Sequence record: OQ032511.1
DNA: 64,000 nucleotides
Strand: one strand, 5' to 3'
Source of the DNA: Acinetobacter phage nACB1
The notes beneath the pieces were generated by a model, which saw nothing but the letters and a program-made list of their open reading frames with translations, did not search any database and had not been told where the DNA came from. The translations under genes and the position numbers were made by a program. Positions within the stretch are counted from its first letter, which is position 1, and every line of letters starts with the position of its first letter. This document shows, one piece after another, positions 1 through 64,000 of the stretch.

Positions 1-1005
1 AATGAGTATATTAATCGTATCTCTCAGAAAGAAGGTTTTACAATTGAGCAAGGTGTAGCTGCTTATAATGCAGGGCCTGGTGCTGTTAAAGAAGCTATTA
101 GATCAGGTGGTTCAAACTGGTTATCTAAGTTACCTGCTGAAACTAGAGCTTATGTTCCTAAGGTAATGGGTGGTGCAGGTCAAGCCATGAATGCTGTAGG
201 TGGGCGTGGTATTACTCAAGCCAACATGTCTAAGGTTACTTCTGACTATCAATCCGCTTTAGCTAAGCTTAATGCTGATTACGCAAGTCAAGAAGCTAAG
301 AGTCAGGTTAAAGGTTCTCTTGCATCTACAGGTAACAGTGTAGAAACATGGGCTGCTTCTAACCGTGGCAAAGATAATACATTCTTCACTAATGCAGGTG
401 ACTTAGCTAAGATGGCTCGTCAAGACCCTACATTTAATAAGTTACCTGAGTCAGCTCAGATTAATGTATTGAATGGTGCATTTGCTAAAATGAATGATGT
501 GAATGCTTTACAGTATGTACCTGATGCTGATTTGAAGAAGTTCATCTCACGTGAAGCTACTAACTATAAGCAAGATCGTGTCAATCAGTTTGAAGGTCAG
601 AAGCAAGCTCTGATGGAACAAGCTTATCAAGGTATAGTTGCTCAGTATCAAGCTGTAGGTCAACAACCTCCTACACGTGAAGGTGTACGTCAGATACTTG
701 ATCCGCAGACTCCTAAACCTCAAGCACCTAAGCCACAGCCTGTACCAACTAAGCAGTCTACTCCTCCTCCGCAAACTGCACCTAAACAACAAACACCAAG
801 TAAGATGGATACTTACATGGCACAACGTGAAGCTAAGAAGCAAGCTCAACGTGATGCAGTAGATAAACGCTTAACAGCTGAAAAGACTAAGAAGCAGGCT
901 CAGCAAGCATCACAGAAGATGCCTAATGGAACTGTTCGTATTGGTTCAACTAATATGTCTCAAAAGCAGTTAGATGATATTTTAAAGAAATACAAGGTAA
1001 GCTAA
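1..1005 (+). CDS. 5'-truncated CDS: virion protein with SLT-type lytic transglycosylase C-terminal motif plus P/Q-rich linker
   Basis: Frame 1 is open from nt 1 with no stop before ORF 166..1005; nt 1-165 encode ...EQGVAAYNAGPGAVKEAIRSGG, the AYNAG.G signature that ends SLT domains; then PQAPKPQPVPTKQSTPPPQTAPKQQTP linker; sits just upstream of vRNAP. Confidence 0.55.
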   Translation, partial: NEYINRISQKEGFTIEQGVAAYNAGPGAVKEAIRSGGSNWLSKLPAETRAYVPKVMGGAGQAMNAVGGRGITQANMSKVTSDYQSALAKLNADYASQEAKSQVKGSLASTGNSVETWAASNRGKDNTFFTNAGDLAKMARQDPTFNKLPESAQINVLNGAFAKMNDVNALQYVPDADLKKFISREATNYKQDRVNQFEGQKQALMEQAYQGIVAQYQAVGQQPPTREGVRQILDPQTPKPQAPKPQPVPTKQSTPPPQTAPKQQTPSKMDTYMAQREAKKQAQRDAVDKRLTAEKTKKQAQQASQKMPNGTVRIGSTNMSQKQLDDILKKYKVS

Positions 1006-1031
1006 TTCTAAGTTTATTCTTGTGGTACGAT

Positions 1032-1062
1032 AAGCACGTATTAAGGTACGTGCTTTTTTATT
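1032..1062 (+). terminator. hairpin + T-run between SLT gene and vRNAP gene (attenuator-like)
   Basis: aagcacgta-ttaagg-tacgtgctt followed by ttttttattt, 16 nt before the vRNAP ATG. Confidence 0.45.
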
Positions 1063-1077
1063 TATATAGGATTAAAC

Positions 1078-4000
1078 ATGGCAGATTATAAATCACTCCA
1101 AGTGTCAGACGCATTATCCCGAATTACTAATCAATTGAAACCACAAGTTACTTATGGTTCCTTAGGTAGTTCTGTATACGGTCGTAACACTAATACGCCT
1201 GATGCTATTGCTGCTGATCAACAAGCTATTCAACAAGGTCAGCAATACTATAACTCTATCTATGGTAAGACTGGTTCTGACTATGTACAAGATGCAGGTG
1301 TAGCTTTAGCTAAAGGTGTTGTATCAGTTCCACAAGCAGCTGCAGGTATTGTTGACTTGCTTGATGCAGGTGCTCAATTCGCTACAGGTCAAGATGTTCA
1401 AGGTGGACGCTTCTCTAAGAACTTAGCAGATGTAGGTGTAGACTTTGCTACCACTCAAGACATTATGTCTGGTTGGTTTAGTGAAGGTACTCAACGTCAG
1501 ATGCAAGAATTAGCTGCACTTCCTGGAATGTCTACAGAACAATCCTTAGGGCAGAACTTAAATTCATTAGGTTCTACTTTAGGTTATGTTGCAGATAATC
1601 CATCTATTGCTCTTAACACTATTATCCAATCATTGCCTTCTATTGCTGCAGGTGGTGTTGTAGGTCGTGGTGCTGCAGCATTAGGTGCAAGAGGAGCTGC
1701 AGGTGCTATTGGTGAAGGTACAATAATGTCAGGCCAAGCACAGGCTAATATGGAACGTAATGCAGAAGGTTATACAACTGGTCAACAAGCATTAGGTGCA
1801 TTAGGTATTGGTGTATTGGGTGGCTTAGTAGGTCAAGCAGGTAATCGTATTGCTGCTACCCGTGGAGCTGCTGATATTGATCAGGTAGCTGCAGGTGTTG
1901 GTAGTCAAGCTGCAAACCAAGGCTTCAAATCATTAACTGTAGGTACTGCAACAGAGGCAGCAGAAGAAGCTGCACAGTCTGCATTAGAAAATGTTATTAC
2001 TAACGTTAGCTCAGGTAAAGATGCAATCCAAGGATTAAACCAAGACTTAGTATTAGGTACTCTTGCAGGTGCAGGAATGGGTGCTGCTGTTAATGCTAAA
2101 TCTTCTATTGGTACTGCTGCTTTGGAAGCTGTACAGAATGCAGCTAACAAACAAATTGAACGTGCTAAGGAGAAGATTAGTCGTGAAGCTCCTGAACAAA
2201 CTGATACCCCTACTGAACAGTTTACAGACCCAAGTTCTCCTTCATATAACCCTTCTGCTGCTTTGGTTAGAGAAGCCAAGAAGTTAACTGAAGCTACTAC
2301 ACCTGAAGAACAGTTAGATGTACGTAATAGCTTTAATTACATTATGGAAGAGCAAGAAGCTTATCTTGGTGGTTTAATTGAGACACGCGATGCAGTACAG
2401 AACATTGATAACTTACGTCAGTCAATTGTTAATGCTGATGCTGCTGTAGAAAGATTTGCAGAGTCTGACCCTGCTAAGGCAGAACAGATTGCTGCTATCT
2501 CAGCTAACTTAAAAGAACAAGTTGCTGTAGCTGAACAGTTCATTGGTAATGAGCAAACTCTTGATGCTCATATTGCTGAGGTGGAAACTAAGGTACAAGA
2601 AGCACGTGATATTCATACTCGTTATGACAGCTTAATGCAGCGTGCTACAACTAATGATGAAACTATGGATACTCAAATCTTTGGTGCTCCTCAGAAGTTC
2701 ACACCAGAACAGATTGAGAAAGCTATCAATGATCCTAAAGTACCAGAAGCTAGTAAACCTGCTTTACGTGCTTTAGCTGATGCTGTAGTTGCACAGAATG
2801 CTGTTAAGAATATTGATGCTGTAAACCAACAGATTACTGGTAAACAGTATGACTCTAATTACCGTAGTACTCCTCAATACTTAGCTCAGTTTACTCGTGC
2901 TATTAAGCAAGGTAATACAGCTCAACAAGTTAACCTTATGCGTGAGATTGGTGCGTTTGAACAATCACATGTGCAGAAAGCTGAGATAGTACAACAAGGT
3001 TTAGAGTTAGCTAGTTCAGGACAGCCAGTACAGATTATTCGTAATCAAGATGGTTCATGGGCATTCAATCAAGGTGAGTGGTTATCTCGTACTGCTGCTA
3101 AAAAGAATGGTGCTATTACTATTGCTTCACCTAAGCAGATTGAAGCTGTAACTAAAACAAGTGAATACATGCAAGCAGAAGCTCAAGCTATTACTGCTAC
3201 ACGTAATGCAATGGAGCAACTAGATGTACTCAACAACCCTAATGGTTCAGTCGTTAGACCAAGCAATGTGGCAACACAAAGTACACCTGAAACCCAAGAA
3301 GTACCAACGCAACAAGCAACTGATTTCCAAGCTGCTATTGATGAACTCAACTCACTAGAGCGAGACAACTATGACTATCAACCTCAGCGACGTGTTGAAG
3401 ACCCACGCGAATCTTTATCACAGCCTAGCTTTGATGGAGCTATCAATGCAGAAAGCCAAGTTCCTACAGGAACACAATCTACCAGTGGAACCATGTCTAG
3501 TGGAGATACCTCCCAAGTACAAACCCCAACGAACACTGAAGGCACTACTCCAGTAGCGAAGGCTGAACGTGTTGCAAGTCGTAGCGTAAGCGAAGACGTA
3601 GCAACGGAAGTTCAGACAAGCACAGAAGCAGCAACCCAAGCAACCAACGAAGAAACTACTGAAGAAGTGGTTACTCCTGAAGTTAAGAAAGAAGCTGAGC
3701 CACAGGATATTAATACTGTAGAGAAAGCAGATAAGAATCCTGCTCGTACTGCTGAACGTGCTAAAGAGCCTAAGAAACGTAATCTTGTTATTGATGGTTT
3801 TAATCAACGTGATACTGTGCTTAATCGTAATGAGAACTTTGTTAAGCGTTTTATGAATCGTAGTAACATTGCTCCAGTTGTAGAATCTATTACTGGTAAA
3901 GCTCCTACACCTAAACAAGAGCAAGCTCTTAAAGACTTTACTAACTTTGCTAATTACTTTGATAGTAAGTTAGACATTATTGGTAGTAAGCAAGAAGACT

Positions 4001-7000
4001 TCCGCTTCCAAGACTTCAATCAATTCTTACTAGTAGATGGTAAGTTACCTGACAATGTTAAGACTGCAGTATCTGCTGCTATGTATTCTTGGATTGCTGA
4101 GAATGGTTCTAAGACTCTCAATACTGAGAGAGATGTTGCAGGGTTATTATTACTCAATGACATTGATACATTACCTACAACTGTGTTTAACGCATTCACA
4201 GGTATTGGTGATCACCAGTCAGTAGTAACAGGTAGCTTAGGACAGAAAGCACTTGAAGCTCTTGGTTTAAAAGTTGTGTCTGACGTTGACCCTGCTCGTA
4301 AGCAAAAACTTGAACAAGCTCTTGGTACTCTTGCAGCTGTAGCACTTACACAGAATGGTTACTTAGAACATACTGCAATGTCTGTTGCTGAGTTTGAGCT
4401 ACATCAAGCATATGCACAGAATGCTAATGAAGGTTCTACCTTTGGTGATCAAACATTCAAAGGTGGTAAGACTATTAACTTCTTGGTTCCTAAAGCAGGT
4501 AAGAAAGTAGATCAAGTAATCAAATCAGCTGCTGAAACTCAAGGTATTGTTCAATCTTTATTTGGTGTACAGCGTGATATTAAATTACCTTCTCTTGAGC
4601 CTGTAACAAGCACACCACAGTCTTTTAACCGTATGGGTTCTGAACTACCTTCGTACACTAAAGATATGTTAGAAGCTGCTCAGAGCAATGGTTATAAGAT
4701 GTCTATCCCTGCTATGCAGTTTATGGACAATGTTAAGCAAGATGACTTACTTGAGTTGTTTGGTTTTATTAAGCCTAATGCTGATGGTGTTTCATTTGAT
4801 GGTATGCATAAGAAGTTCTGGAAATCTCAATTAGCTTCTAATGAAGCTGTAGAGCGTGCTGTAGCAATCATTAAAGAACAACGTGCTAACTTAGGTGATG
4901 ACTCTAAAGAGTTCTTTTTCGAGCACACCAGTTGGACTAACACGCGTTCAGGTTATGATTCCGCATTTAACTTACAAGCTAATAAGATGCACCGTGCTGT
5001 AGCAGGTATGTCAGCTCATGTAGTAGAAGTAGGAATTGAAGCACCTATTAAGAATGGTGAAACTACTAAGTTTGGTGAGTTCTTAATGGCTGTAGCAATG
5101 GGTGCAGAAGGTGCATCTGATGTTATGGGTATTCAAACTGTAGATAAAGTTTCTGCTGAAACATTCTTACCTAAGTTCCAAGAGTACTTAGCACAAGATT
5201 ATGTACAAGCAGGTATCGAGTCTATGGCAGCTGCTATAGAGACTAAACCAACTAAACAAGATATGGACAACATCAAACGTGTGGTAACTGAGTTTGATAT
5301 GGGGCCTATGTCTGTACGTGCATTACAAGCGTTAGCTCAAATGCACATAGCTGAACGTGATGGTCAACGTACCTTTACTTCAGATATTGGTTTTGAATCT
5401 GATGGTGTAACTAATGGCCCAGTCATTACTAACGTAGCTTTAAATACTGCTGATGCACAGATGTTAGAAGCAGGTGGTATCTTTACTAGCCGTGCTAAAT
5501 CAAATGTACCTACTAACAAGGAGCAAGGTAACGAAGACATCTATGAGCAATTAGGTGGTGTAATGCAAGCTGAATGGACTGCTTATAAAAAAGCTGTTAA
5601 AGGTGGTGCATTAGATTCTGCACTTGGATTAGATGTTATCTACTCTGCCTTTGGTAAACGTAAAGGTGCTAAACCAATCGTAACTACATCTAACTATGGT
5701 GCAGGCATTGCTTCAATTAAACGTGCTAATGCGCGTGAGGTTTTGAATGCCTTCTATACTGGCTTAGAGTCTGCAGGTAAGAAAGGTGATATTGGTGCAG
5801 CACAAGACCTTATTAATGCTGTTAATAAAACCATTAAGTACTCTAACTTTAAACAGAAGTTATCTACTCCATTAGCTGTAGCTAAAGGTGATGTTATGGA
5901 GTTTCTATTAACTCCTGAACAAGAAGCTGCATTATTCTTTGCTGCTGATCTCCAACATGGAGAAGCAATCAAGGAGACCCTTAGTAAAGCTATGGCAGGC
6001 TTTAATGAAGTACGCGATAACTTAACTGAACAAGCAGTTACTGGATTTAAAATCTATGAGTTGATTAGACAGAATGCTATTAATGAAGCTCTTAAGAATA
6101 CTGATGGTGTACTTGTAGATGGTAAGGGTAAACGTCAAGAAGGGCTGACTGCTGATCAAATGAAAGCAGTACTTAAGTCTATAGAACGTTATACCCCATC
6201 TGTAGTTTCAGGTATGGGTAATCTATCTTCTAATAAGAAGAAATCATCTATTCCATTAATGAAGCAAGATACTGTATGGGATGGTTCTGCTATGTCAGAA
6301 CAACAGTTTAAGTTCTTAGGTTCTTGGCAACAGTCAGGTACTAAAGAGTTTTCTGTACGATCTGCTATTAAGCGTGATGCTGTATCTGATCCTGGTGTAT
6401 CTGGTTTAGCTCTTATCATTCAATCTATTGATGCCATGATTGCTCATACTACTATCGGTAAGATGCCTACTCAAAACTACCATGATGCTAACGCATCTGC
6501 TGTAGGTCAGGGTAAAGCTATGGCTAAGATTCAGAATGAAGCATTCGTTGATGGTGTTATGCATACACATGTTAATCGTGAGTTTGCACGTGCCTTAATG
6601 AATCCTTTGACTTTAGTTTTAGATAACAAAGCATTCTACACAGCTAATAAAGATGAGATTAATGATGCTATGAAAGGTATCTTTATGTCTCAGAAAGTAG
6701 CTACTGCCTACGAGCGTGATTTAGCTAAGCTTACTGGAATGCTTAAATGGGTGAACGTAAATCAGTATGGTACTCAAGGCGGTCATTTCCAAATGACTAA
6801 TGCTAAGCGTAAAGAGATTCTTGATGAGATTGCTCAGCTTAAGAAAGACTATGCTAAAGATGCGGCATTAGCTAAACGTATTGATGAGATTGTTGAATCA
6901 GGTTCTGAGCCTCAAACTGTAGAAGAACACTTACGTCAGAACATTATCATGACTGGTAAAGAAGTGGTTCCATTGCTTCAAGCAGAACTTAAACAGTTCC

Positions 7001-10000
7001 AAGGTAAAGAAGGTCAGGTAGGTAAGTTCTCTCAGTTCTATGACAGCATATTAGATTTAGTAACTAAGCAAATGCCTAGTGACTTAGAGATTAATTACTT
7101 CTCTGATCTTGAAGCGCCTGAAAATGTTAATGGCTTAAAAGAAGCAGTGGATAACAATAACCCTGCTTGGTTCACTACAGGTAAGGACGGTAAACCACAG
7201 ATTAATATTCTACGTTCTGATGCTCCTATTCGTGCACAGGTTCTCGTACATGAGCTTGTACACGCTATCACTGTAGATTCTATTAGTCAGGTTCGTAAAG
7301 ACCCTACAGCGCACGCTAAGGCTGCAGAATCACTAGCTAAGCTTGATGCGCTCTATGAAGATATTAAAGCGAAAGTAAATGCTGATCCTAATGCTACTGA
7401 CTTACAGAAGTATGCAGTTAAGAATGTAGAAGAGTTTATTGCTACTGGTTTCTCATATCCTGAGTTTGTTGATTACCTAGATAGCCAATTGGCTCCTAAA
7501 GCAGCTCGTGGTAAGAATCGTATTGTTACTGCATTACGTTCATTTGTAGATAGTATCCTAGGTGTGCTTGAGAGCTTCACAGGGCGTAAGTATTCAGCTA
7601 AAGATGCAACTGCACTAGAAGCATTAATCATTGACTCTACAGAGTTCTTAGGACGTGCTCCTACACAAACCACTGGTACTCAAACAAGTATCTTTGGTGC
7701 ACCACAGCAAGCGCGTAATACTGTAGATGGTTACACTGCTTATGAAGTATTTAGTACTTTACCTAAACATGCTAACCCACAATTCCAAGCTCATTTGAAT
7801 CAGATGATGCGTCAGGTTGCTGACACAATCTATTCAGGTTTAGATCAAAAACTTATTGATAACAATGATGGTGCTTGGTCTATTGAGAAAGCATGGGAAG
7901 AATACACAACTGCAGGTAATGCTGAGACTACCGAGACTGCTGTAACTGCAGGCTTCCGTATGACTGAGCAAGAAGCATTTGCTGTTGAGTCTATCTATGC
8001 AGCTATGGTTCATGGTTTAAAAGATAAGTCTATGACTCAGGTGTATGCTGAAATGAATAAGGCATATAACTCTGCTAAAGCTAGACTTAAACCAGAGAAC
8101 TTCTATCAAGGTGATTGGGCTACTGCTACTCGTCAAGATAAAGCTGATGCTCAAGATATGTATGATTACTTCTTTAAACTAGGCCCAACTAATAAGCAGC
8201 ACTTAGCTCGCTTTATCTCTATGGCTCTAGGTTCTGAGCAAGTAAATAGTATGCTTGGTTTTGCTGTTAAAGATACTTCTACAGCTCCTTCAAATACATT
8301 TGAAAACATTGTTGAGAAAGCTAATACCTTACTTGATTTTGTTGGTGGTGTATTAACTAACAGTAACTCAGCTCAGAATATTAATAACCGTGTTGGTCTT
8401 CTTGCAAAAGAGTTAGCACGTATTGATATGAAGAATCGTGAACATGCTGTTGGTCGTGTTGAAGCACAGTTAGAAGCTATTGCTGATTACACAGATGGTG
8501 TATCTAAGAAGTTACGTGAACGTGTTGTTGAATTTGCAGATAAAGATGCGATTGCTAATAACCGTAATACTTATGTACGTCTTGCAAGTAACACTACGCG
8601 CTTAGCTGCTAAAGGTGATTTGTGGACTGTACTCGATACATTGAAAGAAGCTAACAACATTGATAATCCAAATAGTACCTTAGGTATGATGGGTGAAATT
8701 ATTAATGAAGCTGCCAACAATGACTCTACTAAAAACCATGTAGAGAAGATGATGCGTATCACTAAGTTAAATAACCAAATGAAGGAGAACATTCGTCATA
8801 CCACTACTAAGAATGTTATGAGCACATTTGAAGATAATGGTCAGTATCTTACTAAAGATCATAAGGCTGCTCTTACTACTATGTTACGTTCTGATGTACA
8901 GGTGTTGAGTACTACATACTCTACTAAAGAGATTGCTCAGTTATACACTGATGGTAAGTTCTTACAGAATGAAACTGCTGCAGTAGTTAATCAGCTTAAA
9001 GCTTTAGGTGGAGATCAAGTAATGATTAACCGTGCTAAGCAATTAGCTAAGTATATGCTTACTGGTAATTCATCTATTGGTTTAGCTAAGAATGCTCAGC
9101 TTATTGTTTCTGGTTTTAACTCTGGTGAAGTAGTTGATCTGACTGACCCACGTGTTGACTTGGTAGATAAACTTGCAACTATGTATGCAATTGAATACAC
9201 AGATAAAGGTACTCGTAATCGCCTTGGTGAAGTGTTTAAGCGTGAGCTTAAAAACAAAACTAATGGTGTAGATACTTCTATCAAGTTCCATCATGAGCTT
9301 TCTAAAGAAGCACGTAATAAGTTATTCGTTGATAATGCTACGTCTGTTGTTAAAGGTTTTGTTCCTGAGATCACTAACCCTAACAAAGAAGTTCGTATTG
9401 CTACTAACGATACAGAAGCTCGTCTATATAAAGAGCAGTACTATCGTGAAGTTAAGTCTATGGTTAAAGACAAGTCTGATAAGACTGGTGCTACTCCTCG
9501 TTTATTTATTACTGATGAAGCTAACGTACAGCGTTTAGTATCAGGTGCTGTAGAGATTGTTTCTACTAACCGTAAAGGTACTGGTGTAAACATGGATGCT
9601 AAAGAATTTACTTATGCTGTTAATAGCGTACGTATTCCTAACAGTCCATTATATAACCCTATGCTTGATCAAGATGTTTATATGGTTCCTAACTACAATA
9701 CTCAGAATGAGGTAGTTGGTTTCTCTTATGAAATGTCAGGTAATAACCGAGATAGTTTATTAGAGCGTAACAATGATTTCTCTGAGTTACTTGGTGCTTA
9801 TGCTGCAACTAACTTTAACAAGGTTACTGTTCCTGATCAGAACAATAAAGTTATTGATGCTGCTTACCAAGACTACAAAGATAACTTTGTTAATAACCCA
9901 CGTGCTTACATTACTGTAGGGCCTGGTGCTACTAACCCTGCATTGGCAGAGACTTGGGCTATGTTGCCAGAAGATACACGTAGATACATTGAATCTAAGT

Positions 10001-11076
10001 TTGGCCCAGATGGTATGGTAATTCGTAATGATGTTTACTTAACTATGTTTGGCTACCGTAAATATTCTTTAAACCAAGCATTCGATAAGATGCCTGAAGC
10101 ACGTAACATGTTTGAGTCTATCTACACAGATGTTATGAATACTCTGTTTGGTGGTAAGGCTCGCTTACGTGGTGTACAAGGTGAACGTGCATGGCAAGAA
10201 GCTGTAAGTACTATGAAAGATATTATTGTTATTCGTAACGTTAAGACTCTTATTGGTAACACTATCTCTAACGCTTTATTGTTATCTGCTCATGGTGTGA
10301 GCTTTACTGATATTGCTAAAGACACTGCTACATCTATTCGTGCAGGATTACAGTACCGTCGTGACATGGCTAACTTGTTATCTATTCGTCAGAAGCAGAA
10401 AGCAGGTGTAGGTGATTTCAATAAACTAGAGCAAGAAGCTTTACGTATTGAAGATTCAATGAGTCGTAACCCATTAGCTGACTTTATCAATGAAGGTATG
10501 ATGCCTACTATTGTTGAAGACTTAGACCCATCTAATGACCACTACTCATACAAGTCTAAGTTACAAGAGCGTATTGATGGTTTAACTACTGATGTACCTA
10601 AGTCTGTGAAGACTGCAGCTAAATGGTTAATGGTATCTCCTGATACTCCGTTGTACCAGTTCTTGAATAATGCTACTCAGTTCTCTGACTTTAGTTCTAA
10701 GTATGTGTTGTATAAACACTACACTACTAAAGCTAAAGAAAAGCTAGGACATGAAGAAGCTATTCAGATTGCTCAGGATAACTTCATTAACTATGACATT
10801 CCTACTTCACGTGGTTTACAGTATCTGAATGATATGGGTGTGGTAATGTTTACTAAATATAACTTACGTATTCAGAAAGCATTATTCCAATTGATGAAGA
10901 AGCGTCCTGCTTCTGTAATGGCTCAAGCCTTATTGATTGGTACTCTTACTAATATGGAAACTGCTATTGACCCTATTGTGTTTACACAGTTTGGTAATCC
11001 GCTACGTACTGGTGCATTTGGTTTACCAAGTGCTTTAGATGAACCTCTTCCTATTAAGATGCTTACTGGACTGTAA
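1078..11076 (+). CDS. virion-encapsidated RNA polymerase (N4 gp50-like vRNAP), 3332 aa
   Basis: Giant ORF; central region has T7-like single-subunit RNAP motifs: FESDGVTNG (A-like), KRKGAKPIVTTSNYGAG (motif B, R/K..YG), NYHDANA (motif C-like HD); size and operon position match N4 vRNAP. Confidence 0.75.
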   Translation: MADYKSLQVSDALSRITNQLKPQVTYGSLGSSVYGRNTNTPDAIAADQQAIQQGQQYYNSIYGKTGSDYVQDAGVALAKGVVSVPQAAAGIVDLLDAGAQFATGQDVQGGRFSKNLADVGVDFATTQDIMSGWFSEGTQRQMQELAALPGMSTEQSLGQNLNSLGSTLGYVADNPSIALNTIIQSLPSIAAGGVVGRGAAALGARGAAGAIGEGTIMSGQAQANMERNAEGYTTGQQALGALGIGVLGGLVGQAGNRIAATRGAADIDQVAAGVGSQAANQGFKSLTVGTATEAAEEAAQSALENVITNVSSGKDAIQGLNQDLVLGTLAGAGMGAAVNAKSSIGTAALEAVQNAANKQIERAKEKISREAPEQTDTPTEQFTDPSSPSYNPSAALVREAKKLTEATTPEEQLDVRNSFNYIMEEQEAYLGGLIETRDAVQNIDNLRQSIVNADAAVERFAESDPAKAEQIAAISANLKEQVAVAEQFIGNEQTLDAHIAEVETKVQEARDIHTRYDSLMQRATTNDETMDTQIFGAPQKFTPEQIEKAINDPKVPEASKPALRALADAVVAQNAVKNIDAVNQQITGKQYDSNYRSTPQYLAQFTRAIKQGNTAQQVNLMREIGAFEQSHVQKAEIVQQGLELASSGQPVQIIRNQDGSWAFNQGEWLSRTAAKKNGAITIASPKQIEAVTKTSEYMQAEAQAITATRNAMEQLDVLNNPNGSVVRPSNVATQSTPETQEVPTQQATDFQAAIDELNSLERDNYDYQPQRRVEDPRESLSQPSFDGAINAESQVPTGTQSTSGTMSSGDTSQVQTPTNTEGTTPVAKAERVASRSVSEDVATEVQTSTEAATQATNEETTEEVVTPEVKKEAEPQDINTVEKADKNPARTAERAKEPKKRNLVIDGFNQRDTVLNRNENFVKRFMNRSNIAPVVESITGKAPTPKQEQALKDFTNFANYFDSKLDIIGSKQEDFRFQDFNQFLLVDGKLPDNVKTAVSAAMYSWIAENGSKTLNTERDVAGLLLLNDIDTLPTTVFNAFTGIGDHQSVVTGSLGQKALEALGLKVVSDVDPARKQKLEQALGTLAAVALTQNGYLEHTAMSVAEFELHQAYAQNANEGSTFGDQTFKGGKTINFLVPKAGKKVDQVIKSAAETQGIVQSLFGVQRDIKLPSLEPVTSTPQSFNRMGSELPSYTKDMLEAAQSNGYKMSIPAMQFMDNVKQDDLLELFGFIKPNADGVSFDGMHKKFWKSQLASNEAVERAVAIIKEQRANLGDDSKEFFFEHTSWTNTRSGYDSAFNLQANKMHRAVAGMSAHVVEVGIEAPIKNGETTKFGEFLMAVAMGAEGASDVMGIQTVDKVSAETFLPKFQEYLAQDYVQAGIESMAAAIETKPTKQDMDNIKRVVTEFDMGPMSVRALQALAQMHIAERDGQRTFTSDIGFESDGVTNGPVITNVALNTADAQMLEAGGIFTSRAKSNVPTNKEQGNEDIYEQLGGVMQAEWTAYKKAVKGGALDSALGLDVIYSAFGKRKGAKPIVTTSNYGAGIASIKRANAREVLNAFYTGLESAGKKGDIGAAQDLINAVNKTIKYSNFKQKLSTPLAVAKGDVMEFLLTPEQEAALFFAADLQHGEAIKETLSKAMAGFNEVRDNLTEQAVTGFKIYELIRQNAINEALKNTDGVLVDGKGKRQEGLTADQMKAVLKSIERYTPSVVSGMGNLSSNKKKSSIPLMKQDTVWDGSAMSEQQFKFLGSWQQSGTKEFSVRSAIKRDAVSDPGVSGLALIIQSIDAMIAHTTIGKMPTQNYHDANASAVGQGKAMAKIQNEAFVDGVMHTHVNREFARALMNPLTLVLDNKAFYTANKDEINDAMKGIFMSQKVATAYERDLAKLTGMLKWVNVNQYGTQGGHFQMTNAKRKEILDEIAQLKKDYAKDAALAKRIDEIVESGSEPQTVEEHLRQNIIMTGKEVVPLLQAELKQFQGKEGQVGKFSQFYDSILDLVTKQMPSDLEINYFSDLEAPENVNGLKEAVDNNNPAWFTTGKDGKPQINILRSDAPIRAQVLVHELVHAITVDSISQVRKDPTAHAKAAESLAKLDALYEDIKAKVNADPNATDLQKYAVKNVEEFIATGFSYPEFVDYLDSQLAPKAARGKNRIVTALRSFVDSILGVLESFTGRKYSAKDATALEALIIDSTEFLGRAPTQTTGTQTSIFGAPQQARNTVDGYTAYEVFSTLPKHANPQFQAHLNQMMRQVADTIYSGLDQKLIDNNDGAWSIEKAWEEYTTAGNAETTETAVTAGFRMTEQEAFAVESIYAAMVHGLKDKSMTQVYAEMNKAYNSAKARLKPENFYQGDWATATRQDKADAQDMYDYFFKLGPTNKQHLARFISMALGSEQVNSMLGFAVKDTSTAPSNTFENIVEKANTLLDFVGGVLTNSNSAQNINNRVGLLAKELARIDMKNREHAVGRVEAQLEAIADYTDGVSKKLRERVVEFADKDAIANNRNTYVRLASNTTRLAAKGDLWTVLDTLKEANNIDNPNSTLGMMGEIINEAANNDSTKNHVEKMMRITKLNNQMKENIRHTTTKNVMSTFEDNGQYLTKDHKAALTTMLRSDVQVLSTTYSTKEIAQLYTDGKFLQNETAAVVNQLKALGGDQVMINRAKQLAKYMLTGNSSIGLAKNAQLIVSGFNSGEVVDLTDPRVDLVDKLATMYAIEYTDKGTRNRLGEVFKRELKNKTNGVDTSIKFHHELSKEARNKLFVDNATSVVKGFVPEITNPNKEVRIATNDTEARLYKEQYYREVKSMVKDKSDKTGATPRLFITDEANVQRLVSGAVEIVSTNRKGTGVNMDAKEFTYAVNSVRIPNSPLYNPMLDQDVYMVPNYNTQNEVVGFSYEMSGNNRDSLLERNNDFSELLGAYAATNFNKVTVPDQNNKVIDAAYQDYKDNFVNNPRAYITVGPGATNPALAETWAMLPEDTRRYIESKFGPDGMVIRNDVYLTMFGYRKYSLNQAFDKMPEARNMFESIYTDVMNTLFGGKARLRGVQGERAWQEAVSTMKDIIVIRNVKTLIGNTISNALLLSAHGVSFTDIAKDTATSIRAGLQYRRDMANLLSIRQKQKAGVGDFNKLEQEALRIEDSMSRNPLADFINEGMMPTIVEDLDPSNDHYSYKSKLQERIDGLTTDVPKSVKTAAKWLMVSPDTPLYQFLNNATQFSDFSSKYVLYKHYTTKAKEKLGHEEAIQIAQDNFINYDIPTSRGLQYLNDMGVVMFTKYNLRIQKALFQLMKKRPASVMAQALLIGTLTNMETAIDPIVFTQFGNPLRTGAFGLPSALDEPLPIKMLTGL

Positions 11077-11083
11077 GTAGTAA

Positions 11084-11120
11084 CAAAAAATAGCCCCTCA
11101 TGAGAGGGGCTTATTTTATT
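11084..11120. terminator. bidirectional intrinsic terminator at convergence of vRNAP and minus-strand genes
   Basis: aaaaaa-tagcccctc-atga-gaggggct-tattttatt; A-run upstream and T-run downstream. Confidence 0.7.
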
Positions 11121-11127
11121 ATGAGGG

Positions 11128-11403
11128 TTAATCCATTAATTCTAGTTCAGACATTAATTGCCCTTCACTAATACATTCTTGCAGTACAGGTTTCTGTTCT
11201 TCAAGTGTACGGCCATGTTTACCATTACCGTGATGCTTACGTGGATTACCACACATATCACATGAACAACGAGCAGGTGTATTGGCATGAATACCAATAG
11301 CTTTGTCTGATGACTTCCACTCATTATCTTTAAACTGTTTAGCAGCTTTTTGTTTCTTACGTTGCTGCTGTTTAATACGATATTCACGACCACGTTGTTG
11401 CAT
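11128..11403 (-). CDS. hypothetical basic protein with CSCDMCGNPRKHHGNGKHG Cys/His cluster
   Basis: ORF 91 aa; lysine-rich N-terminus, putative metal-binding cluster. Confidence 0.4.
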   Translation of the reverse strand: MQQRGREYRIKQQQRKKQKAAKQFKDNEWKSSDKAIGIHANTPARCSCDMCGNPRKHHGNGKHGRTLEEQKPVLQECISEGQLMSELELMD

Positions 11404-11405
11404 TT

Positions 11406-11582
11406 CTAAATCCAGTTAAAGTTAATACTATCTGAGTCTGCCATAACTTCACGTACATAATCAACAGCTTCTGTATGTAAGGCTGTTGGGTGTTGTATAC
11501 GGTAAAGTTCATATAGCTCTACGAACCGCTGTGTGTATGCTTTCAGTCTAGTGTCTGAAGTGCCTATGTCATGTAGTCTCAT
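11406..11582 (-). CDS. small hypothetical protein (58 aa), below ORF-track cutoff
   Basis: ATG overlaps upstream stop (ATGA); MRLHDIGTSDTRLKAYTQRF...; ends 1 nt before next gene ATG. Confidence 0.3.
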   Translation of the reverse strand: MRLHDIGTSDTRLKAYTQRFVELYELYRIQHPTALHTEAVDYVREVMADSDSINFNWI

Positions 11583-11911
11583 TGGGTATCCTCATAAGTA
11601 ATAGTGTCTGCTTCTTGAAATATCATCTTAGTCATCTCAATTGCAGTCTGATGATCTAACACGATATTGTCTGTACGAATCTTCACGTAAGCTTTCTTGA
11701 AGTTTTCAACTTCTTGTTGCTTACGTTTTTCTTCAAGCATTTTTGCATTATATTCAGACTGCCTTTTTGCATGTTCCATAGAATCCCACATACCCTCTAA
11801 TCTTCTATTATCACTAAGAATTTTAGAAGCTGTTAACTCACTAAGAGAAACTTCAGAAGCAGCATAAGGCATACCAAGTAAACCTGCGCGTATTAAATCA
11901 TCTTTATCCAT
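11579..11911 (-). CDS. hypothetical protein (110 aa)
   Basis: ORF in tightly packed minus-strand operon. Confidence 0.45.
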   Translation of the reverse strand: MDKDDLIRAGLLGMPYAASEVSLSELTASKILSDNRRLEGMWDSMEHAKRQSEYNAKMLEEKRKQQEVENFKKAYVKIRTDNIVLDHQTAIEMTKMIFQEADTITYEDTQ

Positions 11912-11912
11912 C

Positions 11913-12299
11913 TTACTTAATCCGTGTCATTTTACGTTGGAAGTTGGTTAATGGTTTAGCCCATGTCAATCCATTCTCACCTTGGTACACCACTGTAGGT
12001 GGGTATTCAGGACGTAATGAATGTTCATTGGCAATTGCAAGTACTTTATAGATATTGCTGTTGATGTGTTGAAATACTTGTCCTGGTTTAGGATAGAAAG
12101 ATTTCATCACATTCTTAACAGCTTCTTTTAATGACGTGTAAGACTCTACAGATGAGCTGCCTGAACGAGTTGACCGAAAGATTCGAAATACACCTTCTTT
12201 GGTAAACTTGATTTCAATACGAAGTTCAGGAGTAGTAAGTACACGTTCTTGTCCACGAGACATGGAACCAAGAGTGTTACGTAAGTTATCGTAATCCAT
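11913..12299 (-). CDS. hypothetical protein (128 aa)
   Basis: ORF; preceded by terminator/hairpin at 12313..12348. Confidence 0.45.
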   Translation of the reverse strand: MDYDNLRNTLGSMSRGQERVLTTPELRIEIKFTKEGVFRIFRSTRSGSSSVESYTSLKEAVKNVMKSFYPKPGQVFQHINSNIYKVLAIANEHSLRPEYPPTVVYQGENGLTWAKPLTNFQRKMTRIK

Positions 12300-12312
12300 T
12301 AGGATTTCCTTA

Positions 12313-12348
12313 AATAAAAATAGCCACCTTATTCAGGTGGCTTTTTTG
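12313..12348. terminator. bidirectional hairpin terminator
   Basis: aaaaa-tagccacct-tattc-aggtggct-tttttt; overlaps stop of micro-ORF 12329..12502. Confidence 0.55.
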
Positions 12349-12502
12349 TGAAGTACATGTTCACCTTAACGAGTATCCATAGGATAGCTCCTACAGTCAG
12401 TAGTACTGCTGTAATCTTAACTGCCATCCATAAGGCTACTGCCATTGAATACAGAACTAAGGCTCCCACTACAAATGCTATGAGATACCATAGTTCTTTC
12501 AT
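12329..12502 (-). CDS. small two-TM membrane protein (57 aa), below ORF-track cutoff
   Basis: TAATG overlap with upstream stop; MKELWYLIAFVVGALVLYSMAVALWMAVKITAVLLTVGAILWILVKVNMYFTKKPPE. Confidence 0.35.
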   Translation of the reverse strand: MKELWYLIAFVVGALVLYSMAVALWMAVKITAVLLTVGAILWILVKVNMYFTKKPPE

Positions 12503-12987
12503 TACATGAACAACTTAGTACGAGGTGCTTCTGCAACAACTTCTTCAGCTTCAGTCTCAGCTTCTACTTCAGGAGTTAATGCACGTTCGACTGCTTCAGC
12601 AACTGCAACATCTTCTACAGATGGTGTAGCTACTTCACCTGCAGGTTCAGATTCAGGTTCAACTACTTCTAAACCAACTTCAGCAATGTGTGCTTTAGCT
12701 GCTTCAACTGGAGTGGTTTCAACTACTTGAGTTACTTCAGGTTCTTCAACACCAGTTTCTTCAGTGATGTTAAGTTCAGCACGTAAACCATCTTTAGGTG
12801 ATTTAACAAAGTTGATCTTTGCTAAATCTTCTTCGTTGATGGTGTAACCATTGTCAGATAAGAAGTTACGTACTGCTGCTGTAATGTCAGCTTGATCCAA
12901 TTCAATTTTGACTTGGCGTTTGATTTGTACTTGCATGTTTGTATTCCAAAATGAGTTGTTTAAATTCAGGTGTACTGGCTGCAGCAT
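12502..12987 (-). CDS. acidic E/V/A-rich protein (probable start at internal Met MQVQIKRQ, ~12936)
   Basis: C-terminal half is PEVEAETEAEEVVAE-type acidic low-complexity. Confidence 0.45.
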   Translation of the reverse strand: MLQPVHLNLNNSFWNTNMQVQIKRQVKIELDQADITAAVRNFLSDNGYTINEEDLAKINFVKSPKDGLRAELNITEETGVEEPEVTQVVETTPVEAAKAHIAEVGLEVVEPESEPAGEVATPSVEDVAVAEAVERALTPEVEAETEAEEVVAEAPRTKLFM

Positions 12988-13456
12988 AGATAGCTACGAT
13001 AGCATCTGCCATATGCTCAGCTTCACCTATTTTGATATTCCCTCGGTACATAGGCCAAGGGGCTTCTGGGTGTTGCTTACTTGCCCACTCTACTACTTCT
13101 CGCTTAGTGGCTTTTGGATTGCCTACAACCTTCTTCACAGCTTGTGGAGTTACATAGATAAAGTGGTCAGCCTTAACGCTACCCAATACACCTAAACAGA
13201 TACCACGGCCCTTAGCTGCATCTGCACTCTGAGAACCTGTGGGAACTTCTACACAGACAATATCTGCGTCATGGACAACTTCCTGTACACCCTCATAGAG
13301 TTGTGTAGCAGAGATAATATCCAGTTCTGATGTACGCTTAGTATGGTCTTCCAGAATGCCTGTATGCACTACACGCATATCTGAGATTACTAAGTTACCA
13401 TCATCTAATGAGGCATGACCAATGGCCATACCCCAATGTCTAAAGCTAGGGATCAC
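12902..13456 (-). CDS. putative RuvC-like Holliday junction resolvase
   Basis: 184 aa; MAIGHASLDDG... N-terminus and C-terminal EHMADAIVAIYAA resemble RuvC catalytic Asp/His region; call from motifs only. Confidence 0.4.
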   Translation of the reverse strand: MIPSFRHWGMAIGHASLDDGNLVISDMRVVHTGILEDHTKRTSELDIISATQLYEGVQEVVHDADIVCVEVPTGSQSADAAKGRGICLGVLGSVKADHFIYVTPQAVKKVVGNPKATKREVVEWASKQHPEAPWPMYRGNIKIGEAEHMADAIVAIYAAASTPEFKQLILEYKHASTNQTPSQN

Positions 13457-14007
13457 ATCCTACGATTTTTATATGTGAGATGTGGTTTACCCTCCTTACT
13501 AGCACTGATGTTATACAATTCGATGACACGTCTAACAATGTTACGCGGGAAGGCTAGTTCATCAGCAACTTCTGTAAGACCACCGTAATACTGCTTGGTT
13601 TTTGCTAATGCAATGATGCGATCACGGTCAGCGTCAGATACCAATGCTCTGTAATGTTTCTCACCTTTACAACTACGGTTCTTCTTAACCATGTCTTCTA
13701 GGTTCTCTTTAGGAGTTCCATATTTAAGATTGGATAAGTTGTTGTTAGTGCAGTCATCATCAAGATGCATAACTAGATGTCCTTTAGGGCATGGGCCTAC
13801 AAAGGCTTCTAGTACTAATTGGTGTACACGTCTTGATTTACCACCGAGATTTACACGTAGATAATCTGAGTCACTGAACGGAGTTAGGCTAAGTAGGTGA
13901 GGTGTAGTTAATAAACTTCCCCTACCATTCTTAGGTCGCCAAGACCTTACTTGTCCTTGATCCGATACATCGTAACCTTCAAAGTTAGGTATTGGCTTCC
14001 AAATCAT
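13453..14007 (-). CDS. HNH homing endonuclease (NUMOD4-like N-terminus + HNH_3)
   Basis: WKPIPNFEGYDVSDQGQVRSW motif; HLDDDCTNNNLSNL HNH-N core. Confidence 0.65.
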   Translation of the reverse strand: MIWKPIPNFEGYDVSDQGQVRSWRPKNGRGSLLTTPHLLSLTPFSDSDYLRVNLGGKSRRVHQLVLEAFVGPCPKGHLVMHLDDDCTNNNLSNLKYGTPKENLEDMVKKNRSCKGEKHYRALVSDADRDRIIALAKTKQYYGGLTEVADELAFPRNIVRRVIELYNISASKEGKPHLTYKNRRM

Positions 14008-14010
14008 TAC

Positions 14011-14346
14011 TTAACCTTCGCCATCTTCAGGCACACCCTTGATAGGGAATGTATCCATGATTTCTAACACGTAATTAATACCTGCTAAGAAACCTGCTTT
14101 GTGATCATCATTACCATCAATAACAATGTCATTACCTTCACCATCAACTTCACCAGTTGGGATGTCGATACCTACGTTGTCAGGCATTTGTAATTGATGA
14201 TGCAGTTTCTGAATCATATTGAAGTGCCAATGAGTAACAATGTTACCCATCATTTGCACATCAGTAATCTTTACAGCTTCTGCTGATACACCCATTGCGT
14301 CCAAGTCTTTTTGACTTGGTTCTACTGGTTTAACTTCTTCAGTCAT
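14011..14346 (-). CDS. hypothetical acidic protein (111 aa)
   Basis: ORF. Confidence 0.45.
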   Translation of the reverse strand: MTEEVKPVEPSQKDLDAMGVSAEAVKITDVQMMGNIVTHWHFNMIQKLHHQLQMPDNVGIDIPTGEVDGEGNDIVIDGNDDHKAGFLAGINYVLEIMDTFPIKGVPEDGEG

Positions 14347-14381
14347 TTGAGTTCCTAGTGGGGCCTAAGCCCCTTAGTTTA

Positions 14382-15086
14382 TTAACCGAATAAACCAGAT
14401 GGTTTATTTGTTGCAGTGTGAGATGCTTGGTTAGCAGGCGTTGCTGCTTTCTTCGCTTCTTTCACTTTGCCTTTGTTGGTTTTAAGCCATGCTTCTAAAG
14501 CAGCTGCTTCTTGACCATTGGCTTTTTCAACAGCTGATTGCGTTGTTTCAGGATCAAAGCATTTAACGATTGAGTTAATAAGAGTGAACTCACCAGTACC
14601 TTCATAGTTACCAGTCGCATCATTCTTTTTCTGCTTTTCCTTTTCTTCTTCTTGAACTGCAAGAAGAACACGTTGACCAATCATAGGAATGACTGCTTGA
14701 ACATCTTGTAGTACTTCTGCTTTCGCTGTGAAGTCATACAATTTAACTGAGCGTGTTTCCACGTCTGCAGCAAGATCAAACAAGCCTTTACCAGTAGTCA
14801 TAACTGCTAAGTTATTAATTAACTGGAACCCTGGAAGATGGAAATGTTTACCATCTTTTTCGTAAGTGTTTTGACCAGTTTTATTTGTGATATACACAGT
14901 TTCAGTGAGTTTTTTACCATTGTCTAAATTGACATGGACAGTAACATTACGCGCACCTGATTGAGCTTGACCTACAAATACCATGCCTAGCGTACCGCTA
15001 TATGCACCTGTATCTAATGTACGTTTGCTAAAATCTTTTTCTGCTTCTACGTTAGTGCTTGCTGCGCCTGTACCGAAAATTGACAT
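14382..15086 (-). CDS. hypothetical protein; positional candidate for N4 gp45-like ssDNA-binding protein
   Basis: 234 aa next to primase/ATPase genes as SSB is in N4; no diagnostic motif seen. Confidence 0.4.
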   Translation of the reverse strand: MSIFGTGAASTNVEAEKDFSKRTLDTGAYSGTLGMVFVGQAQSGARNVTVHVNLDNGKKLTETVYITNKTGQNTYEKDGKHFHLPGFQLINNLAVMTTGKGLFDLAADVETRSVKLYDFTAKAEVLQDVQAVIPMIGQRVLLAVQEEEKEKQKKNDATGNYEGTGEFTLINSIVKCFDPETTQSAVEKANGQEAAALEAWLKTNKGKVKEAKKAATPANQASHTATNKPSGLFG

Positions 15087-15088
15087 AA

Positions 15089-15766
15089 TTAAATTCCTGT
15101 TGGTTTGCTACCATGATTGTCATGGAAGCCTAGTTCGATTGCTTTTGCCTTACGTTCTCTGATGGCATCATCAACGTTATCGTAAGACTTTTGAAAGACC
15201 TTCTTACCGTTAAAGGTAATCTCGGCCACATATTTAAAGGTTTGCTTGTTATACCAAATCCCAACCTCTCCCACTTTAGAGTGAGGGTTACGACTACGGT
15301 TACGAGCATTTTCTGCCTTGGTTACTTCACGTAGGTTAGACCATCTGTTATCAGAACGTATTTGATTAATATGATCTATCTCGCCTTTAGGCCATTCGCC
15401 TGTTTGCATAAACCAAATCAATCTGTGTTCTTTGTAGGTGTTACCCATGAAGCTTATTTGTCTATAACCTGTCTTCTTAACTACACTACCAGCACGCTGC
15501 CCAGGTAACATACGTTTAGAGTGAAGGCCACTAGTCCAAATAAGATTTCCAGTAGTAGGGTCATATTTTAATACCTGCTTAACGAGTTCAACTGTTAAGT
15601 CTTCTCGGTTAATCTTCTTTGTAGAACTCATGTACCACATCCAGTAAAGTCTGTGCGTCATTGTCAATGAAGGTTTCAGAAGGCTTAAACATACCCATTG
15701 GCCCGCGAATACGTTCACCAGTTGTGTTCTTGGTAATACGTGTTTGGAACACATGCTTGTAACCAA
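15089..15766 (-). CDS. HNH-AP2 homing endonuclease (likely start at Met ~15631)
   Basis: GEIDHINQIRSDNRWSNLREVTKAENARN HNH core; C-terminal AP2-like YVAEITFNGKKVFQKSYDNVDDAIRERKAKA. Confidence 0.65.
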   Translation of the reverse strand: MVTSMCSKHVLPRTQLVNVFAGQWVCLSLLKPSLTMTHRLYWMWYMSSTKKINREDLTVELVKQVLKYDPTTGNLIWTSGLHSKRMLPGQRAGSVVKKTGYRQISFMGNTYKEHRLIWFMQTGEWPKGEIDHINQIRSDNRWSNLREVTKAENARNRSRNPHSKVGEVGIWYNKQTFKYVAEITFNGKKVFQKSYDNVDDAIRERKAKAIELGFHDNHGSKPTGI

Positions 15767-16352
15767 CTAGCTTGTCATCTTCTGTGATGTTCAAGAATTG
15801 GTTTTGGTACTGTTCAAGATCACGGATAGGAACTTTCTTAACGTTAACGTTTAACGAGAAGTATGCTTCGATACCAGTGTTCTTTAATGCACCTTTAACA
15901 CGCGCTTGTGTTTTGCGTAGACCTGTAGCTTCATCTAGGTCTTCTGCGATATGAGTAATCATGATCACATTCTTAGATGACTTAGCTACATACTGTTGCA
16001 TCAAGTTCTTAAAGAACTGAGAGTAATCTTGCCATTTGGCACGAGTATCGGCAGCACCTACAATATGTACTGATTCAAACATTTCCATAAGGAATGATAC
16101 TGAATCAATTACGATTGTATGAATCTGAGGTTGTGACTCGGCCCATGTAAAGCCTTCGTATACCTGCAGTGGATCAGTAATCGTAATGCTTTTGAACTTA
16201 TTACGGAAAGGTAATTTCTTTCCTGCTTCACAGTTTAAGTATAAGACACCTTCGTGATCGCGTAGGTTCATTAGGCATGCAGATTTACCTGCTCCAGACT
16301 CACCCCCGATTAATACGAGATTGTCGTTTACTTGTTCAATTGCGGCTGTCAT
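15609..16352 (-). CDS. P-loop ATPase (RecA/Sak4-like)
   Basis: Walker A GGESGAGKS, Walker B IVIDSVSFL. Confidence 0.5.
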   Translation of the reverse strand: MTAAIEQVNDNLVLIGGESGAGKSACLMNLRDHEGVLYLNCEAGKKLPFRNKFKSITITDPLQVYEGFTWAESQPQIHTIVIDSVSFLMEMFESVHIVGAADTRAKWQDYSQFFKNLMQQYVAKSSKNVIMITHIAEDLDEATGLRKTQARVKGALKNTGIEAYFSLNVNVKKVPIRDLEQYQNQFLNITEDDKLVGYKHVFQTRITKNTTGERIRGPMGMFKPSETFIDNDAQTLLDVVHEFYKED

Positions 16353-16414
16353 TTTAACTCCAAAAAGTAAGGAGCCTTAATTGGCTCCTTGTATTGCACC
16401 AGACTGAGCGAAGC

Positions 16415-18577
16415 TCAGACCTTGTTAGCTTTGTTCTGAATAGACTTCAGAATTGTAGCTTGCAGTTCATCAGCAGATAACTTATCTGCCAATTTGTCAT
16501 TAAGGCTACGAACCTTAATACCAATATCAGTAAACTGATGCCCACTTTCAACAAGCACCATTGCATAGTTATACAATTGCTTATTACGGTTTCCATCACC
16601 TGTATTGTTAAGTACCCAACGCTCTAAGTTATCAAGCTCTTTCTGATCTTTAAACTTAGCTTCGCGTTCTTCATTCTTCGACGTACGAGGAATAAACGGA
16701 AGTACATCAAATAGTTCACCTTCGTTCATGTGTACTTCTACACTGTCACAAGTTAACCATTTCTTGTTACGTTGGTTACAAGACTCGTCCATATCAAATG
16801 GTAATGCTGACATCACATTGTCCATGAACATCTTGTACTCTTCACGATCCAATTCAAGAATATAGTTCGTAGGTAATACAATACGATAGCGATCTAAACC
16901 ATCTTCGTCTTGATGACGTTTAGTGGTATAGAAGAATGCCTTGTAGTCCTTCATCAATTCCTTAGCTGTACTTAATGGCAATGTACCATCAACATCTAAG
17001 ACAATTGTATTGAAGCCTGGGATTGTGTGATCTTCACGACGATAGCCTCCATCAAAGTGATGGTTAGCCCAATGGAAACCATTGACCTTACCTAGTCGCT
17101 CTAAGTCATCAAACTTGATACGTTGCTTCTCATAACCCTCTGCAAGCTTATCGCTTGTAGAAATGATTAGTTCATCAACGTTAGTACGTTTTAATGATTC
17201 ACCACGTAAGAACAAAATATTACCGTCATACAATTTCTTGATGATGATATTGTTCTTGTATGCCCATGCTACTGCGTACTCGAGCATTTGATCTTTCTGT
17301 TGCTTAGAACCACGGAAACAAGGTAATGCTTGTTCTAGGTCTGGTAACGTAATGTTGTTACCACAGTCCGCTAAATACTTAGCAACCTTTTCGTAATCAA
17401 ACTCTGGTTGCATCAAACGTGTAAAGTCACGTCCTGAGTCTTCAGCCAATTTCATTGCTGATTCAAGATGACTAATACGAATGTTTGGTGAGTAATCACG
17501 GAATGCATATGCAGCTGCTAACTTCAATACTTTGAAGAAGCGGTTTTCTAATTCAGAACGTAAAATGTTTTCATGATCTTTGAGCTGTTCAGCACGGCGA
17601 TCACAATTGATTTTATATTCCATTAAGTAGACTGCTTCAGCTTGTTCAATACGAACAACTTTATTCAAGTTTGAGATGTCAGCTAACTGTTCTAAACCAC
17701 ATGACAATGTATCAAGTTGAGCATCATTAGAGCTATTAAACATTTGGTTTACTAACTCTGTTGCATCTGCTGCTACATTCTTTTTAACCTTAGCGGTATA
17801 ACCAAAGAAGCAGCGACGTGCATAACCCATCTCTAACATGTCAATCAAATGACGTTGAGTTGCACCTGAGTCTAATAGTTTTGACGGTGTACCGAACAAT
17901 AACATGTTCGTTGGTGTAGCACCTTCAATACGTTCAAAGCGTGTGTTTTCAGCTGATGATTTTACAAGCTTATCCTTGATCATGCCTGTGTCATACAGTT
18001 CAAGGAATGCATTGGTTACTTCTTCTTGACCAACTAAGTTAGCACCAATTTCATCAATCTGTAGATTGACTCCACCTGCTTTAGCTAAGTTAAGTTTATG
18101 ACGAAGTTGTTTAACTGCAGGAACTGTTGCAGAGTCAAATGAGAATAACAATGAACCAATAGAGTTAAACTCTTTAGTTAATCCTGCTAATTCATCATGA
18201 GGGTCTGAGCCTTTACGTGTAGCACGTGAGTTGGCTAACTTCTGCATGTTCTGTTCTGCAGCTAATGGGAACGTGTTTTCCATGAATGACTCACGGAAGC
18301 GATCAATGACGCTACGCTCAATCAGACCAGTAGAGTAACCCTTACCAGTACCTGAAGGACTTAGGTTCATTGCATAAATGTTGATGGGTAATGTGTTACC
18401 ACCCCAACCTTGAATGTTCGCATGCATCTGAGAAGCAAGTACTCCCCAGTAATACGTACACGCAATACGGAAGAACATGCGTTCTGAGTTCTGAGTCTTT
18501 GCACACATAATATCTGTGAGCATTTCAGTAACTGGGTCATAGGCCATCTGATCGAATGGCTTTAGTTGTGTTGTCAT
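16415..18577 (-). CDS. DNA primase (N4 gp43 / VirE-like, P-loop)
   Basis: 720 aa; P-loop-like SPSGTGKGYS; size and position as N4 primase. Confidence 0.45.
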   Translation of the reverse strand: MTTQLKPFDQMAYDPVTEMLTDIMCAKTQNSERMFFRIACTYYWGVLASQMHANIQGWGGNTLPINIYAMNLSPSGTGKGYSTGLIERSVIDRFRESFMENTFPLAAEQNMQKLANSRATRKGSDPHDELAGLTKEFNSIGSLLFSFDSATVPAVKQLRHKLNLAKAGGVNLQIDEIGANLVGQEEVTNAFLELYDTGMIKDKLVKSSAENTRFERIEGATPTNMLLFGTPSKLLDSGATQRHLIDMLEMGYARRCFFGYTAKVKKNVAADATELVNQMFNSSNDAQLDTLSCGLEQLADISNLNKVVRIEQAEAVYLMEYKINCDRRAEQLKDHENILRSELENRFFKVLKLAAAYAFRDYSPNIRISHLESAMKLAEDSGRDFTRLMQPEFDYEKVAKYLADCGNNITLPDLEQALPCFRGSKQQKDQMLEYAVAWAYKNNIIIKKLYDGNILFLRGESLKRTNVDELIISTSDKLAEGYEKQRIKFDDLERLGKVNGFHWANHHFDGGYRREDHTIPGFNTIVLDVDGTLPLSTAKELMKDYKAFFYTTKRHQDEDGLDRYRIVLPTNYILELDREEYKMFMDNVMSALPFDMDESCNQRNKKWLTCDSVEVHMNEGELFDVLPFIPRTSKNEEREAKFKDQKELDNLERWVLNNTGDGNRNKQLYNYAMVLVESGHQFTDIGIKVRSLNDKLADKLSADELQATILKSIQNKANKV

Positions 18578-18585
18578 CTTAGTTC

Positions 18586-19566
18586 CTAAATTTTTAATTC
18601 ACCTGCAGCTATGAGGTCATCTTTCTGACTGCATAGCGTAAATGCAGAACAATAGAGACAAGCTGTTACTTGTCCCTTCACCACGTCGATACGTCCTTTG
18701 CTACCTTTCTCAATAAAGTACTTATTGGCTTCATACATTGAACTAAAGTTCTTTTGGCTTTTACCTGTGGAAGCAGGGTTGCTGTAATACTTAAATGAGT
18801 CATCCTTACGCCACAAATCTTTATCTGTGCATAAAGGTAATTCTGATTCAGGTAAGTTCTCACATGCAATTAGACGCTGCACTTTATGTTCAACGAAGCG
18901 TTGTACTTCAGCTTCAGGAAGAAGCTCAAACTCTCGTGAGATAATTTGTGAGTGTGGGTATTTCTCTCTATCAGATAGATAACGGTTTTTATTCCAATCC
19001 ATGAAGATAAAGATAATGGACATGCGATCATCAGTAATAATATCAGGATTAAGCCAACGATAGATGCTACCTTGTAAGATATAATCTTCGTCTTTATTTC
19101 CACTAGTCCACGCAAATGTACTTGTAGTCTTGAAATCATGTACGCGACCATCTGCGATGAAGTCAAACTTACCTGTAACCTTTACTCCAAATACTTCACG
19201 GCTACTACGCTTCTCTAAATAGATAGGGATAGTTGGGCCTGTGAATGTCTCAGGATCATGGTTTACCTTAATGCGGTTAATGGCTTTCTGAGGAACGCCT
19301 AATGCAGTTAAGGTATCTGCAAGACTTGGGTCTGTCCATGTACGTTCAATTGCATCATGAATTGCTGTACCGATACGAGATTTAATCATACCGCTTACAT
19401 CTATGGTTCCCTCTCCAGGAGGTAGACGCTTAGTAAGGATGGTTTGACGAATAGGTCTCATCAATGTGGTAGCAGATAATCCTGCTTCACTTCGATCATA
19501 CGTATCATGAGCTAACCAAGCTGCAATAGGTAATGGTAGATTTGTTTGATTTGAATATTGCGCCAT
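18586..19566 (-). CDS. PD-(D/E)XK nuclease with C-terminal 4-Cys cluster (Cas4/RecB-like)
   Basis: FIADGRVHDFKTT motif; C-terminal C...CLYCSAFTLC. Confidence 0.5.
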   Translation of the reverse strand: MAQYSNQTNLPLPIAAWLAHDTYDRSEAGLSATTLMRPIRQTILTKRLPPGEGTIDVSGMIKSRIGTAIHDAIERTWTDPSLADTLTALGVPQKAINRIKVNHDPETFTGPTIPIYLEKRSSREVFGVKVTGKFDFIADGRVHDFKTTSTFAWTSGNKDEDYILQGSIYRWLNPDIITDDRMSIIFIFMDWNKNRYLSDREKYPHSQIISREFELLPEAEVQRFVEHKVQRLIACENLPESELPLCTDKDLWRKDDSFKYYSNPASTGKSQKNFSSMYEANKYFIEKGSKGRIDVVKGQVTACLYCSAFTLCSQKDDLIAAGELKI

Positions 19567-19711
19567 ATTAGGTACTCAAATTAATAGTGGGTGTTTCCCC
19601 ATAACCTGCATCATCAACTGTTATGTCTACACGACGGTAATCAATTAACACTTCAGCTTCTTGATCAAACTCATTTAATAGTTCTATGAGGTCTTTGACT
19701 TTCATATCTTC

Positions 19712-19741
19712 TCCAAAGGCAAGAAACCCACCGTGAGGTGG
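19712..19741 (-). terminator. intrinsic terminator after RNR beta gene
   Basis: cccacc-gtga-ggtggg; minus-strand downstream tttcttgccttt. Confidence 0.5.
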
Positions 19742-19749
19742 GCTTAGAA

Positions 19750-20808
19750 TTATCCGTTAAGGATTTCCTGTTCTATTTCATAATCTGTCTTAAAGTCAGT
19801 GTCAGGATATTTCCATTCACCTGTAAGACTACCAATAGAATAGTTTGTGCTTGCAGCTTCAAAGAAGTTTACAAGACTAGACTTAGCAAATAATAATCCT
19901 ACCTGAGGTAAGATTTCATCTGTAACGTCAGGGTAGATTGCATCAATACCAATATTCAATTGACTGCTACGAGCATTAGCTAATTGTTTCAAGAATACTT
20001 CGATCTGATCAATTGATAGATCACGTAGACTGCCTTTACTGTATGCACACTTAGCAAGAGCAATACCACGCTCTACAGCAGCATTAAACATCTCTTGGAT
20101 GTTGTAAATGAAGTCTGCAGTCAATACTCCAGGGTTCTCTGCAAGCTCTTGGTTGATTAACCAAGTTAAACCTTCACAATGTTGGTTTTCGTCGCGAGCT
20201 GACCATGCAACTACTTCTTGACCTAGACAAGTCATCTTACCAAAGCGTTGTGCATTGATAAGCATTAAGAAGATTCCATAGATGCCAATACCTTCACCAC
20301 AGATATGTTTAACCAACGTGTAGATACGATGAGATGCTAAACTACCATTGATAGTTTGAGCAGTCATGAACTCACGTTGATCATAGACTTCATCAATATC
20401 CAACATCTCACAGTACTGCTCTTTAGGAATACCGAACTGATCTGGTAACATATCATAACACTGTACATGAGTAGCTTCACGGTCAATGACTTTAGCTAAC
20501 CAGTAACGCTGCTCAGGTTGTGTGTACCATTGTGCTAAGTTCTCAAAGTAAGAACCTGCAACATCTACGTCAGCTTGAGTAAAGTATAGAAGTAGGAACT
20601 GATAAATAGCCTGCTCTTCTGGATTGGTTTTACCCAATTCTTTCCAGTCTTTAACATCCTGCCCTAGCTTCTTTACTTCTTCGATAGTCCAGTTCATCTT
20701 GCGATGAGTTTCAGCTAAGTTATATAACTCTGGGTATCGGAAAGGTTTCCAGTAATCACGTCCGTCAACAAGTGTTAATGCGTCGTGACTAATTTGATTA
20801 AATGCCAT
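19750..20808 (-). CDS. nrdB: ribonucleotide reductase class I small subunit (beta)
   Basis: Ferritin-like iron motifs VIDREATHVQCY and SARDENQHCEG (E..H pairs). Confidence 0.65.
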   Translation of the reverse strand: MAFNQISHDALTLVDGRDYWKPFRYPELYNLAETHRKMNWTIEEVKKLGQDVKDWKELGKTNPEEQAIYQFLLLYFTQADVDVAGSYFENLAQWYTQPEQRYWLAKVIDREATHVQCYDMLPDQFGIPKEQYCEMLDIDEVYDQREFMTAQTINGSLASHRIYTLVKHICGEGIGIYGIFLMLINAQRFGKMTCLGQEVVAWSARDENQHCEGLTWLINQELAENPGVLTADFIYNIQEMFNAAVERGIALAKCAYSKGSLRDLSIDQIEVFLKQLANARSSQLNIGIDAIYPDVTDEILPQVGLLFAKSSLVNFFEAASTNYSIGSLTGEWKYPDTDFKTDYEIEQEILNG

Positions 20809-21058
20809 TGATTAGCTCCAGTAATTCAGGGTGATAATCACGATTGTCTTTAGCCATAATACTAATTAGCTTTCGTGCAATGCTGTGTGGGGCAGTTGAA
20901 CCAAACACAGATTCAATACCTTTAAAGATATGAATATATGTTTTACGTTCAAATACTAGGATTGATTCATTTGCATCAATAGGTAAATAGGTACGAGTAC
21001 CTATTAAACTTGCAATGACCTGAGTTAGTTTATGCTCATTCACTGGTTTAACCCTCAC
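20798..21058 (-). CDS. hypothetical protein (86 aa) between RNR subunit genes
   Basis: ORF overlapping both neighbours by 11 nt. Confidence 0.4.
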   Translation of the reverse strand: MRVKPVNEHKLTQVIASLIGTRTYLPIDANESILVFERKTYIHIFKGIESVFGSTAPHSIARKLISIMAKDNRDYHPELLELINGI

Positions 21059-23045
21059 AGCTTAAGCATGCAGTAAAAATATCTGCACGGTTGTAGTCAA
21101 TAGTGTCATCTGATTTCTCAGATTTAGCGAATGCATTTGATGAAGCCAATGCCATAGTACGAATGTAGTAACGAGACTTACATCCTTTCTTCCACATTTG
21201 GAAATGAACAGCATTCACATATGAACGTGGAACACCTGGTTTCATAAACAAGTTTGTAGAGATTGCTTGGCATACATCTTTCTGTGCACATGCTACATGT
21301 TCAACAATCCACATTTGATCTACTTCAAATGCTGTACGTAATACTTTCTTCTCATGTGTATTTAAGAAGTCTAAGTGTTGTACTGAGCCTTCGTTATCTA
21401 CAATTGATTTGATTACAGCTGCATTGTTCTTACCATATTTCTCAAGACACTTGAGTAAGTACGGTTCAATGATTTGGAAAGTACCTGAGGTAGTCTGTTG
21501 TGCATATACGTTTTGGAAACGTGGTTCACGACTTGGTGTAACACCTCCACAGATTAGACTGTTGGTAGCTGTTGGAGCATCAGCTAATAAGTGTGAGTTA
21601 CGGCGACCAGACTTAGCCATATCAGGGGCTGCACCACGAGATGCACCAAGTTCATAAGTTGCTTCAAGAGCTACTTGCTTAACCCACTTGGTTACAGTGT
21701 AGGTAATGTCTAATGCTTCACGAGATTCGTAAGGTAGATCACACTGTTTAAAGTATGAGTCCCAACCCATTGAACCTAAGCCAATAGCTCGTTCTTGTTT
21801 AGCACTGAATACTGCTTTACGTAATCCCATAAAGCGATCTTGAACTACACCAATACAGATTTGTTGTAAATGGTCTTCACCAATGTACACACCTGATTCC
21901 TGCATATTCTTACGTAGTGAGTCAGCTAACTCTTCCCATGCAAAGTCTTTGGTACAAGACCAAACAGCATTCTGAATAAAGTACTCAAGAATGTTATCTA
22001 GGAACTCAACCATATCTTTGATGAATTGGCTATTACCTTTCCATTGATCATAGGTAGCCATGTTGTATGAACTTAAGCAACATACTGCTGTACGTTCTTC
22101 ATTGTTAGCCAATGTGATTTCAGTACAGATATTTACGTTGTTGAAGTCTAGCCCCAATGCCTTTTGCTCTTCAGGTAAGAAGCGGCGGCATGTGTCTTCA
22201 AACACTAAGAATGGGCAACCTGTCTCGAATGGTAATTCAAGCATTAGTTCCCATAAGTAACGAGCTGAGATAATTTCTTTGGTTACGCCTTTATGATCTA
22301 CCAATGCCCAGTCACCATCAGCTAATACTGTGTGCATGAACTTGTCAGTTACTTTAACTGCTTGGAAGATATTACGGCTACGCTTATTAGGATCACCAGA
22401 CATTTTACGTGACTCAATAAACTCTACTACTTCTGGATGGTCACAACGAATGTTACCTCCATAAACAGCACGTCTATTTGAGCCTTGGTGAGCTGCTGTT
22501 ACCATTGAATCTTCTACATGGAAGAATGGTACTAGTCCGCCAGACTTTCCTCCTGTGCTCGTTACAGAGCCTTCTGGACGTAGGTCAGACCAGTCTGCTG
22601 CATAACCTCCGCCATTGGATGCAATCCATAATGATTCAGTTAAATGATCAGCAATACCAATACGACTATCAGGCACATAACCTGTGTAGCATGAAATTGG
22701 TAATGGGCCATATACTGACTCGTAAGCCAAGTGACTAAAGTTAGCTTCAAAGTCAGTTAAGAATTTTACGCGTACTGGAGCATTAGCTAATACTGGTGAT
22801 GCAGGGCCTGCCCATTGACGCTTAAAGTAACCATACATACGTAATGCATGGGCTTCATTTGTTGCGAATGCCGTAGCACATCGCATATAAGCATCTTGGG
22901 GAGACTTCTCATTCTGAACTAAGTAGCGATCAATAACAGTAGCTTTACCTGCAGGGATCATGTGCCCATCTGCAGTGTAATCAATATGTTGAGATAATAA
23001 GCGTGACTTTAAAGGTGGATTATTTGAAGGTCGAATCATTGTCAA
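21048..23045 (-). CDS. nrdA: ribonucleotide reductase class I large subunit (alpha)
   Basis: Active-site N.CTEI motif (NVNICTEITL), C-terminal CLSCEG redox tail. Confidence 0.7.
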   Translation of the reverse strand: MTMIRPSNNPPLKSRLLSQHIDYTADGHMIPAGKATVIDRYLVQNEKSPQDAYMRCATAFATNEAHALRMYGYFKRQWAGPASPVLANAPVRVKFLTDFEANFSHLAYESVYGPLPISCYTGYVPDSRIGIADHLTESLWIASNGGGYAADWSDLRPEGSVTSTGGKSGGLVPFFHVEDSMVTAAHQGSNRRAVYGGNIRCDHPEVVEFIESRKMSGDPNKRSRNIFQAVKVTDKFMHTVLADGDWALVDHKGVTKEIISARYLWELMLELPFETGCPFLVFEDTCRRFLPEEQKALGLDFNNVNICTEITLANNEERTAVCCLSSYNMATYDQWKGNSQFIKDMVEFLDNILEYFIQNAVWSCTKDFAWEELADSLRKNMQESGVYIGEDHLQQICIGVVQDRFMGLRKAVFSAKQERAIGLGSMGWDSYFKQCDLPYESREALDITYTVTKWVKQVALEATYELGASRGAAPDMAKSGRRNSHLLADAPTATNSLICGGVTPSREPRFQNVYAQQTTSGTFQIIEPYLLKCLEKYGKNNAAVIKSIVDNEGSVQHLDFLNTHEKKVLRTAFEVDQMWIVEHVACAQKDVCQAISTNLFMKPGVPRSYVNAVHFQMWKKGCKSRYYIRTMALASSNAFAKSEKSDDTIDYNRADIFTACLSCEG

Positions 23046-23082
23046 TTCCTAAAAGAAAAGGTGCGTATACTAACAGCGAAGT

Positions 23083-23727
23083 CTAAGCTTCGCTAGTCCA
23101 TCCAAGTGCCTTTGCGACAATTGGGAGTTCATTAGTAAACACTTCTTTAGCTTGTTGAGCAATGAGCATGTGTTCCTTTTGTGTACCATTACCTGAACGT
23201 AGCGTGATGTAATGAATCCACTGACGTACGTTACCAGTCATATAAATCTTGGTTTCAGTATTGAGTGGTAAGACTTTACGCGCACATTCTTTAGCAATGC
23301 CTGCATCTAACATGTCGTTATATAAGTCTTGTGTTTCAGCAAACTGTTGTGCAATACGTTTTTCAAAGTCAGCAACAATCAACTTAGATTCTTCATCTAA
23401 GACTTCAAGAGAGTTTTGGCGATTCTTGTGATCCTGTAAACGTAGTTCAGGTACACGTGCAGGGTTCATAACTGCTGCATAACGTTGGCTAAATTCTTGA
23501 AAGAAAAAGCTACGATGACGAAGCATTTGAGCACCAATATCACGTGTAGTTGTGATCTCTAAGGTCATATGAGCATGCTCAAAGACAGACCAGTGTCCTT
23601 CACGTATACAGAAAGCTAGCAGGCCTGCTACATTATCATTGAATTGGTTTGCAGGGTTTGACACACGAGCAATAAAGCCCATGAGTTTTTCAGCATTAGA
23701 ACTAATACTGATAAGGTTTACTGACAT
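23083..23727 (-). CDS. thyX: flavin-dependent thymidylate synthase ThyX
   Basis: RHRSFFFQEFSQRY = ThyX RHR..S....S.RY signature. Confidence 0.75.
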   Translation of the reverse strand: MSVNLISISSNAEKLMGFIARVSNPANQFNDNVAGLLAFCIREGHWSVFEHAHMTLEITTTRDIGAQMLRHRSFFFQEFSQRYAAVMNPARVPELRLQDHKNRQNSLEVLDEESKLIVADFEKRIAQQFAETQDLYNDMLDAGIAKECARKVLPLNTETKIYMTGNVRQWIHYITLRSGNGTQKEHMLIAQQAKEVFTNELPIVAKALGWTSEA

Positions 23728-23730
23728 AGT

Positions 23731-23979
23731 TTATTCCTGTTCAGGTTTATACATGTGGGTTACGTAAGTTCGATACGCAACCTCATCAATAACGAAGATA
23801 CCTTCTCCGCTATATTCAACTGGAGTTTCTAGTGGTAGTACTTTGTGAAGTACTCCATCGTCATACTCTAAATAAATATCTTCTGTACCATTCTCAGTAT
23901 CATCTTGAGGATAGATACTTAGGCCAGAGGACTGACTAACTAAGAAGTCAATCTTATCTAATAGATCACGTAAGATCAT
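23731..23979 (-). CDS. hypothetical protein (82 aa)
   Basis: ORF; first gene of minus operon diverging from plus-strand late module. Confidence 0.45.
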   Translation of the reverse strand: MILRDLLDKIDFLVSQSSGLSIYPQDDTENGTEDIYLEYDDGVLHKVLPLETPVEYSGEGIFVIDEVAYRTYVTHMYKPEQE

Positions 23980-24019
23980 AATTATTCCTTGGTTTTAAAA
24001 GTCAGAAGATGGCAGGGAC

Positions 24020-24048
24020 TGCCAAACCAAACTACTCTGTGTATAATC
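24020..24048 (+). promoter_or_regulatory. sigma70-like promoter with perfect -10 (TATAAT) and weak -35 for giant fibre gene
   Basis: tgccaa-N17-TATAAT (24043..24048), GAGG RBS 7 nt before ATG 24074; weak -35 fits N4-type late promoters. Confidence 0.4.
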
Positions 24049-24073
24049 AGCTCCATAGCTATGAGGTACATAT

Positions 24074-24349
24074 ATGTCAAACCTAACCCCTGAAGATGTA
24101 AACATCCAATTAACTGAAACTCGTAACGAGCTTCGGTTAGAAGACTTACGCCTATGGCAAGGACTAGAAGATGAAAAGATTTCTCGTATTGCAGGTGATA
24201 ATGCCAACACAGAATTAAACACATTAACTAATACAGAGCTTGCTGCTCAAGAGTCTCGTCTGTCTGTTGAAGTAGTTCAACGTGAAGAAGGTGATATTCG
24301 TAACATCACTTCATTGACAGCACTTGCTCAAGCATTAGCTGATAGGTGA
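24074..24349 (+). CDS. N-terminal 90-codon segment of giant fibre-like gene, cut off by frameshift from 55-bp duplication
   Basis: Ends ...NITSLTALAQALADR*; ORF 24369.. restarts with the same peptide TALAQALADYRV. Confidence 0.6.
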   Translation: MSNLTPEDVNIQLTETRNELRLEDLRLWQGLEDEKISRIAGDNANTELNTLTNTELAAQESRLSVEVVQREEGDIRNITSLTALAQALADR

Positions 24350-24398
24350 TATTCGTAACATCACTTCATTGACAGCACTTGCTCAAGCATTAGCTGAT
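24289..24398 (+). repeat. perfect tandem duplication 2 x 55 bp
   Basis: aggtgatattcgtaacatcacttcattgacagcacttgctcaagcattagctgat occurs at 24289..24343 and 24344..24398 with no mismatch; 55 mod 3 = 1. Confidence 0.9.
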
Positions 24399-27300
24399 TA
24401 CCGCGTTAAGACTGATCTTGAAATTAATAATGAACGTATTGCGCGTCAACAGTTGGGCGTAGATTTAAACACACGTGTTGATGATTTTGTTAGTACATTT
24501 GATCATAAATTTGTAATGGTCTATCAGACTATTCAAACATATCAAGATGAGACTAACGGTAAACTCACACTGTTTGATGCACGTATTAGAAAATACGAAG
24601 AGATGCTTCAAGACATCACTACAGATTCTATTCAGATCACTATGGATAATGGTGAGATCAATATGGGTGCGTGGACTATTTTGTCTCAAGCACGTGAATG
24701 GGATTTAGAAATCTTAGCTAACTTCAAAGATTATAAAACTCAAACCGATAAAGATATTGATGAAGCTTTGAAAGATATTCAAGATAAGCTTCCTATTGAA
24801 CAAGACATTATTGATAAAGCTATTGAAGCTTTGTCTGATGCTCAGATCATCAAAGACTTAGATGCTAAGATTGATGGCAACATTGCTGACATTGATACTG
24901 TACATCAGCAGCTTATTGCTGAGGTAAACAATCGTCAAAATGAGATGATTGATTACAGTCAGACTATTGCTAATGAAATGCAGAAGAATCAGAACGCATT
25001 AGTTACTATGGTTCAGACTGAAGCTGAAGCTCGTATTGATGCATTACAGCGTGAGTCTGCTATCCGTCAACAAGAACTAGTTAACGAAGCTGCAGAGCGT
25101 AGTGCTGAGATTACAGAGCGTATTAAAGATATTGAAGCAGGTACTGGTGCAGATTTAACTGCAGTAAACCAACGTATTGATGAAGCTAATCTCTACATTG
25201 AATCTGTTAAAGATACTCTTGATACTGAGCGTGATGAACGCTTAGCAGATATTGCTACTCTTGATGATGGTTTAACTAAAGAGATTCAATCACGTAAAGA
25301 TGGTGATACTTCAATCACTACAGCTTTAAATAACTATAAAGCTTCTAATGACGTAGCTATGGCTAACTTCCGTGATGAAGTAACTGTGGTTGCAGAATCG
25401 AATGCTGCTACTGTAACTAAAGTAAACGCATTAGATGCTTCACTTAAAACTACTAATACTAAGCTTGATCAGACTACTGCTACAGCAGGTACTGCATTAG
25501 ATAAAGCTACCTTAGCTCTTACTGAGACAGGTGCTCTAGCGCAGCGTGTAACGCAGACAGAAGCTAATATTACACAGATCAATAAAGATGTAGCCACTAA
25601 AGCTAATGCTTCTACAGTGACTCTCCTAGAGTCTCGTGTGGAGACTATTGATGGTGAAGTAAAAGCATCTACTAAAGCTATTACTAAATTAACTTCTGAC
25701 TTAACTACTGTTCAAGGTGAGCTTGATCAGAAAGTAGATGCGTCTGTCTTAGACTCATATTCAACTACAGTTCAAACCGACAAAGCTATTGCAGATCGCG
25801 TACAAGAGTATGATGCGAACTTATACATTGGTGGTCAGAATATTTGGTCTGTTGTAGATCAACCTGTAACTAATGAAGCAGGTGTTGCTACTAAGACAGT
25901 AGTAAACCAAGGTGAAGAACACTATCGTATTATTATCAATTCTTTTGCATCTAACCGTATTGTTACACGTTTGGATAATGCACTTGTTGATCGTGGTTTT
26001 ATTTTTAAAATTGGTGATGACTTCACTGTATCATTTGAAGTACGTGCAAGCCGTAATGCCCCTGCATCAGGTATCTATTACTACTTTGGTGGTAGTGGAT
26101 CATTTACATCTAATTTACCTCTAACTACTGAGTGGGTACGTTATGTATTCCCATTGAAAGCAACTGGTACTGGTGTAGGAAGTGCTACACAAATGTTTGG
26201 TACAAGTTTCTTTAGCACAAGTGGTTGGGCAGTAGATGACTGGGTTGAGTTCCGTCATGTACAAATGCAACGTGGTAAGAAGGCTACTGAGTTCCAGAAA
26301 GCTACTGCTAAAGTGCAGCAAGGTATTACAACCAATGCTACAGCTATTACTGGTATCAAAGCTGAAGTAACAAACCATGAAGGTCGTATTACTTCTAACA
26401 GTAATAGCATCACTGCACTTACAAATACTGTAAGCCAAACTAATAAAGACTTAGCTACTAAAGCTGACTCTAAAGCTGTAGCTGATCTTAAATCTCAAGT
26501 AGATGTTATGGATGGTAAGATCACATCCAACTCACAATCTATTGTTATTCTTAATAATGATGTGACTACTATCAAAGGTGATATGCAGAACATGGCTACT
26601 ACTAGTGCATTACAAGCACTGGATAGTAAGGTATCTGTAATTGATGGTAAGACTACGTCTAACACTAATGCAATTACTTCTCTTCAAGGAAGTGTTAATA
26701 CTATCAATAGTACTTTAGCTACTAAAGCTGATACCTCTGCAGTTAATGCATTGAGTACTACTGTTACTCAACAAGGTACACAGATCATTGCTAACAGTAA
26801 TCAGCTTACTAACTTGAGTGCATCTATATCAATGTCTATGCCTGAAGCTAAAGTTACAGGTACGTTGGATGGTATTAATTTATTCACACCTTATATTAAC
26901 AACTCAAATATTAACTTAGTTGATGAAGCTACTGCAGTATCAGGTAAGGTAATACGTATTGGTGATAACTCAGGTAATGATAACATTGCAGGTATCAGTA
27001 ATGCTTATGTAGCAATTGATCCTAATAAGTTATACCGAGTTAAGTATCGAGTTCGTCGTGTTATTGGTGATGGTACTATTTACTTATCTGTCGTAACAAC
27101 TAATGCAGATAAGACACGTAACGTAATGCATACCAACTCTGAGACTGCACTTACTGATATTAGTAATTCATTATATTACGTGGGCAATGCCGCACCTGCC
27201 TTAGGTACATGGTTAGAGGGTGAATACTTTTTTAAAGGTAAGTCTGCAGGTACTTCTGGTGGGACAGGTACAATAGCTTCTCCTCGTACATTCCCTGCTA

Positions 27301-30300
27301 AAGCTGCATATATCCGCTTAGGTATTCTACCTAACTTTACAGTTAAAGCAGGCCAACAAGATATTGACTATATTATCTTGGAAGATTATGACGCTATGTC
27401 TTTAGGTGATGCTAATGGTACAGCCATCACTAATCTTGGTACTCGTGTAACTAATAACGAAGGTGCTATTGATGTACATAGTTCTCAGTTAACTAACCTT
27501 ACTGGACGTATTAGTACTGTTGAAGGTGGTTTAACAACTAAAGCTGATTCCTCTGCGTTGAGTGCTTTGGAAACTAAAGTTACTGCAGTTGATGGGAAGG
27601 TATCTACAAACACTAATGCCATTACTTCTTTACAAGGACGTGTTACATCTGTTGAAGGTACGTTAAGTACTAAAGCTGACGCTTCTGCATTAGCTAATTA
27701 CTACACTAAAACTCAAACTGACAGTGCAGTAGCAGGTGGTATCAATGCTTACAATACTTCGTTGAGTGTAGGCGGGGATAACTTATGGAGTCTTGAAGGT
27801 TCTACTAATTCTAACGAATTTGGTGTTACTCAAAAAGTACTACAAGATTCTACGATTGATGCTCATAGATTTACTGTGTCTAGCTTTACAACGAATATTG
27901 CACGTATCCGAAACCAAGACATGATTCCTAATGGTTATGATGGCCAATTAGCTGTTGGTGAGCAATACACACTTACATTTAAGATTCGTGCTAGTCGAGC
28001 TGCTGCTGCAGATTACTATGCTTACGTTGGTGAGACAGGCTTTCCTAATGTAACAACACCTCTTAGCTTAACTGAAGATTGGCAGACTATTACATCTACA
28101 TTTACTCTACGTGCTACAGTTTCTACAAGTATTCGTCAGATGTTCTGTGTGACTTTACGCAGTACAAATGGATGGGCTGTAAATGATTGGTATGATGTTA
28201 AAGAGATCATGCTACAGCGTGGTAATAAAGCTACTACTTACGTTAAAGCAGCTGCTAAAACCAAGCAGTTAATTGACGCTAATGCTTCAGCTATTACTAA
28301 TACGCAAGCTTCAGTAACTAACCTAGATGGTAAGCTTACTACGCTGTCTACATCAGTAACTACGCTTACAGGTCGTGTATCAACTGTTGAGAATGGTTTA
28401 TCTACTAAAGCAGATGTATCAGCTTTCAATGCATTGGATGCGCGTGTTGTACAGCAAGGTAAAGACATTGAAACTGTGTCTGCAAGTGTTACTACTGTAA
28501 ACACACGTATTGATAACTTAGCTATCAGCACTAATAACGTATTACTTAATTCTTACGGTGAACGTACAAGTGCTGCACCTACTCAACGTGAATACTTAAT
28601 GTATGAACGCAGTGTTGCACTTAAAGATTTCTATAATGAAAACTTAGATAAGTTCATTACATTAAGTTTTGAAATCAAGGTTCCTGTAGCAGGCCCTGTT
28701 CAGGTATACACAAGCAATAACTCTGCACATCAATTCAGTACAGGTATTACTATTACAGAAGCTGATGTATGGCAGAAGTTTACTTTAAAGCTTGTTCCTA
28801 GACCACATCCTACAACTCCTGAGAATGTTGCAGGTTCTACTTTAGAGTTCTATGGTACATATGGTACTGGTCGTATCCCTACTATCCGTAAAGCTATGAT
28901 GGTAGCAGGTGGTGTTGCAGCTGCATGGGAACCATCTCCACGTGATACACAGGCGAGCTTTGAAGCACAGTCTTCTGCTATCAGTACTTTGGATTCACAG
29001 ACTAAAGCATTAGATGGTCGTATCATAACTAACGCTAGTAATATCACTACATTACAAGGTCGTGTTACTACAGCGGAAGGTAAGATTACTTCTAATACAA
29101 ATGCTATTTCTGGTTTGGAAACTAAGATTACTGAAACCAACGGTAAGATAGATGCACAAGCTAATAGTGTTACTCGCTTACAGTCTCGTGTGGATAACAA
29201 TGCAGGTGCAGGTTTATCACAGGATTACTTATGTCTTGATTATGATAGTTGGTATAACCATAGTAATTTAACTAACTCAATTGCATTGGCTCCATACTTC
29301 AATCAAACACTGACAGATGGGCCTTTAGGTGCTAAAGGATTTGCTGCTACTGGTGGTACATTCTTTATGTACAACAAAACACCATTACCTACTAATAAGA
29401 CTTATCGAGTTCAGTTCTGGGCTAAGCGTAGCAGTGATACAACTGGTACTGCGTACATTACTATCTTACGTCTTAAACCAGGTGAAGCATTAAATGCTCA
29501 GTGGTATACATCTATAGCTTTATCAGCTGCAGAGTTACCACGTAATAATACTTGGACTTACATTGATAAGATTGTGAACATTACAGGCGGTACTACAACG
29601 TATCCTCTTATGTATCTTGGTTTCAGTCTTAACAATGGAGCTTCTGCAGGTACTACAGCAGCACAAGGCTTTAAAGTTACTGAGATACTTAACGTAGGTG
29701 ATACTACTGGTTTAGCTACATCTGATGCATTAACTTCATTGACTACTCGCGTAACAACTGCTGAAGGTAAAATTGATACTCAAGCAGGTCAGATTACTAG
29801 CTTAAATACTACTGTTGCAGGTAAGGCAAATGCGTCTGCTGTAACTAGTCTTGAAGCACGTGTAACTACTGCAGAAGGTAACATTACTTCTCTTACTACA
29901 AGCAGTACTAACCTTACTAACCGTATGACTGCTGCCGAAGGTAAGATCACAACTAACACCAATAACTTAACCACTATGACAAATAAGGTTACAGAGATTG
30001 ATGGGAAAGTGACTGCACAAGCTACACAGATTAACAAGGTAGAATCTACGTTAGCAGGGCAAGCAATTGGTAGTACTAACTTACACCCTGCAACTATATC
30101 AGCTACTACTTGGGAGCCTTACAGCACATCTACAGTAGCTAAAGTTACTGGTGGTTTTAAGACTGATTTAGTACGCGTAACTAAGACTGGTGGTTCTGTC
30201 GGTGGTGTGGCAACTGTAGCAGCACAACGTAAGATTAACGTACGAACTGGTACACCTATAATTGTTACAGCTAAAGTACGTGGTGATGCTATACCTAATT

Positions 30301-31838
30301 ATATTTATATGATGGGTGCATCTGGTACAGCTTCTAACGTTGCAGCTACCTCTATTGAGTTTAGTGAACCATTCGGTACTAGCTTCGTAACTATGACTGT
30401 TAAATTTAATGGTAATGGTTTTGGCTTCAGAACTAATGCATGGCTCATGATGTCTAACAATGGTGCTGCATCAGGTACTTGGTTTGAGTTTGCAGAACTT
30501 ATGGTACAGGATGGAAATACTGCAACTGCATGGTCTGACTCTTACTTAGACGTACCTGAGATTGATTTAACTGAGTATGCAAAAGCATCTGCATTAAGCT
30601 CATTAGATACTAAAGTAACTCAGATTGATGGACGTGTAACAAGCCAAGCTACTTCTATCACTCAGCTACAATCTAGTGTTGGTGACAATACATCTAAGCT
30701 TCAAGTACAAGGTGAAGTGATTGATGGATTGAAAGCTTCATACTTTGTTAAGACTGATGTGAATGGTTTGGTAGCAGGGTTTGGTTTATATAATGATGGT
30801 ACTAGTTCTGCTTTTGGTGTTAATGCTGATTACTTCTATATTGGTAAAGCATCAGGTGGTAAGAAACCATTCATTGTAACTACTTCACCTCAAACTATTG
30901 ATGGTGTTACTTATCCCGTAGGTACATGGATTCATACTGCATTGATTGCTAATGCCACTATTGGTACAGCACATATTGCAGATGCTTCTATTACCAATGC
31001 TAAGATCAATAGTCTTGATGCAGCTAAGATTACTACTGGTACTCTTGATGCAGCACGTATTAAAGTTGGTGCAGCTACTCAGTATGAGATTGGATATGAT
31101 CCAATTACTAAAGCTCGTACATTCGTAGCACAACCAGTTACTCCATACCGTGCAGGTGATATTTGGAAGAATGGTACTACTACAGCTATCTGTACTGTTA
31201 CTCGTTTGTCTGGTGCATACGTTGCAGCTGATTGGGGTAAGACTGGTGATGTAACTTCTGAGAATACTGCAGCTGATACATCTAAAGTTGGCGGTGTCGC
31301 TGCAGCTACTGTAAACCAAAATATTACTAATGCACAGACTGCGGCTACTAATGCTGCTACATTGGCAGGTAATAAAGGTGAGGTTATCTATGGAACTGCA
31401 CAGCCTGCTGCTGACAAGCGTTTAGCACAAAACCTATGGATTGATACCACTAGTAATGCTAATACGCCTAAGCGTTGGAATGGTAGCGCATGGGTAGCGG
31501 TTACAGATAAGGCAGCTACTGATGCTAAGGCTGCAGCTGATGCAGCAGATGCTAAAGCGGTAGCAGCACAAGTAACAGCTAACTCAGCTAACAACCAAGT
31601 TAATGCTTGGAAGTTCACTGGTACAACTGAGATTGATGGTGGTAAGATTCGCGCTGATACAGTAACTGCTGTACAAATGAATGTAGCTGAGCTTAGTGCT
31701 ATCACAGGTACACTTGGTACTTTAGTTACTTATAAAGACCCTGCTCAACCTAATAAGGCTCGTATGGTTATGCAAGGTAGTTTGATTACAGTGTACGATG
31801 ATAATAATGTTTTACGTGTTCGTATGGGACTTTGGTAA
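24369..31838 (+). CDS. giant fibre/tail appendage-like protein (2489 aa; ~2569 aa if the duplication is collapsed)
   Basis: ~20 copies of a ~28-aa module (TSN.NAITSLQGRVT..EGKI/TLSTKADASA) alternating with four beta-rich lectin-like domains each ending in the fibre-protein motif M/LQRGNKAT / MVQDGNTATAWSD; TTG start in ORF track is an artefact of the frameshift. Confidence 0.6.
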   Translation: MTALAQALADYRVKTDLEINNERIARQQLGVDLNTRVDDFVSTFDHKFVMVYQTIQTYQDETNGKLTLFDARIRKYEEMLQDITTDSIQITMDNGEINMGAWTILSQAREWDLEILANFKDYKTQTDKDIDEALKDIQDKLPIEQDIIDKAIEALSDAQIIKDLDAKIDGNIADIDTVHQQLIAEVNNRQNEMIDYSQTIANEMQKNQNALVTMVQTEAEARIDALQRESAIRQQELVNEAAERSAEITERIKDIEAGTGADLTAVNQRIDEANLYIESVKDTLDTERDERLADIATLDDGLTKEIQSRKDGDTSITTALNNYKASNDVAMANFRDEVTVVAESNAATVTKVNALDASLKTTNTKLDQTTATAGTALDKATLALTETGALAQRVTQTEANITQINKDVATKANASTVTLLESRVETIDGEVKASTKAITKLTSDLTTVQGELDQKVDASVLDSYSTTVQTDKAIADRVQEYDANLYIGGQNIWSVVDQPVTNEAGVATKTVVNQGEEHYRIIINSFASNRIVTRLDNALVDRGFIFKIGDDFTVSFEVRASRNAPASGIYYYFGGSGSFTSNLPLTTEWVRYVFPLKATGTGVGSATQMFGTSFFSTSGWAVDDWVEFRHVQMQRGKKATEFQKATAKVQQGITTNATAITGIKAEVTNHEGRITSNSNSITALTNTVSQTNKDLATKADSKAVADLKSQVDVMDGKITSNSQSIVILNNDVTTIKGDMQNMATTSALQALDSKVSVIDGKTTSNTNAITSLQGSVNTINSTLATKADTSAVNALSTTVTQQGTQIIANSNQLTNLSASISMSMPEAKVTGTLDGINLFTPYINNSNINLVDEATAVSGKVIRIGDNSGNDNIAGISNAYVAIDPNKLYRVKYRVRRVIGDGTIYLSVVTTNADKTRNVMHTNSETALTDISNSLYYVGNAAPALGTWLEGEYFFKGKSAGTSGGTGTIASPRTFPAKAAYIRLGILPNFTVKAGQQDIDYIILEDYDAMSLGDANGTAITNLGTRVTNNEGAIDVHSSQLTNLTGRISTVEGGLTTKADSSALSALETKVTAVDGKVSTNTNAITSLQGRVTSVEGTLSTKADASALANYYTKTQTDSAVAGGINAYNTSLSVGGDNLWSLEGSTNSNEFGVTQKVLQDSTIDAHRFTVSSFTTNIARIRNQDMIPNGYDGQLAVGEQYTLTFKIRASRAAAADYYAYVGETGFPNVTTPLSLTEDWQTITSTFTLRATVSTSIRQMFCVTLRSTNGWAVNDWYDVKEIMLQRGNKATTYVKAAAKTKQLIDANASAITNTQASVTNLDGKLTTLSTSVTTLTGRVSTVENGLSTKADVSAFNALDARVVQQGKDIETVSASVTTVNTRIDNLAISTNNVLLNSYGERTSAAPTQREYLMYERSVALKDFYNENLDKFITLSFEIKVPVAGPVQVYTSNNSAHQFSTGITITEADVWQKFTLKLVPRPHPTTPENVAGSTLEFYGTYGTGRIPTIRKAMMVAGGVAAAWEPSPRDTQASFEAQSSAISTLDSQTKALDGRIITNASNITTLQGRVTTAEGKITSNTNAISGLETKITETNGKIDAQANSVTRLQSRVDNNAGAGLSQDYLCLDYDSWYNHSNLTNSIALAPYFNQTLTDGPLGAKGFAATGGTFFMYNKTPLPTNKTYRVQFWAKRSSDTTGTAYITILRLKPGEALNAQWYTSIALSAAELPRNNTWTYIDKIVNITGGTTTYPLMYLGFSLNNGASAGTTAAQGFKVTEILNVGDTTGLATSDALTSLTTRVTTAEGKIDTQAGQITSLNTTVAGKANASAVTSLEARVTTAEGNITSLTTSSTNLTNRMTAAEGKITTNTNNLTTMTNKVTEIDGKVTAQATQINKVESTLAGQAIGSTNLHPATISATTWEPYSTSTVAKVTGGFKTDLVRVTKTGGSVGGVATVAAQRKINVRTGTPIIVTAKVRGDAIPNYIYMMGASGTASNVAATSIEFSEPFGTSFVTMTVKFNGNGFGFRTNAWLMMSNNGAASGTWFEFAELMVQDGNTATAWSDSYLDVPEIDLTEYAKASALSSLDTKVTQIDGRVTSQATSITQLQSSVGDNTSKLQVQGEVIDGLKASYFVKTDVNGLVAGFGLYNDGTSSAFGVNADYFYIGKASGGKKPFIVTTSPQTIDGVTYPVGTWIHTALIANATIGTAHIADASITNAKINSLDAAKITTGTLDAARIKVGAATQYEIGYDPITKARTFVAQPVTPYRAGDIWKNGTTTAICTVTRLSGAYVAADWGKTGDVTSENTAADTSKVGGVAAATVNQNITNAQTAATNAATLAGNKGEVIYGTAQPAADKRLAQNLWIDTTSNANTPKRWNGSAWVAVTDKAATDAKAAADAADAKAVAAQVTANSANNQVNAWKFTGTTEIDGGKIRADTVTAVQMNVAELSAITGTLGTLVTYKDPAQPNKARMVMQGSLITVYDDNNVLRVRMGLW

Positions 31839-31861
31839 GTCCCATACCTTAAGGAGTTTTT

Positions 31862-32167
31862 ATGCCACAAGGTTTACAAGTATTTAATGAGAATGGAGTT
31901 CTTATAAACGATACTAATGATAGATTTCCACGCATCATGGGTAATGTTGAAACTGTTGCGGGAGTAGCAGGAGAGCAGGCTATTAGCATACCTGCGAACA
32001 CTCAACCTATATTTTTTATGGTAGGTCTAAATGCTAATTCTTATGACAGCCTACCTTATATTAGTATTACAAATACTTTACTTAAGTGGGATTATCGTCG
32101 TTATGAAATTGCTTGGGGTACTTCACCCTATGGAGCTGCAAAAATACATTGGGGGTACTACTAATGC
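31862..32167 (+). CDS. small structural-module protein (100 aa), N-terminus MPQGLQVFNENGVL
   Basis: ORF; TAATG coupling to next gene, whose N-terminus is paralogous. Confidence 0.5.
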
Positions 32168-32949
32168 CATCAGGATTAGAAGCTTATTCAGATAGTGGAA
32201 TCTTACAATTTGATTCTAACTATCCTCAGTACTCTGTGTCGAAAGTAATTACTAAACCTGTAAACAGCAATAACCCTGTAACCTATACGGCAGGGCCTTC
32301 GCATTTACTGGTAGGTGTTAATTTATCTACTGCTGTAAATGCTGCTAAAGGTTTGTGTACTATCAATACAGGTACTGTTTATGAAGGTAATAATACTTTT
32401 AGAGTTTCTATGCAGTTGGATGTTTATACTTTTGAAAACATAGCTAAGTTTATTGTATTTGAGCCTTTTAACTTATTGAATGCTCAATCTCCTGGGTCTG
32501 GGGTAGGTTTAGAAGTTTTCGACGAGAACTCTAAATTAACCTATACGACCCAAGTTCCCAACTTACGTGTTGTAGCTACACATGTTTTACCTGACCAAGT
32601 AAAAGCACAAGGTATGTTATATGGTACAGGAGCAGGTGTTATTAATGCTAATAACTATAAGTGGACTACTAACATATTCCCTGATGATATTAGTAATTAT
32701 GGTATTGCATTTGCTCAACCTAGGCTAGGTAACAGGGTTGAGTATGATGGGTCAGAGGAAGTAATTACATTACATGACTCTGCTAAATTTAGTATCAATA
32801 GTTCTGGTTATCTTGAAGTATTATTTAGTGCTGCTGAAGGTTCAGCAACTTCTTATGGTGCTCCTTATAATGCTACAAACATTTGGGTATCTCATGGTGT
32901 ACAGATTGCCTATGTTATTGATGTAAGGGCTATAAGGCATTTACTTTAA
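32166..32949 (+). CDS. structural-module protein (261 aa), N-terminus MPSGLEAYSDSGIL
   Basis: Start ATG overlaps previous stop (TAATG); same MP.GL....G.L N-terminus as 31862 gene. Confidence 0.5.
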
Positions 32950-32960
32950 TTTAATTAACA

Positions 32961-32988
32961 AAGCCCCATAAAGGGGCTTTATTTTATA
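32961..32988 (+). terminator. intrinsic terminator after fibre sub-module
   Basis: aagcccc-ataaa-ggggctt-tattttat. Confidence 0.6.
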
Positions 32989-33178
32989 TTGCTACTGTTA
33001 CTTCGTCTTTGGGTACTTCTACCAGTTTGATGTTATAACCATCTATATCAGAATAAGATAAGACAAACTCACTAATACTAACATTTTTGTTAAATTCACG
33101 AGCTTCTTTAACGTTAACGAAATCATTAAGTAACTTGATGTGGTCTACTGGCATACCGCGTTGAACTGTGTCAGTCAT
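32984..33178 (-). CDS. questionable small ORF (64 aa) antisense between plus-strand modules
   Basis: Only a reading frame; no RBS examined. Confidence 0.25.
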   Translation of the reverse strand: MTDTVQRGMPVDHIKLLNDFVNVKEAREFNKNVSISEFVLSYSDIDGYNIKLVEVPKDEVTVAI

Positions 33179-33249
33179 GGACTGTATCCTTTAAATAAAT
33201 ATAAGAGTCTGCAATAATACCTCATCTCTAATGATCAAGGATACCTAAC

Positions 33250-33837
33250 ATGGGTAAATTTATTACTGCTGCTGAGATAGCAGCTAAAGCTAAAGAGTAT
33301 GGTATTGAAGAAGCAGCTCTAAAGGCTGTTATGGAAGTTGAGTGTAAAGGTCATGGTTTTAATAGTGATGGTACACCAGTTATATTATTTGAACGTCATA
33401 AGTTCTATCAAGGACTTATTGCTATTAAATGGATAACTAAAGCTAAAGAATGGTATAAAGCCTATCCTGATATTTGTAATCCTAACTGGGGAGGTTATGG
33501 CAAAGAATCTGCTCAACATGGAAGACTACAACGAGCAGCTGCTCTTAATCGTGATGTAGCTCTCGAATCAGCGTCTTGGGGTTTAGGACAAGTGTTAGGT
33601 AGTAATTGGAAATCACTTGGCTATACGAGCTTACAGGCGTTCATAAACGCTATGTATCAAGACGAGGTATCACAACTTGACGCTATGTGCCGCTTCATTA
33701 AAGTGAATGGTTTAATCAAGCATATCCAAGCTAAAGATTGGGCAGCATTTGCATTCAATTATAATGGGCCTAAGTATAAGGCTAATGACTATGATACTAA
33801 ATTAGCTGCAGCTTATAAGAAGCATTCAGGAGAGTAA
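33250..33837 (+). CDS. endolysin, N-acetylmuramidase family (N4 gp61-like)
   Basis: 195 aa; GHGFNSDGTPVILFERHKFYQ resembles phage muramidase (DUF3380-type) core; followed by spanin genes. Confidence 0.55.
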   Translation: MGKFITAAEIAAKAKEYGIEEAALKAVMEVECKGHGFNSDGTPVILFERHKFYQGLIAIKWITKAKEWYKAYPDICNPNWGGYGKESAQHGRLQRAAALNRDVALESASWGLGQVLGSNWKSLGYTSLQAFINAMYQDEVSQLDAMCRFIKVNGLIKHIQAKDWAAFAFNYNGPKYKANDYDTKLAAAYKKHSGE

Positions 33838-33838
33838 T

Positions 33839-34234
33839 ATGTACTGGAAGGTTTATACAAAGATTGCCCCTTTGTTGATGCCATTCTTCATATTAACTAC
33901 TGTTGTCTTTGGTTCCATTGCTTTATACCGAGGGGAGATAATCCTAGGGTTACAAGCTCAGTTAATCAAAGACCAAACCAAAGAAGTTAAAGTGATTATT
34001 GAGCAGCAGCAAGCAAGTACTGAAATCAGTAAACAATACGAAGAGCGTAAAGCTCAGCGTGAACAAGATAGGATAGTGAACAATGTTCAAATTGAAAAAG
34101 TTATCAGTGAGTCTGATAACAGCAGTGTATGTTTTGATGATGCTTGGTTGTACCAACTCAATAATCAAATCATCTCCTTTAATAGTTCCAGCGAACCTGT
34201 CTCAACCATGCCCACAGATACAGGAGCTAACTGA
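33839..34234 (+). CDS. i-spanin (Rz-like)
   Basis: N-terminal TM (LLMPFFILTTVVFGSIALY) then coiled-coil periplasmic region; overlaps o-spanin ORF. Confidence 0.55.
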   Translation: MYWKVYTKIAPLLMPFFILTTVVFGSIALYRGEIILGLQAQLIKDQTKEVKVIIEQQQASTEISKQYEERKAQREQDRIVNNVQIEKVISESDNSSVCFDDAWLYQLNNQIISFNSSSEPVSTMPTDTGAN

Positions 34235-34364
34235 TGGAAAAAATAGCACAGTTCTTAGATGGTCTAATGATCTTCTTCTGCAGTACAGCGACTGTATGGA
34301 TAGGCATCAAAGCACTATTCGCATTGTTGATGACTACAATAGGAGGCTTTTAAATGCCAACTAA
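34083..34364 (+). CDS. o-spanin (Rz1-like lipoprotein), partly embedded in i-spanin gene in another frame
   Basis: MFKLKKLSVSLITAVYVLMMLGC lipobox; Pro/Cys-rich mature part. Confidence 0.55.
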   Translation: MFKLKKLSVSLITAVYVLMMLGCTNSIIKSSPLIVPANLSQPCPQIQELTDGKNSTVLRWSNDLLLQYSDCMDRHQSTIRIVDDYNRRLLNAN

Positions 34365-34932
34365 TTTAAGTCAGTGGGAGCGTGAACGCTTTGTCTATGG
34401 TGATGCAGCAGGAGATGGTAAAGGAGACTTCTTACGCGTTCATGCTATTAAAGCAGAGCATGCAGACAATCTCTTATTCTCTTGGCTTAGTGGTGGAGCA
34501 AGTGAAGTACGTTTACCTGATGCACTTCCTATAAGTCGTGGTGGTACAGGTTCTGCTACTGTAGCAGGTACTATTCGTAACCTTGGGTACTTTGAAGATA
34601 CTAACCATGTCTTACGACGTGGAACTAAAGTATTAACGTTAGCTGATACAGGTATCTTAGACCGCTTTCAAAACTTACCTAATGCTACGTTTACTAAGCG
34701 TGCTACAGGTGAGTATGTATTGAAAGGTGTTGAACTAGACACTAAGTTGTTTGGTATGGTTTTCCCTATAACTAATCTAAACCAGTTACGTTATATTGCT
34801 ACTACTGCTTTAGGTGCTGTAGGTGAGACTATTATCAAAGTCTTTGTAGCTAACAATGCTACTAATCCTCCTAGTCCTGGAGCTGCTGTAGACTTACCTA
34901 CAGGTGTCTACATAGACATAGAATGTAAATAA
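34354..34932 (+). CDS. hypothetical protein (192 aa), last gene of plus-strand module
   Basis: ORF followed by strong terminator. Confidence 0.45.
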   Translation: MPTNLSQWERERFVYGDAAGDGKGDFLRVHAIKAEHADNLLFSWLSGGASEVRLPDALPISRGGTGSATVAGTIRNLGYFEDTNHVLRRGTKVLTLADTGILDRFQNLPNATFTKRATGEYVLKGVELDTKLFGMVFPITNLNQLRYIATTALGAVGETIIKVFVANNATNPPSPGAAVDLPTGVYIDIECK

Positions 34933-34963
34933 AAATAGCCCTCTTTTGAGGGCTTATTTTTTA
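34930..34963. terminator. bidirectional intrinsic terminator at convergence point
   Basis: aaaaa-tagccctc-tttt-gagggct-tatttttt. Confidence 0.7.
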
Positions 34964-35020
34964 TGGGATGTTACTGATCGCAAATACAATTGCTAAAAAT
35001 ACAAGTAGGTAAACCATAGT

Positions 35021-35695
35021 TTACTCCATCGCATTGATTAACCATTTAGACCAATCTTCAAACTCATTCCAATTGGCTTTGAGTTCATCAACAGACATCC
35101 ACTTGAAATTACAGAACTCAGCAGGGTCAAGATTCAGGCTAGATTCTTTATAACCTGCTTGAGCAAGTTTTAATAACAATGGGATACCTACATGACGACA
35201 TGAAGTAGCATTAGTATATGACTGAATAATACGATTAGCTCGATATGTAAAGTCATCTATACTACCTAATGCACCAAACTCACGTGGGTCAATACCAAGC
35301 TCTTCTTGAAGTTCTCGGATAGCACCTGCGTAAACTAAGGTAGCCAATGGAGGATAATCTTCATCAGTATGTAATTTAACATCATACAAATCTTCTTGGC
35401 TTACATGTCCACCTATACCAATAGACCATTGTCCAAATAGACCTGCTTCTTTTCCTTTACGTTGGTAAGCTAAGTATTTACCTGCTTCATTCATGATCTG
35501 GAAGTAACCAAGAATTTGAGGAAATGCAAAGCCTACAGCATCAGCAGTACCTGCATGCTCTTGTTTACTATCCACAATATCACGAGGTAATAATGCATAT
35601 GCTGTCTGATCAATATCATCAAAAGAAAATGGAATAACACCTAAGTCAGTGTTACCTAATTCTTTTCGATGGATAGCTATAACTAATTCGCTCAT
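35021..35695 (-). CDS. Nudix hydrolase
   Basis: Nudix box GIGGHVSQEDL...AGAIRELQEELGI (RE..EE.GI). Confidence 0.55.
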   Translation of the reverse strand: MSELVIAIHRKELGNTDLGVIPFSFDDIDQTAYALLPRDIVDSKQEHAGTADAVGFAFPQILGYFQIMNEAGKYLAYQRKGKEAGLFGQWSIGIGGHVSQEDLYDVKLHTDEDYPPLATLVYAGAIRELQEELGIDPREFGALGSIDDFTYRANRIIQSYTNATSCRHVGIPLLLKLAQAGYKESSLNLDPAEFCNFKWMSVDELKANWNEFEDWSKWLINAME

Positions 35696-36063
35696 TTCTT
35701 CGCTCGCTTTTTGTATAAAGACTTTCCAAAGATACGGACGTTATTTAAGTAGAAATCTACTTCATGTTTACGCCAAGCTTTTTTAAAGTCTTCAGTAGAT
35801 GTTAAGGTGTGAATTTTATATTCACGTTGGGATGAACAGTCTTTATGTGTCCATGACATGATGATGTGTGTGTCATTAACATTTACACCACGTTCAATAG
35901 TGTGGTTCTTAAATAAAGGTAAACAAGGTGGTATTTTTAGATCATCAATTGTTAATGCCTTTGGTTTAGGGTCTTTACGTACTAATAACGTAAGTAATCC
36001 TGCTAATAAAGCCATAGATAGCCCTATAAGAATCCCTACTAATAATTCAAGTGTCATTGTCAT
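35692..36063 (-). CDS. membrane protein (N-terminal TM)
   Basis: MTMTLELLVGILIGLSMALLAGLLTLLV. Confidence 0.45.
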   Translation of the reverse strand: MTMTLELLVGILIGLSMALLAGLLTLLVRKDPKPKALTIDDLKIPPCLPLFKNHTIERGVNVNDTHIIMSWTHKDCSSQREYKIHTLTSTEDFKKAWRKHEVDFYLNNVRIFGKSLYKKRAKK

Positions 36064-36123
36064 TCCTTAGCACGAACAGCAGCCAGTAAGCGTAAGCTTA
36101 CGTTAGCTGCGGTGTGAGTGCGG

Positions 36124-36489
36124 TTAATATTTAATAATGAGTTCGTGGTTGATACTGTAAGAATCACACATCATCTCAAGATAATGTTTGATGTGAGCTA
36201 CAGCAACATTGGTAGGATGTTTGTGATACACAGCAGCTACAAGAGCTGACGTTTGAGAGTTCAGTTTAATGAACGCATGTAAGCCAATAGGCTCTATGAA
36301 TACTTCTTGTGGTTTAGTTAAATCACGCCAAGTCTTACGTTCTACATCACCCTCTGCAAGATCACGTACACATTCCCATACACGACCAATCTGATGTTCA
36401 AGTGTTGGTTTGATACCTGAGTTTACAGCATGAGCTAACATGCCCATGTTGTTAAGTAAGTTACTTACTTTAATTACTTGGTTTTCCAT
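36124..36489 (-). CDS. hypothetical protein (121 aa)
   Basis: ORF. Confidence 0.45.
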   Translation of the reverse strand: MENQVIKVSNLLNNMGMLAHAVNSGIKPTLEHQIGRVWECVRDLAEGDVERKTWRDLTKPQEVFIEPIGLHAFIKLNSQTSALVAAVYHKHPTNVAVAHIKHYLEMMCDSYSINHELIIKY

Positions 36490-36814
36490 TGTGATCCTCT
36501 GCGATTATCTTAAGTAATTTAACTTGCGCTGCAATAGAAGCAGCTATCACAGAATCGTGCGAAGCAACGAGTTCAGTTTGCGTATAGTATTGTCCATACG
36601 CTTTTGCAGAAGCATGTACATACATACCAGTACGTACGACTTTAAGTTCAGTAACGTAAGGTGGTACAACTAACTTAGGTGGTTTACCTATTGCTTTGTC
36701 TAACAGCCAACTTAATAAAGTCCATAAGAGCTTTATCATAATTACTGCGTACACAACACCTAAGGTGAAGAAGAATCCAACGGAAGTAATCCATGCATAT
36801 TCAGGAAAGATCAT
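36470..36814 (-). CDS. membrane protein (114 aa)
   Basis: Hydrophobic N-terminus FFFTLGVVYAVIMIKLLWTLLSWLL. Confidence 0.45.
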   Translation of the reverse strand: MIFPEYAWITSVGFFFTLGVVYAVIMIKLLWTLLSWLLDKAIGKPPKLVVPPYVTELKVVRTGMYVHASAKAYGQYYTQTELVASHDSVIAASIAAQVKLLKIIAEDHNGKPSN

Positions 36815-37419
36815 GAGTGAAGTCCTAGTACTAATTTACCTCGTTCAATCAAGTCTGTGCATTCACGAGGTATAATAATTTTCTTAACTGTTATACGAGG
36901 GTCTAACATTAAGGATAAGTAACATTGATTGAATGTCTCAATCATGTCAGGGTCTGCAGCAGCAGAAGTAGGTGACTCCCCTAATGGAATCCCTGGTTGA
37001 ACTAACGCAACCACATCGTAGAATTTGTTGGTCAGGTCTATACATTCTTCAGTGTACTCTTGCATCCATTCTTGATCTGCTTCTGTTGGTTCCTTAGGGA
37101 ATGACCACATAGCATAACCAATAAGGTCTAGCGGAGTACGATCAGAGAATATATTCATAATGTCTCTGGTCATATGTTGAGGAAATACACGTTTGTTAAT
37201 ATCTACAAGTTTCTGATCAAACAAGTCAAGTAAACACTCTTGTATATGCTTTCGCGTGTGCCAAGGATAGTCTTGTTTAGCTGATGAGTAACCTATTGAG
37301 TGTTGCATCACAGAGATGCCAATAGGCATATACTCACCGCGTAAAGTGCAAGCAAGTGTCTCAGCTAAAGTGGATTTACCTACACGGTGCGCACCTACTA
37401 AACCATGTAGATTAATCAT
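36811..37419 (-). CDS. P-loop nucleotide kinase (putative dNMP kinase)
   Basis: Walker A GAHRVGKSTLAE at N-terminus, 202 aa. Confidence 0.45.
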   Translation of the reverse strand: MINLHGLVGAHRVGKSTLAETLACTLRGEYMPIGISVMQHSIGYSSAKQDYPWHTRKHIQECLLDLFDQKLVDINKRVFPQHMTRDIMNIFSDRTPLDLIGYAMWSFPKEPTEADQEWMQEYTEECIDLTNKFYDVVALVQPGIPLGESPTSAAADPDMIETFNQCYLSLMLDPRITVKKIIIPRECTDLIERGKLVLGLHS

Positions 37420-37727
37420 AGGATACCCTTCTTCTCTAAGAATGTAGTTGCCACAATGTTAGGCTGCATTAAGTAGTCAGTAACATCAATGTTTGGGTCT
37501 TCAGCTATACGAGCTTCTACACACTGACCAATGGCACGACCTAACATAAACAATGTCATTGAGTCATCTTCGGTGTGCCCTCCTACATACATTTTACTGT
37601 CTGTAACAGTAATAAGAATTGAGTTGTCTGCTTCAAGAATACACTTGATCATACCTACTATTTCATTACGCTTATTGATTACGTTGCGAAGTAATCCAAC
37701 TGTTTTAGTGATCATAACGATCTCCAT
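37416..37727 (-). CDS. hypothetical protein (103 aa)
   Basis: ORF. Confidence 0.45.
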   Translation of the reverse strand: MEIVMITKTVGLLRNVINKRNEIVGMIKCILEADNSILITVTDSKMYVGGHTEDDSMTLFMLGRAIGQCVEARIAEDPNIDVTDYLMQPNIVATTFLEKKGIL

Positions 37728-37749
37728 AATAAAAGGAGCCTAAGCTCCT
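37726..37749 (-). terminator. intrinsic terminator
   Basis: aggagc-ctaa-gctcct; minus-strand T-run ttttatta. Confidence 0.5.
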
Positions 37750-37753
37750 TGGT

Positions 37754-38155
37754 TTAACTCTTAAGAGCTGTACTAACACGCTCCTCTAAATACATGACAA
37801 GCCTACTACTCATGTGCACACAGGTTGCAGCAAATACAGCTTTAGTTATGAAAGCAGGTAACAATGTTGAAATCTGCGGATATAACTCAAGTGCAAACAT
37901 GAAGGCTAGTAAACACATCATAACTTCGTGGCTTATCCACAGTTTGCTGATGGTTCCTCTTTTCCTCATTACTTTGCGTACTATAGATACGTAGGCTGTA
38001 ACACAAGACATTAATACGGCTACCATGAAAGACAATACATCTGGGTCTACATGGCTCATAGAACACTCCCTAACTAGACTAAGGTGTATTCTATGGAAGT
38101 TTGTCACGCAAATCCAACCTATATAGTATGTAATGAAACTATATGATATTATCAA
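37754..38155 (-). CDS. multi-TM membrane protein (133 aa)
   Basis: Several hydrophobic segments. Confidence 0.4.
   Translation of the reverse strand: MIISYSFITYYIGWICVTNFHRIHLSLVRECSMSHVDPDVLSFMVAVLMSCVTAYVSIVRKVMRKRGTISKLWISHEVMMCLLAFMFALELYPQISTLLPAFITKAVFAATCVHMSSRLVMYLEERVSTALKS
38101..38129 (+). promoter_or_regulatory. sigma70-like promoter TTGTCA-N17-TAGTAT for isolated plus-strand gene
   Basis: -35 TTGTCA 38101..38106, -10 TAGTAT 38124..38129; ~55 nt upstream of ATG 38188. Confidence 0.4.
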
Positions 38156-38187
38156 GCCTTCTAAAAACCCTATATAGGATATTTAAT

Positions 38188-38511
38188 ATGCCAGTTGATC
38201 AAGATGGTAACATCACAACTACCCCTTCAGTTAATGTCAAGACATGGCATGACGTTGTAACCACTGATGGTAAAGACGGTATTGCTCTTCAAGTTGGTGG
38301 TATGGCTCGTACCCCTCAAGACACTGGTGGTGGTCTCGAATTAGGTGCAGGCACTGCTTATGTACTCCCTGCTGCAACAACTGCTGCAATTGGTGGTGTT
38401 AAGAAAACCCCTACTATTGCTGCTTTAGCAGGTGGTGCAGATGCTGCAGCTATCGTAACAACTGTCAATGATTTGATTGCCAAGTTAAAGACAGCGGGTA
38501 TTGTTTCCTAA
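38188..38511 (+). CDS. small Gly/Ala/Thr-rich protein (107 aa), lone plus-strand gene inside minus-strand block
   Basis: MPVDQDGNITTTPSVNV...; own promoter-like element and terminator. Confidence 0.45.
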   Translation: MPVDQDGNITTTPSVNVKTWHDVVTTDGKDGIALQVGGMARTPQDTGGGLELGAGTAYVLPAATTAAIGGVKKTPTIAALAGGADAAAIVTTVNDLIAKLKTAGIVS

Positions 38512-38527
38512 TAGTACTCAATAAGAT

Positions 38528-38556
38528 AAGGCAGCCTAGGCTGCCTTTTTCTTTTC
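38528..38556. terminator. convergent terminator; DNAP stop codon lies in its loop
   Basis: aggcagc-ctag-gctgcct-tttttctttt. Confidence 0.6.
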
Positions 38557-39167
38557 ATGATATTTCTTCATTGCAGCATCTACTACATCACAGAGTTCAA
38601 CTTTAGTAGCTGTTCTTGGTAATGTAATACCATGAGACCAGTTAGGATAGAACAAGTCTAAGTCACCTCCAAGTTTCACTTCGTCGTGAGCAATCTCAGG
38701 TAAGTCTTGCCATTCCATCTCTTTGGTGAGATGTCTATTAACCCATTCAACAACTTCAAGTTCGTTACTAATAACGAGATAAATTGCATCATGAATTAAT
38801 GCTACTGGCATAATCTTAAGTCTGTAAGGTGATGCCCAAACTTTCTCCATGAATGCTACTGCAGCTCGGTTATTCAATAAGCCATATGATTGGCCCATAG
38901 CATTACCTGCTGTACGCATCTCTGCTTTAGCTTCATTAGAAGTAAACTTATTACCTAAGATGGTTTTCTTGAGTAATGGTGTACGTAACTTCAAACCAAA
39001 GGCTAAAGTAACATACCCTAATTTACAGGCTTCTTCTTCAATACGTTTCATAATGAAGTCATCACTGACTACATAAAGCTTGTGATACATCTCCTCAATA
39101 GCTTTCGCTACCTCAGGTGCAAAACCACAGTTCTTAACTAACGTAGACCATGTGCCCATATATGTTA
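38536..39167 (-). CDS. DNA polymerase (family A) exon 2
   Basis: Frame open upstream of annotated Met to 39189; begins (L)TYMGTW completing motif B (..FA|LTYMG vs Pol I ..FG-LIYG); contains motif C-like IHDAIY. Confidence 0.65.
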
Positions 39168-40010
39168 CATTTATGTTCAGGATAGTTCGTTAGGCTACCC
39201 CCGCTTTGTTCAAGCTGCTGTATGTCACCATACAGATCAGACTATATCATCATCCTTTCGGATGCCTTGCGCTTCCACTCACTTGAGTGTACGAGCTATC
39301 GCTCTAGTCGTTGAACCTTACTTGCATTCACTACTGCTAATACTTTCCTATTACGCTCTGCTCTTTGTTGCTTTAAAGCTTCATCAAGTTGAGCTTCTAA
39401 TCCTACCTCTTTAGCTATCTTACGAAGCTTTGTAGATAAGAATGGTACTTTATAAGGGACACGTTCAGCTAATGCTGCGTATGTCTCACCACCAAGCACA
39501 CTATGCAAGCAATCAATAAATTCTTGCTTAGTAAGTCTGTTGGTGTAAGCACGTAAACCTGCTTGTACCGCATGTTGTGAGTTTCCTACGCTATCGACCC
39601 ACTCTAAGTTAGAGTAATGGTTGTTAAGCTTATTACCATCCTTATGATTTACTTCAGGTAAACCGTGTGGATTACTCACAAATGCTTGTGCTACAAGCCT
39701 GTGTACATAGAAAGTTTCTGGTTTGTTATTCTTCCAAAGTTGTACAGTTAAATACTCTACATCCTTATGAGGATACAAACCTAAGTAATCTTCTTTGTGA
39801 TTACTGTATATGAGTCCTGATTCAGTTACTGAGTAGTTCTCATAATTTTTAATAGCTAGTGTGTTCATAAGCATCTCCTATATTTGCTATGGTGTATCTT
39901 AATAGCAAAAGTAGGTGAATGCAAGTCTTGGCTGCTGATTGTCTCATTGAGATGTCCCAGCAATTCACAAGGTTTTCATTACGTATTTCTACGTAATGGC
40001 GCAAACATTT
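39168..40010 (-). mobile_element. group I-like intron (~843 nt) with HNH homing endonuclease, splitting DNAP motif B
   Basis: Exon 1 ...KAPTFA then in-frame TAA; joining exon-1 terminal T (40011) to TA of exon 2 (39167) gives TTA=Leu and restores KAPTFALTYMG; 5' exon ends in U, intron ends in G; a P1 pairing (exon gcgu / intron gcgc) is possible. Confidence 0.6.
39296..39874 (-). CDS. intron-encoded HNH homing endonuclease (NUMOD4-like + HNH_3)
   Basis: YSVTESGLIYS N-terminal motif; VNHKDGNKLNNHYSNLEW HNH core. Confidence 0.65.
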   Translation of the reverse strand: MLMNTLAIKNYENYSVTESGLIYSNHKEDYLGLYPHKDVEYLTVQLWKNNKPETFYVHRLVAQAFVSNPHGLPEVNHKDGNKLNNHYSNLEWVDSVGNSQHAVQAGLRAYTNRLTKQEFIDCLHSVLGGETYAALAERVPYKVPFLSTKLRKIAKEVGLEAQLDEALKQQRAERNRKVLAVVNASKVQRLER

Positions 40011-42003
40011 ACGCAAATGTAGGTGCTTTACTGTCCTGACGCTCAGTTGGATACTTATCTTCAATACTGTTGATAGAGTCAACAGAAGTAGGATCAATGT
40101 CTGGCATACGATCACCAAAGTAAGCATAAGCACGTAGACAGTGACCATCATAACCATCTGTATAAACCTTGAGTTTCTCAGGGTCTTTAGTGGTTAATGC
40201 TGAGATACGATCTTCTAATGATGCAAAGTCTGCACCACAGAAAATACTGCCATAAGCTGCTGCAAAGCATGACTTAATTAGCTTACCTAAATCTCCGCCT
40301 GCAGGCAGGTTTTGAAGATTAGGATCACTGGATGAAAGTCTGCCTGACTTAGTTCCTCCAATATTGAATGAACCATGTAGGTAAGCCATACCATCAGCTT
40401 TAAGCCATGCATCTTCAAACGCAGGGATAAACCCAGTTAGAATCTTCACAAGCTTGGTGTACTTATGGAGAGCTTCCATGACCTCTAATTTCTCAGGGTC
40501 ATTTGTATGCTTACGTAAAGCCTTAATGACTTTACCTCCAGTTGCTCGCTCACCTGAATCAGTCCACTCAATGACTGGCATTTCCATAACGTCGTATAAC
40601 AGTACAGCTAGTTGCTGACCGCTATTAAAGTTCAATGGTTCATTAAACTCATGACGCTCTACAACCTTCTTCTTTAAAGAAGCTTGTTTGTCTTTCCATG
40701 CCTTAGTCTGAAGCTTGTCAGTAGCTTCTTGGACATACGCATTACATTCCATGATCTGAACATAACTGTCTGATTCAGCTTGTAGCTGTGCTTTAACTTC
40801 CTGAACACGTTCAGGTATCAAAGGTAAACCATGACATTCAATCTGAATAATCATCCGTAAAGATGGGATCATCAAATTGTTATAAATATCTAGTTGTTCC
40901 TCAGCTACCATAATTGGATAGTAAGTCTCATACACATAGTTTGTACTAAGTACATCTACTAAGTTGTATCGTAAGATTTGTTCAGCAGGGATACGACGAA
41001 TGTCTTTAATGTCATCTTCTGCCCAGTTACCTGCAAATGGTTGTGCAAGTACTTTAAGCCCATACAGCGTTTGAGCTGTCTGGTTTAAACTGAGATATGC
41101 AATGATCTTGGTATCATCAAAGCAACGTGTCAGAACTTTTAGTCCTGTTAACATACCTTCCCAATCAAGAGGATGTTTCATCCATAAAGAATGAATCAAA
41201 CACTTGAAGTCATATGAAGCATTATGAGCTATCAGCTTACCGCGATAACCTTCAAAGAACTTACGTAGCAATTCCTTAGTTTTAGTTGCTTCAGCGCGTA
41301 CGCCGTAGTAACCATCCTCAGGAACAATTGGCTGATACTCTACAAAGAAAGCACAGCCTGTATGTTTAGACTCTGCAAATGCAATAGTACCTAAACCTGC
41401 ATCACGTAGGTTCAACGAGAATGCTTCAATATCTACAGCTAATTGAGGTTGGTTTGACAAGAATGCCAATTCCTTTTTCAATGCAGATACTGAGTTGGGA
41501 TAACGCTCTTCATGGATAATGTCAGAGCCAATCTCTACATAGCTACCATGGTAATGAGTTGTTAAGGCTTGAAGACTGAGATCAATCTTCTCCTTTTGGT
41601 TTGGGTTATGAAACAATGCACCGTAACCTAATGAATAGATCACGTACATATCTTCAAACCCTGGGATACCACATTCACTGACATAACCTAAGTTAACGTC
41701 AGCTTTACGTTCTTTGGCTAAGACTTTGTAATAAGCAGAATCAGCTACAAATAAGTATTTGATACCTGCTCGTTTATAGTCATCTAACCAATCAGCAATA
41801 TATTCTTTAATGAGTGTTACAGGTGCTTTACCTGCACGTGTATAGTCTAAGCTCATCGCTACGATTTCTTCACGTGGGATACCTGCATCAACCATAGGCT
41901 GAACATAGTACTGAATTAATTGTTGCTCTTTAAAAGCAGATTCCTTGATGAGAATACCAATTTTTGGGGTAGTGTCCCCATCAACGAACTTTAGTGTCTT
42001 CAC
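40011..42003 (-). CDS. DNA polymerase (family A) exon 1: 3'-5' exonuclease + polymerase motif A, start of motif B
   Basis: Exo motif LAVDIEAFSLN; motif A GADFASLEDRISA (DYSQIELR-like); ends RQDSKAPTFA* inside motif B. Confidence 0.65.
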
Positions 42004-42521
42004 ATAGTTGCTCCTAAAAGTACTCGCATATCAAATTTAGTAAAGTACTGTTCGTACTCATCTTTGAATGCTTTAACATCATCAAGTGACATTAGTGGTT
42101 TAGATTCCATCTGGAAGAAGCCTGCTTCATTGATTGCTGCATGCATACACTCTGGAAGTAACTCCAATAAGTCTTCTGCATACTTTGCAATACGTATGGC
42201 GTGTGAAACCATGTTCTGACAGATACGCGCTTCTTCTGATAACTCTACTACAAACATTTGGTATGCATCATTAAACTCTTGTTTCAATGACTCATGTAGC
42301 TGCTGTACACCACTACGCAATACTGTGTCACCCTCTATAAAGTAGGTAACACCTTTGTACTTAAATTGCATCACACGGTTAGGCATTAGCTCACCATGTC
42401 GCTTACAGAACTCTGTATAAACTCGTTCCCAAGCTTTGTTAGCCTGACCAAACAGATCACGATTGATCTGATTGATTAAGCGTTGGTTTGATGCCATTAC
42501 GTGTGAACGTGAGAATGACAT
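42000..42521 (-). CDS. hypothetical protein (173 aa)
   Basis: ORF, ATGA-coupled to neighbours. Confidence 0.45.
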   Translation of the reverse strand: MSFSRSHVMASNQRLINQINRDLFGQANKAWERVYTEFCKRHGELMPNRVMQFKYKGVTYFIEGDTVLRSGVQQLHESLKQEFNDAYQMFVVELSEEARICQNMVSHAIRIAKYAEDLLELLPECMHAAINEAGFFQMESKPLMSLDDVKAFKDEYEQYFTKFDMRVLLGATM

Positions 42522-43744
42522 TAGATGTCTCCTGTGAATACCACTTTATTACGTGCACGCGATACAGCTACGTACAGCATACGATTTACTTGATCTTTAT
42601 CACGGCATCCGCCTATGTCATTAAGATCAATATACACAGTGTCGTAAGTACTACCCTGTGCTTTGTTGACTGTTGAAGCATACATTAAACGTAGATCAGC
42701 ATAGTGTTCCATAATCCAATCACCTTTAGTATGTTGATCTGTGTCGTACATTCTTTTAGCTGCACCTAACACGTCAGTCATATTACGTGGTTGCCATACT
42801 GATACACCAAATGAAGTTTGCACTTCACGTGATTCAATACCACTTTGATCAACACGCCACTGACCTAAACCAATTACTTGGAATGTACTGTCAGTAGCAA
42901 AGCGGAAATTACGATTAATACGGTGCTGCTTATTAACATTCACAACATCACCAATTTGAATTTCTGGTGAACCATTACGAGCGAGAGATACTATCTCATT
43001 AAAGTAGATAGCTCGCTTATTAGTCCATGCTAGCGCACGTACGCTGTTTACAGGGTTGTTTAGGACATCCTGTACAAATGCTGCTTCAAAGTCTTTCTGT
43101 GGCATATGGATGATATTAACACCATCTACGCCTGCACTAGGCATAGGTGCACCTTCAACAAGTGAACGGAGTCCACGAGACAATGCTTGAATAGGACTAT
43201 CATCAGACTGACGAACAATCTGATTTAAAGTTACTGTCGGATACCCTGCATTGAATACAGGAGTTACATCTGAACCTACTGGTTTAAGCTGATTAGGATC
43301 ACCTAAAAAGATAACCTTACAGTTACGTAGTTTGTTCTGGATGTAAGCTAATAGTTCTTTATCAATGAAAGATGCTTCATCAATAACAACTACTTGATCT
43401 GCTAGACCAGACTTACCAGTATCCATAATCTTAGTACGTCCATAACCAATGTTCTGAACGCGTAAACCAAGTAATGAATGAATGGTTACACACTCACGTT
43501 TAGTGGCATTAGCTAAAGCATCTGCAGCTTTGTTTGTAGTAGCAGTTAATACTACTTCTATATCTTTAAAGGCTCCACCTGATAAAGATACGAATTGAGG
43601 CCACTCATCCATGAACGTATTCATTAGAGTGGTTTTGCCTACGCCTGCCCCACCTTCGATAACAAGAGTCTGTTGGTTAGTGGTTACAAGCGTAATGATT
43701 GCAGCATAGGCATCTTGCTGATCTTGGGTAAGCTGAATAGACAT
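42521..43744 (-). CDS. Dda/RecD-like SF1 DNA helicase
   Basis: Walker A GGAGVGKTT; VVIDEASF; QIVRQ and VSRA motifs. Confidence 0.6.
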   Translation of the reverse strand: MSIQLTQDQQDAYAAIITLVTTNQQTLVIEGGAGVGKTTLMNTFMDEWPQFVSLSGGAFKDIEVVLTATTNKAADALANATKRECVTIHSLLGLRVQNIGYGRTKIMDTGKSGLADQVVVIDEASFIDKELLAYIQNKLRNCKVIFLGDPNQLKPVGSDVTPVFNAGYPTVTLNQIVRQSDDSPIQALSRGLRSLVEGAPMPSAGVDGVNIIHMPQKDFEAAFVQDVLNNPVNSVRALAWTNKRAIYFNEIVSLARNGSPEIQIGDVVNVNKQHRINRNFRFATDSTFQVIGLGQWRVDQSGIESREVQTSFGVSVWQPRNMTDVLGAAKRMYDTDQHTKGDWIMEHYADLRLMYASTVNKAQGSTYDTVYIDLNDIGGCRDKDQVNRMLYVAVSRARNKVVFTGDI

Positions 43745-43756
43745 ATAAAAATCTCA

Positions 43757-43787
43757 ATAAAAAATAGCTACCTGATTAGGTAGCTAT
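43757..43787 (-). terminator. intrinsic terminator
   Basis: tagctacc-tgatta-ggtagcta, minus-strand T-run attttttat. Confidence 0.6.
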
Positions 43788-43797
43788 TGGGGGTTAA

Positions 43798-45033
43798 TTA
43801 GAATGCCATTGAATACTTAGGATACATTACAGGCGTAAGAATGAATACATAGCTAACGCTGTTTTCATCACGCTCATCTGCGTCATCTTCATAACCAGTA
43901 ATGGTTAATACACCTGTTGCAGGGTCTTGTACCATAGTACAGTTACGACTATAAATATAGTCATCCCAATAAGGCATGAAGGTTAGTGTCTTCTTGTCTT
44001 TCAACATTGCACCGTGTTTTAAATCGTGACCTTTGTCTTTGTCAGTTACAGGATTGTATTCACGGTTTTCTGTTTCATTCCACACAATGCTGCGAGTACC
44101 CATAGGGTTAATGCATTCTTCACGGCTAGGGTCTTGTAGACCTTTAAGCAATACTTTGAATGCTGCACTGCTGAGACCAGTTGTGATCTTAGAAACATCA
44201 ACACCATTACGGAGTACTTTGTAATCAAAGAAGATGTCATCAAGAGTGATGTCTGGTTTAGTGTTTAAGTACACTGCAATGTCTTCTAACGCTACGTCAG
44301 GACATGCATTTACTTCACGTACTAATGTACCAAGCATATCCATGTTGAATTGAGTGAAGCGTTTAACGAAAGTCATTAACTCACCTAACTTAGATTTATC
44401 AGCTAACTGATCTTCTAAGTAAGCTTGAATAGCTTCGTAATCAACACCTTTGAATGAGATGTTGAAGAATACACGACCTGGGCGGTTATGGAAGAACTCA
44501 AAGCCTTTTGAACCTGATGATGCATTCATTGTTAATACAAACAATGTATGCGAAGCCATAGTACCATCTAACAAAGTTAAGATGTTATTACGCGCATCAG
44601 TGTCTTTATAGACTTTATCGAACTCGTCCATAAGGACAATTTTCTTTTGAGTAATCTGTTGAAGGAACTCAAAGAAGTCATCACCTGTGTACGGCACATT
44701 ACAAAGTAATACGATACCGTCATGCTGTTCAACAAAACGCTTGGCAAGCGTCTTCATCAATAATGATTTACCTGAGCCTTTTAAGCCTTCAAGTAATACT
44801 GTTGTTGGTACACCTTTACGCTCTTCCCATACTTCCTCAATACGAGGAATATGTTTAAGCAAGCTGCCATAGATTTTGTCAGCTACTTGTAAAGGTTCAA
44901 TAGGTACTAAGTGAAAGCCTATACCTGGAGCACATGCAATACGGTAATAACCTGCAGGCACTTTATCAATTGTGATACCAGAGAAATCAGGAGCAATAGT
45001 TACCATGCCAGGCTGTTTAATAAATTGAGTCAT
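43798..45033 (-). CDS. AAA+ family ATPase (411 aa)
   Basis: Walker A GLKGSGKS, Walker B IVLMDEFD. Confidence 0.5.
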   Translation of the reverse strand: MTQFIKQPGMVTIAPDFSGITIDKVPAGYYRIACAPGIGFHLVPIEPLQVADKIYGSLLKHIPRIEEVWEERKGVPTTVLLEGLKGSGKSLLMKTLAKRFVEQHDGIVLLCNVPYTGDDFFEFLQQITQKKIVLMDEFDKVYKDTDARNNILTLLDGTMASHTLFVLTMNASSGSKGFEFFHNRPGRVFFNISFKGVDYEAIQAYLEDQLADKSKLGELMTFVKRFTQFNMDMLGTLVREVNACPDVALEDIAVYLNTKPDITLDDIFFDYKVLRNGVDVSKITTGLSSAAFKVLLKGLQDPSREECINPMGTRSIVWNETENREYNPVTDKDKGHDLKHGAMLKDKKTLTFMPYWDDYIYSRNCTMVQDPATGVLTITGYEDDADERDENSVSYVFILTPVMYPKYSMAF

Positions 45034-45041
45034 TGTCTATT

Positions 45042-45079
45042 CCAAAATTAAAGATGACAACTAGAATTAACTAGTTGTC
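45042..45079 (-). terminator. hairpin terminator overlapping stop of vWA gene
   Basis: gacaactag-aattaa-ctagttgtc (9-bp stem); T-rich on minus strand downstream. Confidence 0.45.
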
Positions 45080-46285
45080 GAAATGAATTGCTGTACCAAA
45101 TGTAGGTACAAATCGTGGGTTGTTGTAGATACACCAGACCACAGGTTTCTTAGGGTCTAGCTCTGCACTGTGATGTAAATAACCATCTGTTAAGATGATT
45201 AAAGCTTTACCTTCACTTTCCTTGAATGCTTCAAGTACTGGTTCAATTTGAGTACCTCCTCCGCCTTTAAACTCTAACTTCATGAAGTCCTGAGCATTAA
45301 CGACTTTATCGTTAGATTGGAGAATACTGTCAAATTGCATGATGCCAATCTCTTTAGGGTTAAAGCGTTTAAACACATAACCTATTTCAGAGATAAAGCG
45401 GTTGAAGTCATCCTTAGAGACTGAGCCTGATGTATCAATAGCAAAGTCAATTTTACCAATACCTTCACTGTGAAGTGATGGCATGATGATGCCCTGACTG
45501 ATAAAGCGTCTATTAGGCTTACGCCAAGAATAGTCATCTTTACTTAGCGTAAATAAGAATTTAGCTAAAATTTTATCCCAAGGTAACTTAGGATATAGGA
45601 GGTCATCTAACTCACGTTGTAATGAGCCTGGAACTGTACCTGCTTTATCACCTGCCATTTGACTGGCTTGTGTTGCTTGCGTAAGTAAGTTCTTATTATG
45701 TTCTTCAATTTCTTCAGCTGTAGGCTGTCCCATTGAAGGAGTTTGGTTTCCTGCACCTCCATTTTGAGGTGATTGATTTCCTGCACCTGATGCTTGAGGT
45801 TCTTTCAAATCAGGCCACGGAGATGGTGCATTGGAGCCGCCTTTGTTCTTACGTTCCATAAGAAGATCATAAACATCATCTGCTGACATATTACGATAGG
45901 TCGAATCATGTAGACCATCTTTAGGCATCTTGAAATTACGTTGAATCAATTCATCATTGATAACGTAGTCACAAGCTTCATTCCATGTAGTTGCATCACG
46001 GAAACCACGACGAGTACAGTGGTTGTATACGTTGTGCATGATCTCATGCAAGATGAGGAACAGACGCTCTTCTGGGTCTAATGACAAGAAGAAGTCTGGG
46101 TTCATGTACAAGTTAATACCATTGGTTGCAGCAGTTGGTATCTCATCTGCTGATACCCAAAAGACAGGTGTTTGCAAGATCAACGTAGCGAAGAAAGCTA
46201 CATCCTTTTTAAGCATGAGTTTGATCTTCGCACGTGACAATGCTTCTGGAGCAGGGTCTAATGGGCCTAGTTTAAGTAGTGCCAT
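45071..46285 (-). CDS. vWA-domain protein with N-terminal HExxH metallopeptidase-like motif
   Basis: HEIMHNVYNH; MIDAS-like DTSGSVS. Confidence 0.5.
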   Translation of the reverse strand: MALLKLGPLDPAPEALSRAKIKLMLKKDVAFFATLILQTPVFWVSADEIPTAATNGINLYMNPDFFLSLDPEERLFLILHEIMHNVYNHCTRRGFRDATTWNEACDYVINDELIQRNFKMPKDGLHDSTYRNMSADDVYDLLMERKNKGGSNAPSPWPDLKEPQASGAGNQSPQNGGAGNQTPSMGQPTAEEIEEHNKNLLTQATQASQMAGDKAGTVPGSLQRELDDLLYPKLPWDKILAKFLFTLSKDDYSWRKPNRRFISQGIIMPSLHSEGIGKIDFAIDTSGSVSKDDFNRFISEIGYVFKRFNPKEIGIMQFDSILQSNDKVVNAQDFMKLEFKGGGGTQIEPVLEAFKESEGKALIILTDGYLHHSAELDPKKPVVWCIYNNPRFVPTFGTAIHFDN

Positions 46286-46685
46286 CGGGTTTAATTCCTA
46301 TTGTAAATAGTAGTTCATTGATTGAAGATTCTGTCTCAAGCTCAAGACGTAACTTCTTAGTCATTCGTGGTAGTGACTTTCTCCGTCCTGTTGAGTTAAA
46401 CCAAACAAGATTGTTTTTACTCTCTTTAGTGGGAAAATTGTAGGCAAAGTATGATATATCCTCTGTTACTGCAAATTCCCAACCAAATGCTATACCTTTG
46501 TTTGCGAGATCACTCAAAAAGTCTGGATAGACATCTGAATCCCATAGAGCATATTCAGGCCATCCCCATGAATGATCAGGAAGTGTATCGTCAAATAAAG
46601 TAAATGGTTTTACACGATTAGCATTCATAGGAGTGACTAAGTAACCTGAATTAACCAATTGAACATGCGGTAGAATATCTTTCAT
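46272..46685 (-). CDS. hypothetical protein (137 aa) between vWA and MoxR genes
   Basis: ORF. Confidence 0.45.
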   Translation of the reverse strand: MKDILPHVQLVNSGYLVTPMNANRVKPFTLFDDTLPDHSWGWPEYALWDSDVYPDFLSDLANKGIAFGWEFAVTEDISYFAYNFPTKESKNNLVWFNSTGRRKSLPRMTKKLRLELETESSINELLFTIGIKPDGTT

Positions 46686-46694
46686 AACATTCCT

Positions 46695-46723
46695 ACAATA
46701 AATAGGGACTCATCTGAGTCCCT
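46695..46723 (-). terminator. intrinsic terminator
   Basis: agggactc-atct-gagtccct with flanking A/T runs. Confidence 0.5.
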
Positions 46724-46729
46724 TATTGT

Positions 46730-47854
46730 TTATGCCTTAGTCATCTCAGGTGCATTGCTTTGCAACCATTGACGCAATGATGGATGTACTACTAACGTTG
46801 GTTTACGTTTAGTGAAATCCGTAAAGGTACGTAGTTGGTACTCTTTAGACATACGCTCCATGAATGGAACTACTTTGTCTAACGTGCTTGCATCTACTTG
46901 AGCTGCAATAGAACCTGATAATGCAAACATAGCTGAGATGTTCTCAGATGGAATCTTCGCATTAAGAGGGTCTGCACATACTTCTGCAAATGTGGTTAAA
47001 CCAACGAAGTGCTTAGTAAAGTTCATGTACTCTACTGCAGCTCCTTCACCGATAACACCTGACAGTAATGACTGAAGTGATGGATCATTCATACCAACCT
47101 GTTCTACAACACGGTTAGCCATTTCCCAAGTACGAGGGCATGGGAATGTTTCTGTCTCAACTTTTGGATTGAATTGATACAATAAGTTTGGACGAAACTT
47201 AATGAATGAAGTGATTGAGTGATGAATGCCTGCGCCTAAAGCCCAGTTCATCCAATCTTCAATATTCAATTCAAGATTCATATGAGCTAAACGAGATTTC
47301 AATGCTGTAGACATTTCACCTGTTACTGCTGCACCATCATCAATTTTGTTACCTGCAGATACGATACGTACTGCTTTATGTAGCGGGTGCATACCCACTT
47401 CACGATCAAGAATGATCTTATATGCTGCTGCTTGAACAGACATAGGAGCATTTGTGATTTCATCAAGGAATAGTAACCAACCATCATAATGAGGAGTTAC
47501 ATATAACAGATTTCCATTAGTATCTGTTTCTTGATTACCTAATGCATCCAACTTAGGTAACTTGATTGGTTTACCTTCAGCATCTAAATGTGGAGGTAAT
47601 GCATCACCTTGAATTGGAAATGCAATGTTAGGTAAGAAGTCACTACGACCATTCTCAATAAATGGCATTCCAGATAAATCTGTTGGGTCTGCAGTAGATA
47701 GGCGAAAGTCGATAACCTTAAGGTTAAGCTCTTTAGCTACCTGTTTAATTACATCAGACTTACCTAGACCTGGAGAACCAATAAGGTTACAAGGTACATT
47801 GGCTGCAATAAAAGTCTTGATGAATGTTGCTGCTTTGCTGATTGAAATATTCAT
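46730..47854 (-). CDS. MoxR-like AAA+ ATPase
   Basis: Walker A NLIGSPGLGKSDV, Walker B LLFLDEITNAP. Confidence 0.55.
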   Translation of the reverse strand: MNISISKAATFIKTFIAANVPCNLIGSPGLGKSDVIKQVAKELNLKVIDFRLSTADPTDLSGMPFIENGRSDFLPNIAFPIQGDALPPHLDAEGKPIKLPKLDALGNQETDTNGNLLYVTPHYDGWLLFLDEITNAPMSVQAAAYKIILDREVGMHPLHKAVRIVSAGNKIDDGAAVTGEMSTALKSRLAHMNLELNIEDWMNWALGAGIHHSITSFIKFRPNLLYQFNPKVETETFPCPRTWEMANRVVEQVGMNDPSLQSLLSGVIGEGAAVEYMNFTKHFVGLTTFAEVCADPLNAKIPSENISAMFALSGSIAAQVDASTLDKVVPFMERMSKEYQLRTFTDFTKRKPTLVVHPSLRQWLQSNAPEMTKA

Positions 47855-48054
47855 TTCTGTTCTTCCTGAAGCTCACGAATTAGTGTGTTGTGATAACTCA
47901 TGATTAAGCTTTTTAAGTCATTGGTTTCAGTGATTGGGAGTTGGGAATTAATAAATTCCCATGCGTCATCTAAACTGTCATGTGCAGGGTAGATGTGAAC
48001 ATATTCAGGTTTAATTTTATTTGACACTTTTCGCCTGTCTTGCCTTAACAACAA
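47851..48054 (-). CDS. hypothetical protein (67 aa)
   Basis: ORF ATGA-coupled. Confidence 0.4.
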   Translation of the reverse strand: MLLRQDRRKVSNKIKPEYVHIYPAHDSLDDAWEFINSQLPITETNDLKSLIMSYHNTLIRELQEEQK

Positions 48055-48304
48055 ATGCTGAAAGTTTCTTAATGTCGTTAAGACCTTGTGACTTCAAGAA
48101 ATCAAGGATTGCTGTATCAGCTTGGGTTTTATAACCTGCTAGTTCAACAAGACCGTGTTCTGCTAATGCACGACGTACAGTAACAGGAGCGACATTAAAG
48201 CGATAAGCTAATTCTGTCTGTGTTGCGCGTTCACCCTTAGGACGCTGCCATTCAGCAACAACAACGTTAGTTTCTGCAGGTGATAATGTGTTCTTGGTTT
48301 TCAT
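48017..48304 (-). CDS. small putative HTH DNA-binding protein (95 aa)
   Basis: TQTELAYRFNVAPVTVRRALAEHG helix-turn-helix-like segment. Confidence 0.4.
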   Translation of the reverse strand: MKTKNTLSPAETNVVVAEWQRPKGERATQTELAYRFNVAPVTVRRALAEHGLVELAGYKTQADTAILDFLKSQGLNDIKKLSAFVVKARQAKSVK

Positions 48305-48418
48305 GGTTTAATCCTATGAATGTAAATGAGAGTTAAAGCAACTTGAGTTGAACTACCTTGAAGACTGAGCAGCTCACTCAAGTTGCCTTGATTAGTAGTC
48401 AGGTACAGAACCCAACCA

Positions 48419-48751
48419 CTAAGCCGTACGAAGTACGGGGAACTCATTAATACGAAAGCTTAAGTTACGCCATTCTTTTTCATACCAAGCTTCTACTCCG
48501 TCAACACTAGCGTGATTTCTTAGAGCGTAGATTTGTTGTATGTACTCTGAAGCTGTAGTGTCTGTATAAGGTGTTGTCCAAAAGTTACCGTCAGATTTAA
48601 CAAAAGGTTTTTCTTCATACACATAAACATCCCCTGTCTCATCTACTGCTATATAACCAGACTCATATAAATCTGTCGGAACAGTTATACCGAAACCAAA
48701 GAAATCTATGATTGTTGTCTGAGCTATGATATTTAAAAATACTGTACTCAC
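48419..48751 (-). CDS. hypothetical protein, paralog A (110 aa)
   Basis: MSTVFLNIIAQTTIIDFFGF... paralogous to next gene; ATGA overlap. Confidence 0.5.
   Translation of the reverse strand: MSTVFLNIIAQTTIIDFFGFGITVPTDLYESGYIAVDETGDVYVYEEKPFVKSDGNFWTTPYTDTTASEYIQQIYALRNHASVDGVEAWYEKEWRNLSFRINEFPVLRTA
48424..48438 (-). promoter_or_regulatory. 6-bp stem / GAA-loop hairpin (vRNAP-type promoter candidate) inside 3' end of paralog A gene
   Basis: ccgtac-GAA-gtacgg on plus (template) strand, ~120 nt upstream of next minus-strand gene. Confidence 0.3.
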
Positions 48752-49068
48752 GGTCTACTCCATATAGGAAATTCTTGTACACGCCAATATTGTTTATTCC
48801 AGATTTCACTATACCATTCCACCAAACCATCAATCTCATAACTAGTAAGATTTAATAGCGTGTTTGAAAAGGAATTCCATTCAAATGATGCAGTCCATAC
48901 AGAGCTATTAAGTACTTTAGGGCGATAGTTAAAAACATTAATATCACCATCATGATCAATAGCTAGATATAGATTGTCATACCACCATTCTTTTTGAATA
49001 GCTACTGGAAAGCCAAAGAAATCAATACAGATAATCTCTACCTGTATGTTTAAAAATACCGCACTCAT
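48748..49068 (-). CDS. hypothetical protein, paralog B (106 aa)
   Basis: MSAVFLNIQVEIICIDFFGF...; RBS caggag. Confidence 0.5.
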   Translation of the reverse strand: MSAVFLNIQVEIICIDFFGFPVAIQKEWWYDNLYLAIDHDGDINVFNYRPKVLNSSVWTASFEWNSFSNTLLNLTSYEIDGLVEWYSEIWNKQYWRVQEFPIWSRP

Positions 49069-49083
49069 AGAGTACTCCTGACA

Positions 49084-49118
49084 TAAAAAAAGCCCTACAT
49101 CTTGAGGAATGTAGGGCT
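49084..49118 (-). terminator. strong intrinsic terminator (10-bp stem + T7) 13 nt upstream of the RBS of gene 49068
   Basis: Minus strand: agccctacat-tcctcaag-atgtagggct-ttttttt. Confidence 0.7.
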
Positions 49119-49748
49119 ATAAATAGAACAGTACATGGAGAGATACTGTTCTGAGGTTGAAAGATAAATTCGAGAGTCCTGACCGACACAGTGGACTATT
49201 CTGTTGCTAAGGTAAACGCACCTTGTCTTCACGTTACACGCTCTATTACAGGGTCTATGAATAAAAACCAGTAAGGAAGATCGTCACCGAGGTAATACCT
49301 TAAGGAGCAAGGCAAGTGATAAGCCACGTGATAGGGCTATGGGGTAGTTCACATTGGTGGAGGATAAGCCATAAGATGACTAATCTCATGTGGGTTTCAG
49401 GCCGAAGTCTATAACACTCGTACCTTACAGGATTAACCGTAATAAAGCCTCACTTCAGTAATGCACATCTTCAGAGTCCTCGCCGAAGCTCGTCTTATCA
49501 TTTACATATTCTGGTTCGTCTCTTACCCTCCCCAATGAAAACTATCCCGATATGTTATGCACAGTGATCGGGAAGTTTCATCAGCCTATTCATGTCATAG
49601 GTGACTAGAAAAGACAGTAGAGCGAATCGTACTGTCTTAGTTGGTTGTGATGGGAAGTTACCGCGAATCACTTACCATACCTCACCTCGGTGCTAGATAT
49701 TCCTGCAGAGAACATCACGTAGGTCTATTGGCATCAACAACCACATCA
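49119..49748 (-). ncRNA. ORF-free, highly structured ~630-nt region (candidate non-coding RNA or regulatory leader)
   Basis: No ORF >50 codons in any minus frame and none >=60 aa in six-frame track; many hairpins (49127..49150, 49611..49638), long-range complement caccgaggt (49285)/acctcggtg (49684), repeated gagagtcct 300 nt apart; bounded by GAA hairpin and terminator. Confidence 0.4.
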
Positions 49749-49763
49749 GCATCCGAAGGATGC
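49749..49763 (-). promoter_or_regulatory. 6-bp stem / GAA-loop hairpin (vRNAP-type promoter candidate)
   Basis: gcatcc-GAA-ggatgc on plus strand, just downstream of the tRNA-cluster terminator. Confidence 0.35.
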
Positions 49764-49771
49764 CAATACTT

Positions 49772-49803
49772 ACAACAAAAAGCCTATCACGATGGATAGG
49801 CTT
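49772..49803 (-). terminator. intrinsic terminator ending the tRNA cluster transcript
   Basis: Minus strand: aagcctatc-catcgt-gataggctt-tttgttgt. Confidence 0.6.
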
Positions 49804-49815
49804 ATGTATTAAATC

Positions 49816-49892
49816 TGGTCAGTACGGTAGGACTCGAACCTACATATTCCAGCATCCAAGGCTGGGCGATTACCCTTTCTCGCAACGCACTG
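49816..49892 (-). tRNA. tRNA-Pro (anticodon UGG), CCA encoded
   Basis: Manual cloverleaf: acceptor cagtgcg/cgtactg, D-stem gcga/tcgc, anticodon stem ccagc/gctgg, loop cuUGGau, T-arm gtagg-ttcgagt-cctac. Confidence 0.65.
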
Positions 49893-49894
49893 AT

Positions 49895-49976
49895 TGGTGT
49901 AGCCACTTGGATTCGAACCAAGGTGTGATATAGCGGAGTTACAGTCCGCCCCCTTCGACCACTCGGGCATAACTAC
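49895..49976 (-). tRNA. tRNA-Tyr (anticodon GUA), 82 nt, CCA encoded
   Basis: Acceptor gtagtta/tggctac (two G-U), D-arm ccc-gagtggtcgaa-ggg as in bacterial tRNA-Tyr, anticodon stem gcgga/tccgc, loop cuGUAac, T-arm cttgg-ttcgaat-ccaag. Confidence 0.6.
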
Positions 49977-49980
49977 AATT

Positions 49981-50058
49981 TGGTTCCCAATCTCAGAATC
50001 GAACTGAGAGTCTCTTACTTACAAGGCAAGTGCTATAACCAACAACAGCTTCTTGGGA
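49981..50058 (-). tRNA. tRNA-Thr (anticodon UGU), CCA encoded
   Basis: Acceptor tcccaag/attggga (one mismatch), D-stem gctg/tagc, anticodon stem cttgc/gtaag, loop cuUGUaa, T-arm ctcag-ttcgatt-ctgag; position 8 is A. Confidence 0.5.
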
Positions 50059-50059
50059 A

Positions 50060-50143
50060 TGGCGGAAGGTAATAGAATCGAACTATTCCCAGTTAAGAGA
50101 GCACGGCGTTCAAAACCGCTTTGTACCCAGTACGCTACCTTCC
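50060..50143 (-). tRNA. class II tRNA, probably tRNA-Ser (anticodon UGA), 84 nt, CCA encoded
   Basis: Acceptor ggaaggt/accttcc and ...cttccgcca 3' end like bacterial tRNA-Ser; anticodon stem gcggt/gccgt, loop uuUGAac; T-arm aatag-ttcgatt-ctatt; D-arm and variable arm not cleanly resolved by hand. Confidence 0.5.
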
Positions 50144-50180
50144 AAGGTTGGCAATACTACAAGAGTAAAACCAACCAGTC

Positions 50181-50199
50181 AAGGGTACGTAGTACCCTT
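50181..50199 (-). promoter_or_regulatory. 8-bp stem / 3-nt loop hairpin between SPFH gene stop and tRNA cluster (processing site or weak terminator)
   Basis: aagggtac-gta-gtaccctt overlapping stop codon 50198..50200; no U-run follows on minus strand. Confidence 0.3.
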
Positions 50200-51013
50200 A
50201 CTTGATTTGACCAAGAGCACTGAACTTTTCAGGTACGATAACCATAGTGTTCAATGTTCCTTTTTCAGCAGCTTTCAACAATGCTTGAGATTTAATTAAC
50301 TCAGCTTCAGCACGTTGCAGATCAATATACTTTTCAGAAGCATTCTCTGCTAATACACGCTTAACTTCGGTTTCAACCTTAGCTGTCTCAAGCTCATTCT
50401 GTTTTGTCTTCAGAGCATTCTGAGAGTTCACAATAGCCAATGATGAATTGACAATTGATTGGTGTGGTTTCACAGCCAAGATGTTTACTTCATTTACTGT
50501 AGCAAAGCGATCCTTACCTGCAAGCTTAAGACGCTTGTTCAACTCAGCTTTAATAGCTGCTTCGATTTCAGTACGGTTATCATTTACTTCCAGTGCTTTG
50601 TACTTGCTTACAGCAGTTTGTACAGAAGCATCAGTAATGTCTTGGATGTATTTACCCATCAAGAAAGTTTCACCTTCCACAATTAAGTGTTGAGCTTTTT
50701 CTGTCTTGAAAGCAACAGCAGCATTGTCGGGAACAATACCGTAATTGATTTTGGTAACGAAAGCAGCCATAGGCACTTTCTCTTGAGTGATTGGGTTAGT
50801 GTTCACTTGCATAACTAAGTTACGCTTAGACACTTTAATCACATCACCAACAACAACTTGGTGTAATCCTTGCTGCAGAATTTTGTCTTCGATTTCACCT
50901 GAGAAGGTTTCACGAATACCTACTTCTGCATCTGTTACACGAGAGTATGGACTGCATGCAGTCATAGCTACAGAAGCAGCTACTAGTAAGCCTACGGCTA
51001 ATTTACGAAGCAT
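50198..51013 (-). CDS. SPFH/band-7-like lipoprotein (271 aa)
   Basis: Signal peptide with Cys (LLVAASVAMTAC); long coiled-coil C-terminus with QRAEAEL motif typical of SPFH proteins; call from motifs only. Confidence 0.45.
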   Translation of the reverse strand: MLRKLAVGLLVAASVAMTACSPYSRVTDAEVGIRETFSGEIEDKILQQGLHQVVVGDVIKVSKRNLVMQVNTNPITQEKVPMAAFVTKINYGIVPDNAAVAFKTEKAQHLIVEGETFLMGKYIQDITDASVQTAVSKYKALEVNDNRTEIEAAIKAELNKRLKLAGKDRFATVNEVNILAVKPHQSIVNSSLAIVNSQNALKTKQNELETAKVETEVKRVLAENASEKYIDLQRAEAELIKSQALLKAAEKGTLNTMVIVPEKFSALGQIK

Positions 51014-51260
51014 CTTTGTTTCCTTTAATGCGTTTCAGAATTGCACCTGCAATCCCGTTAGTGAACTTTGATCCCGCCCATACCAATACGGTTAGGAGTA
51101 ATACGAGCAATGTTAGTGGCCAACTGGCAGCACACAATGCAAGGAGAAACCATGTGAAAGGTTGATTCTCTTTAGGTTTCAAAAGTCCAAGCTTAATAGC
51201 TAGATTAAATGCAACACCATAAATGATGAATACAATACAAGCTGTAATGAGATAAGGCAT
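51003..51260 (-). CDS. small polytopic membrane protein (85 aa) overlapping start of SPFH gene
   Basis: Two or three TM segments; 11-nt overlap with downstream gene. Confidence 0.4.
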   Translation of the reverse strand: MPYLITACIVFIIYGVAFNLAIKLGLLKPKENQPFTWFLLALCAASWPLTLLVLLLTVLVWAGSKFTNGIAGAILKRIKGNKDAS

Positions 51261-51377
51261 ATTAATTCCTTAAATGACTCACCTAAGCCAAGTGCACTAT
51301 CGAATGCAGAGAATGGGTCTGTTGGTTCTCCTTGGCTTAAGCTTTACCTGATTGATTAAGTCAGGTTGTCAAACTGA

Positions 51378-51977
51378 TTACTTATTGTTGTTAACAGTAA
51401 CTGATGATTGAGCTAACGCTTGTGTACGTGCAGTTTCAGCTTCACGGTTCAATGCAATAGTGTTTTCTAAAGTATCAACCTGCTTAATCAACATTTCAAT
51501 CTGAGCTTTGTCAGCTTTAGCGTTAGCAACGTGTTCAGCTAATTGAAGAGCTGATTCGTGTTTAACAGTAGAAAGCTTAGCACCATATTCAGAATGTAAT
51601 TTTTGTTCTGCAGCTTTAACTGCTTTAGCAGCTTCGTTTGCAGCATCACGTTCAGCAATAGCAGCACGTTCTTCTAAGTCACGTACATCAGTTGGTTTAA
51701 GGCTGATTAAACCACGTTCACCAAGTAAGTCAGATAATACTGAGTCAGCATCTTCTTTAACTTGTAAACGGATTTCAGCAGCAGCATTACGAACAGCAGT
51801 TTCAATTGCTTTTTCATTTTCAGCGAAAGTTGTTTCTTGATCTGCAATTTTGTTTGCATTGGTTTGGATTTCTGCAATTTGACCCTCAATAGTTACTTGC
51901 AACTGACCAAGTGATTTTTGAGCAGCTGTAGCAGTTTGTTGGAGTGAACGAGTTGCAGCATCAATAATTTGAGACAT
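51378..51977 (-). CDS. coiled-coil protein (199 aa)
   Basis: Ala/Gln/Glu-rich heptad-like sequence. Confidence 0.45.
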   Translation of the reverse strand: MSQIIDAATRSLQQTATAAQKSLGQLQVTIEGQIAEIQTNANKIADQETTFAENEKAIETAVRNAAAEIRLQVKEDADSVLSDLLGERGLISLKPTDVRDLEERAAIAERDAANEAAKAVKAAEQKLHSEYGAKLSTVKHESALQLAEHVANAKADKAQIEMLIKQVDTLENTIALNREAETARTQALAQSSVTVNNNK

Positions 51978-52171
51978 GGATTAATTCCTTTGGTTTGTCA
52001 TTCGGGGTTTAAGCATAATTGCTTAGGTGAACTGTCTAAGTGAGCTAGATGATCCTGTAAAATCAGAGCTAATACACACCACTTCTGGTTACAGCCAAAA
52101 GTAACACCCATGTGCTCCCGTCTTCAGGGGGAGTTAGGTTAGCAAAGCAGTTCGCCTAAACAATCATAAGA

Positions 52172-52510
52172 TTATTTAGTCCAAGGTCTTTGAGACTTGG
52201 CATCCATTTCTTTTTCAAGTTGTTCATACTGTTCGGCATAAAGCTCAGTAATAAACAATATACGTGTTCTTTGATCAAGCATTAACAGTAAAGAGTCAAA
52301 TACCCAATCAGGTAATTTAGCTCGCTGTGTACCATACGAAGCTGTCTTAGAGAAGCAATAGCGCATATCCTTTATGTAGACACGGATAGTATCTGGCTCT
52401 ATTGGTGCAGTGCCTGTGTTGGCATACTGATCTTCGAGATGCTCAATACACTTACTAGCAAGCTCATCAGTGTACTTAAAGAAAGCATAATGTTGTTCAG
52501 CTATTCTCAT
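52172..52510 (-). CDS. hypothetical protein (112 aa)
   Basis: ORF with RBS aaaggatt. Confidence 0.45.
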   Translation of the reverse strand: MRIAEQHYAFFKYTDELASKCIEHLEDQYANTGTAPIEPDTIRVYIKDMRYCFSKTASYGTQRAKLPDWVFDSLLLMLDQRTRILFITELYAEQYEQLEKEMDAKSQRPWTK

Positions 52511-52569
52511 TGGTTTAATCCTTTAGGTGAAGGAGTAGGGCGAATTACTTCTTCCCTAACGAATTAAGT

Positions 52570-52650
52570 GATGGGTTTCCCTGGACTCGAACCAGTCTAA
52601 TAGTTTGTCAACTTGCAGATTGCCGTACGCTCCTTATGTCGCCTTTCTAT
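52570..52650 (-). other. tRNA-like element (canonical T-arm GGTTCGAGTCC, no matching acceptor stem)
   Basis: Minus strand ...actgg-ttcgagt-ccagg-gaaaccca; no 5' partner for the 3' acceptor strand within 100 nt. Confidence 0.35.
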
Positions 52651-52733
52651 TAGTATGTAGTAAATCCTCAACCATATTCAGTAACCTACATGCATGTCAG
52701 TTAAAGCCTATGTCTACATGGAACCCCGTTGGG

Positions 52734-52816
52734 TGAGTTAAGGTGGAATTGAACCACTCCCTTAACGGATAGACTCCTACTGTTAGTTCCCTCTAGGGGA
52801 CAGTTCTACATAACTC
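52734..52816 (-). other. tRNA-like element (T-arm gtgg-ttcaatt-ccac plus 6/7-bp acceptor-like helix, no clear anticodon arm)
   Basis: Minus strand gagttat...agtgg-ttcaatt-ccacc-ttaactc-a; D and anticodon arms not resolvable. Confidence 0.35.
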
Positions 52817-52948
52817 ATTGGGTGAGAGGGAAGCTAAAGTAATTGCAATATTAAATTAGCCCTCTCATTACGTGGTAGTTTTTATACAGAACTACCAAAC
52901 TGTTTGTGTGCATCCATTGGACTGTGTCGGGTCAATCCGTCATGCACA

Positions 52949-53149
52949 TTACTTACCTGAAACAAAAGGCTTCAATTGAGTCAATGCAGAATCAACTTGA
53001 TTAGCTGCTTTTTCAAGCTTAGCTAAGTGTTCATTTGCTGCTTTGGTTTCAGTTGAAATGTCTGCCTTTAGTACAGTGAGTTCGTCGAAAGCTTTCTGAA
53101 AACCAGACATAGTTTTCTTAAAGCGATCACTAAAGTTTGATGTGAACAT
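52949..53149 (-). CDS. hypothetical protein (66 aa)
   Basis: ORF. Confidence 0.4.
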   Translation of the reverse strand: MFTSNFSDRFKKTMSGFQKAFDELTVLKADISTETKAANEHLAKLEKAANQVDSALTQLKPFVSGK

Positions 53150-53198
53150 TGGTGTCTCCAGAGACTGTTAAAAGATCAATCACACAAGTGAGCGAAGC

Positions 53199-53492
53199 TC
53201 ACACTGGATCAAGAAGTAAAGCCACTTGAGCATCTTTACTGACATTCTCTAGCATTACTAATTGTTCTATAAGAGCGTGATCAACCTTTTTAACTTTGGT
53301 TTCTGTTTGGATGGTATTCCACACACCACGCTTATTTTTTAAATTAATCATAAGCCACTGGTAATCATTCATATGATTATTCTTACTGTAATGTACTAAT
53401 ATGTTAGTGTACCTTAGTAAGTTATTAACGTAAGCATTGTAAGCTCTATGTGTTATATGCAACTGCAGATAGTTTTCGTAAGGTTCATTCAT
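53199..53492 (-). CDS. hypothetical protein (97 aa)
   Basis: ORF in overlapping array. Confidence 0.45.
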   Translation of the reverse strand: MNEPYENYLQLHITHRAYNAYVNNLLRYTNILVHYSKNNHMNDYQWLMINLKNKRGVWNTIQTETKVKKVDHALIEQLVMLENVSKDAQVALLLDPV

Positions 53493-53766
53493 TTGGAAGT
53501 CCTGCTAACTGTCTTAGATAAACGTGTACAGCTTCAGATGGGATAAGCTTAAGCTCTGCTAAAATCTTAGGCCCAATCTTTTTGTATTTAAACCCATAGT
53601 TCAAACGAATAGGTTTTATATACACTGTCTTAATGTCATCTATGTTGCTGTCACAAAGTTCAAAGAAACCATGTCTATACATGCCTCTGTGAATGATATA
53701 TCTAGCTGAGTTAATTACGTCACTAAACTCTTTAAAGTTATCTTCTGTAATGCAAATCACTTTCAT
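53485..53766 (-). CDS. hypothetical protein (93 aa)
   Basis: ORF, 8-nt overlap with neighbour. Confidence 0.45.
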   Translation of the reverse strand: MKVICITEDNFKEFSDVINSARYIIHRGMYRHGFFELCDSNIDDIKTVYIKPIRLNYGFKYKKIGPKILAELKLIPSEAVHVYLRQLAGLPNE

Positions 53767-54056
53767 AAGTTATGTCCTAATATGTAATCTTGCCACACCT
53801 CTTCAGGTACTAGCTTAAGTTGATCATTAAGATTGTCTTCCCAGATGATAGTACGTTCCACGTCTTCAAATGGAGTATCTGATTTACCTAAGTACAGCTT
53901 ACGTTCTTGGTTTACATATACATAACGTACGTGATAAGACATACCAAATTTAGAAGGTTCTGTCGTACCATATAAATAACCTTGCTCGCGCAGCATGTGT
54001 ATAAATGCTAATACCCATGCAGGATTCATTACAGGAAAATGTACTTGGTAAATCAT
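53763..54056 (-). CDS. hypothetical protein (97 aa)
   Basis: ORF, ATGA overlap. Confidence 0.45.
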   Translation of the reverse strand: MIYQVHFPVMNPAWVLAFIHMLREQGYLYGTTEPSKFGMSYHVRYVYVNQERKLYLGKSDTPFEDVERTIIWEDNLNDQLKLVPEEVWQDYILGHNL

Positions 54057-54065
54057 TTAAATCTC

Positions 54066-54097
54066 CTAATAAAAATAGCCCCAATTAAGGGGCTATT
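54066..54097 (-). terminator. intrinsic terminator
   Basis: atagcccc-aattaa-ggggctat, minus-strand T-run atttttatt. Confidence 0.6.
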
Positions 54098-54119
54098 TAT
54101 TCAAGCAATTAATTACAGT

Positions 54120-54788
54120 TTATGCACGACCAGTAGGTGTATCATCTTCTGCAGCAAATTTTGCTAAAGCTTCTTCAAATGATTTCGCATGAATAACACG
54201 TACACGCGGTTTTACTTTAGCTTCAGCTTCTTGAGTTGCTTGACCAAAGATTTGTCCAAGTACACCTGCAAGTACATCACGAATTTCTTCAGGAGCACCT
54301 GCAGACATTTCTTTTTCTTCATCTTCGTCAGGGAAGAAGTCAGAAATCGCATCAACGCTATGATCCATGAACTGAGTAAAAGTACCATGTTCTGGGCAAT
54401 AGATCGCATGAAGAATTTCTTCAACACCTGCACCTGATGACAAGATGTGCTTAAGTTTAATCACAAGTTCTTCAGTGTTTTGCAACAATACTTGACGAGG
54501 GTCTTCAATATTGTCTACTTGACGTAGAGTATTCAAAAGCTCTGGAGCAGCTACATGTGCAACTTGACCTAAGATTTGAAATTCTTCATCAACTGGAACC
54601 CATTGTAAGCCTGTTTCAGACACAGCAGGTTTAGTACCAAATGACGCTAGCAAACAAGTATGATTACCTGCTTTACCCATCATTACCACAGCTACCCAAT
54701 CATGGTTAGTAGGGATTTCAATTTCAGCACCTAAGTAAGTTACTGTCTTTGATTTAGTAGGTACTGGTTGTTTAAGTTCTACAAACAT
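54120..54788 (-). CDS. hypothetical acidic protein (222 aa)
   Basis: ORF. Confidence 0.45.
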   Translation of the reverse strand: MFVELKQPVPTKSKTVTYLGAEIEIPTNHDWVAVVMMGKAGNHTCLLASFGTKPAVSETGLQWVPVDEEFQILGQVAHVAAPELLNTLRQVDNIEDPRQVLLQNTEELVIKLKHILSSGAGVEEILHAIYCPEHGTFTQFMDHSVDAISDFFPDEDEEKEMSAGAPEEIRDVLAGVLGQIFGQATQEAEAKVKPRVRVIHAKSFEEALAKFAAEDDTPTGRA

Positions 54789-54801
54789 GTTTTAAATCCT
54801 A

Positions 54802-55107
54802 TTAAGGGTTATTGGAAATTTCCACATCAGGTTCCGAAGGAACCCAAGCCAAGAGATAAGCATCAAATGCTTCTTTAGTAGGGAGTATCTCAAACTGAGC
54901 TACATCATGTAAGCGTATTAAGGCAGCATCTTTACTGTATGATGCTACATACTCACCTTCTAACCAAATAGCATATCCTACTAAAGCAGTATCAAGTAGA
55001 TCACCCATAGAGTTAAACTTGTATCCATGCTTAACTAATACATCCTGAAACTTACGTTTAGATATTGATGAGTTAAACCGTACTGTTTTTACAATTCTTT
55101 CAGCCAT
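54802..55107 (-). CDS. hypothetical protein (101 aa), member of overlapping ~100-aa array
   Basis: ORF; C-terminal ..AFDAYLLAWVP resembles array paralogs. Confidence 0.45.
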   Translation of the reverse strand: MAERIVKTVRFNSSISKRKFQDVLVKHGYKFNSMGDLLDTALVGYAIWLEGEYVASYSKDAALIRLHDVAQFEILPTKEAFDAYLLAWVPSEPDVEISNNP

Positions 55108-55394
55108 GTCTTTAATACCTCTGGGTTATGACTAAGCAATTTAAGTTGAGCTAAGTAGTTTTCATTTACTTTGACACAAGGCCTATGTCGCATGTCTTCT
55201 TTAGGAATTAATGTGAAATAGCCATCATCTAAGCGTATATGTTCACAGTAGTTATACACATACTCTTCACTGTAAGACCGACATAAGTAGCCTAAGCCTA
55301 AGAGTACTTCTATAAACTTATTCCATTCTAAGTTTGATGGTATGTGGAAGTACTTACTTCTTGTATCCACATCATTTACTTGTTTAGTAACCAT
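55089..55394 (-). CDS. hypothetical protein (101 aa), paralog with C-terminal LKLLSHNPEVLKTWL
   Basis: 19-nt overlaps on both sides. Confidence 0.5.
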   Translation of the reverse strand: MVTKQVNDVDTRSKYFHIPSNLEWNKFIEVLLGLGYLCRSYSEEYVYNYCEHIRLDDGYFTLIPKEDMRHRPCVKVNENYLAQLKLLSHNPEVLKTWLKEL

Positions 55395-55675
55395 TCTAAT
55401 GCTGCCTCTGGGTTAGGGGATAATAGATTAAGTACATCTATATCCGCTTGAGTAATAACATAAGCATCTGGGTATAAATCTTTATTAACTACCCATAGGT
55501 ACTTACTATTAAAGGTTAGGGTATCAGTCTTATACGCTTCTGAATTTTGCATCAGTGTCGGAGCATACTTTAGACCTGCTGATAACAATATAGTTGTGAC
55601 CACATCCCAATAGCTACTTGAAGATATGTGTAATACTTTACGCATTGTATAGTTTACTCGCTGTGATACCAACAT
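55376..55675 (-). CDS. hypothetical protein (99 aa), paralog with C-terminal LNLLSPNPEAALEWL
   Basis: Clear C-terminal similarity to 55089..55394. Confidence 0.5.
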   Translation of the reverse strand: MLVSQRVNYTMRKVLHISSSSYWDVVTTILLSAGLKYAPTLMQNSEAYKTDTLTFNSKYLWVVNKDLYPDAYVITQADIDVLNLLSPNPEAALEWLLNK

Positions 55676-55943
55676 CCATTAAAGGAATCATTGGTATATC
55701 TGTATAAGATGCAAGTTCAATATTCTCTGCTAAGAATGCATCACTTGGTTTACCGTCAGAGATAATTAACTGAGCTTCAGCTTGATCAATTACATAGATA
55801 CAAGCATAAAGATGTTTACTCGTTGGGAAGGGTAAACGTGTTACATCTCGAACGTAGTTTGCAAAGGCTTTCACAAACAAACCAACAACTTCATTCTGTC
55901 TTGTAGGCATGAACTTTACATAGTATCGGTTAACTATTCGCAT
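55638..55943 (-). CDS. hypothetical protein (101 aa)
   Basis: 38-nt overlap with neighbour. Confidence 0.45.
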   Translation of the reverse strand: MRIVNRYYVKFMPTRQNEVVGLFVKAFANYVRDVTRLPFPTSKHLYACIYVIDQAEAQLIISDGKPSDAFLAENIELASYTDIPMIPLMDVGITASKLYNA

Positions 55944-56301
55944 TGAATAACTCCCTTAAGTCAACATTAAGATCACGAGCTAGAATATAAGATTCAAACT
56001 CGTCTTGTGTAGTTACCATATGCACTTGGTAAGCAGAAGTAACTACTCCTGATGCAGGTTGGAAGCTGTACTGCATAGTTCTTAAACCATACAACAAGTA
56101 CTGATCATGTAAATTCTTTTGGTTAAAGAAAGGTTTCTTAGGTAGAAAATGCATATTTACTTCTGACAAAGGAACAGCTATGTAATAACCTTTATATCTG
56201 TCATCCATAACTATAGGATTTCCATAACAATCTACATGATCATCATGTTGAATCTTTTGCTTCATTTTGTACATACTCTCTGTAAGGGTGGTAGGGATCA
56301 A
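55930..56301 (-). CDS. hypothetical protein (123 aa)
   Basis: ORF. Confidence 0.45.
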   Translation of the reverse strand: MIPTTLTESMYKMKQKIQHDDHVDCYGNPIVMDDRYKGYYIAVPLSEVNMHFLPKKPFFNQKNLHDQYLLYGLRTMQYSFQPASGVVTSAYQVHMVTTQDEFESYILARDLNVDLRELFNANS

Positions 56302-56554
56302 TTACACCCTCCGCATAGAGATAGTGTACTTGGGCTTCAAGACAAGGCATAAGAAGTAACGAAGTTACTATAGCTGTCTTAGCTAAAGGAGCCAAATCAG
56401 TAACTGCATCTGAATAAAAGGCATGTTTGCTTGTTACATCAAGTTTAAGATATGGCGAACGTGGGTCACGAAATATAGGCCCATTAATAAAACCTGTTTT
56501 AATAAGCCACTCAAAGTTACTTGCTGTGTTAGTGATGGATAGAGTAAGTTTCAT
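56243..56554 (-). CDS. hypothetical protein (103 aa)
   Basis: 59-nt overlap with neighbour. Confidence 0.4.
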   Translation of the reverse strand: MKLTLSITNTASNFEWLIKTGFINGPIFRDPRSPYLKLDVTSKHAFYSDAVTDLAPLAKTAIVTSLLLMPCLEAQVHYLYAEGVIDPYHPYREYVQNEAKDST

Positions 56555-56795
56555 GTCCCTCTCTCATAAATGTTAAAGCTAGTTCCATACGTGCATCAAT
56601 ATCTACTACTAAACATAATTGTTGTAGCTGTAGAATAGTAAAGTCATAAGATACACCTAATGCATTATGTGAACTTGCTTTGTGAGTTTTAAAATTAATA
56701 TCTAAGTACTTATCAGGGAATGTATAGTGAACAACAAATCCCATTGACTGTAATGCTTCAACAAGTTCACCTGATACTTTAGATGTTATTACCAT
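56529..56795 (-). CDS. hypothetical protein (88 aa)
   Basis: RBS gaggaag; first gene after hairpin 56837..56853. Confidence 0.45.
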   Translation of the reverse strand: MVITSKVSGELVEALQSMGFVVHYTFPDKYLDINFKTHKASSHNALGVSYDFTILQLQQLCLVVDIDARMELALTFMREGHETYSIHH

Positions 56796-56836
56796 ACTGT
56801 CTTCCTCAAAGTTAGTTACTAAGCTAAATCTAAAAT

Positions 56837-56853
56837 AGCGTCTGGAAGACGCT
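56837..56853 (-). promoter_or_regulatory. 7-bp stem / GGA-loop hairpin: N4 vRNAP-type promoter candidate
   Basis: agcgtct-GGA-agacgct on plus (template) strand, just after a terminator and 42 nt upstream of ATG 56795. Confidence 0.45.
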
Positions 56854-56855
56854 TA

Positions 56856-56883
56856 ATTAAAAAAGCTACCCGAAGGTAGCTTA
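56856..56883 (-). terminator. intrinsic terminator after gene 56885..57184
   Basis: aagctacc-cgaa-ggtagctt; minus-strand T-run ttttttaatta. Confidence 0.6.
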
Positions 56884-56884
56884 G

Positions 56885-57184
56885 TTAGAGATTATTTAAG
56901 TAGGTAAGTCTGACTCCATTATCAGGCATTAGCATACATGCTCTTGCTAGATCATCTTCAGGTGTTACGATGGTATTAGCAAGTATTATAAGATCATCAT
57001 TAACCATGTCCCAATAGAATGCAGTTAAGTTTGTGTTCCAAGTGCTATTAACCCTAACATAAGGTGAGTTACATATATAACCTGAATCTAAAAGCTCTAC
57101 AGCAAGAGCATACGTTACGTATACTCCACTGATAGTGAACTTGGTATAGTCTGAATTAACAGATGCCATTAGATGTATTCCCAT
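56885..57184 (-). CDS. hypothetical protein (99 aa)
   Basis: ORF. Confidence 0.45.
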   Translation of the reverse strand: MGIHLMASVNSDYTKFTISGVYVTYALAVELLDSGYICNSPYVRVNSTWNTNLTAFYWDMVNDDLIILANTIVTPEDDLARACMLMPDNGVRLTYLNNL

Positions 57185-57750
57185 TTAAAGCCATATGCTG
57201 TTTTTAGTTTACCTTTACATACTTGATGTATGTTTGAACTTGATTCAGGATTTTTACCTAAAGATCGCATTGCAATAAGCACAGATGCGTGTTCTGTAAC
57301 AAGTACACCATTTAAGGTCAACTGTCGTACAGGACTACCATTAGCACCTAAATGAAGACCTTTAAGGTTGTCAGTAACCTTGTTATTAAGATTCTCTTGG
57401 AAGGTTACAAGTTGTAGATTAGATAACTTATACGGTATAGCGCTGTTTATACGATCACAACTAGGTTTGATGTACTTATCATACCCACTATTAACCCAAG
57501 CACTGTACAAGGTATTCCAGTTAGGTTGTGATAATACCCATTCACGTAGTTCAGCTAGTGTGTAATCAGGTGCAGGTCTCCCCATGTTACGAGATGTCAT
57601 TCGTTGGTTTGAGTACATCATATTAACAACACCATTAGGTGTCTTGTTACGTTCTTGAGTCACTACTGAACTACAAGGTTTACAAGTAGCCTTACCTTTT
57701 GAGAAGTTAGTAATGTCTTTAGTTTGGTTACAGAGTTTACATGTTTTCAT
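57169..57750 (-). CDS. zinc-finger / homing-endonuclease-associated DNA-binding-like protein
   Basis: N-terminal CKLCNQ..CKPC; C-terminal NIHQVCKGKLKTAYGFKWEY resembles NUMOD1-type motif (..CxGKRKTAGGYKW); no nuclease core seen. Confidence 0.4.
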   Translation of the reverse strand: MKTCKLCNQTKDITNFSKGKATCKPCSSVVTQERNKTPNGVVNMMYSNQRMTSRNMGRPAPDYTLAELREWVLSQPNWNTLYSAWVNSGYDKYIKPSCDRINSAIPYKLSNLQLVTFQENLNNKVTDNLKGLHLGANGSPVRQLTLNGVLVTEHASVLIAMRSLGKNPESSSNIHQVCKGKLKTAYGFKWEYI

Positions 57751-57761
57751 GATTGTATTCC

Positions 57762-57790
57762 TAAATATTAAAGGGAGTCCGAAGACTCCC
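57762..57790 (-). terminator. intrinsic terminator after RNAP II catalytic subunit gene
   Basis: gggagtc-cgaa-gactccc; minus-strand tttaatattta. Confidence 0.55.
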
Positions 57791-57827
57791 TAGTATATCT
57801 AACTATTTAACAGTTGTTAAGTAGTTA

Positions 57828-59060
57828 TCAGCATATTCCATAGTTTGAGTTCCTGATCTTATTACCTAAGTCATTTGACTTCTTAGTATAAGTAACACGT
57901 TGTTTAGTTACTTGACTTACAAGGAAGCTAAGCATGTCACTCTCTGCAAGCTCTGCACAGATTTCTTTATACCAATAGCGGACAGTATCACAGTGACTCG
58001 GAAGGGAACCAAACGAGTCATGAACAGTTACCACAGGTGAAGAACCACGAGCAAGCATTTCACCCAATACAGCAAGTAAACGAATAACCATAGCAATAGG
58101 TACATGATGTACATTCTTCTCATTGATATAGTCAATGATTGAAACATCTAACATAGCTGAATACTTGTAAATATCTAACATGGTTTGTAATGCATCATCA
58201 CAAGGCTCTGTAGTGTCACCATCTACTGATAGTGAGTCATCAAGCAGCTTGTAAGCTACTTGTACCTTCTTCACATCGAACGAAGCTCTACGGATCACTG
58301 AACGTAATACGTAAGCATCAACTGAGTGAGTAACGTTAGCTACATTTGCTAAGCCTTTCTCTGTACCTTGGTTGATAGACACATACGTTGTAAATGTAGT
58401 GTGGTTAAGCTCATCAACTTCGATACGAGTTTCTTTCTGCTCTAACACTTTAACAATTACATGATGGTTATCAGGTAGTGTCCACGAGTGTTGTAGAGCA
58501 TATGGCTGCCATGTATGTAGTAATGAAGTCATTAGCTCGAATGCAGCAGGAGCTACAACAGCAACAGCTTCATAGAATACTTCTAATAAGTCACCCTCAC
58601 CAAATACCTCTTTAGGTACTGCTGTAGAGCCATAGACAGAAGTCATCATGGCACGCTTAACATCGTTACGTGGAACTACGATTGTGCTCATACCACGTAA
58701 TTGAAGAATCTTATTCATCTCAATAGTAACGTCGGTATATGCATCAGCTCGTTTATTAGATACTAAACCAGTGGCATCAGCTCCACGTACACAACCTGCC
58801 ATAGCAGATAGTAATTGGATACCTGAACATGTAGCATCAAGATGTACAATGTGTCCTGTTGGTTTACCTGCAACTACATTACGTAGTTCATGTACAGCTT
58901 TCAGATATAAAGGTTTAACGTCTGCTTCATCAGCTAGTTGTTCTAACTGATCATAGTTGTCTTTAACCCATTGTATACGTTGCTCAAATAACCATTTGTC
59001 TTTACCAAAGTGGTTAGCAATATCAATGCAAAGGTAGTCTAAAGGTAAATAAGTTTTCAT
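57828..59060 (-). CDS. phage RNA polymerase II catalytic subunit (T7-like single-subunit RNAP C-terminal part)
   Basis: Motif A HLDATCSGIQLLSAM, motif B RNDVKRAMMTSVYGS, motif C VTVHDSFGS. Confidence 0.7.
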   Translation of the reverse strand: MKTYLPLDYLCIDIANHFGKDKWLFEQRIQWVKDNYDQLEQLADEADVKPLYLKAVHELRNVVAGKPTGHIVHLDATCSGIQLLSAMAGCVRGADATGLVSNKRADAYTDVTIEMNKILQLRGMSTIVVPRNDVKRAMMTSVYGSTAVPKEVFGEGDLLEVFYEAVAVVAPAAFELMTSLLHTWQPYALQHSWTLPDNHHVIVKVLEQKETRIEVDELNHTTFTTYVSINQGTEKGLANVANVTHSVDAYVLRSVIRRASFDVKKVQVAYKLLDDSLSVDGDTTEPCDDALQTMLDIYKYSAMLDVSIIDYINEKNVHHVPIAMVIRLLAVLGEMLARGSSPVVTVHDSFGSLPSHCDTVRYWYKEICAELAESDMLSFLVSQVTKQRVTYTKKSNDLGNKIRNSNYGIC

Positions 59061-59077
59061 GGTTTCGCCCTATGAGG

Positions 59078-59347
59078 TTAATGATTAAAGTAATTAACAA
59101 TGTCTTCCCATGCTAAATGACTTAGCATGAGGAATTGGAGATAGTCTTGTTCGTTTAAGTAGATGACACTTCTATCATCTTCAAATTGAGGTAATTCAGG
59201 AAAGTAGTTACATACCCATGACTTGCGGTAGAAGTTAAATGCAATGGATATACAATTAACTTTCCAACCTCTATCAAGCTCACCTATACGATGTTCATCA
59301 GGTAAGTCAGTTACATCAAATATCAGTGTTGCTAGTGAAGTAATCAC
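59078..59347 (-). CDS. small ORF (89 aa) bridging the two RNAP II subunit genes; possible third RNAP piece or frameshifted segment
   Basis: Fills the 255-nt gap between subunit ORFs; overlaps upstream ORF by 32 nt in another frame. Confidence 0.35.
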   Translation of the reverse strand: MITSLATLIFDVTDLPDEHRIGELDRGWKVNCISIAFNFYRKSWVCNYFPELPQFEDDRSVIYLNEQDYLQFLMLSHLAWEDIVNYFNH

Positions 59348-60296
59348 TTGGAACCTCCAGTTTTACTTTGTCATATAAGTCAACAGATGCTTTCTTATAT
59401 GCAGCTCCCTGTGGTGTGATGTGATAGCCTTGCATGTAAAGTCTTCCACGTTTATCAGGCTTAACAGTGATATACATCTTGTTCCCATTCATACGAATGA
59501 GATTGTAGAAGTATGCAGACTGCTGAAGATGCTTCTTCCAGTTCTGATGTTGTTGTGCTATTGCACGTTGTAGATCAATCGTATTCATTAAATGAGAGTC
59601 TTTAACTACATTGAGATCAGTAGTTGGCTCCTCTTTAATGTTGTCTAATACCCACTCATTGAGCGTGTATTTATAACGATTCATCAGGTTAAGTACATCA
59701 AGACAGATAGGCTCATTGTGGTGGTTTATAGAACCTCCTAGTATCAATGATTCACCTTTAATAGTGAGATACCCACTATCACGATTACCTCGTAATGTCT
59801 TTGGTTTAGATAGCATTGGTGGTAAGTAACAAGCACGTTCAACATAGGCTTGTAGCTCATCATTCAGTTTGAAGTTACTACGTACATAGACAGAGCTATT
59901 AACGTGATACTTAACTAAATGATAGAAGTTGGTATTACATACAACAGCTAATACTTCAGCCATAGTTTGAATACCAACACGAGTATCATCAAAGCCAATA
60001 GCAGGAGCTAATTGACTTGCTAGATTGTTAAGTGTGGTTTCAGTACTAAGACTAGCTATACGTACGAATATGTCTGTTACAAGCTCTTTCAAGTCCATTT
60101 GTGATACATGGTCTTTACGAGTTTGTTTGGATGCATACGAGCTTGGTGATTGACACCAATTATTAATAAGCTCTACGCCTTGGTTAATACGATTCTCAAC
60201 TTCAGGTATTGTAGCCATATAATCAAGCACAGCTTTCTTAATACCTTTACGAGAGAACATATTCTCAATTGCCATTTGGCCTTCAACTAAATTCAT
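59316..60296 (-). CDS. phage RNA polymerase II N-terminal subunit (T7 RNAP N-terminal domain-like)
   Basis: 326 aa just upstream of catalytic subunit, as N4 gp15/gp16; no catalytic motifs (expected). Confidence 0.45.
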   Translation of the reverse strand: MNLVEGQMAIENMFSRKGIKKAVLDYMATIPEVENRINQGVELINNWCQSPSSYASKQTRKDHVSQMDLKELVTDIFVRIASLSTETTLNNLASQLAPAIGFDDTRVGIQTMAEVLAVVCNTNFYHLVKYHVNSSVYVRSNFKLNDELQAYVERACYLPPMLSKPKTLRGNRDSGYLTIKGESLILGGSINHHNEPICLDVLNLMNRYKYTLNEWVLDNIKEEPTTDLNVVKDSHLMNTIDLQRAIAQQHQNWKKHLQQSAYFYNLIRMNGNKMYITVKPDKRGRLYMQGYHITPQGAAYKKASVDLYDKVKLEVPSDYFTSNTDI

Positions 60297-60316
60297 AAGT
60301 ACCTCTTAATATGTAT

Positions 60317-60346
60317 TAATAAAAATGCCTAACCCGAAGGCTAGGC
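60317..60346 (-). terminator. intrinsic terminator
   Basis: gcctaacc-cgaa-ggctaggc (one mismatch); minus-strand atttttatta. Confidence 0.5.
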
Positions 60347-60353
60347 AATATGA

Positions 60354-60713
60354 TTATTCAGCAGATGGTGCTACTGGATTTGCAATACCAAGTTTACTGA
60401 GATCAACCACTACAGGTGTGTTCTCATCACGCGCTAAGCTGATCTCAACTTGAATTAAAGATGCTGCTTGTTGCTCGGTTAACACACCTTGTTTGATTAA
60501 CTCAACAATTTGTTTCTCGGCTGCTTTCTCTAGGTATAAACCTAAAGTTAAATCACCAACTACTTTGACACGCGTACCATCACCTAAAGGTAAATATAGG
60601 TTTACATAAGCTAAACGTGTCTTTGGTTCTTGGTTTCCACGGCGATTGCCTTGTGCATTGTTAGCAGTAGCAGTTGCAGTGTTGTTTGTATTTTCAGGGA
60701 ATTGAAATGACAT
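60354..60713 (-). CDS. hypothetical protein (119 aa)
   Basis: ORF. Confidence 0.45.
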   Translation of the reverse strand: MSFQFPENTNNTATATANNAQGNRRGNQEPKTRLAYVNLYLPLGDGTRVKVVGDLTLGLYLEKAAEKQIVELIKQGVLTEQQAASLIQVEISLARDENTPVVVDLSKLGIANPVAPSAE

Positions 60714-60801
60714 AATGATAATCCTGTGAAGAAGATTGGCGAAATTGCCACTTAAAAGCGTAGCGTTAAAGCTATCGTGCAGGTGAACCTACCGCGAAGC
60801 A

Positions 60802-60830
60802 GAAAAAAGCACAGTATTAACTACTGTGCT
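60802..60830 (-). terminator. intrinsic terminator overlapping stop of gene 60821..61267
   Basis: agcacagta-ttaac-tactgtgct; minus-strand T6 follows. Confidence 0.6.
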
Positions 60831-61267
60831 ATTGCTTTAATATATGCTGCATAATCTGCCTCATATATACGATATTGTCTTCCTAATCTAGCAGGTAGAT
60901 TATATTCAAGCTTCTTGTATTTAAAATATAGATTACACTCTATTAACCTTTGTAATACTTTCATTATTATAACGTCATGAGACTTACCATAATAAGGGAT
61001 CATATCCTCCCATAGATAATATGCATGACTTATATTAAGCAATATAAAGTCTTGATATTCAAATGGTAGGTGACGAGTTAAGTCTACAAATTTTAGTATT
61101 ATAAAAGGTTCAACTACAGTATTAGAATGATCTAACATATTATTAGCATCAGCTACTAAATGCCAGAAATCAAGGTAAAAAGACTTACTTGGAAATAAGA
61201 GTCTTGCTACTTTACCTTGTGCTTGTGCTAGGTATGAACCTACGTTATTACCGCTAAAAGTGCTCAT
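60821..61267 (-). CDS. hypothetical protein (148 aa)
   Basis: ORF. Confidence 0.45.
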   Translation of the reverse strand: MSTFSGNNVGSYLAQAQGKVARLLFPSKSFYLDFWHLVADANNMLDHSNTVVEPFIILKFVDLTRHLPFEYQDFILLNISHAYYLWEDMIPYYGKSHDVIIMKVLQRLIECNLYFKYKKLEYNLPARLGRQYRIYEADYAAYIKAIAQ

Positions 61268-61338
61268 AAATACTCCAATAATAGAGTTAGAAAAGCCCTA
61301 CGAATAGGGCTATAGATATTAGTCTTGCTTAGCGAAAA

Positions 61339-61611
61339 CTATGGATTTAAGGCTTCTTTAGCCTTTAGGTCTGAGATGAATTTACATGCATCACATAAGA
61401 ACTCTTTACAGTGTTCTTCTACCATTTCATCAGTGAATTGAAAGCGTACTTTCATCATGTTAATGACCTTTTGATGTTGCTCAATGCACTCTTCGGGATA
61501 CTCCCAGAATGCTTGGAAAGCAGCATCATCAAGTACTTCAGTTAATGATGGATTAGCTGCAATGTATTCCATTGCAAGCTCCATAGGTGCTTTAGTTACT
61601 TGTTCTTCCAC
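61339..61611 (-). CDS. hypothetical acidic protein (90 aa)
   Basis: ORF. Confidence 0.45.
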   Translation of the reverse strand: MEEQVTKAPMELAMEYIAANPSLTEVLDDAAFQAFWEYPEECIEQHQKVINMMKVRFQFTDEMVEEHCKEFLCDACKFISDLKAKEALNP

Positions 61612-61815
61612 AGATATACTCCTAGTGATAATCCAAGAACGATACAGATAATTGAGATGATAAGATCAATACTCATAGTGAATATACTCCAACAGATAGT
61701 AGGACACATGCTATAGCTATGCTAATACATGTGTTTTCTTGCTTTGATTGCTTAGGTGCTATTACTGCAATGGTCATAGATATGCACCATATAAATCCTA
61801 GTAAGAACAGTGCTT

Positions 61816-62196
61816 TTATTTGGTAAGTATCCATACAATAGCATCCATAAGTATTTGAATTGCTTGGTTTCGTCCTACTGAAGTAGAGCCTTTGAGCAAT
61901 TGATTAATGTTAGTGAATATATCTAACTGAGCTTGAGTACGCATACTTCTTTGGTTCTCCCAAATGTTACGCATGTACTCACGATATGTTTCAGTTGATA
62001 TGTTGGTTGTTGAAGTCTCAAGTTTAACTAATAGCTCATCTACGAGTAGAAGCTCATGATATGAAATCAAAGCTTTTAAGATGATCTTGTTAGCTTCTTG
62101 AGGCTTATAGTTGATCTTACTAAGTTGAACATTATCAGCAAATGATAGTGCTGTTAGCTTAGCAATTTCAGAATGAACTTCTACACGAGTAGGCAT
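61816..62196 (-). CDS. hypothetical protein (126 aa)
   Basis: ORF. Confidence 0.45.
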   Translation of the reverse strand: MPTRVEVHSEIAKLTALSFADNVQLSKINYKPQEANKIILKALISYHELLLVDELLVKLETSTTNISTETYREYMRNIWENQRSMRTQAQLDIFTNINQLLKGSTSVGRNQAIQILMDAIVWILTK

Positions 62197-62361
62197 GGTT
62201 ATGCTCCAGTAATTACAGTCATATTAGAGCGTAGCTCTTTGATTGTATTAGTCTTAGTACCAATAAGATGCTTATTAGTACCATAGGCTAAATAGATGTT
62301 TGAACCATCAACATAGATGTCTTGGTTCAGTGAATTAGATAGTAGAGGATCGTATTTCATG

Positions 62362-62850
62362 TTAGTTACTAATTAGTGGAAATGCTGGTTCAAGTAAGTC
62401 TGGATCAGTAGATGATTTAATCTCTACAACAGGTACACCTAGTTCTTTAGTACGTTGTTTAATAGCTTCAGTTTTAGACTTCTTAGGTTTCTTAGCATCA
62501 CGTATTTGATAGATAAGAAATTCTAATGCCCATCCATTCTTATCAAGTAAGTAAACTAATTTAGGGTTATGACTAAATGTACATGCATAACGTGAAGTGC
62601 CTGCAACAGGCATACACGTAAGTACATCAAGCCAACCATGAATGGTACGTACTTGTTTAGTTGTTAGTTTAGGCATTACATCTACACCAACAGGGTATTT
62701 AGTTAATGAAGCTTTAGCAGCTTCATAACCAGATTCTTTATATATTTCAAGGACTATACCTAGTTCATCATCATCAGATGTTTCTTTAGATAAGAGCATT
62801 AGTTCTTGAATAGTCTTTTCAGATTCAATGAGTATTGAGATTGGTTTCAT
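62362..62850 (-). CDS. hypothetical protein (162 aa)
   Basis: ORF; start overlaps stop of 24-aa zinc-knuckle micro-ORF. Confidence 0.45.
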   Translation of the reverse strand: MKPISILIESEKTIQELMLLSKETSDDDELGIVLEIYKESGYEAAKASLTKYPVGVDVMPKLTTKQVRTIHGWLDVLTCMPVAGTSRYACTFSHNPKLVYLLDKNGWALEFLIYQIRDAKKPKKSKTEAIKQRTKELGVPVVEIKSSTDPDLLEPAFPLISN

Positions 62851-62921
62851 TTACTTACTCCACAATGAGGATGATGCCATTTACCACAGATAGGGCATGG
62901 TGGAAAGAATGTATAAATCAT
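62847..62921 (-). CDS. 24-aa Cys/His micro-ORF (MIYTFFPPCPICGKWHHPHCGVSK), below ORF-track cutoff
   Basis: ATG..TGA with ATGA overlap onto next gene; C-x2-C...H-x2-C pattern. Confidence 0.3.
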   Translation of the reverse strand: MIYTFFPPCPICGKWHHPHCGVSK

Positions 62922-63041
62922 TAGATAGCTCCAATTAGTTGAATGAATAAGTCATGTAGTTACGGTGTTGCTCAGCAAGACATGCAATAGGCTTACGCAT
63001 ATGCATGTAGTACTGAATGATGTGTGAGTTATGTATGTTTC

Positions 63042-63224
63042 TCAAATGAGTATGTATTCCTTTGCAAGACGTGCTTGATTAGCAATGAACTCTCTATGTT
63101 CACGCTTAACACGAGTACGTGCATAGCGATTACCTTTGTTGGTAGATACATAGTTCATACCAAGATGTGCAGCTGTACGATAGCGACCATCAAGCATATC
63201 GAAGTACTTCATACGTATACGCAT
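63042..63224 (-). CDS. questionable small basic ORF (60 aa)
   Basis: Arg/Lys-rich ORF; antisense ORF of similar size exists. Confidence 0.3.
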   Translation of the reverse strand: MRIRMKYFDMLDGRYRTAAHLGMNYVSTNKGNRYARTRVKREHREFIANQARLAKEYILI

Positions 63225-63312
63225 ATCAGTTTCCTTTAATCTGTTGGATTAATAGATTACGAGTGTAGTGTCTGTACAACCAGAAGTGTGCATCATGTTT
63301 CATAGTAATACC

Positions 63313-63609
63313 TTAATGGATCATGTACTTAGTGAGAGGTAATGCATCATTTACTTGCTTAAATAATACATGTTGGTTGTGCATTTGATTTTGTACCTGT
63401 GCTTCTGGATAGTAAGCAGGATTAGTGATAAAGAACTCAATGATAGTGTTGATAGTGCCTTCTTCTAATACACAGTCTAAAGCCAGGGATAGAGTAGGAT
63501 GATTATATGAATCAACTAAATCATACAGACCATTAATGGTGTAGTGATTGTTAGCAATCATAAGATTAGAGATTGCATTCATTTCAGGTGATTCAGTAGT
63601 GTTAGACAT
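63313..63609 (-). CDS. hypothetical early protein (98 aa)
   Basis: First sizeable minus-strand ORF downstream of hairpin 63882. Confidence 0.45.
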   Translation of the reverse strand: MSNTTESPEMNAISNLMIANNHYTINGLYDLVDSYNHPTLSLALDCVLEEGTINTIIEFFITNPAYYPEAQVQNQMHNQHVLFKQVNDALPLTKYMIH

Positions 63610-63881
63610 AAGTACCTCTTAGGTTAGTTTAGGTTTAAATGGATGAATAGCAGAGATATAGGTAGAGGAAACAACATTAGATAAACAAGTACTAAGTACT
63701 GATCTAACTCATTTCTACTACTATCTCTCCAGTTCTAAGCGTAGCTAATTATCTATATCAGAATTACTGATAATAGATATAAGCATTACTCGTTAGACAG
63801 ATTGAACTATCAAGATATACTGCGTACAGGGTAGCAAGGAAAACATACACCTATAACTATGTATTTATATTTATATATAAG

Positions 63882-63898
63882 ACTGTACGGAGTACAGT
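63882..63898 (-). promoter_or_regulatory. 7-bp stem / GGA-loop hairpin: N4 vRNAP-type early promoter candidate
   Basis: actgtac-GGA-gtacagt on plus (template) strand in AT-rich non-coding DNA upstream of the first minus-strand early genes. Confidence 0.45.
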
Positions 63899-64000
63899 TA
63901 ATTATAGGAATTAGTGTATAGATAAGAATGTCTATAGCTATAGGTATAAGAATAAGTAGAGCCATACAAAATATACTGTTTTCTCAGATAGTTTTTAAAT

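Follow-up and report, generated by a model that had tools for sequence, protein, structure and literature searches.

Phase variation at the contingency loci of Neisseria and Haemophilus surface genes proceeds by the gain or loss of short tandem repeats in their 5' coding regions. In laboratory lambda, as Hendrix and Duda reportedly described in 1992, the side-tail-fibre gene stf is frameshifted. Overlapping contig ends, finally, are a known effect in phage genomes that assemble circularly, and they need to be trimmed before the circle is re-opened; a 55-bp end overlap was trimmed from phage 132, and in a second precedent identical k-mers stood at both contig ends. Here we compare with these systems a perfect 55-bp tandem duplication that splits a giant tail-protein gene in the deposited sequence of the Acinetobacter phage nACB1, and we argue that its second copy is probably an artefact of assembly and re-orientation and not part of the phage genome.

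nACB1 is a phage of Acinetobacter beijerinckii (GenBank OQ032511; Viruses 2023;15:643, PMC10057805), and a literature search on nACB1 and OQ032511 gave no mention besides this original paper. The stretch of 64,000 nucleotides that was analyzed (the window) corresponds to positions 15,639-79,638 of the record, the compared coordinates of Supplementary Table S1 being equal to those of the window plus 15,638: the vRNAP entry at 16,716-26,714 falls at 1078-11076 of the window, and ORF84, 85 and 87 (72,807-75,934 in Table S1) fit the same offset. The window is that of an N4-like (Schitoviridae) Acinetobacter phage, with a G+C content of 38.72%, tRNAs for Pro, Tyr, Thr and Ser(TGA), and a 9999-bp ORF at 1078-11076 that encodes a 3332-aa virion RNA polymerase. 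It shares ∼75% nucleotide identity with the phages VB_ApiP_XC38 (XC38) and At2 over about half its length and is collinear with XC38. The G+C content and the set of tRNAs likewise agree with the published description of nACB1. We also considered whether the window contains a group I intron or another RNA family, but Rfam gave tRNAs only, and the idea was dropped.

The 55-nt unit AGGTGATATTCGTAACATCACTTCATTGACAGCACTTGCTCAAGCATTAGCTGAT is present in two head-to-tail copies, at 24289-24343 and 24344-24398, with zero mismatches between them. Tandem Repeats Finder describes the array as having a period of 55, 2.0 copies and 100% matches, and direct string comparison is concordant, so that the perfect tandem duplication noted in a preliminary description of this DNA is confirmed. 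The array is preceded by ...GTGAAGA and followed by TACCGCG..., and the match between the units extends by 0 bases either way: the A before copy 1 differs from the last base of the unit (T), and the first base of the unit (A) differs from the T after copy 2. There is therefore no microhomology, the mark of a slippage-type natural duplication, at the borders. Across the junction of the two copies the letters run GCATTAGCTGAT and then AGGTGATATTCG (in an alternative spelling, GCTCAAGCATTAGCTGAT and then AGGTGATATTCGTAACATC), and a single-unit arrangement would run from CAACGTGAAGA through one unit to TACCGCGTTAAGAC. The array is the sole long perfect repeat within the 64-kb window, and a chance origin is therefore excluded.

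The duplicated unit covers codons 72-90 of the tail-protein gene. The features of the locus, in window coordinates, are the following.

24011..24047, plus strand: conserved upstream element, near-invariant in XC38, At2 and one metagenomic relative.
24074..31838, plus strand: whole giant tail-protein (central fibre) gene, 2569 aa with one copy of the unit.
24074..24349, plus strand: ORF1, 91 aa, ending ...ALADR-stop; the true 5' end of the tail-protein gene, shortened by the frameshift.
24289..24343, plus strand: copy 1 of the 55-nt unit, which in the ORF1 frame gives (E)GDIRNITSLTALAQALAD, matching the single copy of the homologues.
24344..24398, plus strand: copy 2 of the 55-nt unit, identical to copy 1.
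24369..31838, plus strand: ORF2, 2489 aa, starting (L/M)TALAQALAD; the body of the same tail gene, with a TTG start that was picked mechanically.

In the ORF1 frame the opening six bases of copy 2, AGG TGA at 24344-24349, read as Arg-stop and terminate ORF1, and in the +1 frame copy 2 encodes GDIRNITSLTALAQALAD once more and then continues into the rest of the tail gene. The arrangement is as the preliminary description had it, with ORF1 ending in R-stop inside copy 2 and the reading restarting at a TTG on the peptide TALAQALAD. Its proposal that collapsing the array to one copy would fuse both ORFs was also borne out: with one copy of the unit deleted, a single open frame of 2569 codons plus stop is obtained that has no internal stop and, outside the duplication, no further stop or frameshift. 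Because 55 mod 3 is 1, the gene is in frame with 1, 4 or 7 copies and out of frame with 2 or 3, and the copy-number arithmetic given earlier for 1 to 4 copies is correct.

A unit of 55 nt, not divisible by 3 and lying within the 5' coding region of a receptor-binding-type gene, has the classical layout of a contingency locus, and this is the attraction of a reading in which the duplication is a functional feature. It would act either as a copy-number switch (1 or 4 copies ON, 2 or 3 OFF) or as a recoding site, at which the full-length fibre, either unaltered or carrying 18 inserted residues, would result from a +1 shift at GAU-AGG-UGA or from re-initiation at TTG 24369. The duplication would then be present in virion DNA and used: in one version the phage population would be a mixture in which 1-copy genomes have the fibre ON and 2-copy genomes have it OFF or N-terminally altered, the two being interconverted by 55-bp loss and rare re-duplication, and in the other a +1 shift would place the 18 residues in the N-terminal coiled region of the fibre. 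If either were true, a Schitoviridae phage would possess a heritable switch for the deployment of a 2570-aa appendage. Loss of a 55-bp copy by slippage would be frequent and would yield revertants, and a rare AGG followed by UGA is a pausing context; the AGG codon is itself made by the junction, AGG accounting for 0/367 Arg codons in the large ORFs of the phage. Even so, we regard these two versions, taken together, as highly improbable. The ORF1 and ORF2 frames overlap by 11 nt only (24339-24349), the ORF2 frame being open only from 24339, and no slippery sequence for P-site tRNA re-pairing lies in this overlap. TTG 24369 is merely the first permitted codon in the ORF2 frame; no Shine-Dalgarno sequence was found 5-10 nt before it, and the nearest Shine-Dalgarno-like sequence, AGGTGA, is 19 nt away. 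ORF2 has neither a promoter nor a ribosome-binding site of its own. A search for the hallmarks of programmed frameshifting or re-initiation thus returned neither a slippery site nor a start equipped with a ribosome-binding site, nor a two-frame layout in the relatives, and +1 frameshifting and re-initiation were rejected on the basis of the sequence.

The upstream end of the gene carries the expression signals. A hairpin, GGCAG-GGA-CTGCC, at 24011-24023 overlaps a -35-like CTGCCA, which is followed after a 17-nt spacer by TATAAT at 24042-24047, and a GAGG(T) at 24063-24067 stands six bases upstream of ATG 24074. Given that this upstream element is near-invariant and that the homologue N-termini align from the ATG of ORF1, the real gene start is at 24074. 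We considered an upstream extension from ATG 24009, the equivalent of the annotated XC38 start (MAGTAKP..., a peptide also readable in the window), and rejected it because At2 has no ATG at that place, because the window reads MAGTAKP... in another frame that ends in a stop, and because the stretch is the conserved hairpin/-35/-10 element. The annotated start of XC38, 22 codons further upstream within the promoter element, is probably wrong.

The relatives show what the locus looks like in its simpler form. At the equivalent position XC38 has an intact 'tail protein' gene of 2479 aa and At2 a 'tail protein' of 1348 aa, and the N-termini of both align with ORF1 from its ATG. The segment GDLRNIKSLTELAKALSD / GDLINVNSINALTQALSD is present once in XC38 and At2, with YRIKTDLE... 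directly after it, and DNA alignments with XC38, At2 and the metagenomic contig ERZ27284557 k141_1160101 show exactly 55 extra nt in the window, as a clean insertion. A protein search gave seven more homologues, 6/7 of which reach the N-terminus with a start equivalent to that of ORF1 and one copy of the segment; the seventh (P0005) comes from a contig of 681 nt that begins only downstream of the site; being an internal fragment, it stands outside the copy count. None of the homologues starts at the downstream ORF; wherever the N-terminus is included, the start coincides with the upstream ATG. Each of the eight relatives that span the site (XC38, At2, P0001-P0004, P0006 and P0007, of which P0002 is essentially the XC38 sequence) has a single copy of the unit, and no copy-number polymorphism was seen among them. 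The copy junction and the single-copy boundary are both absent from IMG/VR, and the whole 55-nt unit is absent from the JGI metagenomes and GTDB genomes. The exact proteins of ORF1, of thymidylate synthase and of an 82-aa neighbor had no match in the gene index, and no independent nACB1 assembly was found. Both the invariance of the relatives and the failure to find the junction in IMG/VR or the unit in the JGI and GTDB collections tell against a functional repeat, as does its own make-up: with two copies only and no microhomology, a single copy would not readily be duplicated again, so that the change runs, in effect, in one direction only. The ON/OFF switch put forward in the preliminary description is thus unsupported, there being no copy-number variation, no microhomology, two copies only and a downstream ORF without translation signals.

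The same description had called the gene fibre-like, and profile and structure matches agree. The collapsed protein matches phrog_5911 (E = 1.5e-194) and phrog_2589 (E = 2.1e-169), both 'tail protein', and Pfam gave weak coiled-coil-like matches and nothing else. Against solved structures, residues ∼2120-2310 resemble 7z4b, a tail-tip fibre protein of a podophage (E = 5e-16), and also match the central straight-fibre domain of the tip attachment protein J, and internal segments match the coiled coil of the P22 gp26 needle. The protein is conserved at its N-terminus, has long repeats of coiled-coil and beta-sandwich type, and resembles the tail-tip fibre and the central fibre of J at its C-terminus; from these matches we take the product to be a very long tail fibre that is probably trimeric. 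By family profiles and by synteny with the XC38 and At2 orthologues, the gene belongs to the Exceevirus-type giant tail-protein family, of which it is an ordinary representative, and no new biological mechanism is seen. The lengths of the homologues differ widely (589, 1348 and 2479 aa).

The split is also in the published annotation. Supplementary Table S1 lists ORF36 ('tail protein', 39,712-39,987) and ORF37 ('tail protein', 40,007-47,476), which share the best match XC38 YP_010105024.1, and the split passes without comment in the paper (PMC10057805). As these entries are exactly ORF1 and ORF2, the duplication is present in the deposited record, at 39,927-40,036. The phage was sequenced by MiSeq (2x300 bp, 80x) and assembled with the Geneious de novo assembler into a single contig, to which the reads were mapped and which was later re-oriented to a reference start or to the PhageTerm terminus (PMC10057805). 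Because the read mapping precedes the re-orientation in these methods, the paper itself documents cutting and rejoining at a stage later than the read check. PhageTerm gave 973-bp direct terminal repeats for nACB1 (PMC10057805); the last nACB1 ORF ends at 79,247 in the 80,310-bp record, the XC38 record has a 944-bp repeat at both ends, and the last bases of the window match the XC38 repeat. From these terminal-repeat data and the end of the last ORF, the nACB1 record is laid out as repeat-unique-repeat.

An artefact could have arisen from this procedure as follows. Reads from a phage with direct terminal repeats would assemble into a circle, and a linear contig cut from that circle would carry the same few dozen bases at both ends. 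Re-opening the contig at the PhageTerm terminus or at a reference start would join the old ends head to tail, and a 55-bp end overlap left untrimmed would become a perfect tandem repeat of two copies, placed arbitrarily and here falling within the giant tail-protein gene at codons 72-90. From the duplicated sequence, gene callers would predict a stub of 91 aa and a remainder of 2489 aa, whereas the real gene would be one ORF of 2569 codons, expressed from the conserved promoter and ribosome-binding site at 24019-24067. On this scheme we infer that the old contig ends were joined at 24343/24344 (record 39,981/39,982). A perfect repeat of exactly 2.0 copies with zero flanking microhomology is what is expected, because an end overlap is arbitrary, and the two copies are indeed identical, strictly adjacent and exactly two in a record that was cut and rejoined after assembly.

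Further observations lie on this side. The frame is otherwise intact, the promoter and ribosome-binding site are conserved and the relatives covering the site have one copy; the AGG codon occurs at the junction and nowhere among the other Arg codons of the large ORFs; and nACB1 makes clear plaques and has tail fibres visible by electron microscopy (PMC10057805). Post hoc, we also noted that, if the join is at 39,981/39,982, the left terminus would be at ∼39,357 of a 79,337-bp contig, and the 973-bp terminal repeat would straddle the midpoint of that contig. Between the join and the point lying opposite the terminal repeat there would then be ∼150-340 bp, a distance within which a random mutation would fall in ∼0.4-0.9% of cases. 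Growth of the contig in both directions from the repeat, with its double coverage, might place the ends there, although this is a guess for which there is no demonstrated mechanism. We also noted that 55 is the SPAdes default k, but the paper names the Geneious assembler, which is overlap-based and not a k = 55 de Bruijn assembler. The match in number is therefore unusable as evidence, and SPAdes as the specific cause was dropped; the general overlap mechanism is independent of it.

Some observations point the other way. Geneious end overlaps with 2x300-bp reads at 80x would usually be longer than 55 bp, and the authors annotated and published both pieces without flagging a problem. Reads of 300 bp span a 110-bp array easily, and a true array of that size would be assembled correctly at 80x. 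The main rival reading is that the duplication is real, arose spontaneously and very recently, and was the majority allele in the sequenced stock, where it would inactivate or severely reduce the giant fibre, which would then be dispensable on the laboratory host. Its presence in the deposited record and the published annotation is in keeping with this, the lack of any other stop or frameshift in the gene is consistent with a very young lesion, and the homologue lengths suggest a plastic and possibly accessory fibre. Yet the border microhomology usual for slippage-type duplications is missing, all the relatives share a conserved gene, promoter and N-terminus, ORF2 lacks a usable ribosome-binding site, a null allele would need to have swept the stock, and a documented processing step yields exactly such a pattern. 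We therefore consider a real duplication possible but rather unlikely. Of the three explanations offered in the preliminary description, an assembly artefact is the best supported, on the strength of the documented re-orientation; a recent inactivating duplication is less likely, and the switch is unsupported.

If the second copy is an artefact, as we believe to be the likely case, OQ032511 is 55 bp too long, and ORF36 and ORF37 merge into one 2569-aa tail protein whose gene is the largest structural gene of the phage after that of the virion RNA polymerase. Of the database proteins derived from the record, the 91-aa stub would then be meaningless, and the other would be a fibre truncated at its N-terminus, with a TTG start that is false. 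A cheap filter for genome scans would follow, in which a perfect two-copy repeat, free of microhomology and splitting a conserved and otherwise intact gene in a re-oriented record, is presumed to be a circularisation scar. If the duplication is real, nACB1 can form plaques on Acinetobacter beijerinckii without the giant fibre, which would be of modest host-range interest.

Set beside the described systems, the locus is closest in gene content to gp34 of XC38 (QFR59721.1 / YP_010105024.1; Schitoviridae, Exceevirus), an orthologous gene at the same place with the same promoter element, both genes being divergent from a thymidylate synthase and ribonucleotide reductase block. The XC38 protein has 2479 aa against 2569 aa for the collapsed nACB1 protein, and its N-terminal sequence ...VVQREEGDLRNIKSLTELAKALSDYRIKTDLEINNE... 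has the segment once; the XC38 gene is intact, whereas the deposited nACB1 gene is split by the 55-bp insertion. With the contingency loci the nACB1 array shares a unit indivisible by three, a frame set by copy number and a location close to where a surface or adsorption gene begins, but those loci have many copies of 1-7-nt units that are polymorphic among strains, whereas nACB1 has two 55-nt copies and its relatives are invariant. The stf gene of lambda offers the precedent of a viable laboratory phage in which a long accessory fibre gene was split into two ORFs during propagation; that lesion, however, is a single-base change that was experimentally verified, whereas the one in nACB1 is a perfect 55-bp duplication known from the record alone. 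Untrimmed circular-contig overlaps in re-oriented phage and plasmid records leave a direct repeat of some tens of bases in two perfect copies, and with these scars the nACB1 repeat has in common an arbitrary position, the lack of microhomology and the disruption of the resident gene; it differs from them in that, with Geneious, the software does not predict the overlap length, and in that the original end positions are undocumented. As a kind of object, the nACB1 repeat is most likely the well-known circularisation scar of re-oriented assemblies.

The junction between the two copies of the 55-bp unit that split the giant tail-protein gene (window 24343/24344, corresponding to positions 39,981/39,982 of OQ032511) lies, when the genome is drawn as a circle, almost directly across from the 973-bp terminal repeat, at an offset of ∼150-340 bp, in 79.3 kb, from the exactly opposite point. 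The chance of the duplication falling so near this point is ∼0.4-0.9%, for a coincidence that was noticed post hoc. The position would fit a processing origin, in which a contig with an untrimmed end overlap may have been re-oriented after assembly. The final ∼300 bases of the window (∼63,700-64,000) belong to the 973-bp direct terminal repeat of nACB1, in its right-hand copy. XC38 has a terminal repeat of 944 bp, and positions 217-333 of it match window 63,878-63,994.

The DNA polymerase is also found in separate pieces, with an intervening ORF.

38536-42003, minus strand: DNA polymerase, in two pieces
38536-39159, minus strand: DNA polymerase piece, 207 aa
39296-39874: homing-endonuclease ORF between the pieces
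40009-42003, minus strand: DNA polymerase piece, 664 aa

The two pieces, ORF53 and ORF55 in Table S1 of the nACB1 paper, share one XC38 protein as their best match (PMC10057805), and Rfam reported no group I intron at the gathering threshold. The polymerase may have been split by a free-standing homing endonuclease.

Outside the window, the sister genome nACB2 (OQ032512), from the same study, has a possible split gene in the ORF21-23 region of Table S2. Two adjacent short ORFs there, of 171 and 99 aa, are each annotated as "tail sheath," match one common Ralstonia phage protein, and adjoin a 536-aa sheath gene (PMC10057805), an arrangement that may represent another split gene.

Several smaller elements are present elsewhere in the window.

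12313-12346, 34928-34961 and 54068-54101: three copies of a AATAAAAATAGCC...stem-loop...TTTTT element
45743-45800: imperfect tandem repeat of a 30-nt unit (82% matches over 1.9 copies), within minus-strand ORF 45071-46285
49816-50143, minus strand: cluster of four tRNAs

All three copies of the stem-loop element are sited where gene blocks end, and they look like a family of intrinsic terminators, possibly bidirectional, sharing an A-rich leader. The ORF bearing the 30-nt repeat is listed in Table S1 as a metallopeptidase-domain protein (PMC10057805). The fourth tRNA, given as "undetermined" in the nACB1 paper (PMC10057805), is tRNA-Ser(TGA) by ARAGORN, with an unusual anticodon position (32); it had no match to the Rfam tRNA model at the gathering score, which the other three of the four matched.

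Upstream of the tail gene lies an intergenic element comprising a hairpin, GGCAG-GGA-CTGCC, a -35-like CTGCCA that overlaps it, 17 nt, and TATAAT.

Window 24011-24047: nACB1 element
L001 (XC38) ∼8670-8710: XC38 counterpart
L002 ∼8480-8520 and L003 ∼1300-1340: counterparts in two further relatives

This element occurs as a single exact copy in the window and is nearly invariant in four phages with ∼75% identity elsewhere, its conservation being far above that of the genes on either side. For the XC38 tail protein, the start given in the annotation (MAGTAKPKDYVYNQLHDYEVTI-M...) falls within it (L001 8668-8733, XC38 39,109-39,174); At2 has no ATG at the matching position, and the matching bases of nACB1 are in a different frame. 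The XC38 start is probably annotated 22 codons too far upstream. With its 5-bp stem and 3-nt loop, the nACB1 hairpin is like the N4 virion-RNA-polymerase promoters in shape.

Follow-up and report, generated by a model that had tools for sequence, protein, structure and literature searches.

The published intron sites in family A DNA polymerases are 674, 676 and 881 (PMC3428280). The introns of phages SPO1, SP82 and Bastille, which encode I-HmuI, I-HmuII and I-BasI, and that of Pf-WMP3 (I-PfoP3I) belong to subgroup IA2 and are located at site 674, in the PNLQNIP sequence (PMC3428280). In N4-like phages, a polymerase intron was suggested by Fouts et al. (2013) for the Vibrio phages JA1 and VchO139-I (PMC3670811), while the polymerase of the N4-like Pseudoalteromonas phage pYD6-A (NC_020849), also from Schitoviridae and orthologous to the one considered here, is annotated as a join of two pieces with an HNH gene between them.

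Here, we analyzed a stretch of 64,000 nucleotides (the window) from the Acinetobacter phage nACB1 (OQ032511.1). The window contains an ORF of 3332 aa (1078..11076), a candidate virion RNA polymerase matching phrog_2206 with 1737 bits, and with this giant protein nACB1 is an N4-like phage of Schitoviridae. Its DNA polymerase gene is interrupted by an insert that, judging from its sequence, is very probably a mobile, self-splicing group I intron of subgroup IA2 located between bases 1 and 2 of codon Leu665. The paper describing the phage makes no mention of an intron or a split polymerase (PMC10057805). Like the introns of SPO1, SP82, Bastille and Pf-WMP3, the insert is of IA2 type and resides in a family A polymerase gene, and its endonuclease is of the same family as those of the first three phages. 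In contrast to nACB1, these four phages infect Gram-positive bacteria or cyanobacteria and have their introns at another site. An earlier note on this DNA, made from the sequence, implied that an intron in an N4-like polymerase would be a novelty, which does not hold in view of the annotated join in pYD6-A and the suggestion for JA1 and VchO139-I (PMC3670811).

The interrupted polymerase gene

All the features of the locus lie on the minus strand. Exon 1 (42003..40011) starts with GTG, overlaps the stop of the upstream gene and consists of 664 codons plus T40011, with which codon Leu665 begins. It includes the 3′-5′ exonuclease domain, motif A and motif B through K659-APT-F663-A664, shows Pfam matches to PF00476 (98.9 bits) and PF01612 (27.2 bits) and exactly equals the GenBank protein WAW11597.1. 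The corresponding ORF (42003..40012) ends with RQDSKAPTFA, and a TAA lies across the junction (GCG T|AA). The polymerase frame reopens 843 nt downstream. Exon 2 (39167..38536) begins with the last two bases of Leu665, continues with T666-Y667-M-G and encodes the remaining fingers domain and the palm with motif C; its TAG stop is inside the palindrome GGCAGCCTAGGCTGCC. The second "DNA polymerase" in GenBank, WAW11621.1 (207 aa), is the ATG-started portion of exon 2. This in-frame ATG encodes the M of TYMGTW and is not preceded by a Shine-Dalgarno sequence.

Joining T40011 to the TA at 39167-39166 gives TTA (Leu) and a 2625-nt ORF for 874 aa, the predicted product of which spans the peptide APTFALTYMGTW. 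Acinetobacter phage At2, whose polymerase is not interrupted (78% overall identity), has the same junction peptide RQDSKAPTFALTYMGTW (RQDSKAPTFA-L-TYMGTW), and the joined polymerase is collinear with those of XC38 (75%) and Presley (51%). With PF00476, motifs A, B and C and the collinearity with orthologues, the joined exons encode a family A DNA polymerase of the N4 gp39 type. In the alignment with the Klenow fragment, K659, F663 and Y667 correspond to K758, F762 and Y766; the insertion point within the Leu665 codon (Leu764 in E. coli Pol I) falls into the O-helix of motif B. The polymerase of L121, an intronless member of the same 90%-identity protein cluster, has directly abutting exon ends (CCTACCTTTGCTT|TAACGTATATGG), so the 843 nt represent a clean insertion. 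The exon 1 end, in-frame TAA, 843-nt gap and Leu codon described in the earlier note are correct to the nucleotide.

Intron boundaries, ribozyme core and endonuclease

The putative intron (40010..39168, 843 nt, IA2 type) begins with A40010 and ends with AAAUG, with G39168 as the omega-G. The last base of the 5′ exon is U, and a terminal G is found in all seven same-site homologous introns compared. P1 (40014..39999) is formed by the exon GCGU (40014..40011) and the intron A1-A2 opposite UUGCGC (40004..39999), the predicted internal guide sequence, and contains the U40011·G40002 wobble at the 5′ splice site. All six pairs are formed in 7/7 introns, and the U·G is likewise kept in each of them. 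The exon U, the terminal G and the GCGU/GCGC pairing, which had been pointed out before, are thus present, and P1 covaries, with a change from GC to AU in L012 (GCAU/GUGC) and from AU to UA in three introns. On the 3′-exon side, AACAU (39166..39162) can pair with the intron AUGUU (40008..40004) as P10, which comprises 3–5 bp, with at least 3 bp ((U)AA(C)) in all seven homologues as read from the sequences without statistical scoring.

P1 is followed by the P2 hairpin (39997..39978), an 8-bp stem with a GAAA loop and compensatory changes in 7/8 pairs. The 5′ strand of P3 (39972..39966) and the P4-P5 domain (39963..39933) are supported by Rfam, the minimum free energy (MFE) fold and covariation, and the 5′ strands of P6 and P6a (39932..39915) and the 3′ strand of P6 (39317..39315) by the MFE fold and covariation. 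P6a (12 bp; 3′ strand 39331..39320) spans the entire ORF and has compensatory changes in 10/12 pairs. The 3′ half of the catalytic core (39309..39240), for which Rfam, the MFE fold and covariation agree, includes the P7 5′ strand GACUA (39309..39305), P7.1 (39304..39293), P7.2 (39289..39276), P3′ CGCAAGG (39271..39265), P8 (39264..39251) and P7′ UAGUC (39244..39240). At least one compensatory pair was found in each of P3, P7.1, P7.2 and P8; P7 has no covariation support because it never varies. The seven introns show no variation in the P7 strands and the flanking J8/7 (GACUA ... GAUAUAGUC), which are also present in the phiKZ and pYD6-A introns. P9 (39235..39218), together with P9.1 and P9.2 (within 39215..39175), is supported by the MFE fold, covariation and alignment with the same two introns, and the 3′ tail extends to 39168.

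The covariance model search recommended in the earlier note returned two half-matches to Rfam RF00028 that flank most of the ORF, 41.0 bits for P7-P9 and 30.5 bits for P1-P6 (E-values of 2.8e-8 and 4e-5 in a 3.7-kb scan). Both remain below the 50-bit gathering score, as the model is split by the 579-nt ORF. Apart from this intron, the Rfam scan of the whole window yielded no more than three tRNAs and a weak match to one sRNA. The unconstrained MFE fold of the ORF-deleted RNA contains P1, P2, P3, P4, P5, P6/P6a, P7.1, P7.2, P8, P9, P9.1 and P9.2, i.e., all the non-pseudoknot helices. Based on the alignment of the seven introns, which come from divergent polymerases, 95.7% of cells pair compared to 31–41% in slid controls, a percentage inflated by the relatedness of the introns and by the derivation of the structure from one of them. 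Compensatory changes occur in 46/83 pairs versus 6–9 in slid controls, a comparison that relatedness does not inflate, and none of 500 shuffles reached the observed value. Pairing is complete (100%) in P1, P4, P7, P8 and P9. The two Rfam matches and the covariation together place the group I core far beyond chance, and the P3-P9 core on which the earlier note had made its reading depend is present and has covariation support. The covarying P7.1/P7.2 between P7 and P3′, together with P9.1/P9.2, assign the predicted structure to subgroup IA2, an assignment that rests on these helices and on the similarity of the 3′ core to T4 td, T4 nrdD and numerous other phage introns.

The gene for the homing endonuclease (39874..39296) is looped out of P6a, and the final 36 nt of the coding sequence, stop included, double as P6a′, P6′, J6/7, P7 and P7.1. 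Its product has 192 aa from the first ATG (39874) and 190 aa from the second one (39868), the latter being the GenBank version (WAW11627.1). The ATG at 39868 is the more likely start because its spacing from the AGGAG ribosome-binding site (39879..39875) is better than that of the ATG at 39874. This ribosome-binding site is partly sequestered in a hairpin, which presumably resembles the regulation of I-TevI.

The endonuclease matches Pfam HNH_3 (PF13392) with 28.4 bits (cut-off 24.8), phrog_59 (E = 1.7e-37) and I-HmuI in PDB 1U3E (E = 1.3e-10; 39% identity over 109 aligned columns), where its motif VNHKDGNKLNNHYSNLEW aligns to VDHKDGNKDNNLSTNLRW. An AlphaFold model (pLDDT 88.5) was matched to 1U3E by Foldseek with E = 2.8e-9 and an rmsd of 1.9 Å; the C-terminal DNA-binding part gave no significant PDB match. 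By sequence and predicted fold, the product is an I-HmuI-like endonuclease with the HNH (beta-beta-alpha-Me) motif. The NUMOD4/HNH_3 architecture given in the earlier note is therefore retained in its HNH_3 part, while NUMOD4 (PF07463) was dropped as a firm domain, its score of 12.8 bits being below the cut-off of 23.4 (E = 0.14). It should be noted that many homologues of the endonuclease have a precomputed PF07463 match and that the I-HmuI alignment begins at residue 7. The general claim of the note, that motif B of a family A polymerase is interrupted by a group I intron encoding an HNH homing endonuclease, agrees with the Rfam, covariation and I-HmuI results.

Mobility, proposed splicing and alternative explanations

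Homologous introns were found only in ENA, Logan and NCBI assemblies, via the endonuclease protein, and the same architecture recurs in independent assemblies (L006, L009-L012, L015-L017 and L020). Intron presence or absence differs among polymerases of one 90% cluster. Compared with nACB1, intron identity was 96% in L006 with flanking exons at 83% and 73%, 75% in L012 with exons at 89% and 85%, and 77% in L009 with exons at 70% and 53%. Such discordance between intron and exon identities is as expected for homing and, like the varying presence of the intron, is indirect evidence for mobility. L012 and L015, which are close relatives of the window phage, possess an additional intron at or near the classical site 674, which is absent from the nACB1 window. 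Megablast and blastn searches for an nACB1-like intron against 50,697 phage records revealed short core similarities only. A tblastn search with 258 aa spanning the junction retrieved 475 records, 472 of them with one place covering at least 80% of the query, and 60/60 sampled junction rows were single-piece. Since these rows are uninterrupted, none of the isolates in this collection appears to have an insert at the nACB1 site. An IMG/VR search for the same 3′ junction with the pattern CGAACTNNNNTGAACAN{2,5}TGTAACNTAT found nothing.

From the anatomy of the intron, we infer the following course of splicing. The polymerase pre-mRNA would fold into the group I core, and an external guanosine in P7 would attack the phosphodiester after U40011, presented as the U·G wobble of P1. 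Then, the 3′-OH freed at the end of exon 1, which P1 and P10 keep in place, would attack after the terminal G39168, and ligation of the exons would restore K-APT-F-A-L-T-Y-MG and the 874-aa polymerase. In the unspliced RNA, translation would stop at the UAA across the 5′ junction. The 190-aa endonuclease is likely made from its own AGGAG ribosome-binding site in the P6a loop. By analogy with I-HmuI, I-BasI and I-TslI, it may introduce a nick or cut, close to the insertion site, into polymerase alleles that lack the intron in a mixed infection, after which recombinational repair would copy the intron into the cut allele.

Because nACB1 is a viable lytic isolate (PMC10057805), a working polymerase must be made. 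It is very unlikely, in our opinion, that this polymerase truly consists of two polypeptides (664 aa and 207 aa), split by a free-standing endonuclease gene and assembling without splicing. Such a split has precedents in T4 genes 39/60 and in those T4-like phages whose gene 43 is split, and it would fit the GenBank entry, in which an HNH gene accompanies two CDSs labelled "DNA polymerase", as well as the in-frame ATG within exon 2 and the related metagenomic phages in which the endonuclease is free-standing about 28 codons upstream, with a group I core undetected. However, the break is within a codon in the middle of the O-helix, between the equivalents of F762 and Y766, and the exon-2 ATG lacks a Shine-Dalgarno sequence. 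Two separate polypeptides would also give no reason to conserve a complete core with compensatory substitutions in seven lineages, and the guide sequence is tied to both exon ends by P1 and P10.

We consider it very unlikely, too, that the ribozyme is a decayed relic that needs a protein cofactor or marks a pseudogene compensated by another polymerase. The Rfam scores below gathering and the poor in vitro splicing known for some phage introns are in line with decay, but all the core helices are intact and paired across the seven introns at the level given above. The bases of P7 and the flanking J8/7 have also been preserved from these introns to phiKZ and pYD6-A, the phage is viable and lytic, and no second polymerase gene was seen in the part of the window examined. 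It is scarcely conceivable that the insert arose as an assembly or chimera artefact or belongs to another class of element (intein or group II intron, for example), and no point in favour of this was found: the architecture is shared by the independent assemblies listed above, and Rfam gave no further intron family across the window. An intein or other in-frame insertion was rejected because the insert is not in frame and has numerous stop codons, including in the exon frame. With the self-splicing group I intron as the preferred reading, the nACB1 annotation, with its HNH gene and its pair of "DNA polymerase" CDSs, should be changed to one spliced 874-aa gene and an intron.

Related loci and comparison with known systems

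In related uncultured N4-like phages, an endonuclease with 45–61% identity to that of nACB1 is apparently free-standing, at the upstream position mentioned above. No group I match was detected around it, even at E < 0.1, and its role as part of an intron was rejected on this basis. At least 12 distinct related loci have the sequence ACN-[TA(A/G)CN]-TAT in motif B, a gap that the nACB1 window does not have, and an HNH gene is directly upstream of the gap in 10/11 loci examined. The gap is usually 5 nt long (a stop codon plus 2 nt), out of frame and 5 nt downstream of the nACB1 insertion site; two loci have a longer one of 37–47 nt, also out of frame, with a G/C hairpin.

Judging from these sequences, the motif-B gaps may be sites of gene-60-like translational bypass, although take-off and landing codons agree at only 2/3 positions in most gap loci. 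A −1 or +2 frameshift, adding 1–2 residues within the K-x3-F-x3-Y register, is possible but less likely than bypassing. Stop-codon reassignment was discarded, as it cannot mend a 5-nt shift, and no conserved in-frame start was found downstream of the 5-nt gaps in the related loci. A split intein (N-part tail C-Y-x-A-K-V-G, C-part head MVLKI...HN) was also dropped; the putative Cys is replaced by Ala in two gap loci, most of them have Leu, Val or Lys instead of Cys/Ser/Thr at position +1 following the putative HN end, and the two fragments total about 66 aa. Tentatively, and with more doubt than confidence, we suggest that one I-HmuI-like endonuclease family targets motif B of N4-like polymerases with two alternative ways of protecting its carrier. 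In nACB1 and six relatives, the target would be split by the endonuclease-bearing group I intron; in the gap loci, the essential polymerase would be made only via ribosomal bypassing, e.g., a +5 "stop-hop" of peptidyl-tRNA-Thr. To our knowledge, very few systems of natural translational bypassing exist. If bypassing is true, the gap loci would constitute a second family of mobA/gene-60-like cassettes in nature, as well as the first short stop-hop to be found there, and they could outweigh the intron in importance.

As for the intron itself, the closest core sequence was found in the phiKZ gp72/73 intron, located in an RNA polymerase subunit gene. The two are 95% identical over 43 nt in P4-P6 (window positions 39923-39965), and homology extends to P7.2, P9, P9.1 and P9.2, in which compensatory changes occur. 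The phiKZ intron is collinear with the ORF-less core of nACB1 and scores 87.6 bits in Rfam, above gathering; unlike the nACB1 intron, it has no ORF (~230 nt), a different host gene and a jumbo myovirus as its carrier. The T4 td intron is also of IA2 type, with an ORF looped out of P6a and a similar 3′ core, but it encodes a GIY-YIG endonuclease (I-TevI) and interrupts thymidylate synthase. Among polymerase introns, that of site 881, compared by its description, is likewise an IA2 intron with an HNH ORF looped out of P6a, inserted into a catalytic motif of a family A polymerase in a podovirus of a Gram-negative bacterium. It differs in phage family and in its position in the motif C region versus 763/764 in nACB1 (PMC3428280). 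The pYD6-A intron (RF00028, 88 bits) has a core collinear with the ORF-less core of nACB1, but it interrupts motif A (GADYSAL|), some 70 codons before the nACB1 site, and its ORF is 5′ of the core instead of in P6a. In JSF3, the JA1-type phage sampled, the polymerase is unbroken across the motif-B region.

The motif-B site (Leu764 codon) is not among 674, 676 and 881 and was not found reported in the literature searched; it is outside the published sites because the pYD6-A intron is in motif A and JSF3 is unbroken there. This O-helix site thus adds to the three classical sites and the motif-A site of pYD6-A, and the N4-like polymerase gene stands out as a hotspot for introns, as many as three of which are found in a phage with an approximately 90% identical polymerase. 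The intron-plus and intron-minus alleles of one 90% cluster and the discordance of intron and exon identities offer a ready homing system in Schitoviridae. The nACB1 intron is of a well-known element type, and introns in N4-like polymerases are already on record in pYD6-A, while its insertion site appears to be new.

The split polymerase gene and its predicted joined product

The polymerase region on the minus strand contains three ORFs: the exon-1 ORF (42003..40012, 664 codons from a GTG start), which ends with ...RQDSKAPTFA followed by TAA; a middle ORF (39874..39296, 192 codons); and the exon-2 ORF (39159..38536, 207 codons), which begins with MGTWSTLVK. Based on Pfam annotation, the exon-1 ORF matched positions 8-203 of PF00476 together with a 3'-5' exonuclease model, the exon-2 ORF matched positions 225-360 of PF00476, and the middle ORF matched HNH_3. 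When 40010..39168 (843 nt) is taken out, T40011 and TA39167-39166 make a Leu codon, giving a 2625-nt ORF for an 874-aa protein, and the joined exon junction would read ...TTTGCGT followed by TAACATAT.... The ORF reading and the 874-aa join thus confirm the earlier note, in which the frame closed after RQDSKAPTFA, reopened past 843 nt and was restored through a Leu codon. Along its full length the joined protein aligns collinearly with the uninterrupted polymerases of the Acinetobacter N4-like phages At2 (78% identity), XC38 (75%) and Presley (51%), and At2 has exactly the same junction peptide, RQDSKAPTFALTYMGTW. In an alignment with the Klenow fragment, K659, F663 and Y667 correspond to K758, F762 and Y766, so in Klenow numbering the Leu764 codon is the one interrupted, between its bases 1 and 2, in the O-helix of motif B.

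The GTG start of the polymerase overlaps the stop codon of an upstream 173-aa gene (ATGTGA, 42000-42005). Its TAG stop lies midway in a 16-nt palindrome without mismatches (GGCAGCCTAGGCTGCC), and a T-rich run comes next (38520-38545); together they are probably a terminator common to the polymerase and the convergent gene on the plus strand, which ends at 38511.

In GenBank, the exon-1 and exon-2 proteins are identical to two separate 'DNA polymerase' entries of phage nACB1, WAW11597.1 (664 aa) and WAW11621.1 (207 aa), and the endonuclease is identical to WAW11627.1 ('HNH homing endonuclease', 190 aa), which starts at the second ATG (39868). Reading the insert as an intron corrects this published annotation of the polymerase. 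The paper describing nACB1 placed the phage in Schitoviridae, and the terms 'intron', 'HNH', 'homing' and 'DNA polymerase' are absent from its main text (PMC10057805). The N4-type virion RNA polymerase is a 3332-aa ORF at 1078..11076 (phrog_2206, 1737 bits). Three adjacent tRNA genes were found on the minus strand at 49820-50058 (Rfam, 42-54 bits); four tRNAs were reported for nACB1 (PMC10057805). A giant tail protein of repetitive sequence is encoded on the plus strand by a 2489-aa ORF (24369-31838); PHROG families for tails, tail fibres and baseplate spikes match it many times over, at as many as 11 stretches for one family.

Architecture of the intron and its endonuclease

RF00028 matched the insert twice, at 40020..39780 (30.5 bits, P1-P6 aligned well) and at 39516..39218 (41.0 bits, J6/7-P9 aligned well). 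The ORF separates the two halves of the model, which keeps both scores under the gathering threshold of 50. The following elements were read from the sequence: P1 (exon GCGU plus AA with UUGCGC, U40011·G lying at the splice site), P10 (3'-exon AACAU with intron AUGUU), P2 (8-bp stem, GAAA loop), P3 (CCUUGUG:CGCAAGG), P4 (UGCUGG:UCAGCA), a short P5, P7 (GACUA:UAGUC), two hairpins, P7.1 and P7.2, between P7 and P3', and P8, P9, P9.1 and P9.2, the intron ending with ...AAAUG. P6 is accompanied by P6a, a helix of 12 bp (ACUUGCAUUCAC/GUGAAUGCAAGU) bridging the entire ORF, whose final 36 nt also serve as P6a', P6', J6/7, P7 and P7.1. An unconstrained minimum-free-energy fold, with intron positions 101-675 swapped for a tetraloop, recovered all of these helices except the P7 pseudoknot.

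The search for endonuclease homologues gave 1130 proteins at E <= 1e-10, and seven of them, when looked up, led to metagenomic N4-like contigs. Six lineages besides nACB1 (loci L006, L009-L011, L012-L014, L015/L016, L017 and L020) carry an intron at exactly the nACB1 site, with 5' junctions of the form ...ACNTTYGC(G/A)U/(A/U)AA... and 3' junctions in which a terminal G is followed by UAACNUAU. The ORF loops were cut from seven introns, the cores were aligned, the nACB1 structure was projected onto the alignment, and the pairs were counted. Standard pairs occupied 95.7% of the cells (31-41% in slid controls), and changes on both sides were found in 46 of the 83 pairs versus 6-9 in slid controls, neither value being reached in 500 shuffles. 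The projected structure is itself that of an aligned sequence; this favours the percentage paired but does not explain the compensatory counts versus the slid controls. Apart from the invariant P7 and P9.1, all helices contain compensatory pairs. In P1, exon and guide change together: the GCAU exon of L012 pairs with a GUGC guide, and in three introns the pair that intron base 1 forms has become U-A instead of A-U. The ORF-deleted core is collinear with the phiKZ gp72/73 intron (87.6 bits) and the polymerase intron of the N4-like phage pYD6-A (88 bits), both of which are ORF-free cores above the Rfam threshold; the P4-P6 region of the phiKZ intron is 95% identical to that of nACB1 over 43 nt.

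The P1 pairing of exon gcgu with intron gcgc, the covariance-model matches (each below the gathering score) and a P3-P9 core within 39168..40010 were thus all found as the earlier note had expected, the core being recovered by reading of the helices, folding and covariation. The arrangement of P7.1/P7.2 and P9.1/P9.2 is that of subgroup IA2, common to introns of T4, SPO1 and T7-like phages. Judging from the sequence comparisons, the insert is a complete group I intron with subgroup IA2 architecture.

The endonuclease matches phrog_59 (E = 1.7e-37) and, over residues 7-106, I-HmuI (PDB 1U3E, E = 1.3e-10), including the motif NHKDGNKxNNxxxNLxW. An AlphaFold model built from 48 homologues (mean pLDDT 88.5) gave a single significant hit in the PDB, again 1U3E (E = 2.8e-9, rmsd 1.9 A, 39% identity), and the helical C-terminal half gave no significant match in this search. 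Of the NUMOD4/HNH_3 assignment proposed earlier, HNH_3 was retained, while NUMOD4 was sub-threshold in this protein. The first ATG (39874) directly abuts AGGAG, and the second (39868) lies at a normal spacing of 6 nt, which agrees with the GenBank protein of 190 aa. On its 5' side, this ribosome-binding site is base-paired within a hairpin (CUAC.UUUUGCUAU...AUAGCAAA..UAG, 39868-39914) found in five of the seven introns, and it may restrain translation of the endonuclease, by analogy with I-TevI.

The insertion site and the probable mobility of the intron

Uninterrupted 874-aa polymerases on ~77-kb contigs share the 90%-identity protein cluster of nACB1. In one intronless relative (L121), the DNA reads ...CCTACCTTTGCTT/TAACGTATATGG... 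(...CCTACCTTTGCTTTAACGTATATGG... around the insertion site). The exon ends of nACB1 abut exactly on it (gap = 0, overlap = 0), so these closely related phages differ by the clean presence or absence of the 843 nt. Among 475 N4-type polymerases from a phage collection, 472 covered at least 80% of a 258-aa junction-spanning query in one place, and all 60 sampled rows were single-piece, with no insert at the junction. The intron of nACB1 is 96.0% identical to that of L006, the 5' and 3' exons being 83% and 73% identical; the respective values are 75%, 89% and 85% for L012 and 77%, 70% and 53% for L009. This disagreement indicates that the histories of the intron and the host gene differ. Together with the presence/absence polymorphism, it is what homing predicts, making the element a candidate for homing.

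The polymerase of L012 is ~90% identical to that of nACB1 (93% over residues 1-561 and 89.5% over 665-874) and is divided into four exons (462-2144, 2839-3030, 3708-3860 and 4698-5327) by three HNH-containing inserts, near residue 561, which is the classical SPO1/Bastille site by Klenow alignment, near residue 617, and at 664/665, the only site occupied in nACB1. L015 and L017 contain two such inserts each. Since relatives carry two or three HNH inserts, the N4-like polymerase gene emerges as an intron hotspot.

Group I IA2 introns with HNH endonucleases are classical in family A polymerase genes, at sites 674 (SPO1, SP82, Bastille, Pf-WMP3), 676 (phiL7) and 881 (PhiI, W31) in E. coli numbering (PMC3428280), and they are frequent in Bastillevirinae (PMC11878797). 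An intron in an N4-like polymerase, implied earlier to be novel, also has precedents. In pYD6-A (L004, 1348-4984), the polymerase is annotated as two pieces joined across an HNH gene; the split is in motif A (after ...GADYSAL), with the HNH ORF 5' of the group I core. In JA1 and VchO139-I, too, an HNH gene splits the polymerase, and introns were suggested there (Fouts et al. 2013, PMC3670811). Outside the polymerase, N4-like phages also have a precedent in the td-gene intron described for pVa5 (PMC5746245). The ribonucleotide reductase alpha gene of pYD6-A (7297 onward) is also annotated as a join. The motif-B insertion site was absent from the published reports found. Thus, the nACB1 intron is of a known kind, and its insertion site is new.

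Free-standing endonucleases and coding gaps in related loci

On other N4-like contigs, a related endonuclease (45-61% identity) splits the polymerase at nACB1 residues ~637-640 as a free-standing gene (3501-4097 in L018, 2406-2996 in L021, 3001-3591 in L022, and other loci), and a group I core was undetected there even at Rfam E < 0.1. The N-terminal polymerase part carries a conserved tail of ~45 aa before its own stop codon. An ATG (M-V/A-L-K-I...) that overlaps the endonuclease stop opens the C-terminal part, which after 47 codons reaches ...SKxPTFALT and then a stop codon. The frame reopens with Y(Q/A/G)GT 5 nt further on, both flanks being conserved coding sequence. This out-of-frame gap of a stop codon and 2 nt, ACN-[TA(A/G)CN]-TAT (e.g., ACG-[TAGCG]-TAT, ACG-[TAACA]-TAT, ACC-[TAGCC]-TAT), separates the Thr codon precisely from the Tyr codon of ...PTFALTY.GT, 5 nt downstream of the nACB1 insertion site. 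It occurs in L018 (~4204-4208), L021 (~3118-3122), L022 and L026 (both ~3713-3717), L101-L108, L110, L112-L113 and L115-L120. A pattern search of IMG/VR and metagenomes gave at least 12 distinct uncultured N4-like loci; the pattern itself fixed TA(A/G)C, which four cases from pattern-free tblastn already had. The endonuclease is directly upstream in 10 of the 11 gap loci examined. L108 has the gap but no neighbouring endonuclease, and its polymerase is uninterrupted apart from the gap, which may be a case of 'hit and run'. L024 differs by one additional C (TTT-C-GCA). In place of the 5-nt gap, L025 (~3701-3753) and L028 (~3650-3695) have out-of-frame inserts of 37-47 nt at this motif-B position, with a strong G/C hairpin (CCCCCCCTAGTAAACTAGGGGGGGG; CCCCCTCACATTACATGAGGGGG in the complement) between Thr codons (ACT...ACT; ACT...ACA).

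Reassignment of the stop codon cannot repair a 5-nt shift, and no conserved start codon follows the gap, so some recoding seems to be required. A frameshift of -1 or +2 would be an alternative, but it adds residues, whereas in a +5 hop peptidyl-tRNA-Thr would move from ACN to (A/G)CN and restore the K-x3-F-x3-Y register exactly. The gap therefore looks like a +5 'stop-hop' or other programmed recoding. This bypass reading, drawn from sequence patterns in relatives and not from nACB1 itself, where the gap is absent, is a lead rather than a finding. Bypassing in nature is otherwise described from few systems: myovirus topoisomerase genes, Magnusiomyces mitochondria and candidate cases in Streptomyces phages. 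The HNH-split polymerase with its gap parallels the T4 gene 39/mobA/gene 60 cassette, in which the gap is 50 nt after codon 46, and the hairpin inserts of L025 and L028 resemble the T4 gene 60 coding gap.

Follow-up and report, generated by a model that had tools for sequence, protein, structure and literature searches.

To our knowledge, large and intricately folded RNAs of bacteria and phages are rare, and nearly all of those studied show unusual chemistry or assemblies. The tRNA cluster of phage T4 encodes two small stable RNAs, species 1 and 2 (rnaC/rnaD), of about 120-140 nt each. These RNAs have no known function and are co-transcribed with the T4 tRNA genes. ROOL and GOLLD are two large phage-linked classes, still without known function. 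Both are located by tRNA islands, range from about 580 to more than 800 nt and contain multistem junctions and pseudoknots (PMC12286853, PMC5737381). ROOL occurs in phages and prophages, often beside tRNA islands, has an average length of about 580 nt and lacks a known function (PMC5737381, PMC12286853). The only non-coding RNAs found reported for an N4-like phage are the late small RNAs of the Pseudomonas phage LUZ7 (orf69-orf70), which are shorter than 250 nt, are expressed late and have no conserved structure reported (PMC9163698).

A gene-free stretch of about 650 bases on the minus strand of Acinetobacter phage nACB1 carries an RNA of a new class, analogous to ROOL and GOLLD by size and setting and a member of neither. 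As with ROOL, the nACB1-type RNA follows a tRNA island, reaches 650-800 nt in full-length relatives and contains a junction (domain D1) and a pseudoknot (domain D2); this is a resemblance and not membership. Unlike ROOL, it has a different helix layout and belongs to lytic N4-like podoviruses of Gram-negative Acinetobacter hosts. GOLLD is likewise a large phage RNA near tRNAs, with modular domains and a unit in the tRNA operon, but its sequence and structure are unrelated, and the nACB1-type RNA is smaller than most GOLLD members. It shares its size class and tRNA-side location with ROOL and GOLLD but is unrelated to them in sequence, which suggests that large RNAs have evolved more than once in the tRNA islands of phages. 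The T4 species are much shorter (about 120-140 nt each) and can be set beside the nACB1 RNA by description only, as phage RNAs by tRNA genes. The LUZ7 late RNAs come from another locus, unrelated to that of nACB1.

Three divergent members (nACB1, 48500-50500; L017, 3100-3760; XC38, L001:2740-3420) were compared with the 4227 families of Rfam 15 by cmscan with permissive filters and E <= 10. No family besides tRNA passed; the remaining hits (E >= 0.3) were mostly on the terminator hairpin. In these three members ROOL (RF03087) and GOLLD (RF01998) gave no match at E <= 10, and no Rfam 15 match was obtained for group I/II introns, RNase P, tmRNA (also by ARAGORN), OLE, raiA, HEARO, 6S or riboswitches. 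An earlier note on this DNA had considered the architecture not described in N4-like phages, which agrees with both the Rfam and the literature searches.

The locus and its relatives

The window, i.e., the whole analysed stretch of 64,000 nucleotides (OQ032511.1), contains the element between a tRNA cluster with its own terminator and a strong intrinsic terminator (Table 1). Four minus-strand tRNAs (Ser, Thr, Tyr, Pro) followed by a terminator had been claimed for this region, and both were recovered by ARAGORN and the terminator scan, respectively. The hairpin part of the tRNA-unit terminator spans 49803..49780. The same cassette of a terminator plus a hairpin 3' of the tRNAs is also found in L003. 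In the relatives, tRNA clusters are preceded by an equivalent of the hairpin upstream of the nACB1 tRNA island, GAGTCC-TTC-GGACTC TTGACTGG.

Table 1. Features of the nACB1 locus in window coordinates
Feature	Sequence or content	Coordinates	Strand	Basis
Hairpin 5' of tRNA island	AAGGGTAC-TAC-GTACCCTT, then GACTGGTTGG	50199..50181	-	Hairpin scan
tRNA island	Ser-UGA, Thr-UGU, Tyr-GUA, Pro-UGG	50143..49816	-	ARAGORN; Rfam tRNA matches
Intrinsic terminator closing the tRNA unit	AAGCCTATC...GATAGGCTT, then TTTTGTTG	49774..49803	-	Terminator scan
Promoter-like hairpin	GCATCC-TTC-GGATGC, then TGATGTGG	49763..49749	-	Hairpin scan, perfect 6-bp
Module D0 (remnant)	CTGCAG ... GGTATGGTAAGTGATTC ... CTTCCCATCAC	49650..49715	-	Upstream regions of 17 loci aligned
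Hairpin P0	AGACAGTA...TACTGTCT	49612..49637	-	Sequence
Hairpin P1	CCTAT/ATAGG	49601..49585	-	Kept in 11 full-length sequences
Segment S1	CTGATGAAA	49584..49576	-	Complementary to D1 start
Hairpin P2	CCCGAT/ATCGGG	49572..49546	-	Complementary variants among relatives
Domain D1	22-bp closing helix GUUUUCAUUGG.../...CCAAUGUGAAC, multi-helix junction, four inner hairpins	49346..49542	-	RNAalifold
Domain D2	Nested helices and H-type pseudoknot	49119..49345	-	Helices listed per sequence
D2 H-type pseudoknot	Pf and Pg, 8-nt loop GUCGGUCA	49204..49175	-	
Optional D2 hairpin Ph		49151..49126	-	
Terminator ending the RNA	11-bp stem AGCCCTACAT..ATGTAGGGCT and 7 T	49118..49085	-	Terminator scan
Two paralogous small genes	106 aa (49068..48748) and 110 aa (48751..48419)	48419..49079	-	ORF list

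The terminator behind the element has 11 pairs (5 G-C), a 6-nt loop and 7 T, as is characteristic of intrinsic (Rho-independent) terminators; the T run starts on the final base of the stem (49091). It is kept in every homolog, with an invariant lower stem AGCCC/GGGCU and a covarying upper stem, and it probably defines the 3' end of the RNA. The earlier note had also placed a terminator just before the ribosome-binding site of gene 49068, and the Shine-Dalgarno sequence AGGAG (49079..49075; ATG at 49068) was indeed found close behind it, beginning 5 nt past its T run. This gene and its paralog (p106/p110), as well as the neighbouring proteins, showed no informative match in Pfam and PHROGs and gave no functional clue.

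At least 17 genomes or contigs of N4-like phages carry a homologous element in this position; the family is small (about 17 genomes). The conserved site lies between a Band_7 lipoprotein gene and a MoxR-like ATPase gene, just upstream of the replication-gene module, and in nACB1 and most loci a tRNA cluster lies upstream of the RNA. Two of the phages are cultured, XC38 on Acinetobacter pittii and At2 on Acinetobacter tandoii, and in both the region carries no annotation. Pairwise identity among the elements is 50-75%, with some sequence blocks invariant. Exact patterns of four conserved strings retrieved only XC38, L003 and L007 from IMG/VR, and the L007 match, which falls within a long ORF on an unrelated contig, was taken as chance. 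A metagenome scan with a three-block D2 pattern gave 8 matches, none of them confirmed by nhmmer. The pattern of the D1 closing helix recovered the known L003 contig (L006) from genome contigs and IMG/VR, together with 25 + 1 new matches that are unrelated inverted repeats.

Fold and conservation of the RNA

The stretch had been described as ORF-free and highly structured, and both descriptions were borne out. All six frames contain 10-16 stops each, the longest stop-to-stop run being 62 codons. In the homologs every frame holds 3-20 stops. The sense strand 49742..49085 folds at -231 kcal/mol versus -192 +/- 7.6 kcal/mol for shuffled sequences (z = -5.18), whereas the antisense strand reaches z = -1.95 only; the XC38 homolog has a z of -5.07. 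No clear structure was seen in the regions 5' of the D1-like helix in L019 (z = -1.5) and after the L018 tRNAs (z = -2.7).

The nACB1 copy is a 5'-truncated version of the RNA found in relatives and is without the 5' arm of the 12-bp long-range helix of D0. The unit as a whole exceeds the part particular to the nACB1 window: the conserved RNA of the relatives begins about 100-150 nt further upstream, with D0. In the D0 helix ATTAAACCAAKG/CMTTGGTTTRAT, obtained by RNAalifold, the K:M pair covaries (UA:7, GC:5, CG:1, AU:1, GU:1). P0 recurs as an identical hairpin in L008 and L003, and other hairpins take its site in L017, L012 and L015. P2 exists in about ten different complementary versions, e.g., GGTGGAG/CTCCGCC, GGTGCAG/CTGCACC, CAGAG/CTCTG and AACAGTG/CACTGTT. 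The alternative helices S1-S2 and S2-S3 are situated about 300 nt upstream of the terminator.

The elements of D2 follow in the order Pa, Pb enclosing Pc, AUCUUCCU, Pd, AUAGAG..GUAAC..AGAC, Pe, pseudoknot and Ph. Pb (TCACT/GGTGA) encloses the hairpin Pc and the conserved bulge AUACCUC. The strand AUCUUCCU (49281..49274) is invariant, as is AUAGAG..GUAAC..AGAC after the variable hairpin Pd. In the pseudoknot, ACAG (49204..49201) pairs with CUGU (49191..49188) to form Pf, and AGUCC (49197..49193) pairs with GGACU (49179..49175) to form Pg. A P4-like pairing as in RNase P, GGCUUAU/AGUCC, was discarded since the partner of AGUCC is GGACU, and these two strands covary.

The internal helices reported previously (49638..49611 and 49150..49127) were confirmed, and the relatives have counterparts of them. 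Two minor elements of that description gained no support as features. The 9-nt long-range complement (about 49699..49691 with about 49290..49282) competes with the covarying Pb and was not found by eye in XC38, L016 and L020. The copy of the repeated 9-mer AGGACTCT near 49480 is in a part of D1 that is variable among relatives, and the repeat is not conserved.

Covariation was strong. Before At2 was included, 95.4% of the D1 cells were paired versus 31-42% in slid controls, with double changes in 28 of 44 pairs (0 of 500 shuffles); with the held-out At2 added, the values were 95.9% versus 30-44% and 29 of 44 (again 0 of 500 shuffles). For the D2 pseudoknot they were 92.4% versus 30-46% (double changes in 9 of 11 pairs), and for Pb/Pc 99.2% versus 25-38% (9 of 10 pairs), the alignments of these two parts (A8, A10) being anchor-based, with the register set by hand and N padding. 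With MAFFT alone, several D2 helices are shifted by one column. From an unadjusted MAFFT alignment, RNAalifold also recovers Pd, Pe and Pg with compensatory changes. Full-length RNAalifold found compensatory changes in 44 of 76 pairs.

The covariance model R1 scored 168.2 bits at the D1 of nACB1 and gave nothing with E < 0.5 elsewhere in the window. Covariance-model scores are 150-198 bits in the sense orientation versus 21-28 bits on the opposite strand (opposite strand of XC38 and At2). At2, which stood outside the derivation of the structure, scored 150.9 bits (E ~3e-48) and brings new compensating variants in Pb and the D1 closing helix. These computations show a strand-specific RNA-level structure that is maintained through compensatory changes. 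The earlier note had named two contrary outcomes, a conserved protein-coding frame, or helices unconserved in related phages together with no discrete transcript. Every frame proved to be closed in 18 sequences, and the compensatory changes were far above controls.

Promoter-like hairpins

In the N4-like phage LUZ7, early and middle transcription is driven from GC-rich hairpins with loops of 3-4 nt and starts at a G 13-15 nt downstream (PMC9163698). In the hairpin promoters of N4 and LUZ7 the stem measures at least 5-7 bp, and the loop of 3 nt has a central purine on the template strand (PMC9163698). The template (plus) strand of 49749..49763 reads GCATCC-GAA-GGATGC, with a purine at the loop centre, in agreement with these hairpins; the GAA-loop hairpin pointed out earlier was confirmed as a perfect 6-bp one. 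It belongs to a repeated, strand-specific motif before transcription units, which consists of a 6-8 bp stem, a T(T/A)C loop and a ..GTGG tail. Perfect 6-bp TTC-loop hairpins with a ..GTGG-type tail are located on the minus strand at 54844, 53202, 49763 and 48438, and a TAC-loop variant at 50199. Stems of at least 6 bp with GAA/TTC loops number 8 versus 0.7 expected, and no more than 4 were found in 100 shuffles. The positions ahead of transcription units are kept in 14 relatives. No recognisable hairpin promoter was found upstream of the RNA copy in L008.

The motif resembles the promoters of N4 virion RNA polymerase and of LUZ7 in its GC-rich stem, the GAA loop on the template and the G's about 13-15 nt downstream, and differs from those of N4 and LUZ7 in the T(T/A)C loop on the coding strand and the ..GTGG(TT) tail. 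The middle promoters of coliphage N4 are not hairpins. Being located downstream of the RNA polymerase II genes, the hairpin sites of nACB1 are probably middle promoters. The RNA would start at one of the G's at 49742/49741, which are 14-15 nt away from the centre of the loop, since LUZ7 hairpin promoters start at comparable spacing (PMC9163698). The recurrent hairpin motif offers a first map of probable promoters in the phage clade of nACB1.

Possible readings of the locus

Probably, though not with high confidence, the locus encodes a large, structured non-coding RNA of several domains in the tRNA island of an Acinetobacter N4-like clade, with its own promoter and a product acting in trans. 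This model presumes the promoter, the start site, a stable RNA and its action in trans. The minus-strand transcript would begin near 49742 at its own hairpin-type phage promoter, probably in the middle phase, and would end after about 658 nt at the terminator 49118..49085. It is predicted to fold into the D0 remnant, P0-P2, D1 with the 22-bp helix and four-hairpin junction, and D2 with nested helices, invariant pyrimidine-rich strands and the pseudoknot. The terminated RNA might be a stable trans-acting product, a scaffold or particle, alone or with protein, which may act during takeover of host translation or of the tRNA economy, as proposed for ROOL and GOLLD. Read-through would merely also supply the small downstream genes.

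Chance structure in a spacer or a decayed protein-coding gene is hardly credible. Pseudogenes do occur in phage genomes, and XC38 and At2 leave the region unannotated, but all six frames are closed in 18 of 18 sequences, invariant blocks persist despite 50-75% overall identity, and the covariation counts far beyond shuffled and slid controls already contradict this explanation. An element acting as DNA, for instance in replication initiation, in packaging or through extruded hairpins, is very improbable. It could be invoked because N4-like phages use extruded DNA hairpins as promoters and the replication-gene module is just downstream. However, G-U wobbles occupy fixed positions (e.g., UG in 13/14 and GU in 3/14 sequences), which counts against a DNA structure because the other strand would hold A-C mismatches. 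Folding energy and covariance-model score are strongly asymmetric between the strands, duplex DNA would be expected to contain neither a pseudoknot nor a helix that closes a span of about 190 nt, and the element ends in an intrinsic terminator.

The relation to the flanking genes bears on the two other alternatives. Members of the p106/p110 family come directly after the RNA in nACB1, L003, L008, XC38, L020 and L035, and after a 68-aa ORF in L036 (tblastn). In nACB1 and about seven relatives, the ribosome-binding site of this family is within 5-10 nt of the terminator with no promoter between; the next promoter-like hairpin in nACB1 is CCGTAC-TTC-GTACGG (48438..48424, minus strand). Since no promoter precedes this ribosome-binding site in the nACB1 window, read-through transcripts with the RNA as 5' leader must exist, and p106/p110 need read-through there, so that a secondary effect in cis is possible. 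The element could accordingly be a cis-acting leader whose fold governs passage of the terminator or use of the ribosome-binding site for p106/p110 and perhaps for the replication-gene module. Such a role agrees with the closeness of the terminator to AGGAG, the S1-S2 and S2-S3 alternative helices and the regulated terminator read-through known from LUZ7 (PMC9163698), and the invariant pyrimidine-rich strands of D2 (AUCUUCCU, ACCUC) might pair with the Shine-Dalgarno sequence. It is nevertheless quite unlikely. The link to the downstream gene is not constant: by tblastn synteny, p106/p110 does not follow the RNA in 7 out of 15 loci (L016, L017, L030, L034, L010, L015, L019). In L016, L030 and L034 the next promoter hairpin stands directly after the terminator, with no intervening gene. 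Loss of D1 or of D2 can leave the terminator in place, and inspection by eye gave no conserved antiterminator sequence able to base-pair with the terminator's 5' arm. The sole candidate from this inspection, GGGCU within D1, is missing from L017-type members and was rejected. With 650-800 nt and about 15 helices, the RNA is far above the size of known attenuators and riboswitches, and no Rfam cis-regulatory match was obtained. The domains might instead be an array of independent small stable RNAs, D0, D1 and D2 being cut from the tRNA-operon transcript by tRNA-processing nucleases, in the manner of the two small T4 RNAs. Independent loss or reduction of domains could indeed mean several separate RNAs: D1 and the terminator occur without D2 in L015 and L010/L011, D1 is reduced to its closing helix in L012/L014 and L018, and L019 has D2 with a different insert within the D1 helix. 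Moreover, every domain is closed by its own helix, and the element has the same orientation as the tRNAs and, in six loci (L020, L017, L019, L036, L015, L010), appears to be co-transcribed with them, as the sole hairpin there precedes the tRNAs. An array is unlikely all the same, given that the order D0-P1-P2-D1-D2-terminator is fixed, D1 and D2 are only a few nucleotides apart in most members, no tRNA-like processing signals were seen between the domains, and the unit as a whole has a single terminator and no more than one promoter.

The earlier note had left a stand-alone non-coding RNA and a regulatory leader side by side. The leader fits poorly, and a stand-alone modular non-coding RNA is the better reading, because the next promoter follows the terminator in several relatives (L016, L030, L034) and the tRNAs and the RNA appear to share a promoter in others; covariation, strand polarity and the recurrent hairpin favour it as well. 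More tentatively, and with considerable doubt, the stand-alone RNA may represent a new 'ornate' class of large phage RNAs, which would be the first for Schitoviridae and for phages infecting a genus of Gram-negative pathogens. Such an RNA might be a machine or self-assembling particle, in the way of ROOL and GOLLD, or a conformational switch based on S1/S2/S3, with D0, D1 and D2 as exchangeable modules, and might act in middle infection on the host translation/tRNA system or on RNA-directed defence. Cultivable phages and natural variants lacking a single domain are available, and therefore deletion, expression and structural tests are feasible.

The locus and its relatives

The window belongs to an N4-like (Schitoviridae) phage and carries two RNA polymerase II genes (59316..60296 and 57828..59060) and a gene of a MoxR-like ATPase (47854..46730). 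The features of the structured RNA beside the tRNA island are tabulated below. Five bases past its terminator come AGGAG and then the start codon (ATG, 49068) of p106, a gene of 106 aa, followed by the gene of its 110-aa paralog (p110). Elsewhere, at 34932..34959, AGGGCTATTTT on one strand faces AGGGCTTATTT on the other, resembling a bidirectional terminator; their stem, AGCCC/GGGCT, is that of the RNA's terminator, and a similar site occurs at 61289..61299.

Features of the RNA locus and of loci in related phages (L-numbers, genomes or contigs)
Feature	Position	Strand	Remarks
tRNA-Ser, Thr, Tyr, Pro	50143..49816	minus	first in order along the minus strand
Terminator of tRNA unit	49803..49780	minus
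Perfect hairpin	49763..49749	minus	GCATCC-TTC-GGATGC
RNA stretch without open frame		minus	~650 nt, between hairpin and terminator
S1	49584..49576	minus	UCAAURAGAC, strand after P1
Domain D1	49542..49346	minus	22-bp helix closing a junction with four hairpins
S2	49542..49532	minus	GUUCUYAUUGG, 5' strand of D1 closing helix
S3	49356..49346	minus	CCAAURAGAAC, 3' strand of D1 closing helix
Domain D2	49345..49119	minus	elements 1-9
D2 element 1			Pa, small hairpin
D2 element 2			helix Pb enclosing hairpin Pc and conserved bulge AUACCUC
D2 element 3			invariant AUCUUCCU
D2 element 4			hairpin Pd, length variable
D2 element 5			invariant AUAGAG..GUAAC..AGAC
D2 element 6			hairpin Pe
D2 element 7			compact H-type pseudoknot, Pf (ACAG/CUGU) and Pg (AGUCC/GGACU), 8-nt third loop GUCGNNNN
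D2 elements 8, 9			conserved tail, then optional hairpin Ph
Terminator of RNA	49118..49085	minus	11-bp stem and 7 T
Tandem small-protein loci	48419..49068	minus	also L003:5801-6473, L008:4829-5472, L020:3215-3898
HNH endonuclease insertions	L020:4458-4997, L012:10084-10641, L016:9569-10204, L017:7699-8148, L032:8666-9235

The nearest GenBank record for the region is Acinetobacter phage XC38 (genus Exceevirus), whose match covers just a quarter of the query, at 76% identity, within an unannotated 666-nt gap. Related contigs were gathered via the ATPase, and the element was then located by profile searches. At least 17 distinct genomes or contigs, most of them 70-80 kb long, contain homologs, invariably between a Band_7 lipoprotein gene and the p95/ATPase genes, with pairwise identities of 50-75%. 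Acinetobacter phage At2 is the second cultured phage with the element, which sits there in an unannotated 1-kb gap. The element is absent from a more distant relative (L005, ATPase identity 46%), and pattern scans of IMG/VR, JGI metagenomes and 185,579 species genomes gave no additional copies. Within an 896-aa ORF of a viral contig that is otherwise unrelated, 24 nt (L007:1971-1994, IMGVR_UViG_3300037056_000015) are identical to the XC38 pseudoknot region (GCAGAATGATCCACTGTGTCGATA); this match is probably due to chance, since no similarity extends beyond it.

Conserved fold and modular architecture

The ~650-nt stretch contains 10-16 stops per frame, with a longest stop-to-stop run of 62 codons. 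Its folding energy is -231 kcal/mol versus -192 +/- 7.6 for shuffles (z = -5.18), and the reverse complement reaches a z of only -1.95; the structure thus exceeds chance, and the structured ORF-free unit of the earlier note was correctly described. That no protein-coding frame is present holds as well, none being open in any of the 18 sequences examined. The helices are kept in related phages with compensatory changes: RNAalifold predicted 76 pairs from 11 full-length members, 44 of them with compensatory double changes. For D1, a plain MAFFT alignment of 13 sequences gave 95.4% paired cells versus 31-42% with the partners slid, and double changes in 28 of 44 pairs, values reached by none of 500 shuffles. 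A D1 covariance model scored the held-out At2 copy at 150.9 bits (E ~3e-48) and its opposite strand at 21 bits, and found D1 as the sole site within the window; adding At2 raised the counts to 95.9% and 29 of 44 pairs. The fold is a property of the minus-strand transcript and not of the DNA, as the strand asymmetry and the conservation of G-U pairs show.

The D2 helices are formed in every member from differing sequences, Pg for example as AGUCC/GGACU, UGAUGC/GCAUCA, AUCCCU/AGGGAU, UCCCCU/AGGGGA or CCUUG/CAAGG. Because MAFFT left short helices out of register, two alignments were anchored on invariant strings and padded with N. The pseudoknot is 92.4% paired in them versus 30-46% in the control and Pb/Pc 99.2% versus 25-38%, where the anchors fix Pg and the Pb 3' strand and the registers of Pf, Pc and the Pb 5' strand were picked by a best-helix search, which favours pairing. 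All D2 helices can also be read by eye in At2, some as new variants, for example Pb UAGCUU/AAGCUA.

Hairpins P1 and P2, upstream of D1, are common to all relatives, P2 in about ten complementary versions. The strands S1, S2 and S3 also occur in all relatives; S1 is a near-copy of S3, and S2 is complementary to both, making the S1-S2 and S2-S3 helices mutually exclusive. On the upstream alignment, which extends as far as S2 and leaves S3 outside, RNAalifold pairs S1 with S2. The R:Y position of S1-S2 covaries (A-U in 9, G-C in 5, G-U in 1), and the inner half of S2-S3 covaries strongly; in the window, S1-S2 has a compensating change (A-U where others have G-C) and S2-S3 a mismatch. This element may be a co-transcriptional folding intermediate, a switch or a handle for intermolecular pairing.

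A further upstream module common to relatives, D0, is closed by a 12-bp long-range helix (AUUAAACCAAKG/CMUUGGUUURAU), of which K and M covary. Full-length units measure ~650-800 nt. The unit is modular, its domains coming and going among relatives: L015 and L010 have D1 and the terminator and lack D2, L012, L014 and L018 keep only the closing helix of D1, and in L019 D2 is present and the D1 helix holds a different insert. The D0 5' arm is missing in the window, where the tRNA-unit terminator and hairpin stand in its place. The same hairpin occurs in L003 (likewise preceded by a terminator), L035 and XC38, with one small ORF behind it in L003 and L035 and two, genes 67 and 66, in XC38; in each case the last ORF extends into D0. 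With the D0 5' arm gone and these three carrying both ORFs and D0, the window's copy looks like a deletion variant with the putative promoter set directly before the RNA. In these phages the arm (GAATTAAACCAAGGCCAA) doubles as the last codons of the ORF, ELNQGQEDDQ* (L003:5036-5069, L035:3002-3035, XC38 L001:2712-2744), annotated in XC38 as an 'HCP-like protein'; the arm is kept at the RNA sequence level in phages lacking the ORF, and the sequence after it diverges.

Promoter-like hairpins

The minus strand has perfect hairpins at 54844, 53202, 49763 and 48438, each with a GC-rich stem of 6 bp, a TTC loop and a TGATGTGG-type tail; a TAC-loop variant at 50199 immediately precedes tRNA-Ser. GAA/TTC-loop stems of >= 6 bp number 8 versus 0.7 expected. 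In relatives, the motif stands before the tRNA cluster, the small ORF upstream of the RNA and the p95 gene. In the N4-like phage LUZ7, GC-rich hairpins with loops of 3-4 nt serve as early and also as middle promoters, the first transcribed base being a G at 13-15 nt from the centre of the loop (PMC9163698); the window's hairpin similarly has G's at +14 and +15 (49742/49741). The T(T/A)C-loop hairpins are putative middle promoters, since the RNA polymerase II genes are upstream of all of them.

A second minus-strand class combines stems of 7 bp with a TCC loop, which reads GGA on the template strand: ACTGTAC-TCC-GTACAGT at 63898..63882, upstream of the RNA polymerase II genes, and AGCGTCT-TCC-AGACGCT at 56853..56837, just downstream. 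These may be early (virion polymerase) promoters distinct from the T(T/A)C-loop class. At2 (L063) has a promoter-like hairpin GAACCC-TTC-GGGTTC at 2057..2071; the stretch from there to the RNA holds, at 2100-2265, two sequences that resemble tRNAs and have the T-arm motifs GGTTCGAATCC and GGTTCGATTCC, neither called by ARAGORN nor annotated in the record.

Relation to known RNAs and mode of action

The Rfam scan proposed in the earlier note gave no catalogued family at E <= 10 in Rfam 15 for three divergent members, besides tRNAs and noise lying mostly on the terminator. The RNA is therefore not a member of ROOL, GOLLD, OLE, raiA, introns, RNase P or tmRNA. ROOL (RF03087) and GOLLD (RF01998) are closest in kind: these are large phage RNAs, often beside tRNA islands, with junctions and pseudoknots, and in GOLLD the 3' part is conserved and the 5' part variable (PMC12286853, PMC5737381). 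The present RNA is likewise large, phage-encoded and located in a tRNA island, with a junction (D1) and a pseudoknot (D2), but matches neither Rfam model. Literature searches outside one viral RNA-candidate catalogue turned up no such RNA in N4-like or Acinetobacter phages, in agreement with the earlier remark on N4-like phages, and the RNA is rated as a new class among large phage RNAs, ROOL/GOLLD-like in kind.

Two readings had been offered at the outset, a stand-alone ncRNA and a regulatory leader with a terminator/antiterminator switch. The former is favoured with moderate confidence, in the form of a stable RNA of the tRNA island that has several domains and acts in trans; the latter ranks third and is improbable. 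The p106/p110 family is missing behind the RNA in 7 of 15 loci, and in L016, L030 and L034 no gene separates the terminator from the next promoter-like hairpin, which follows it. The terminator stays when domains are lost, and no conserved antiterminator was seen by eye. Some cis role is suggested by the small genes behind the terminator, which lack a promoter of their own in the window and about seven relatives and must therefore be reached by read-through. In six loci, where the sole hairpin precedes the tRNAs, the RNA appears to belong to the tRNA operon. The main rival of the stand-alone RNA, namely that each domain is a small RNA of its own released from a common precursor, is unlikely, if slightly less so than a leader.

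In about half of the phages, genes of tandem paralogous small proteins (100-116 aa) begin only a few bases from the RNA's terminator; the other phages lack them, and the PHROG matches are only weak. With the window's 110-aa protein, tblastn against XC38 gave one 80-residue match (L001 3408-3641) spanning genes 65 (41 aa) and 64 (59 aa), which may together represent a single p110-family gene, split by a frameshift or by mis-annotation. The RNA polymerase II large subunit, a single 410-aa ORF in the window, is annotated in XC38 (L021, record 71701..73775) as two CDS (87 and 85) with hypothetical gene 86 between them and an HNH endonuclease gene (84) adjacent; a mobile element may have interrupted the large-subunit gene. 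HNH endonuclease genes (Pfam HNH_3, with NUMOD4 too in L012) are also inserted at differing places of the otherwise collinear replication module.
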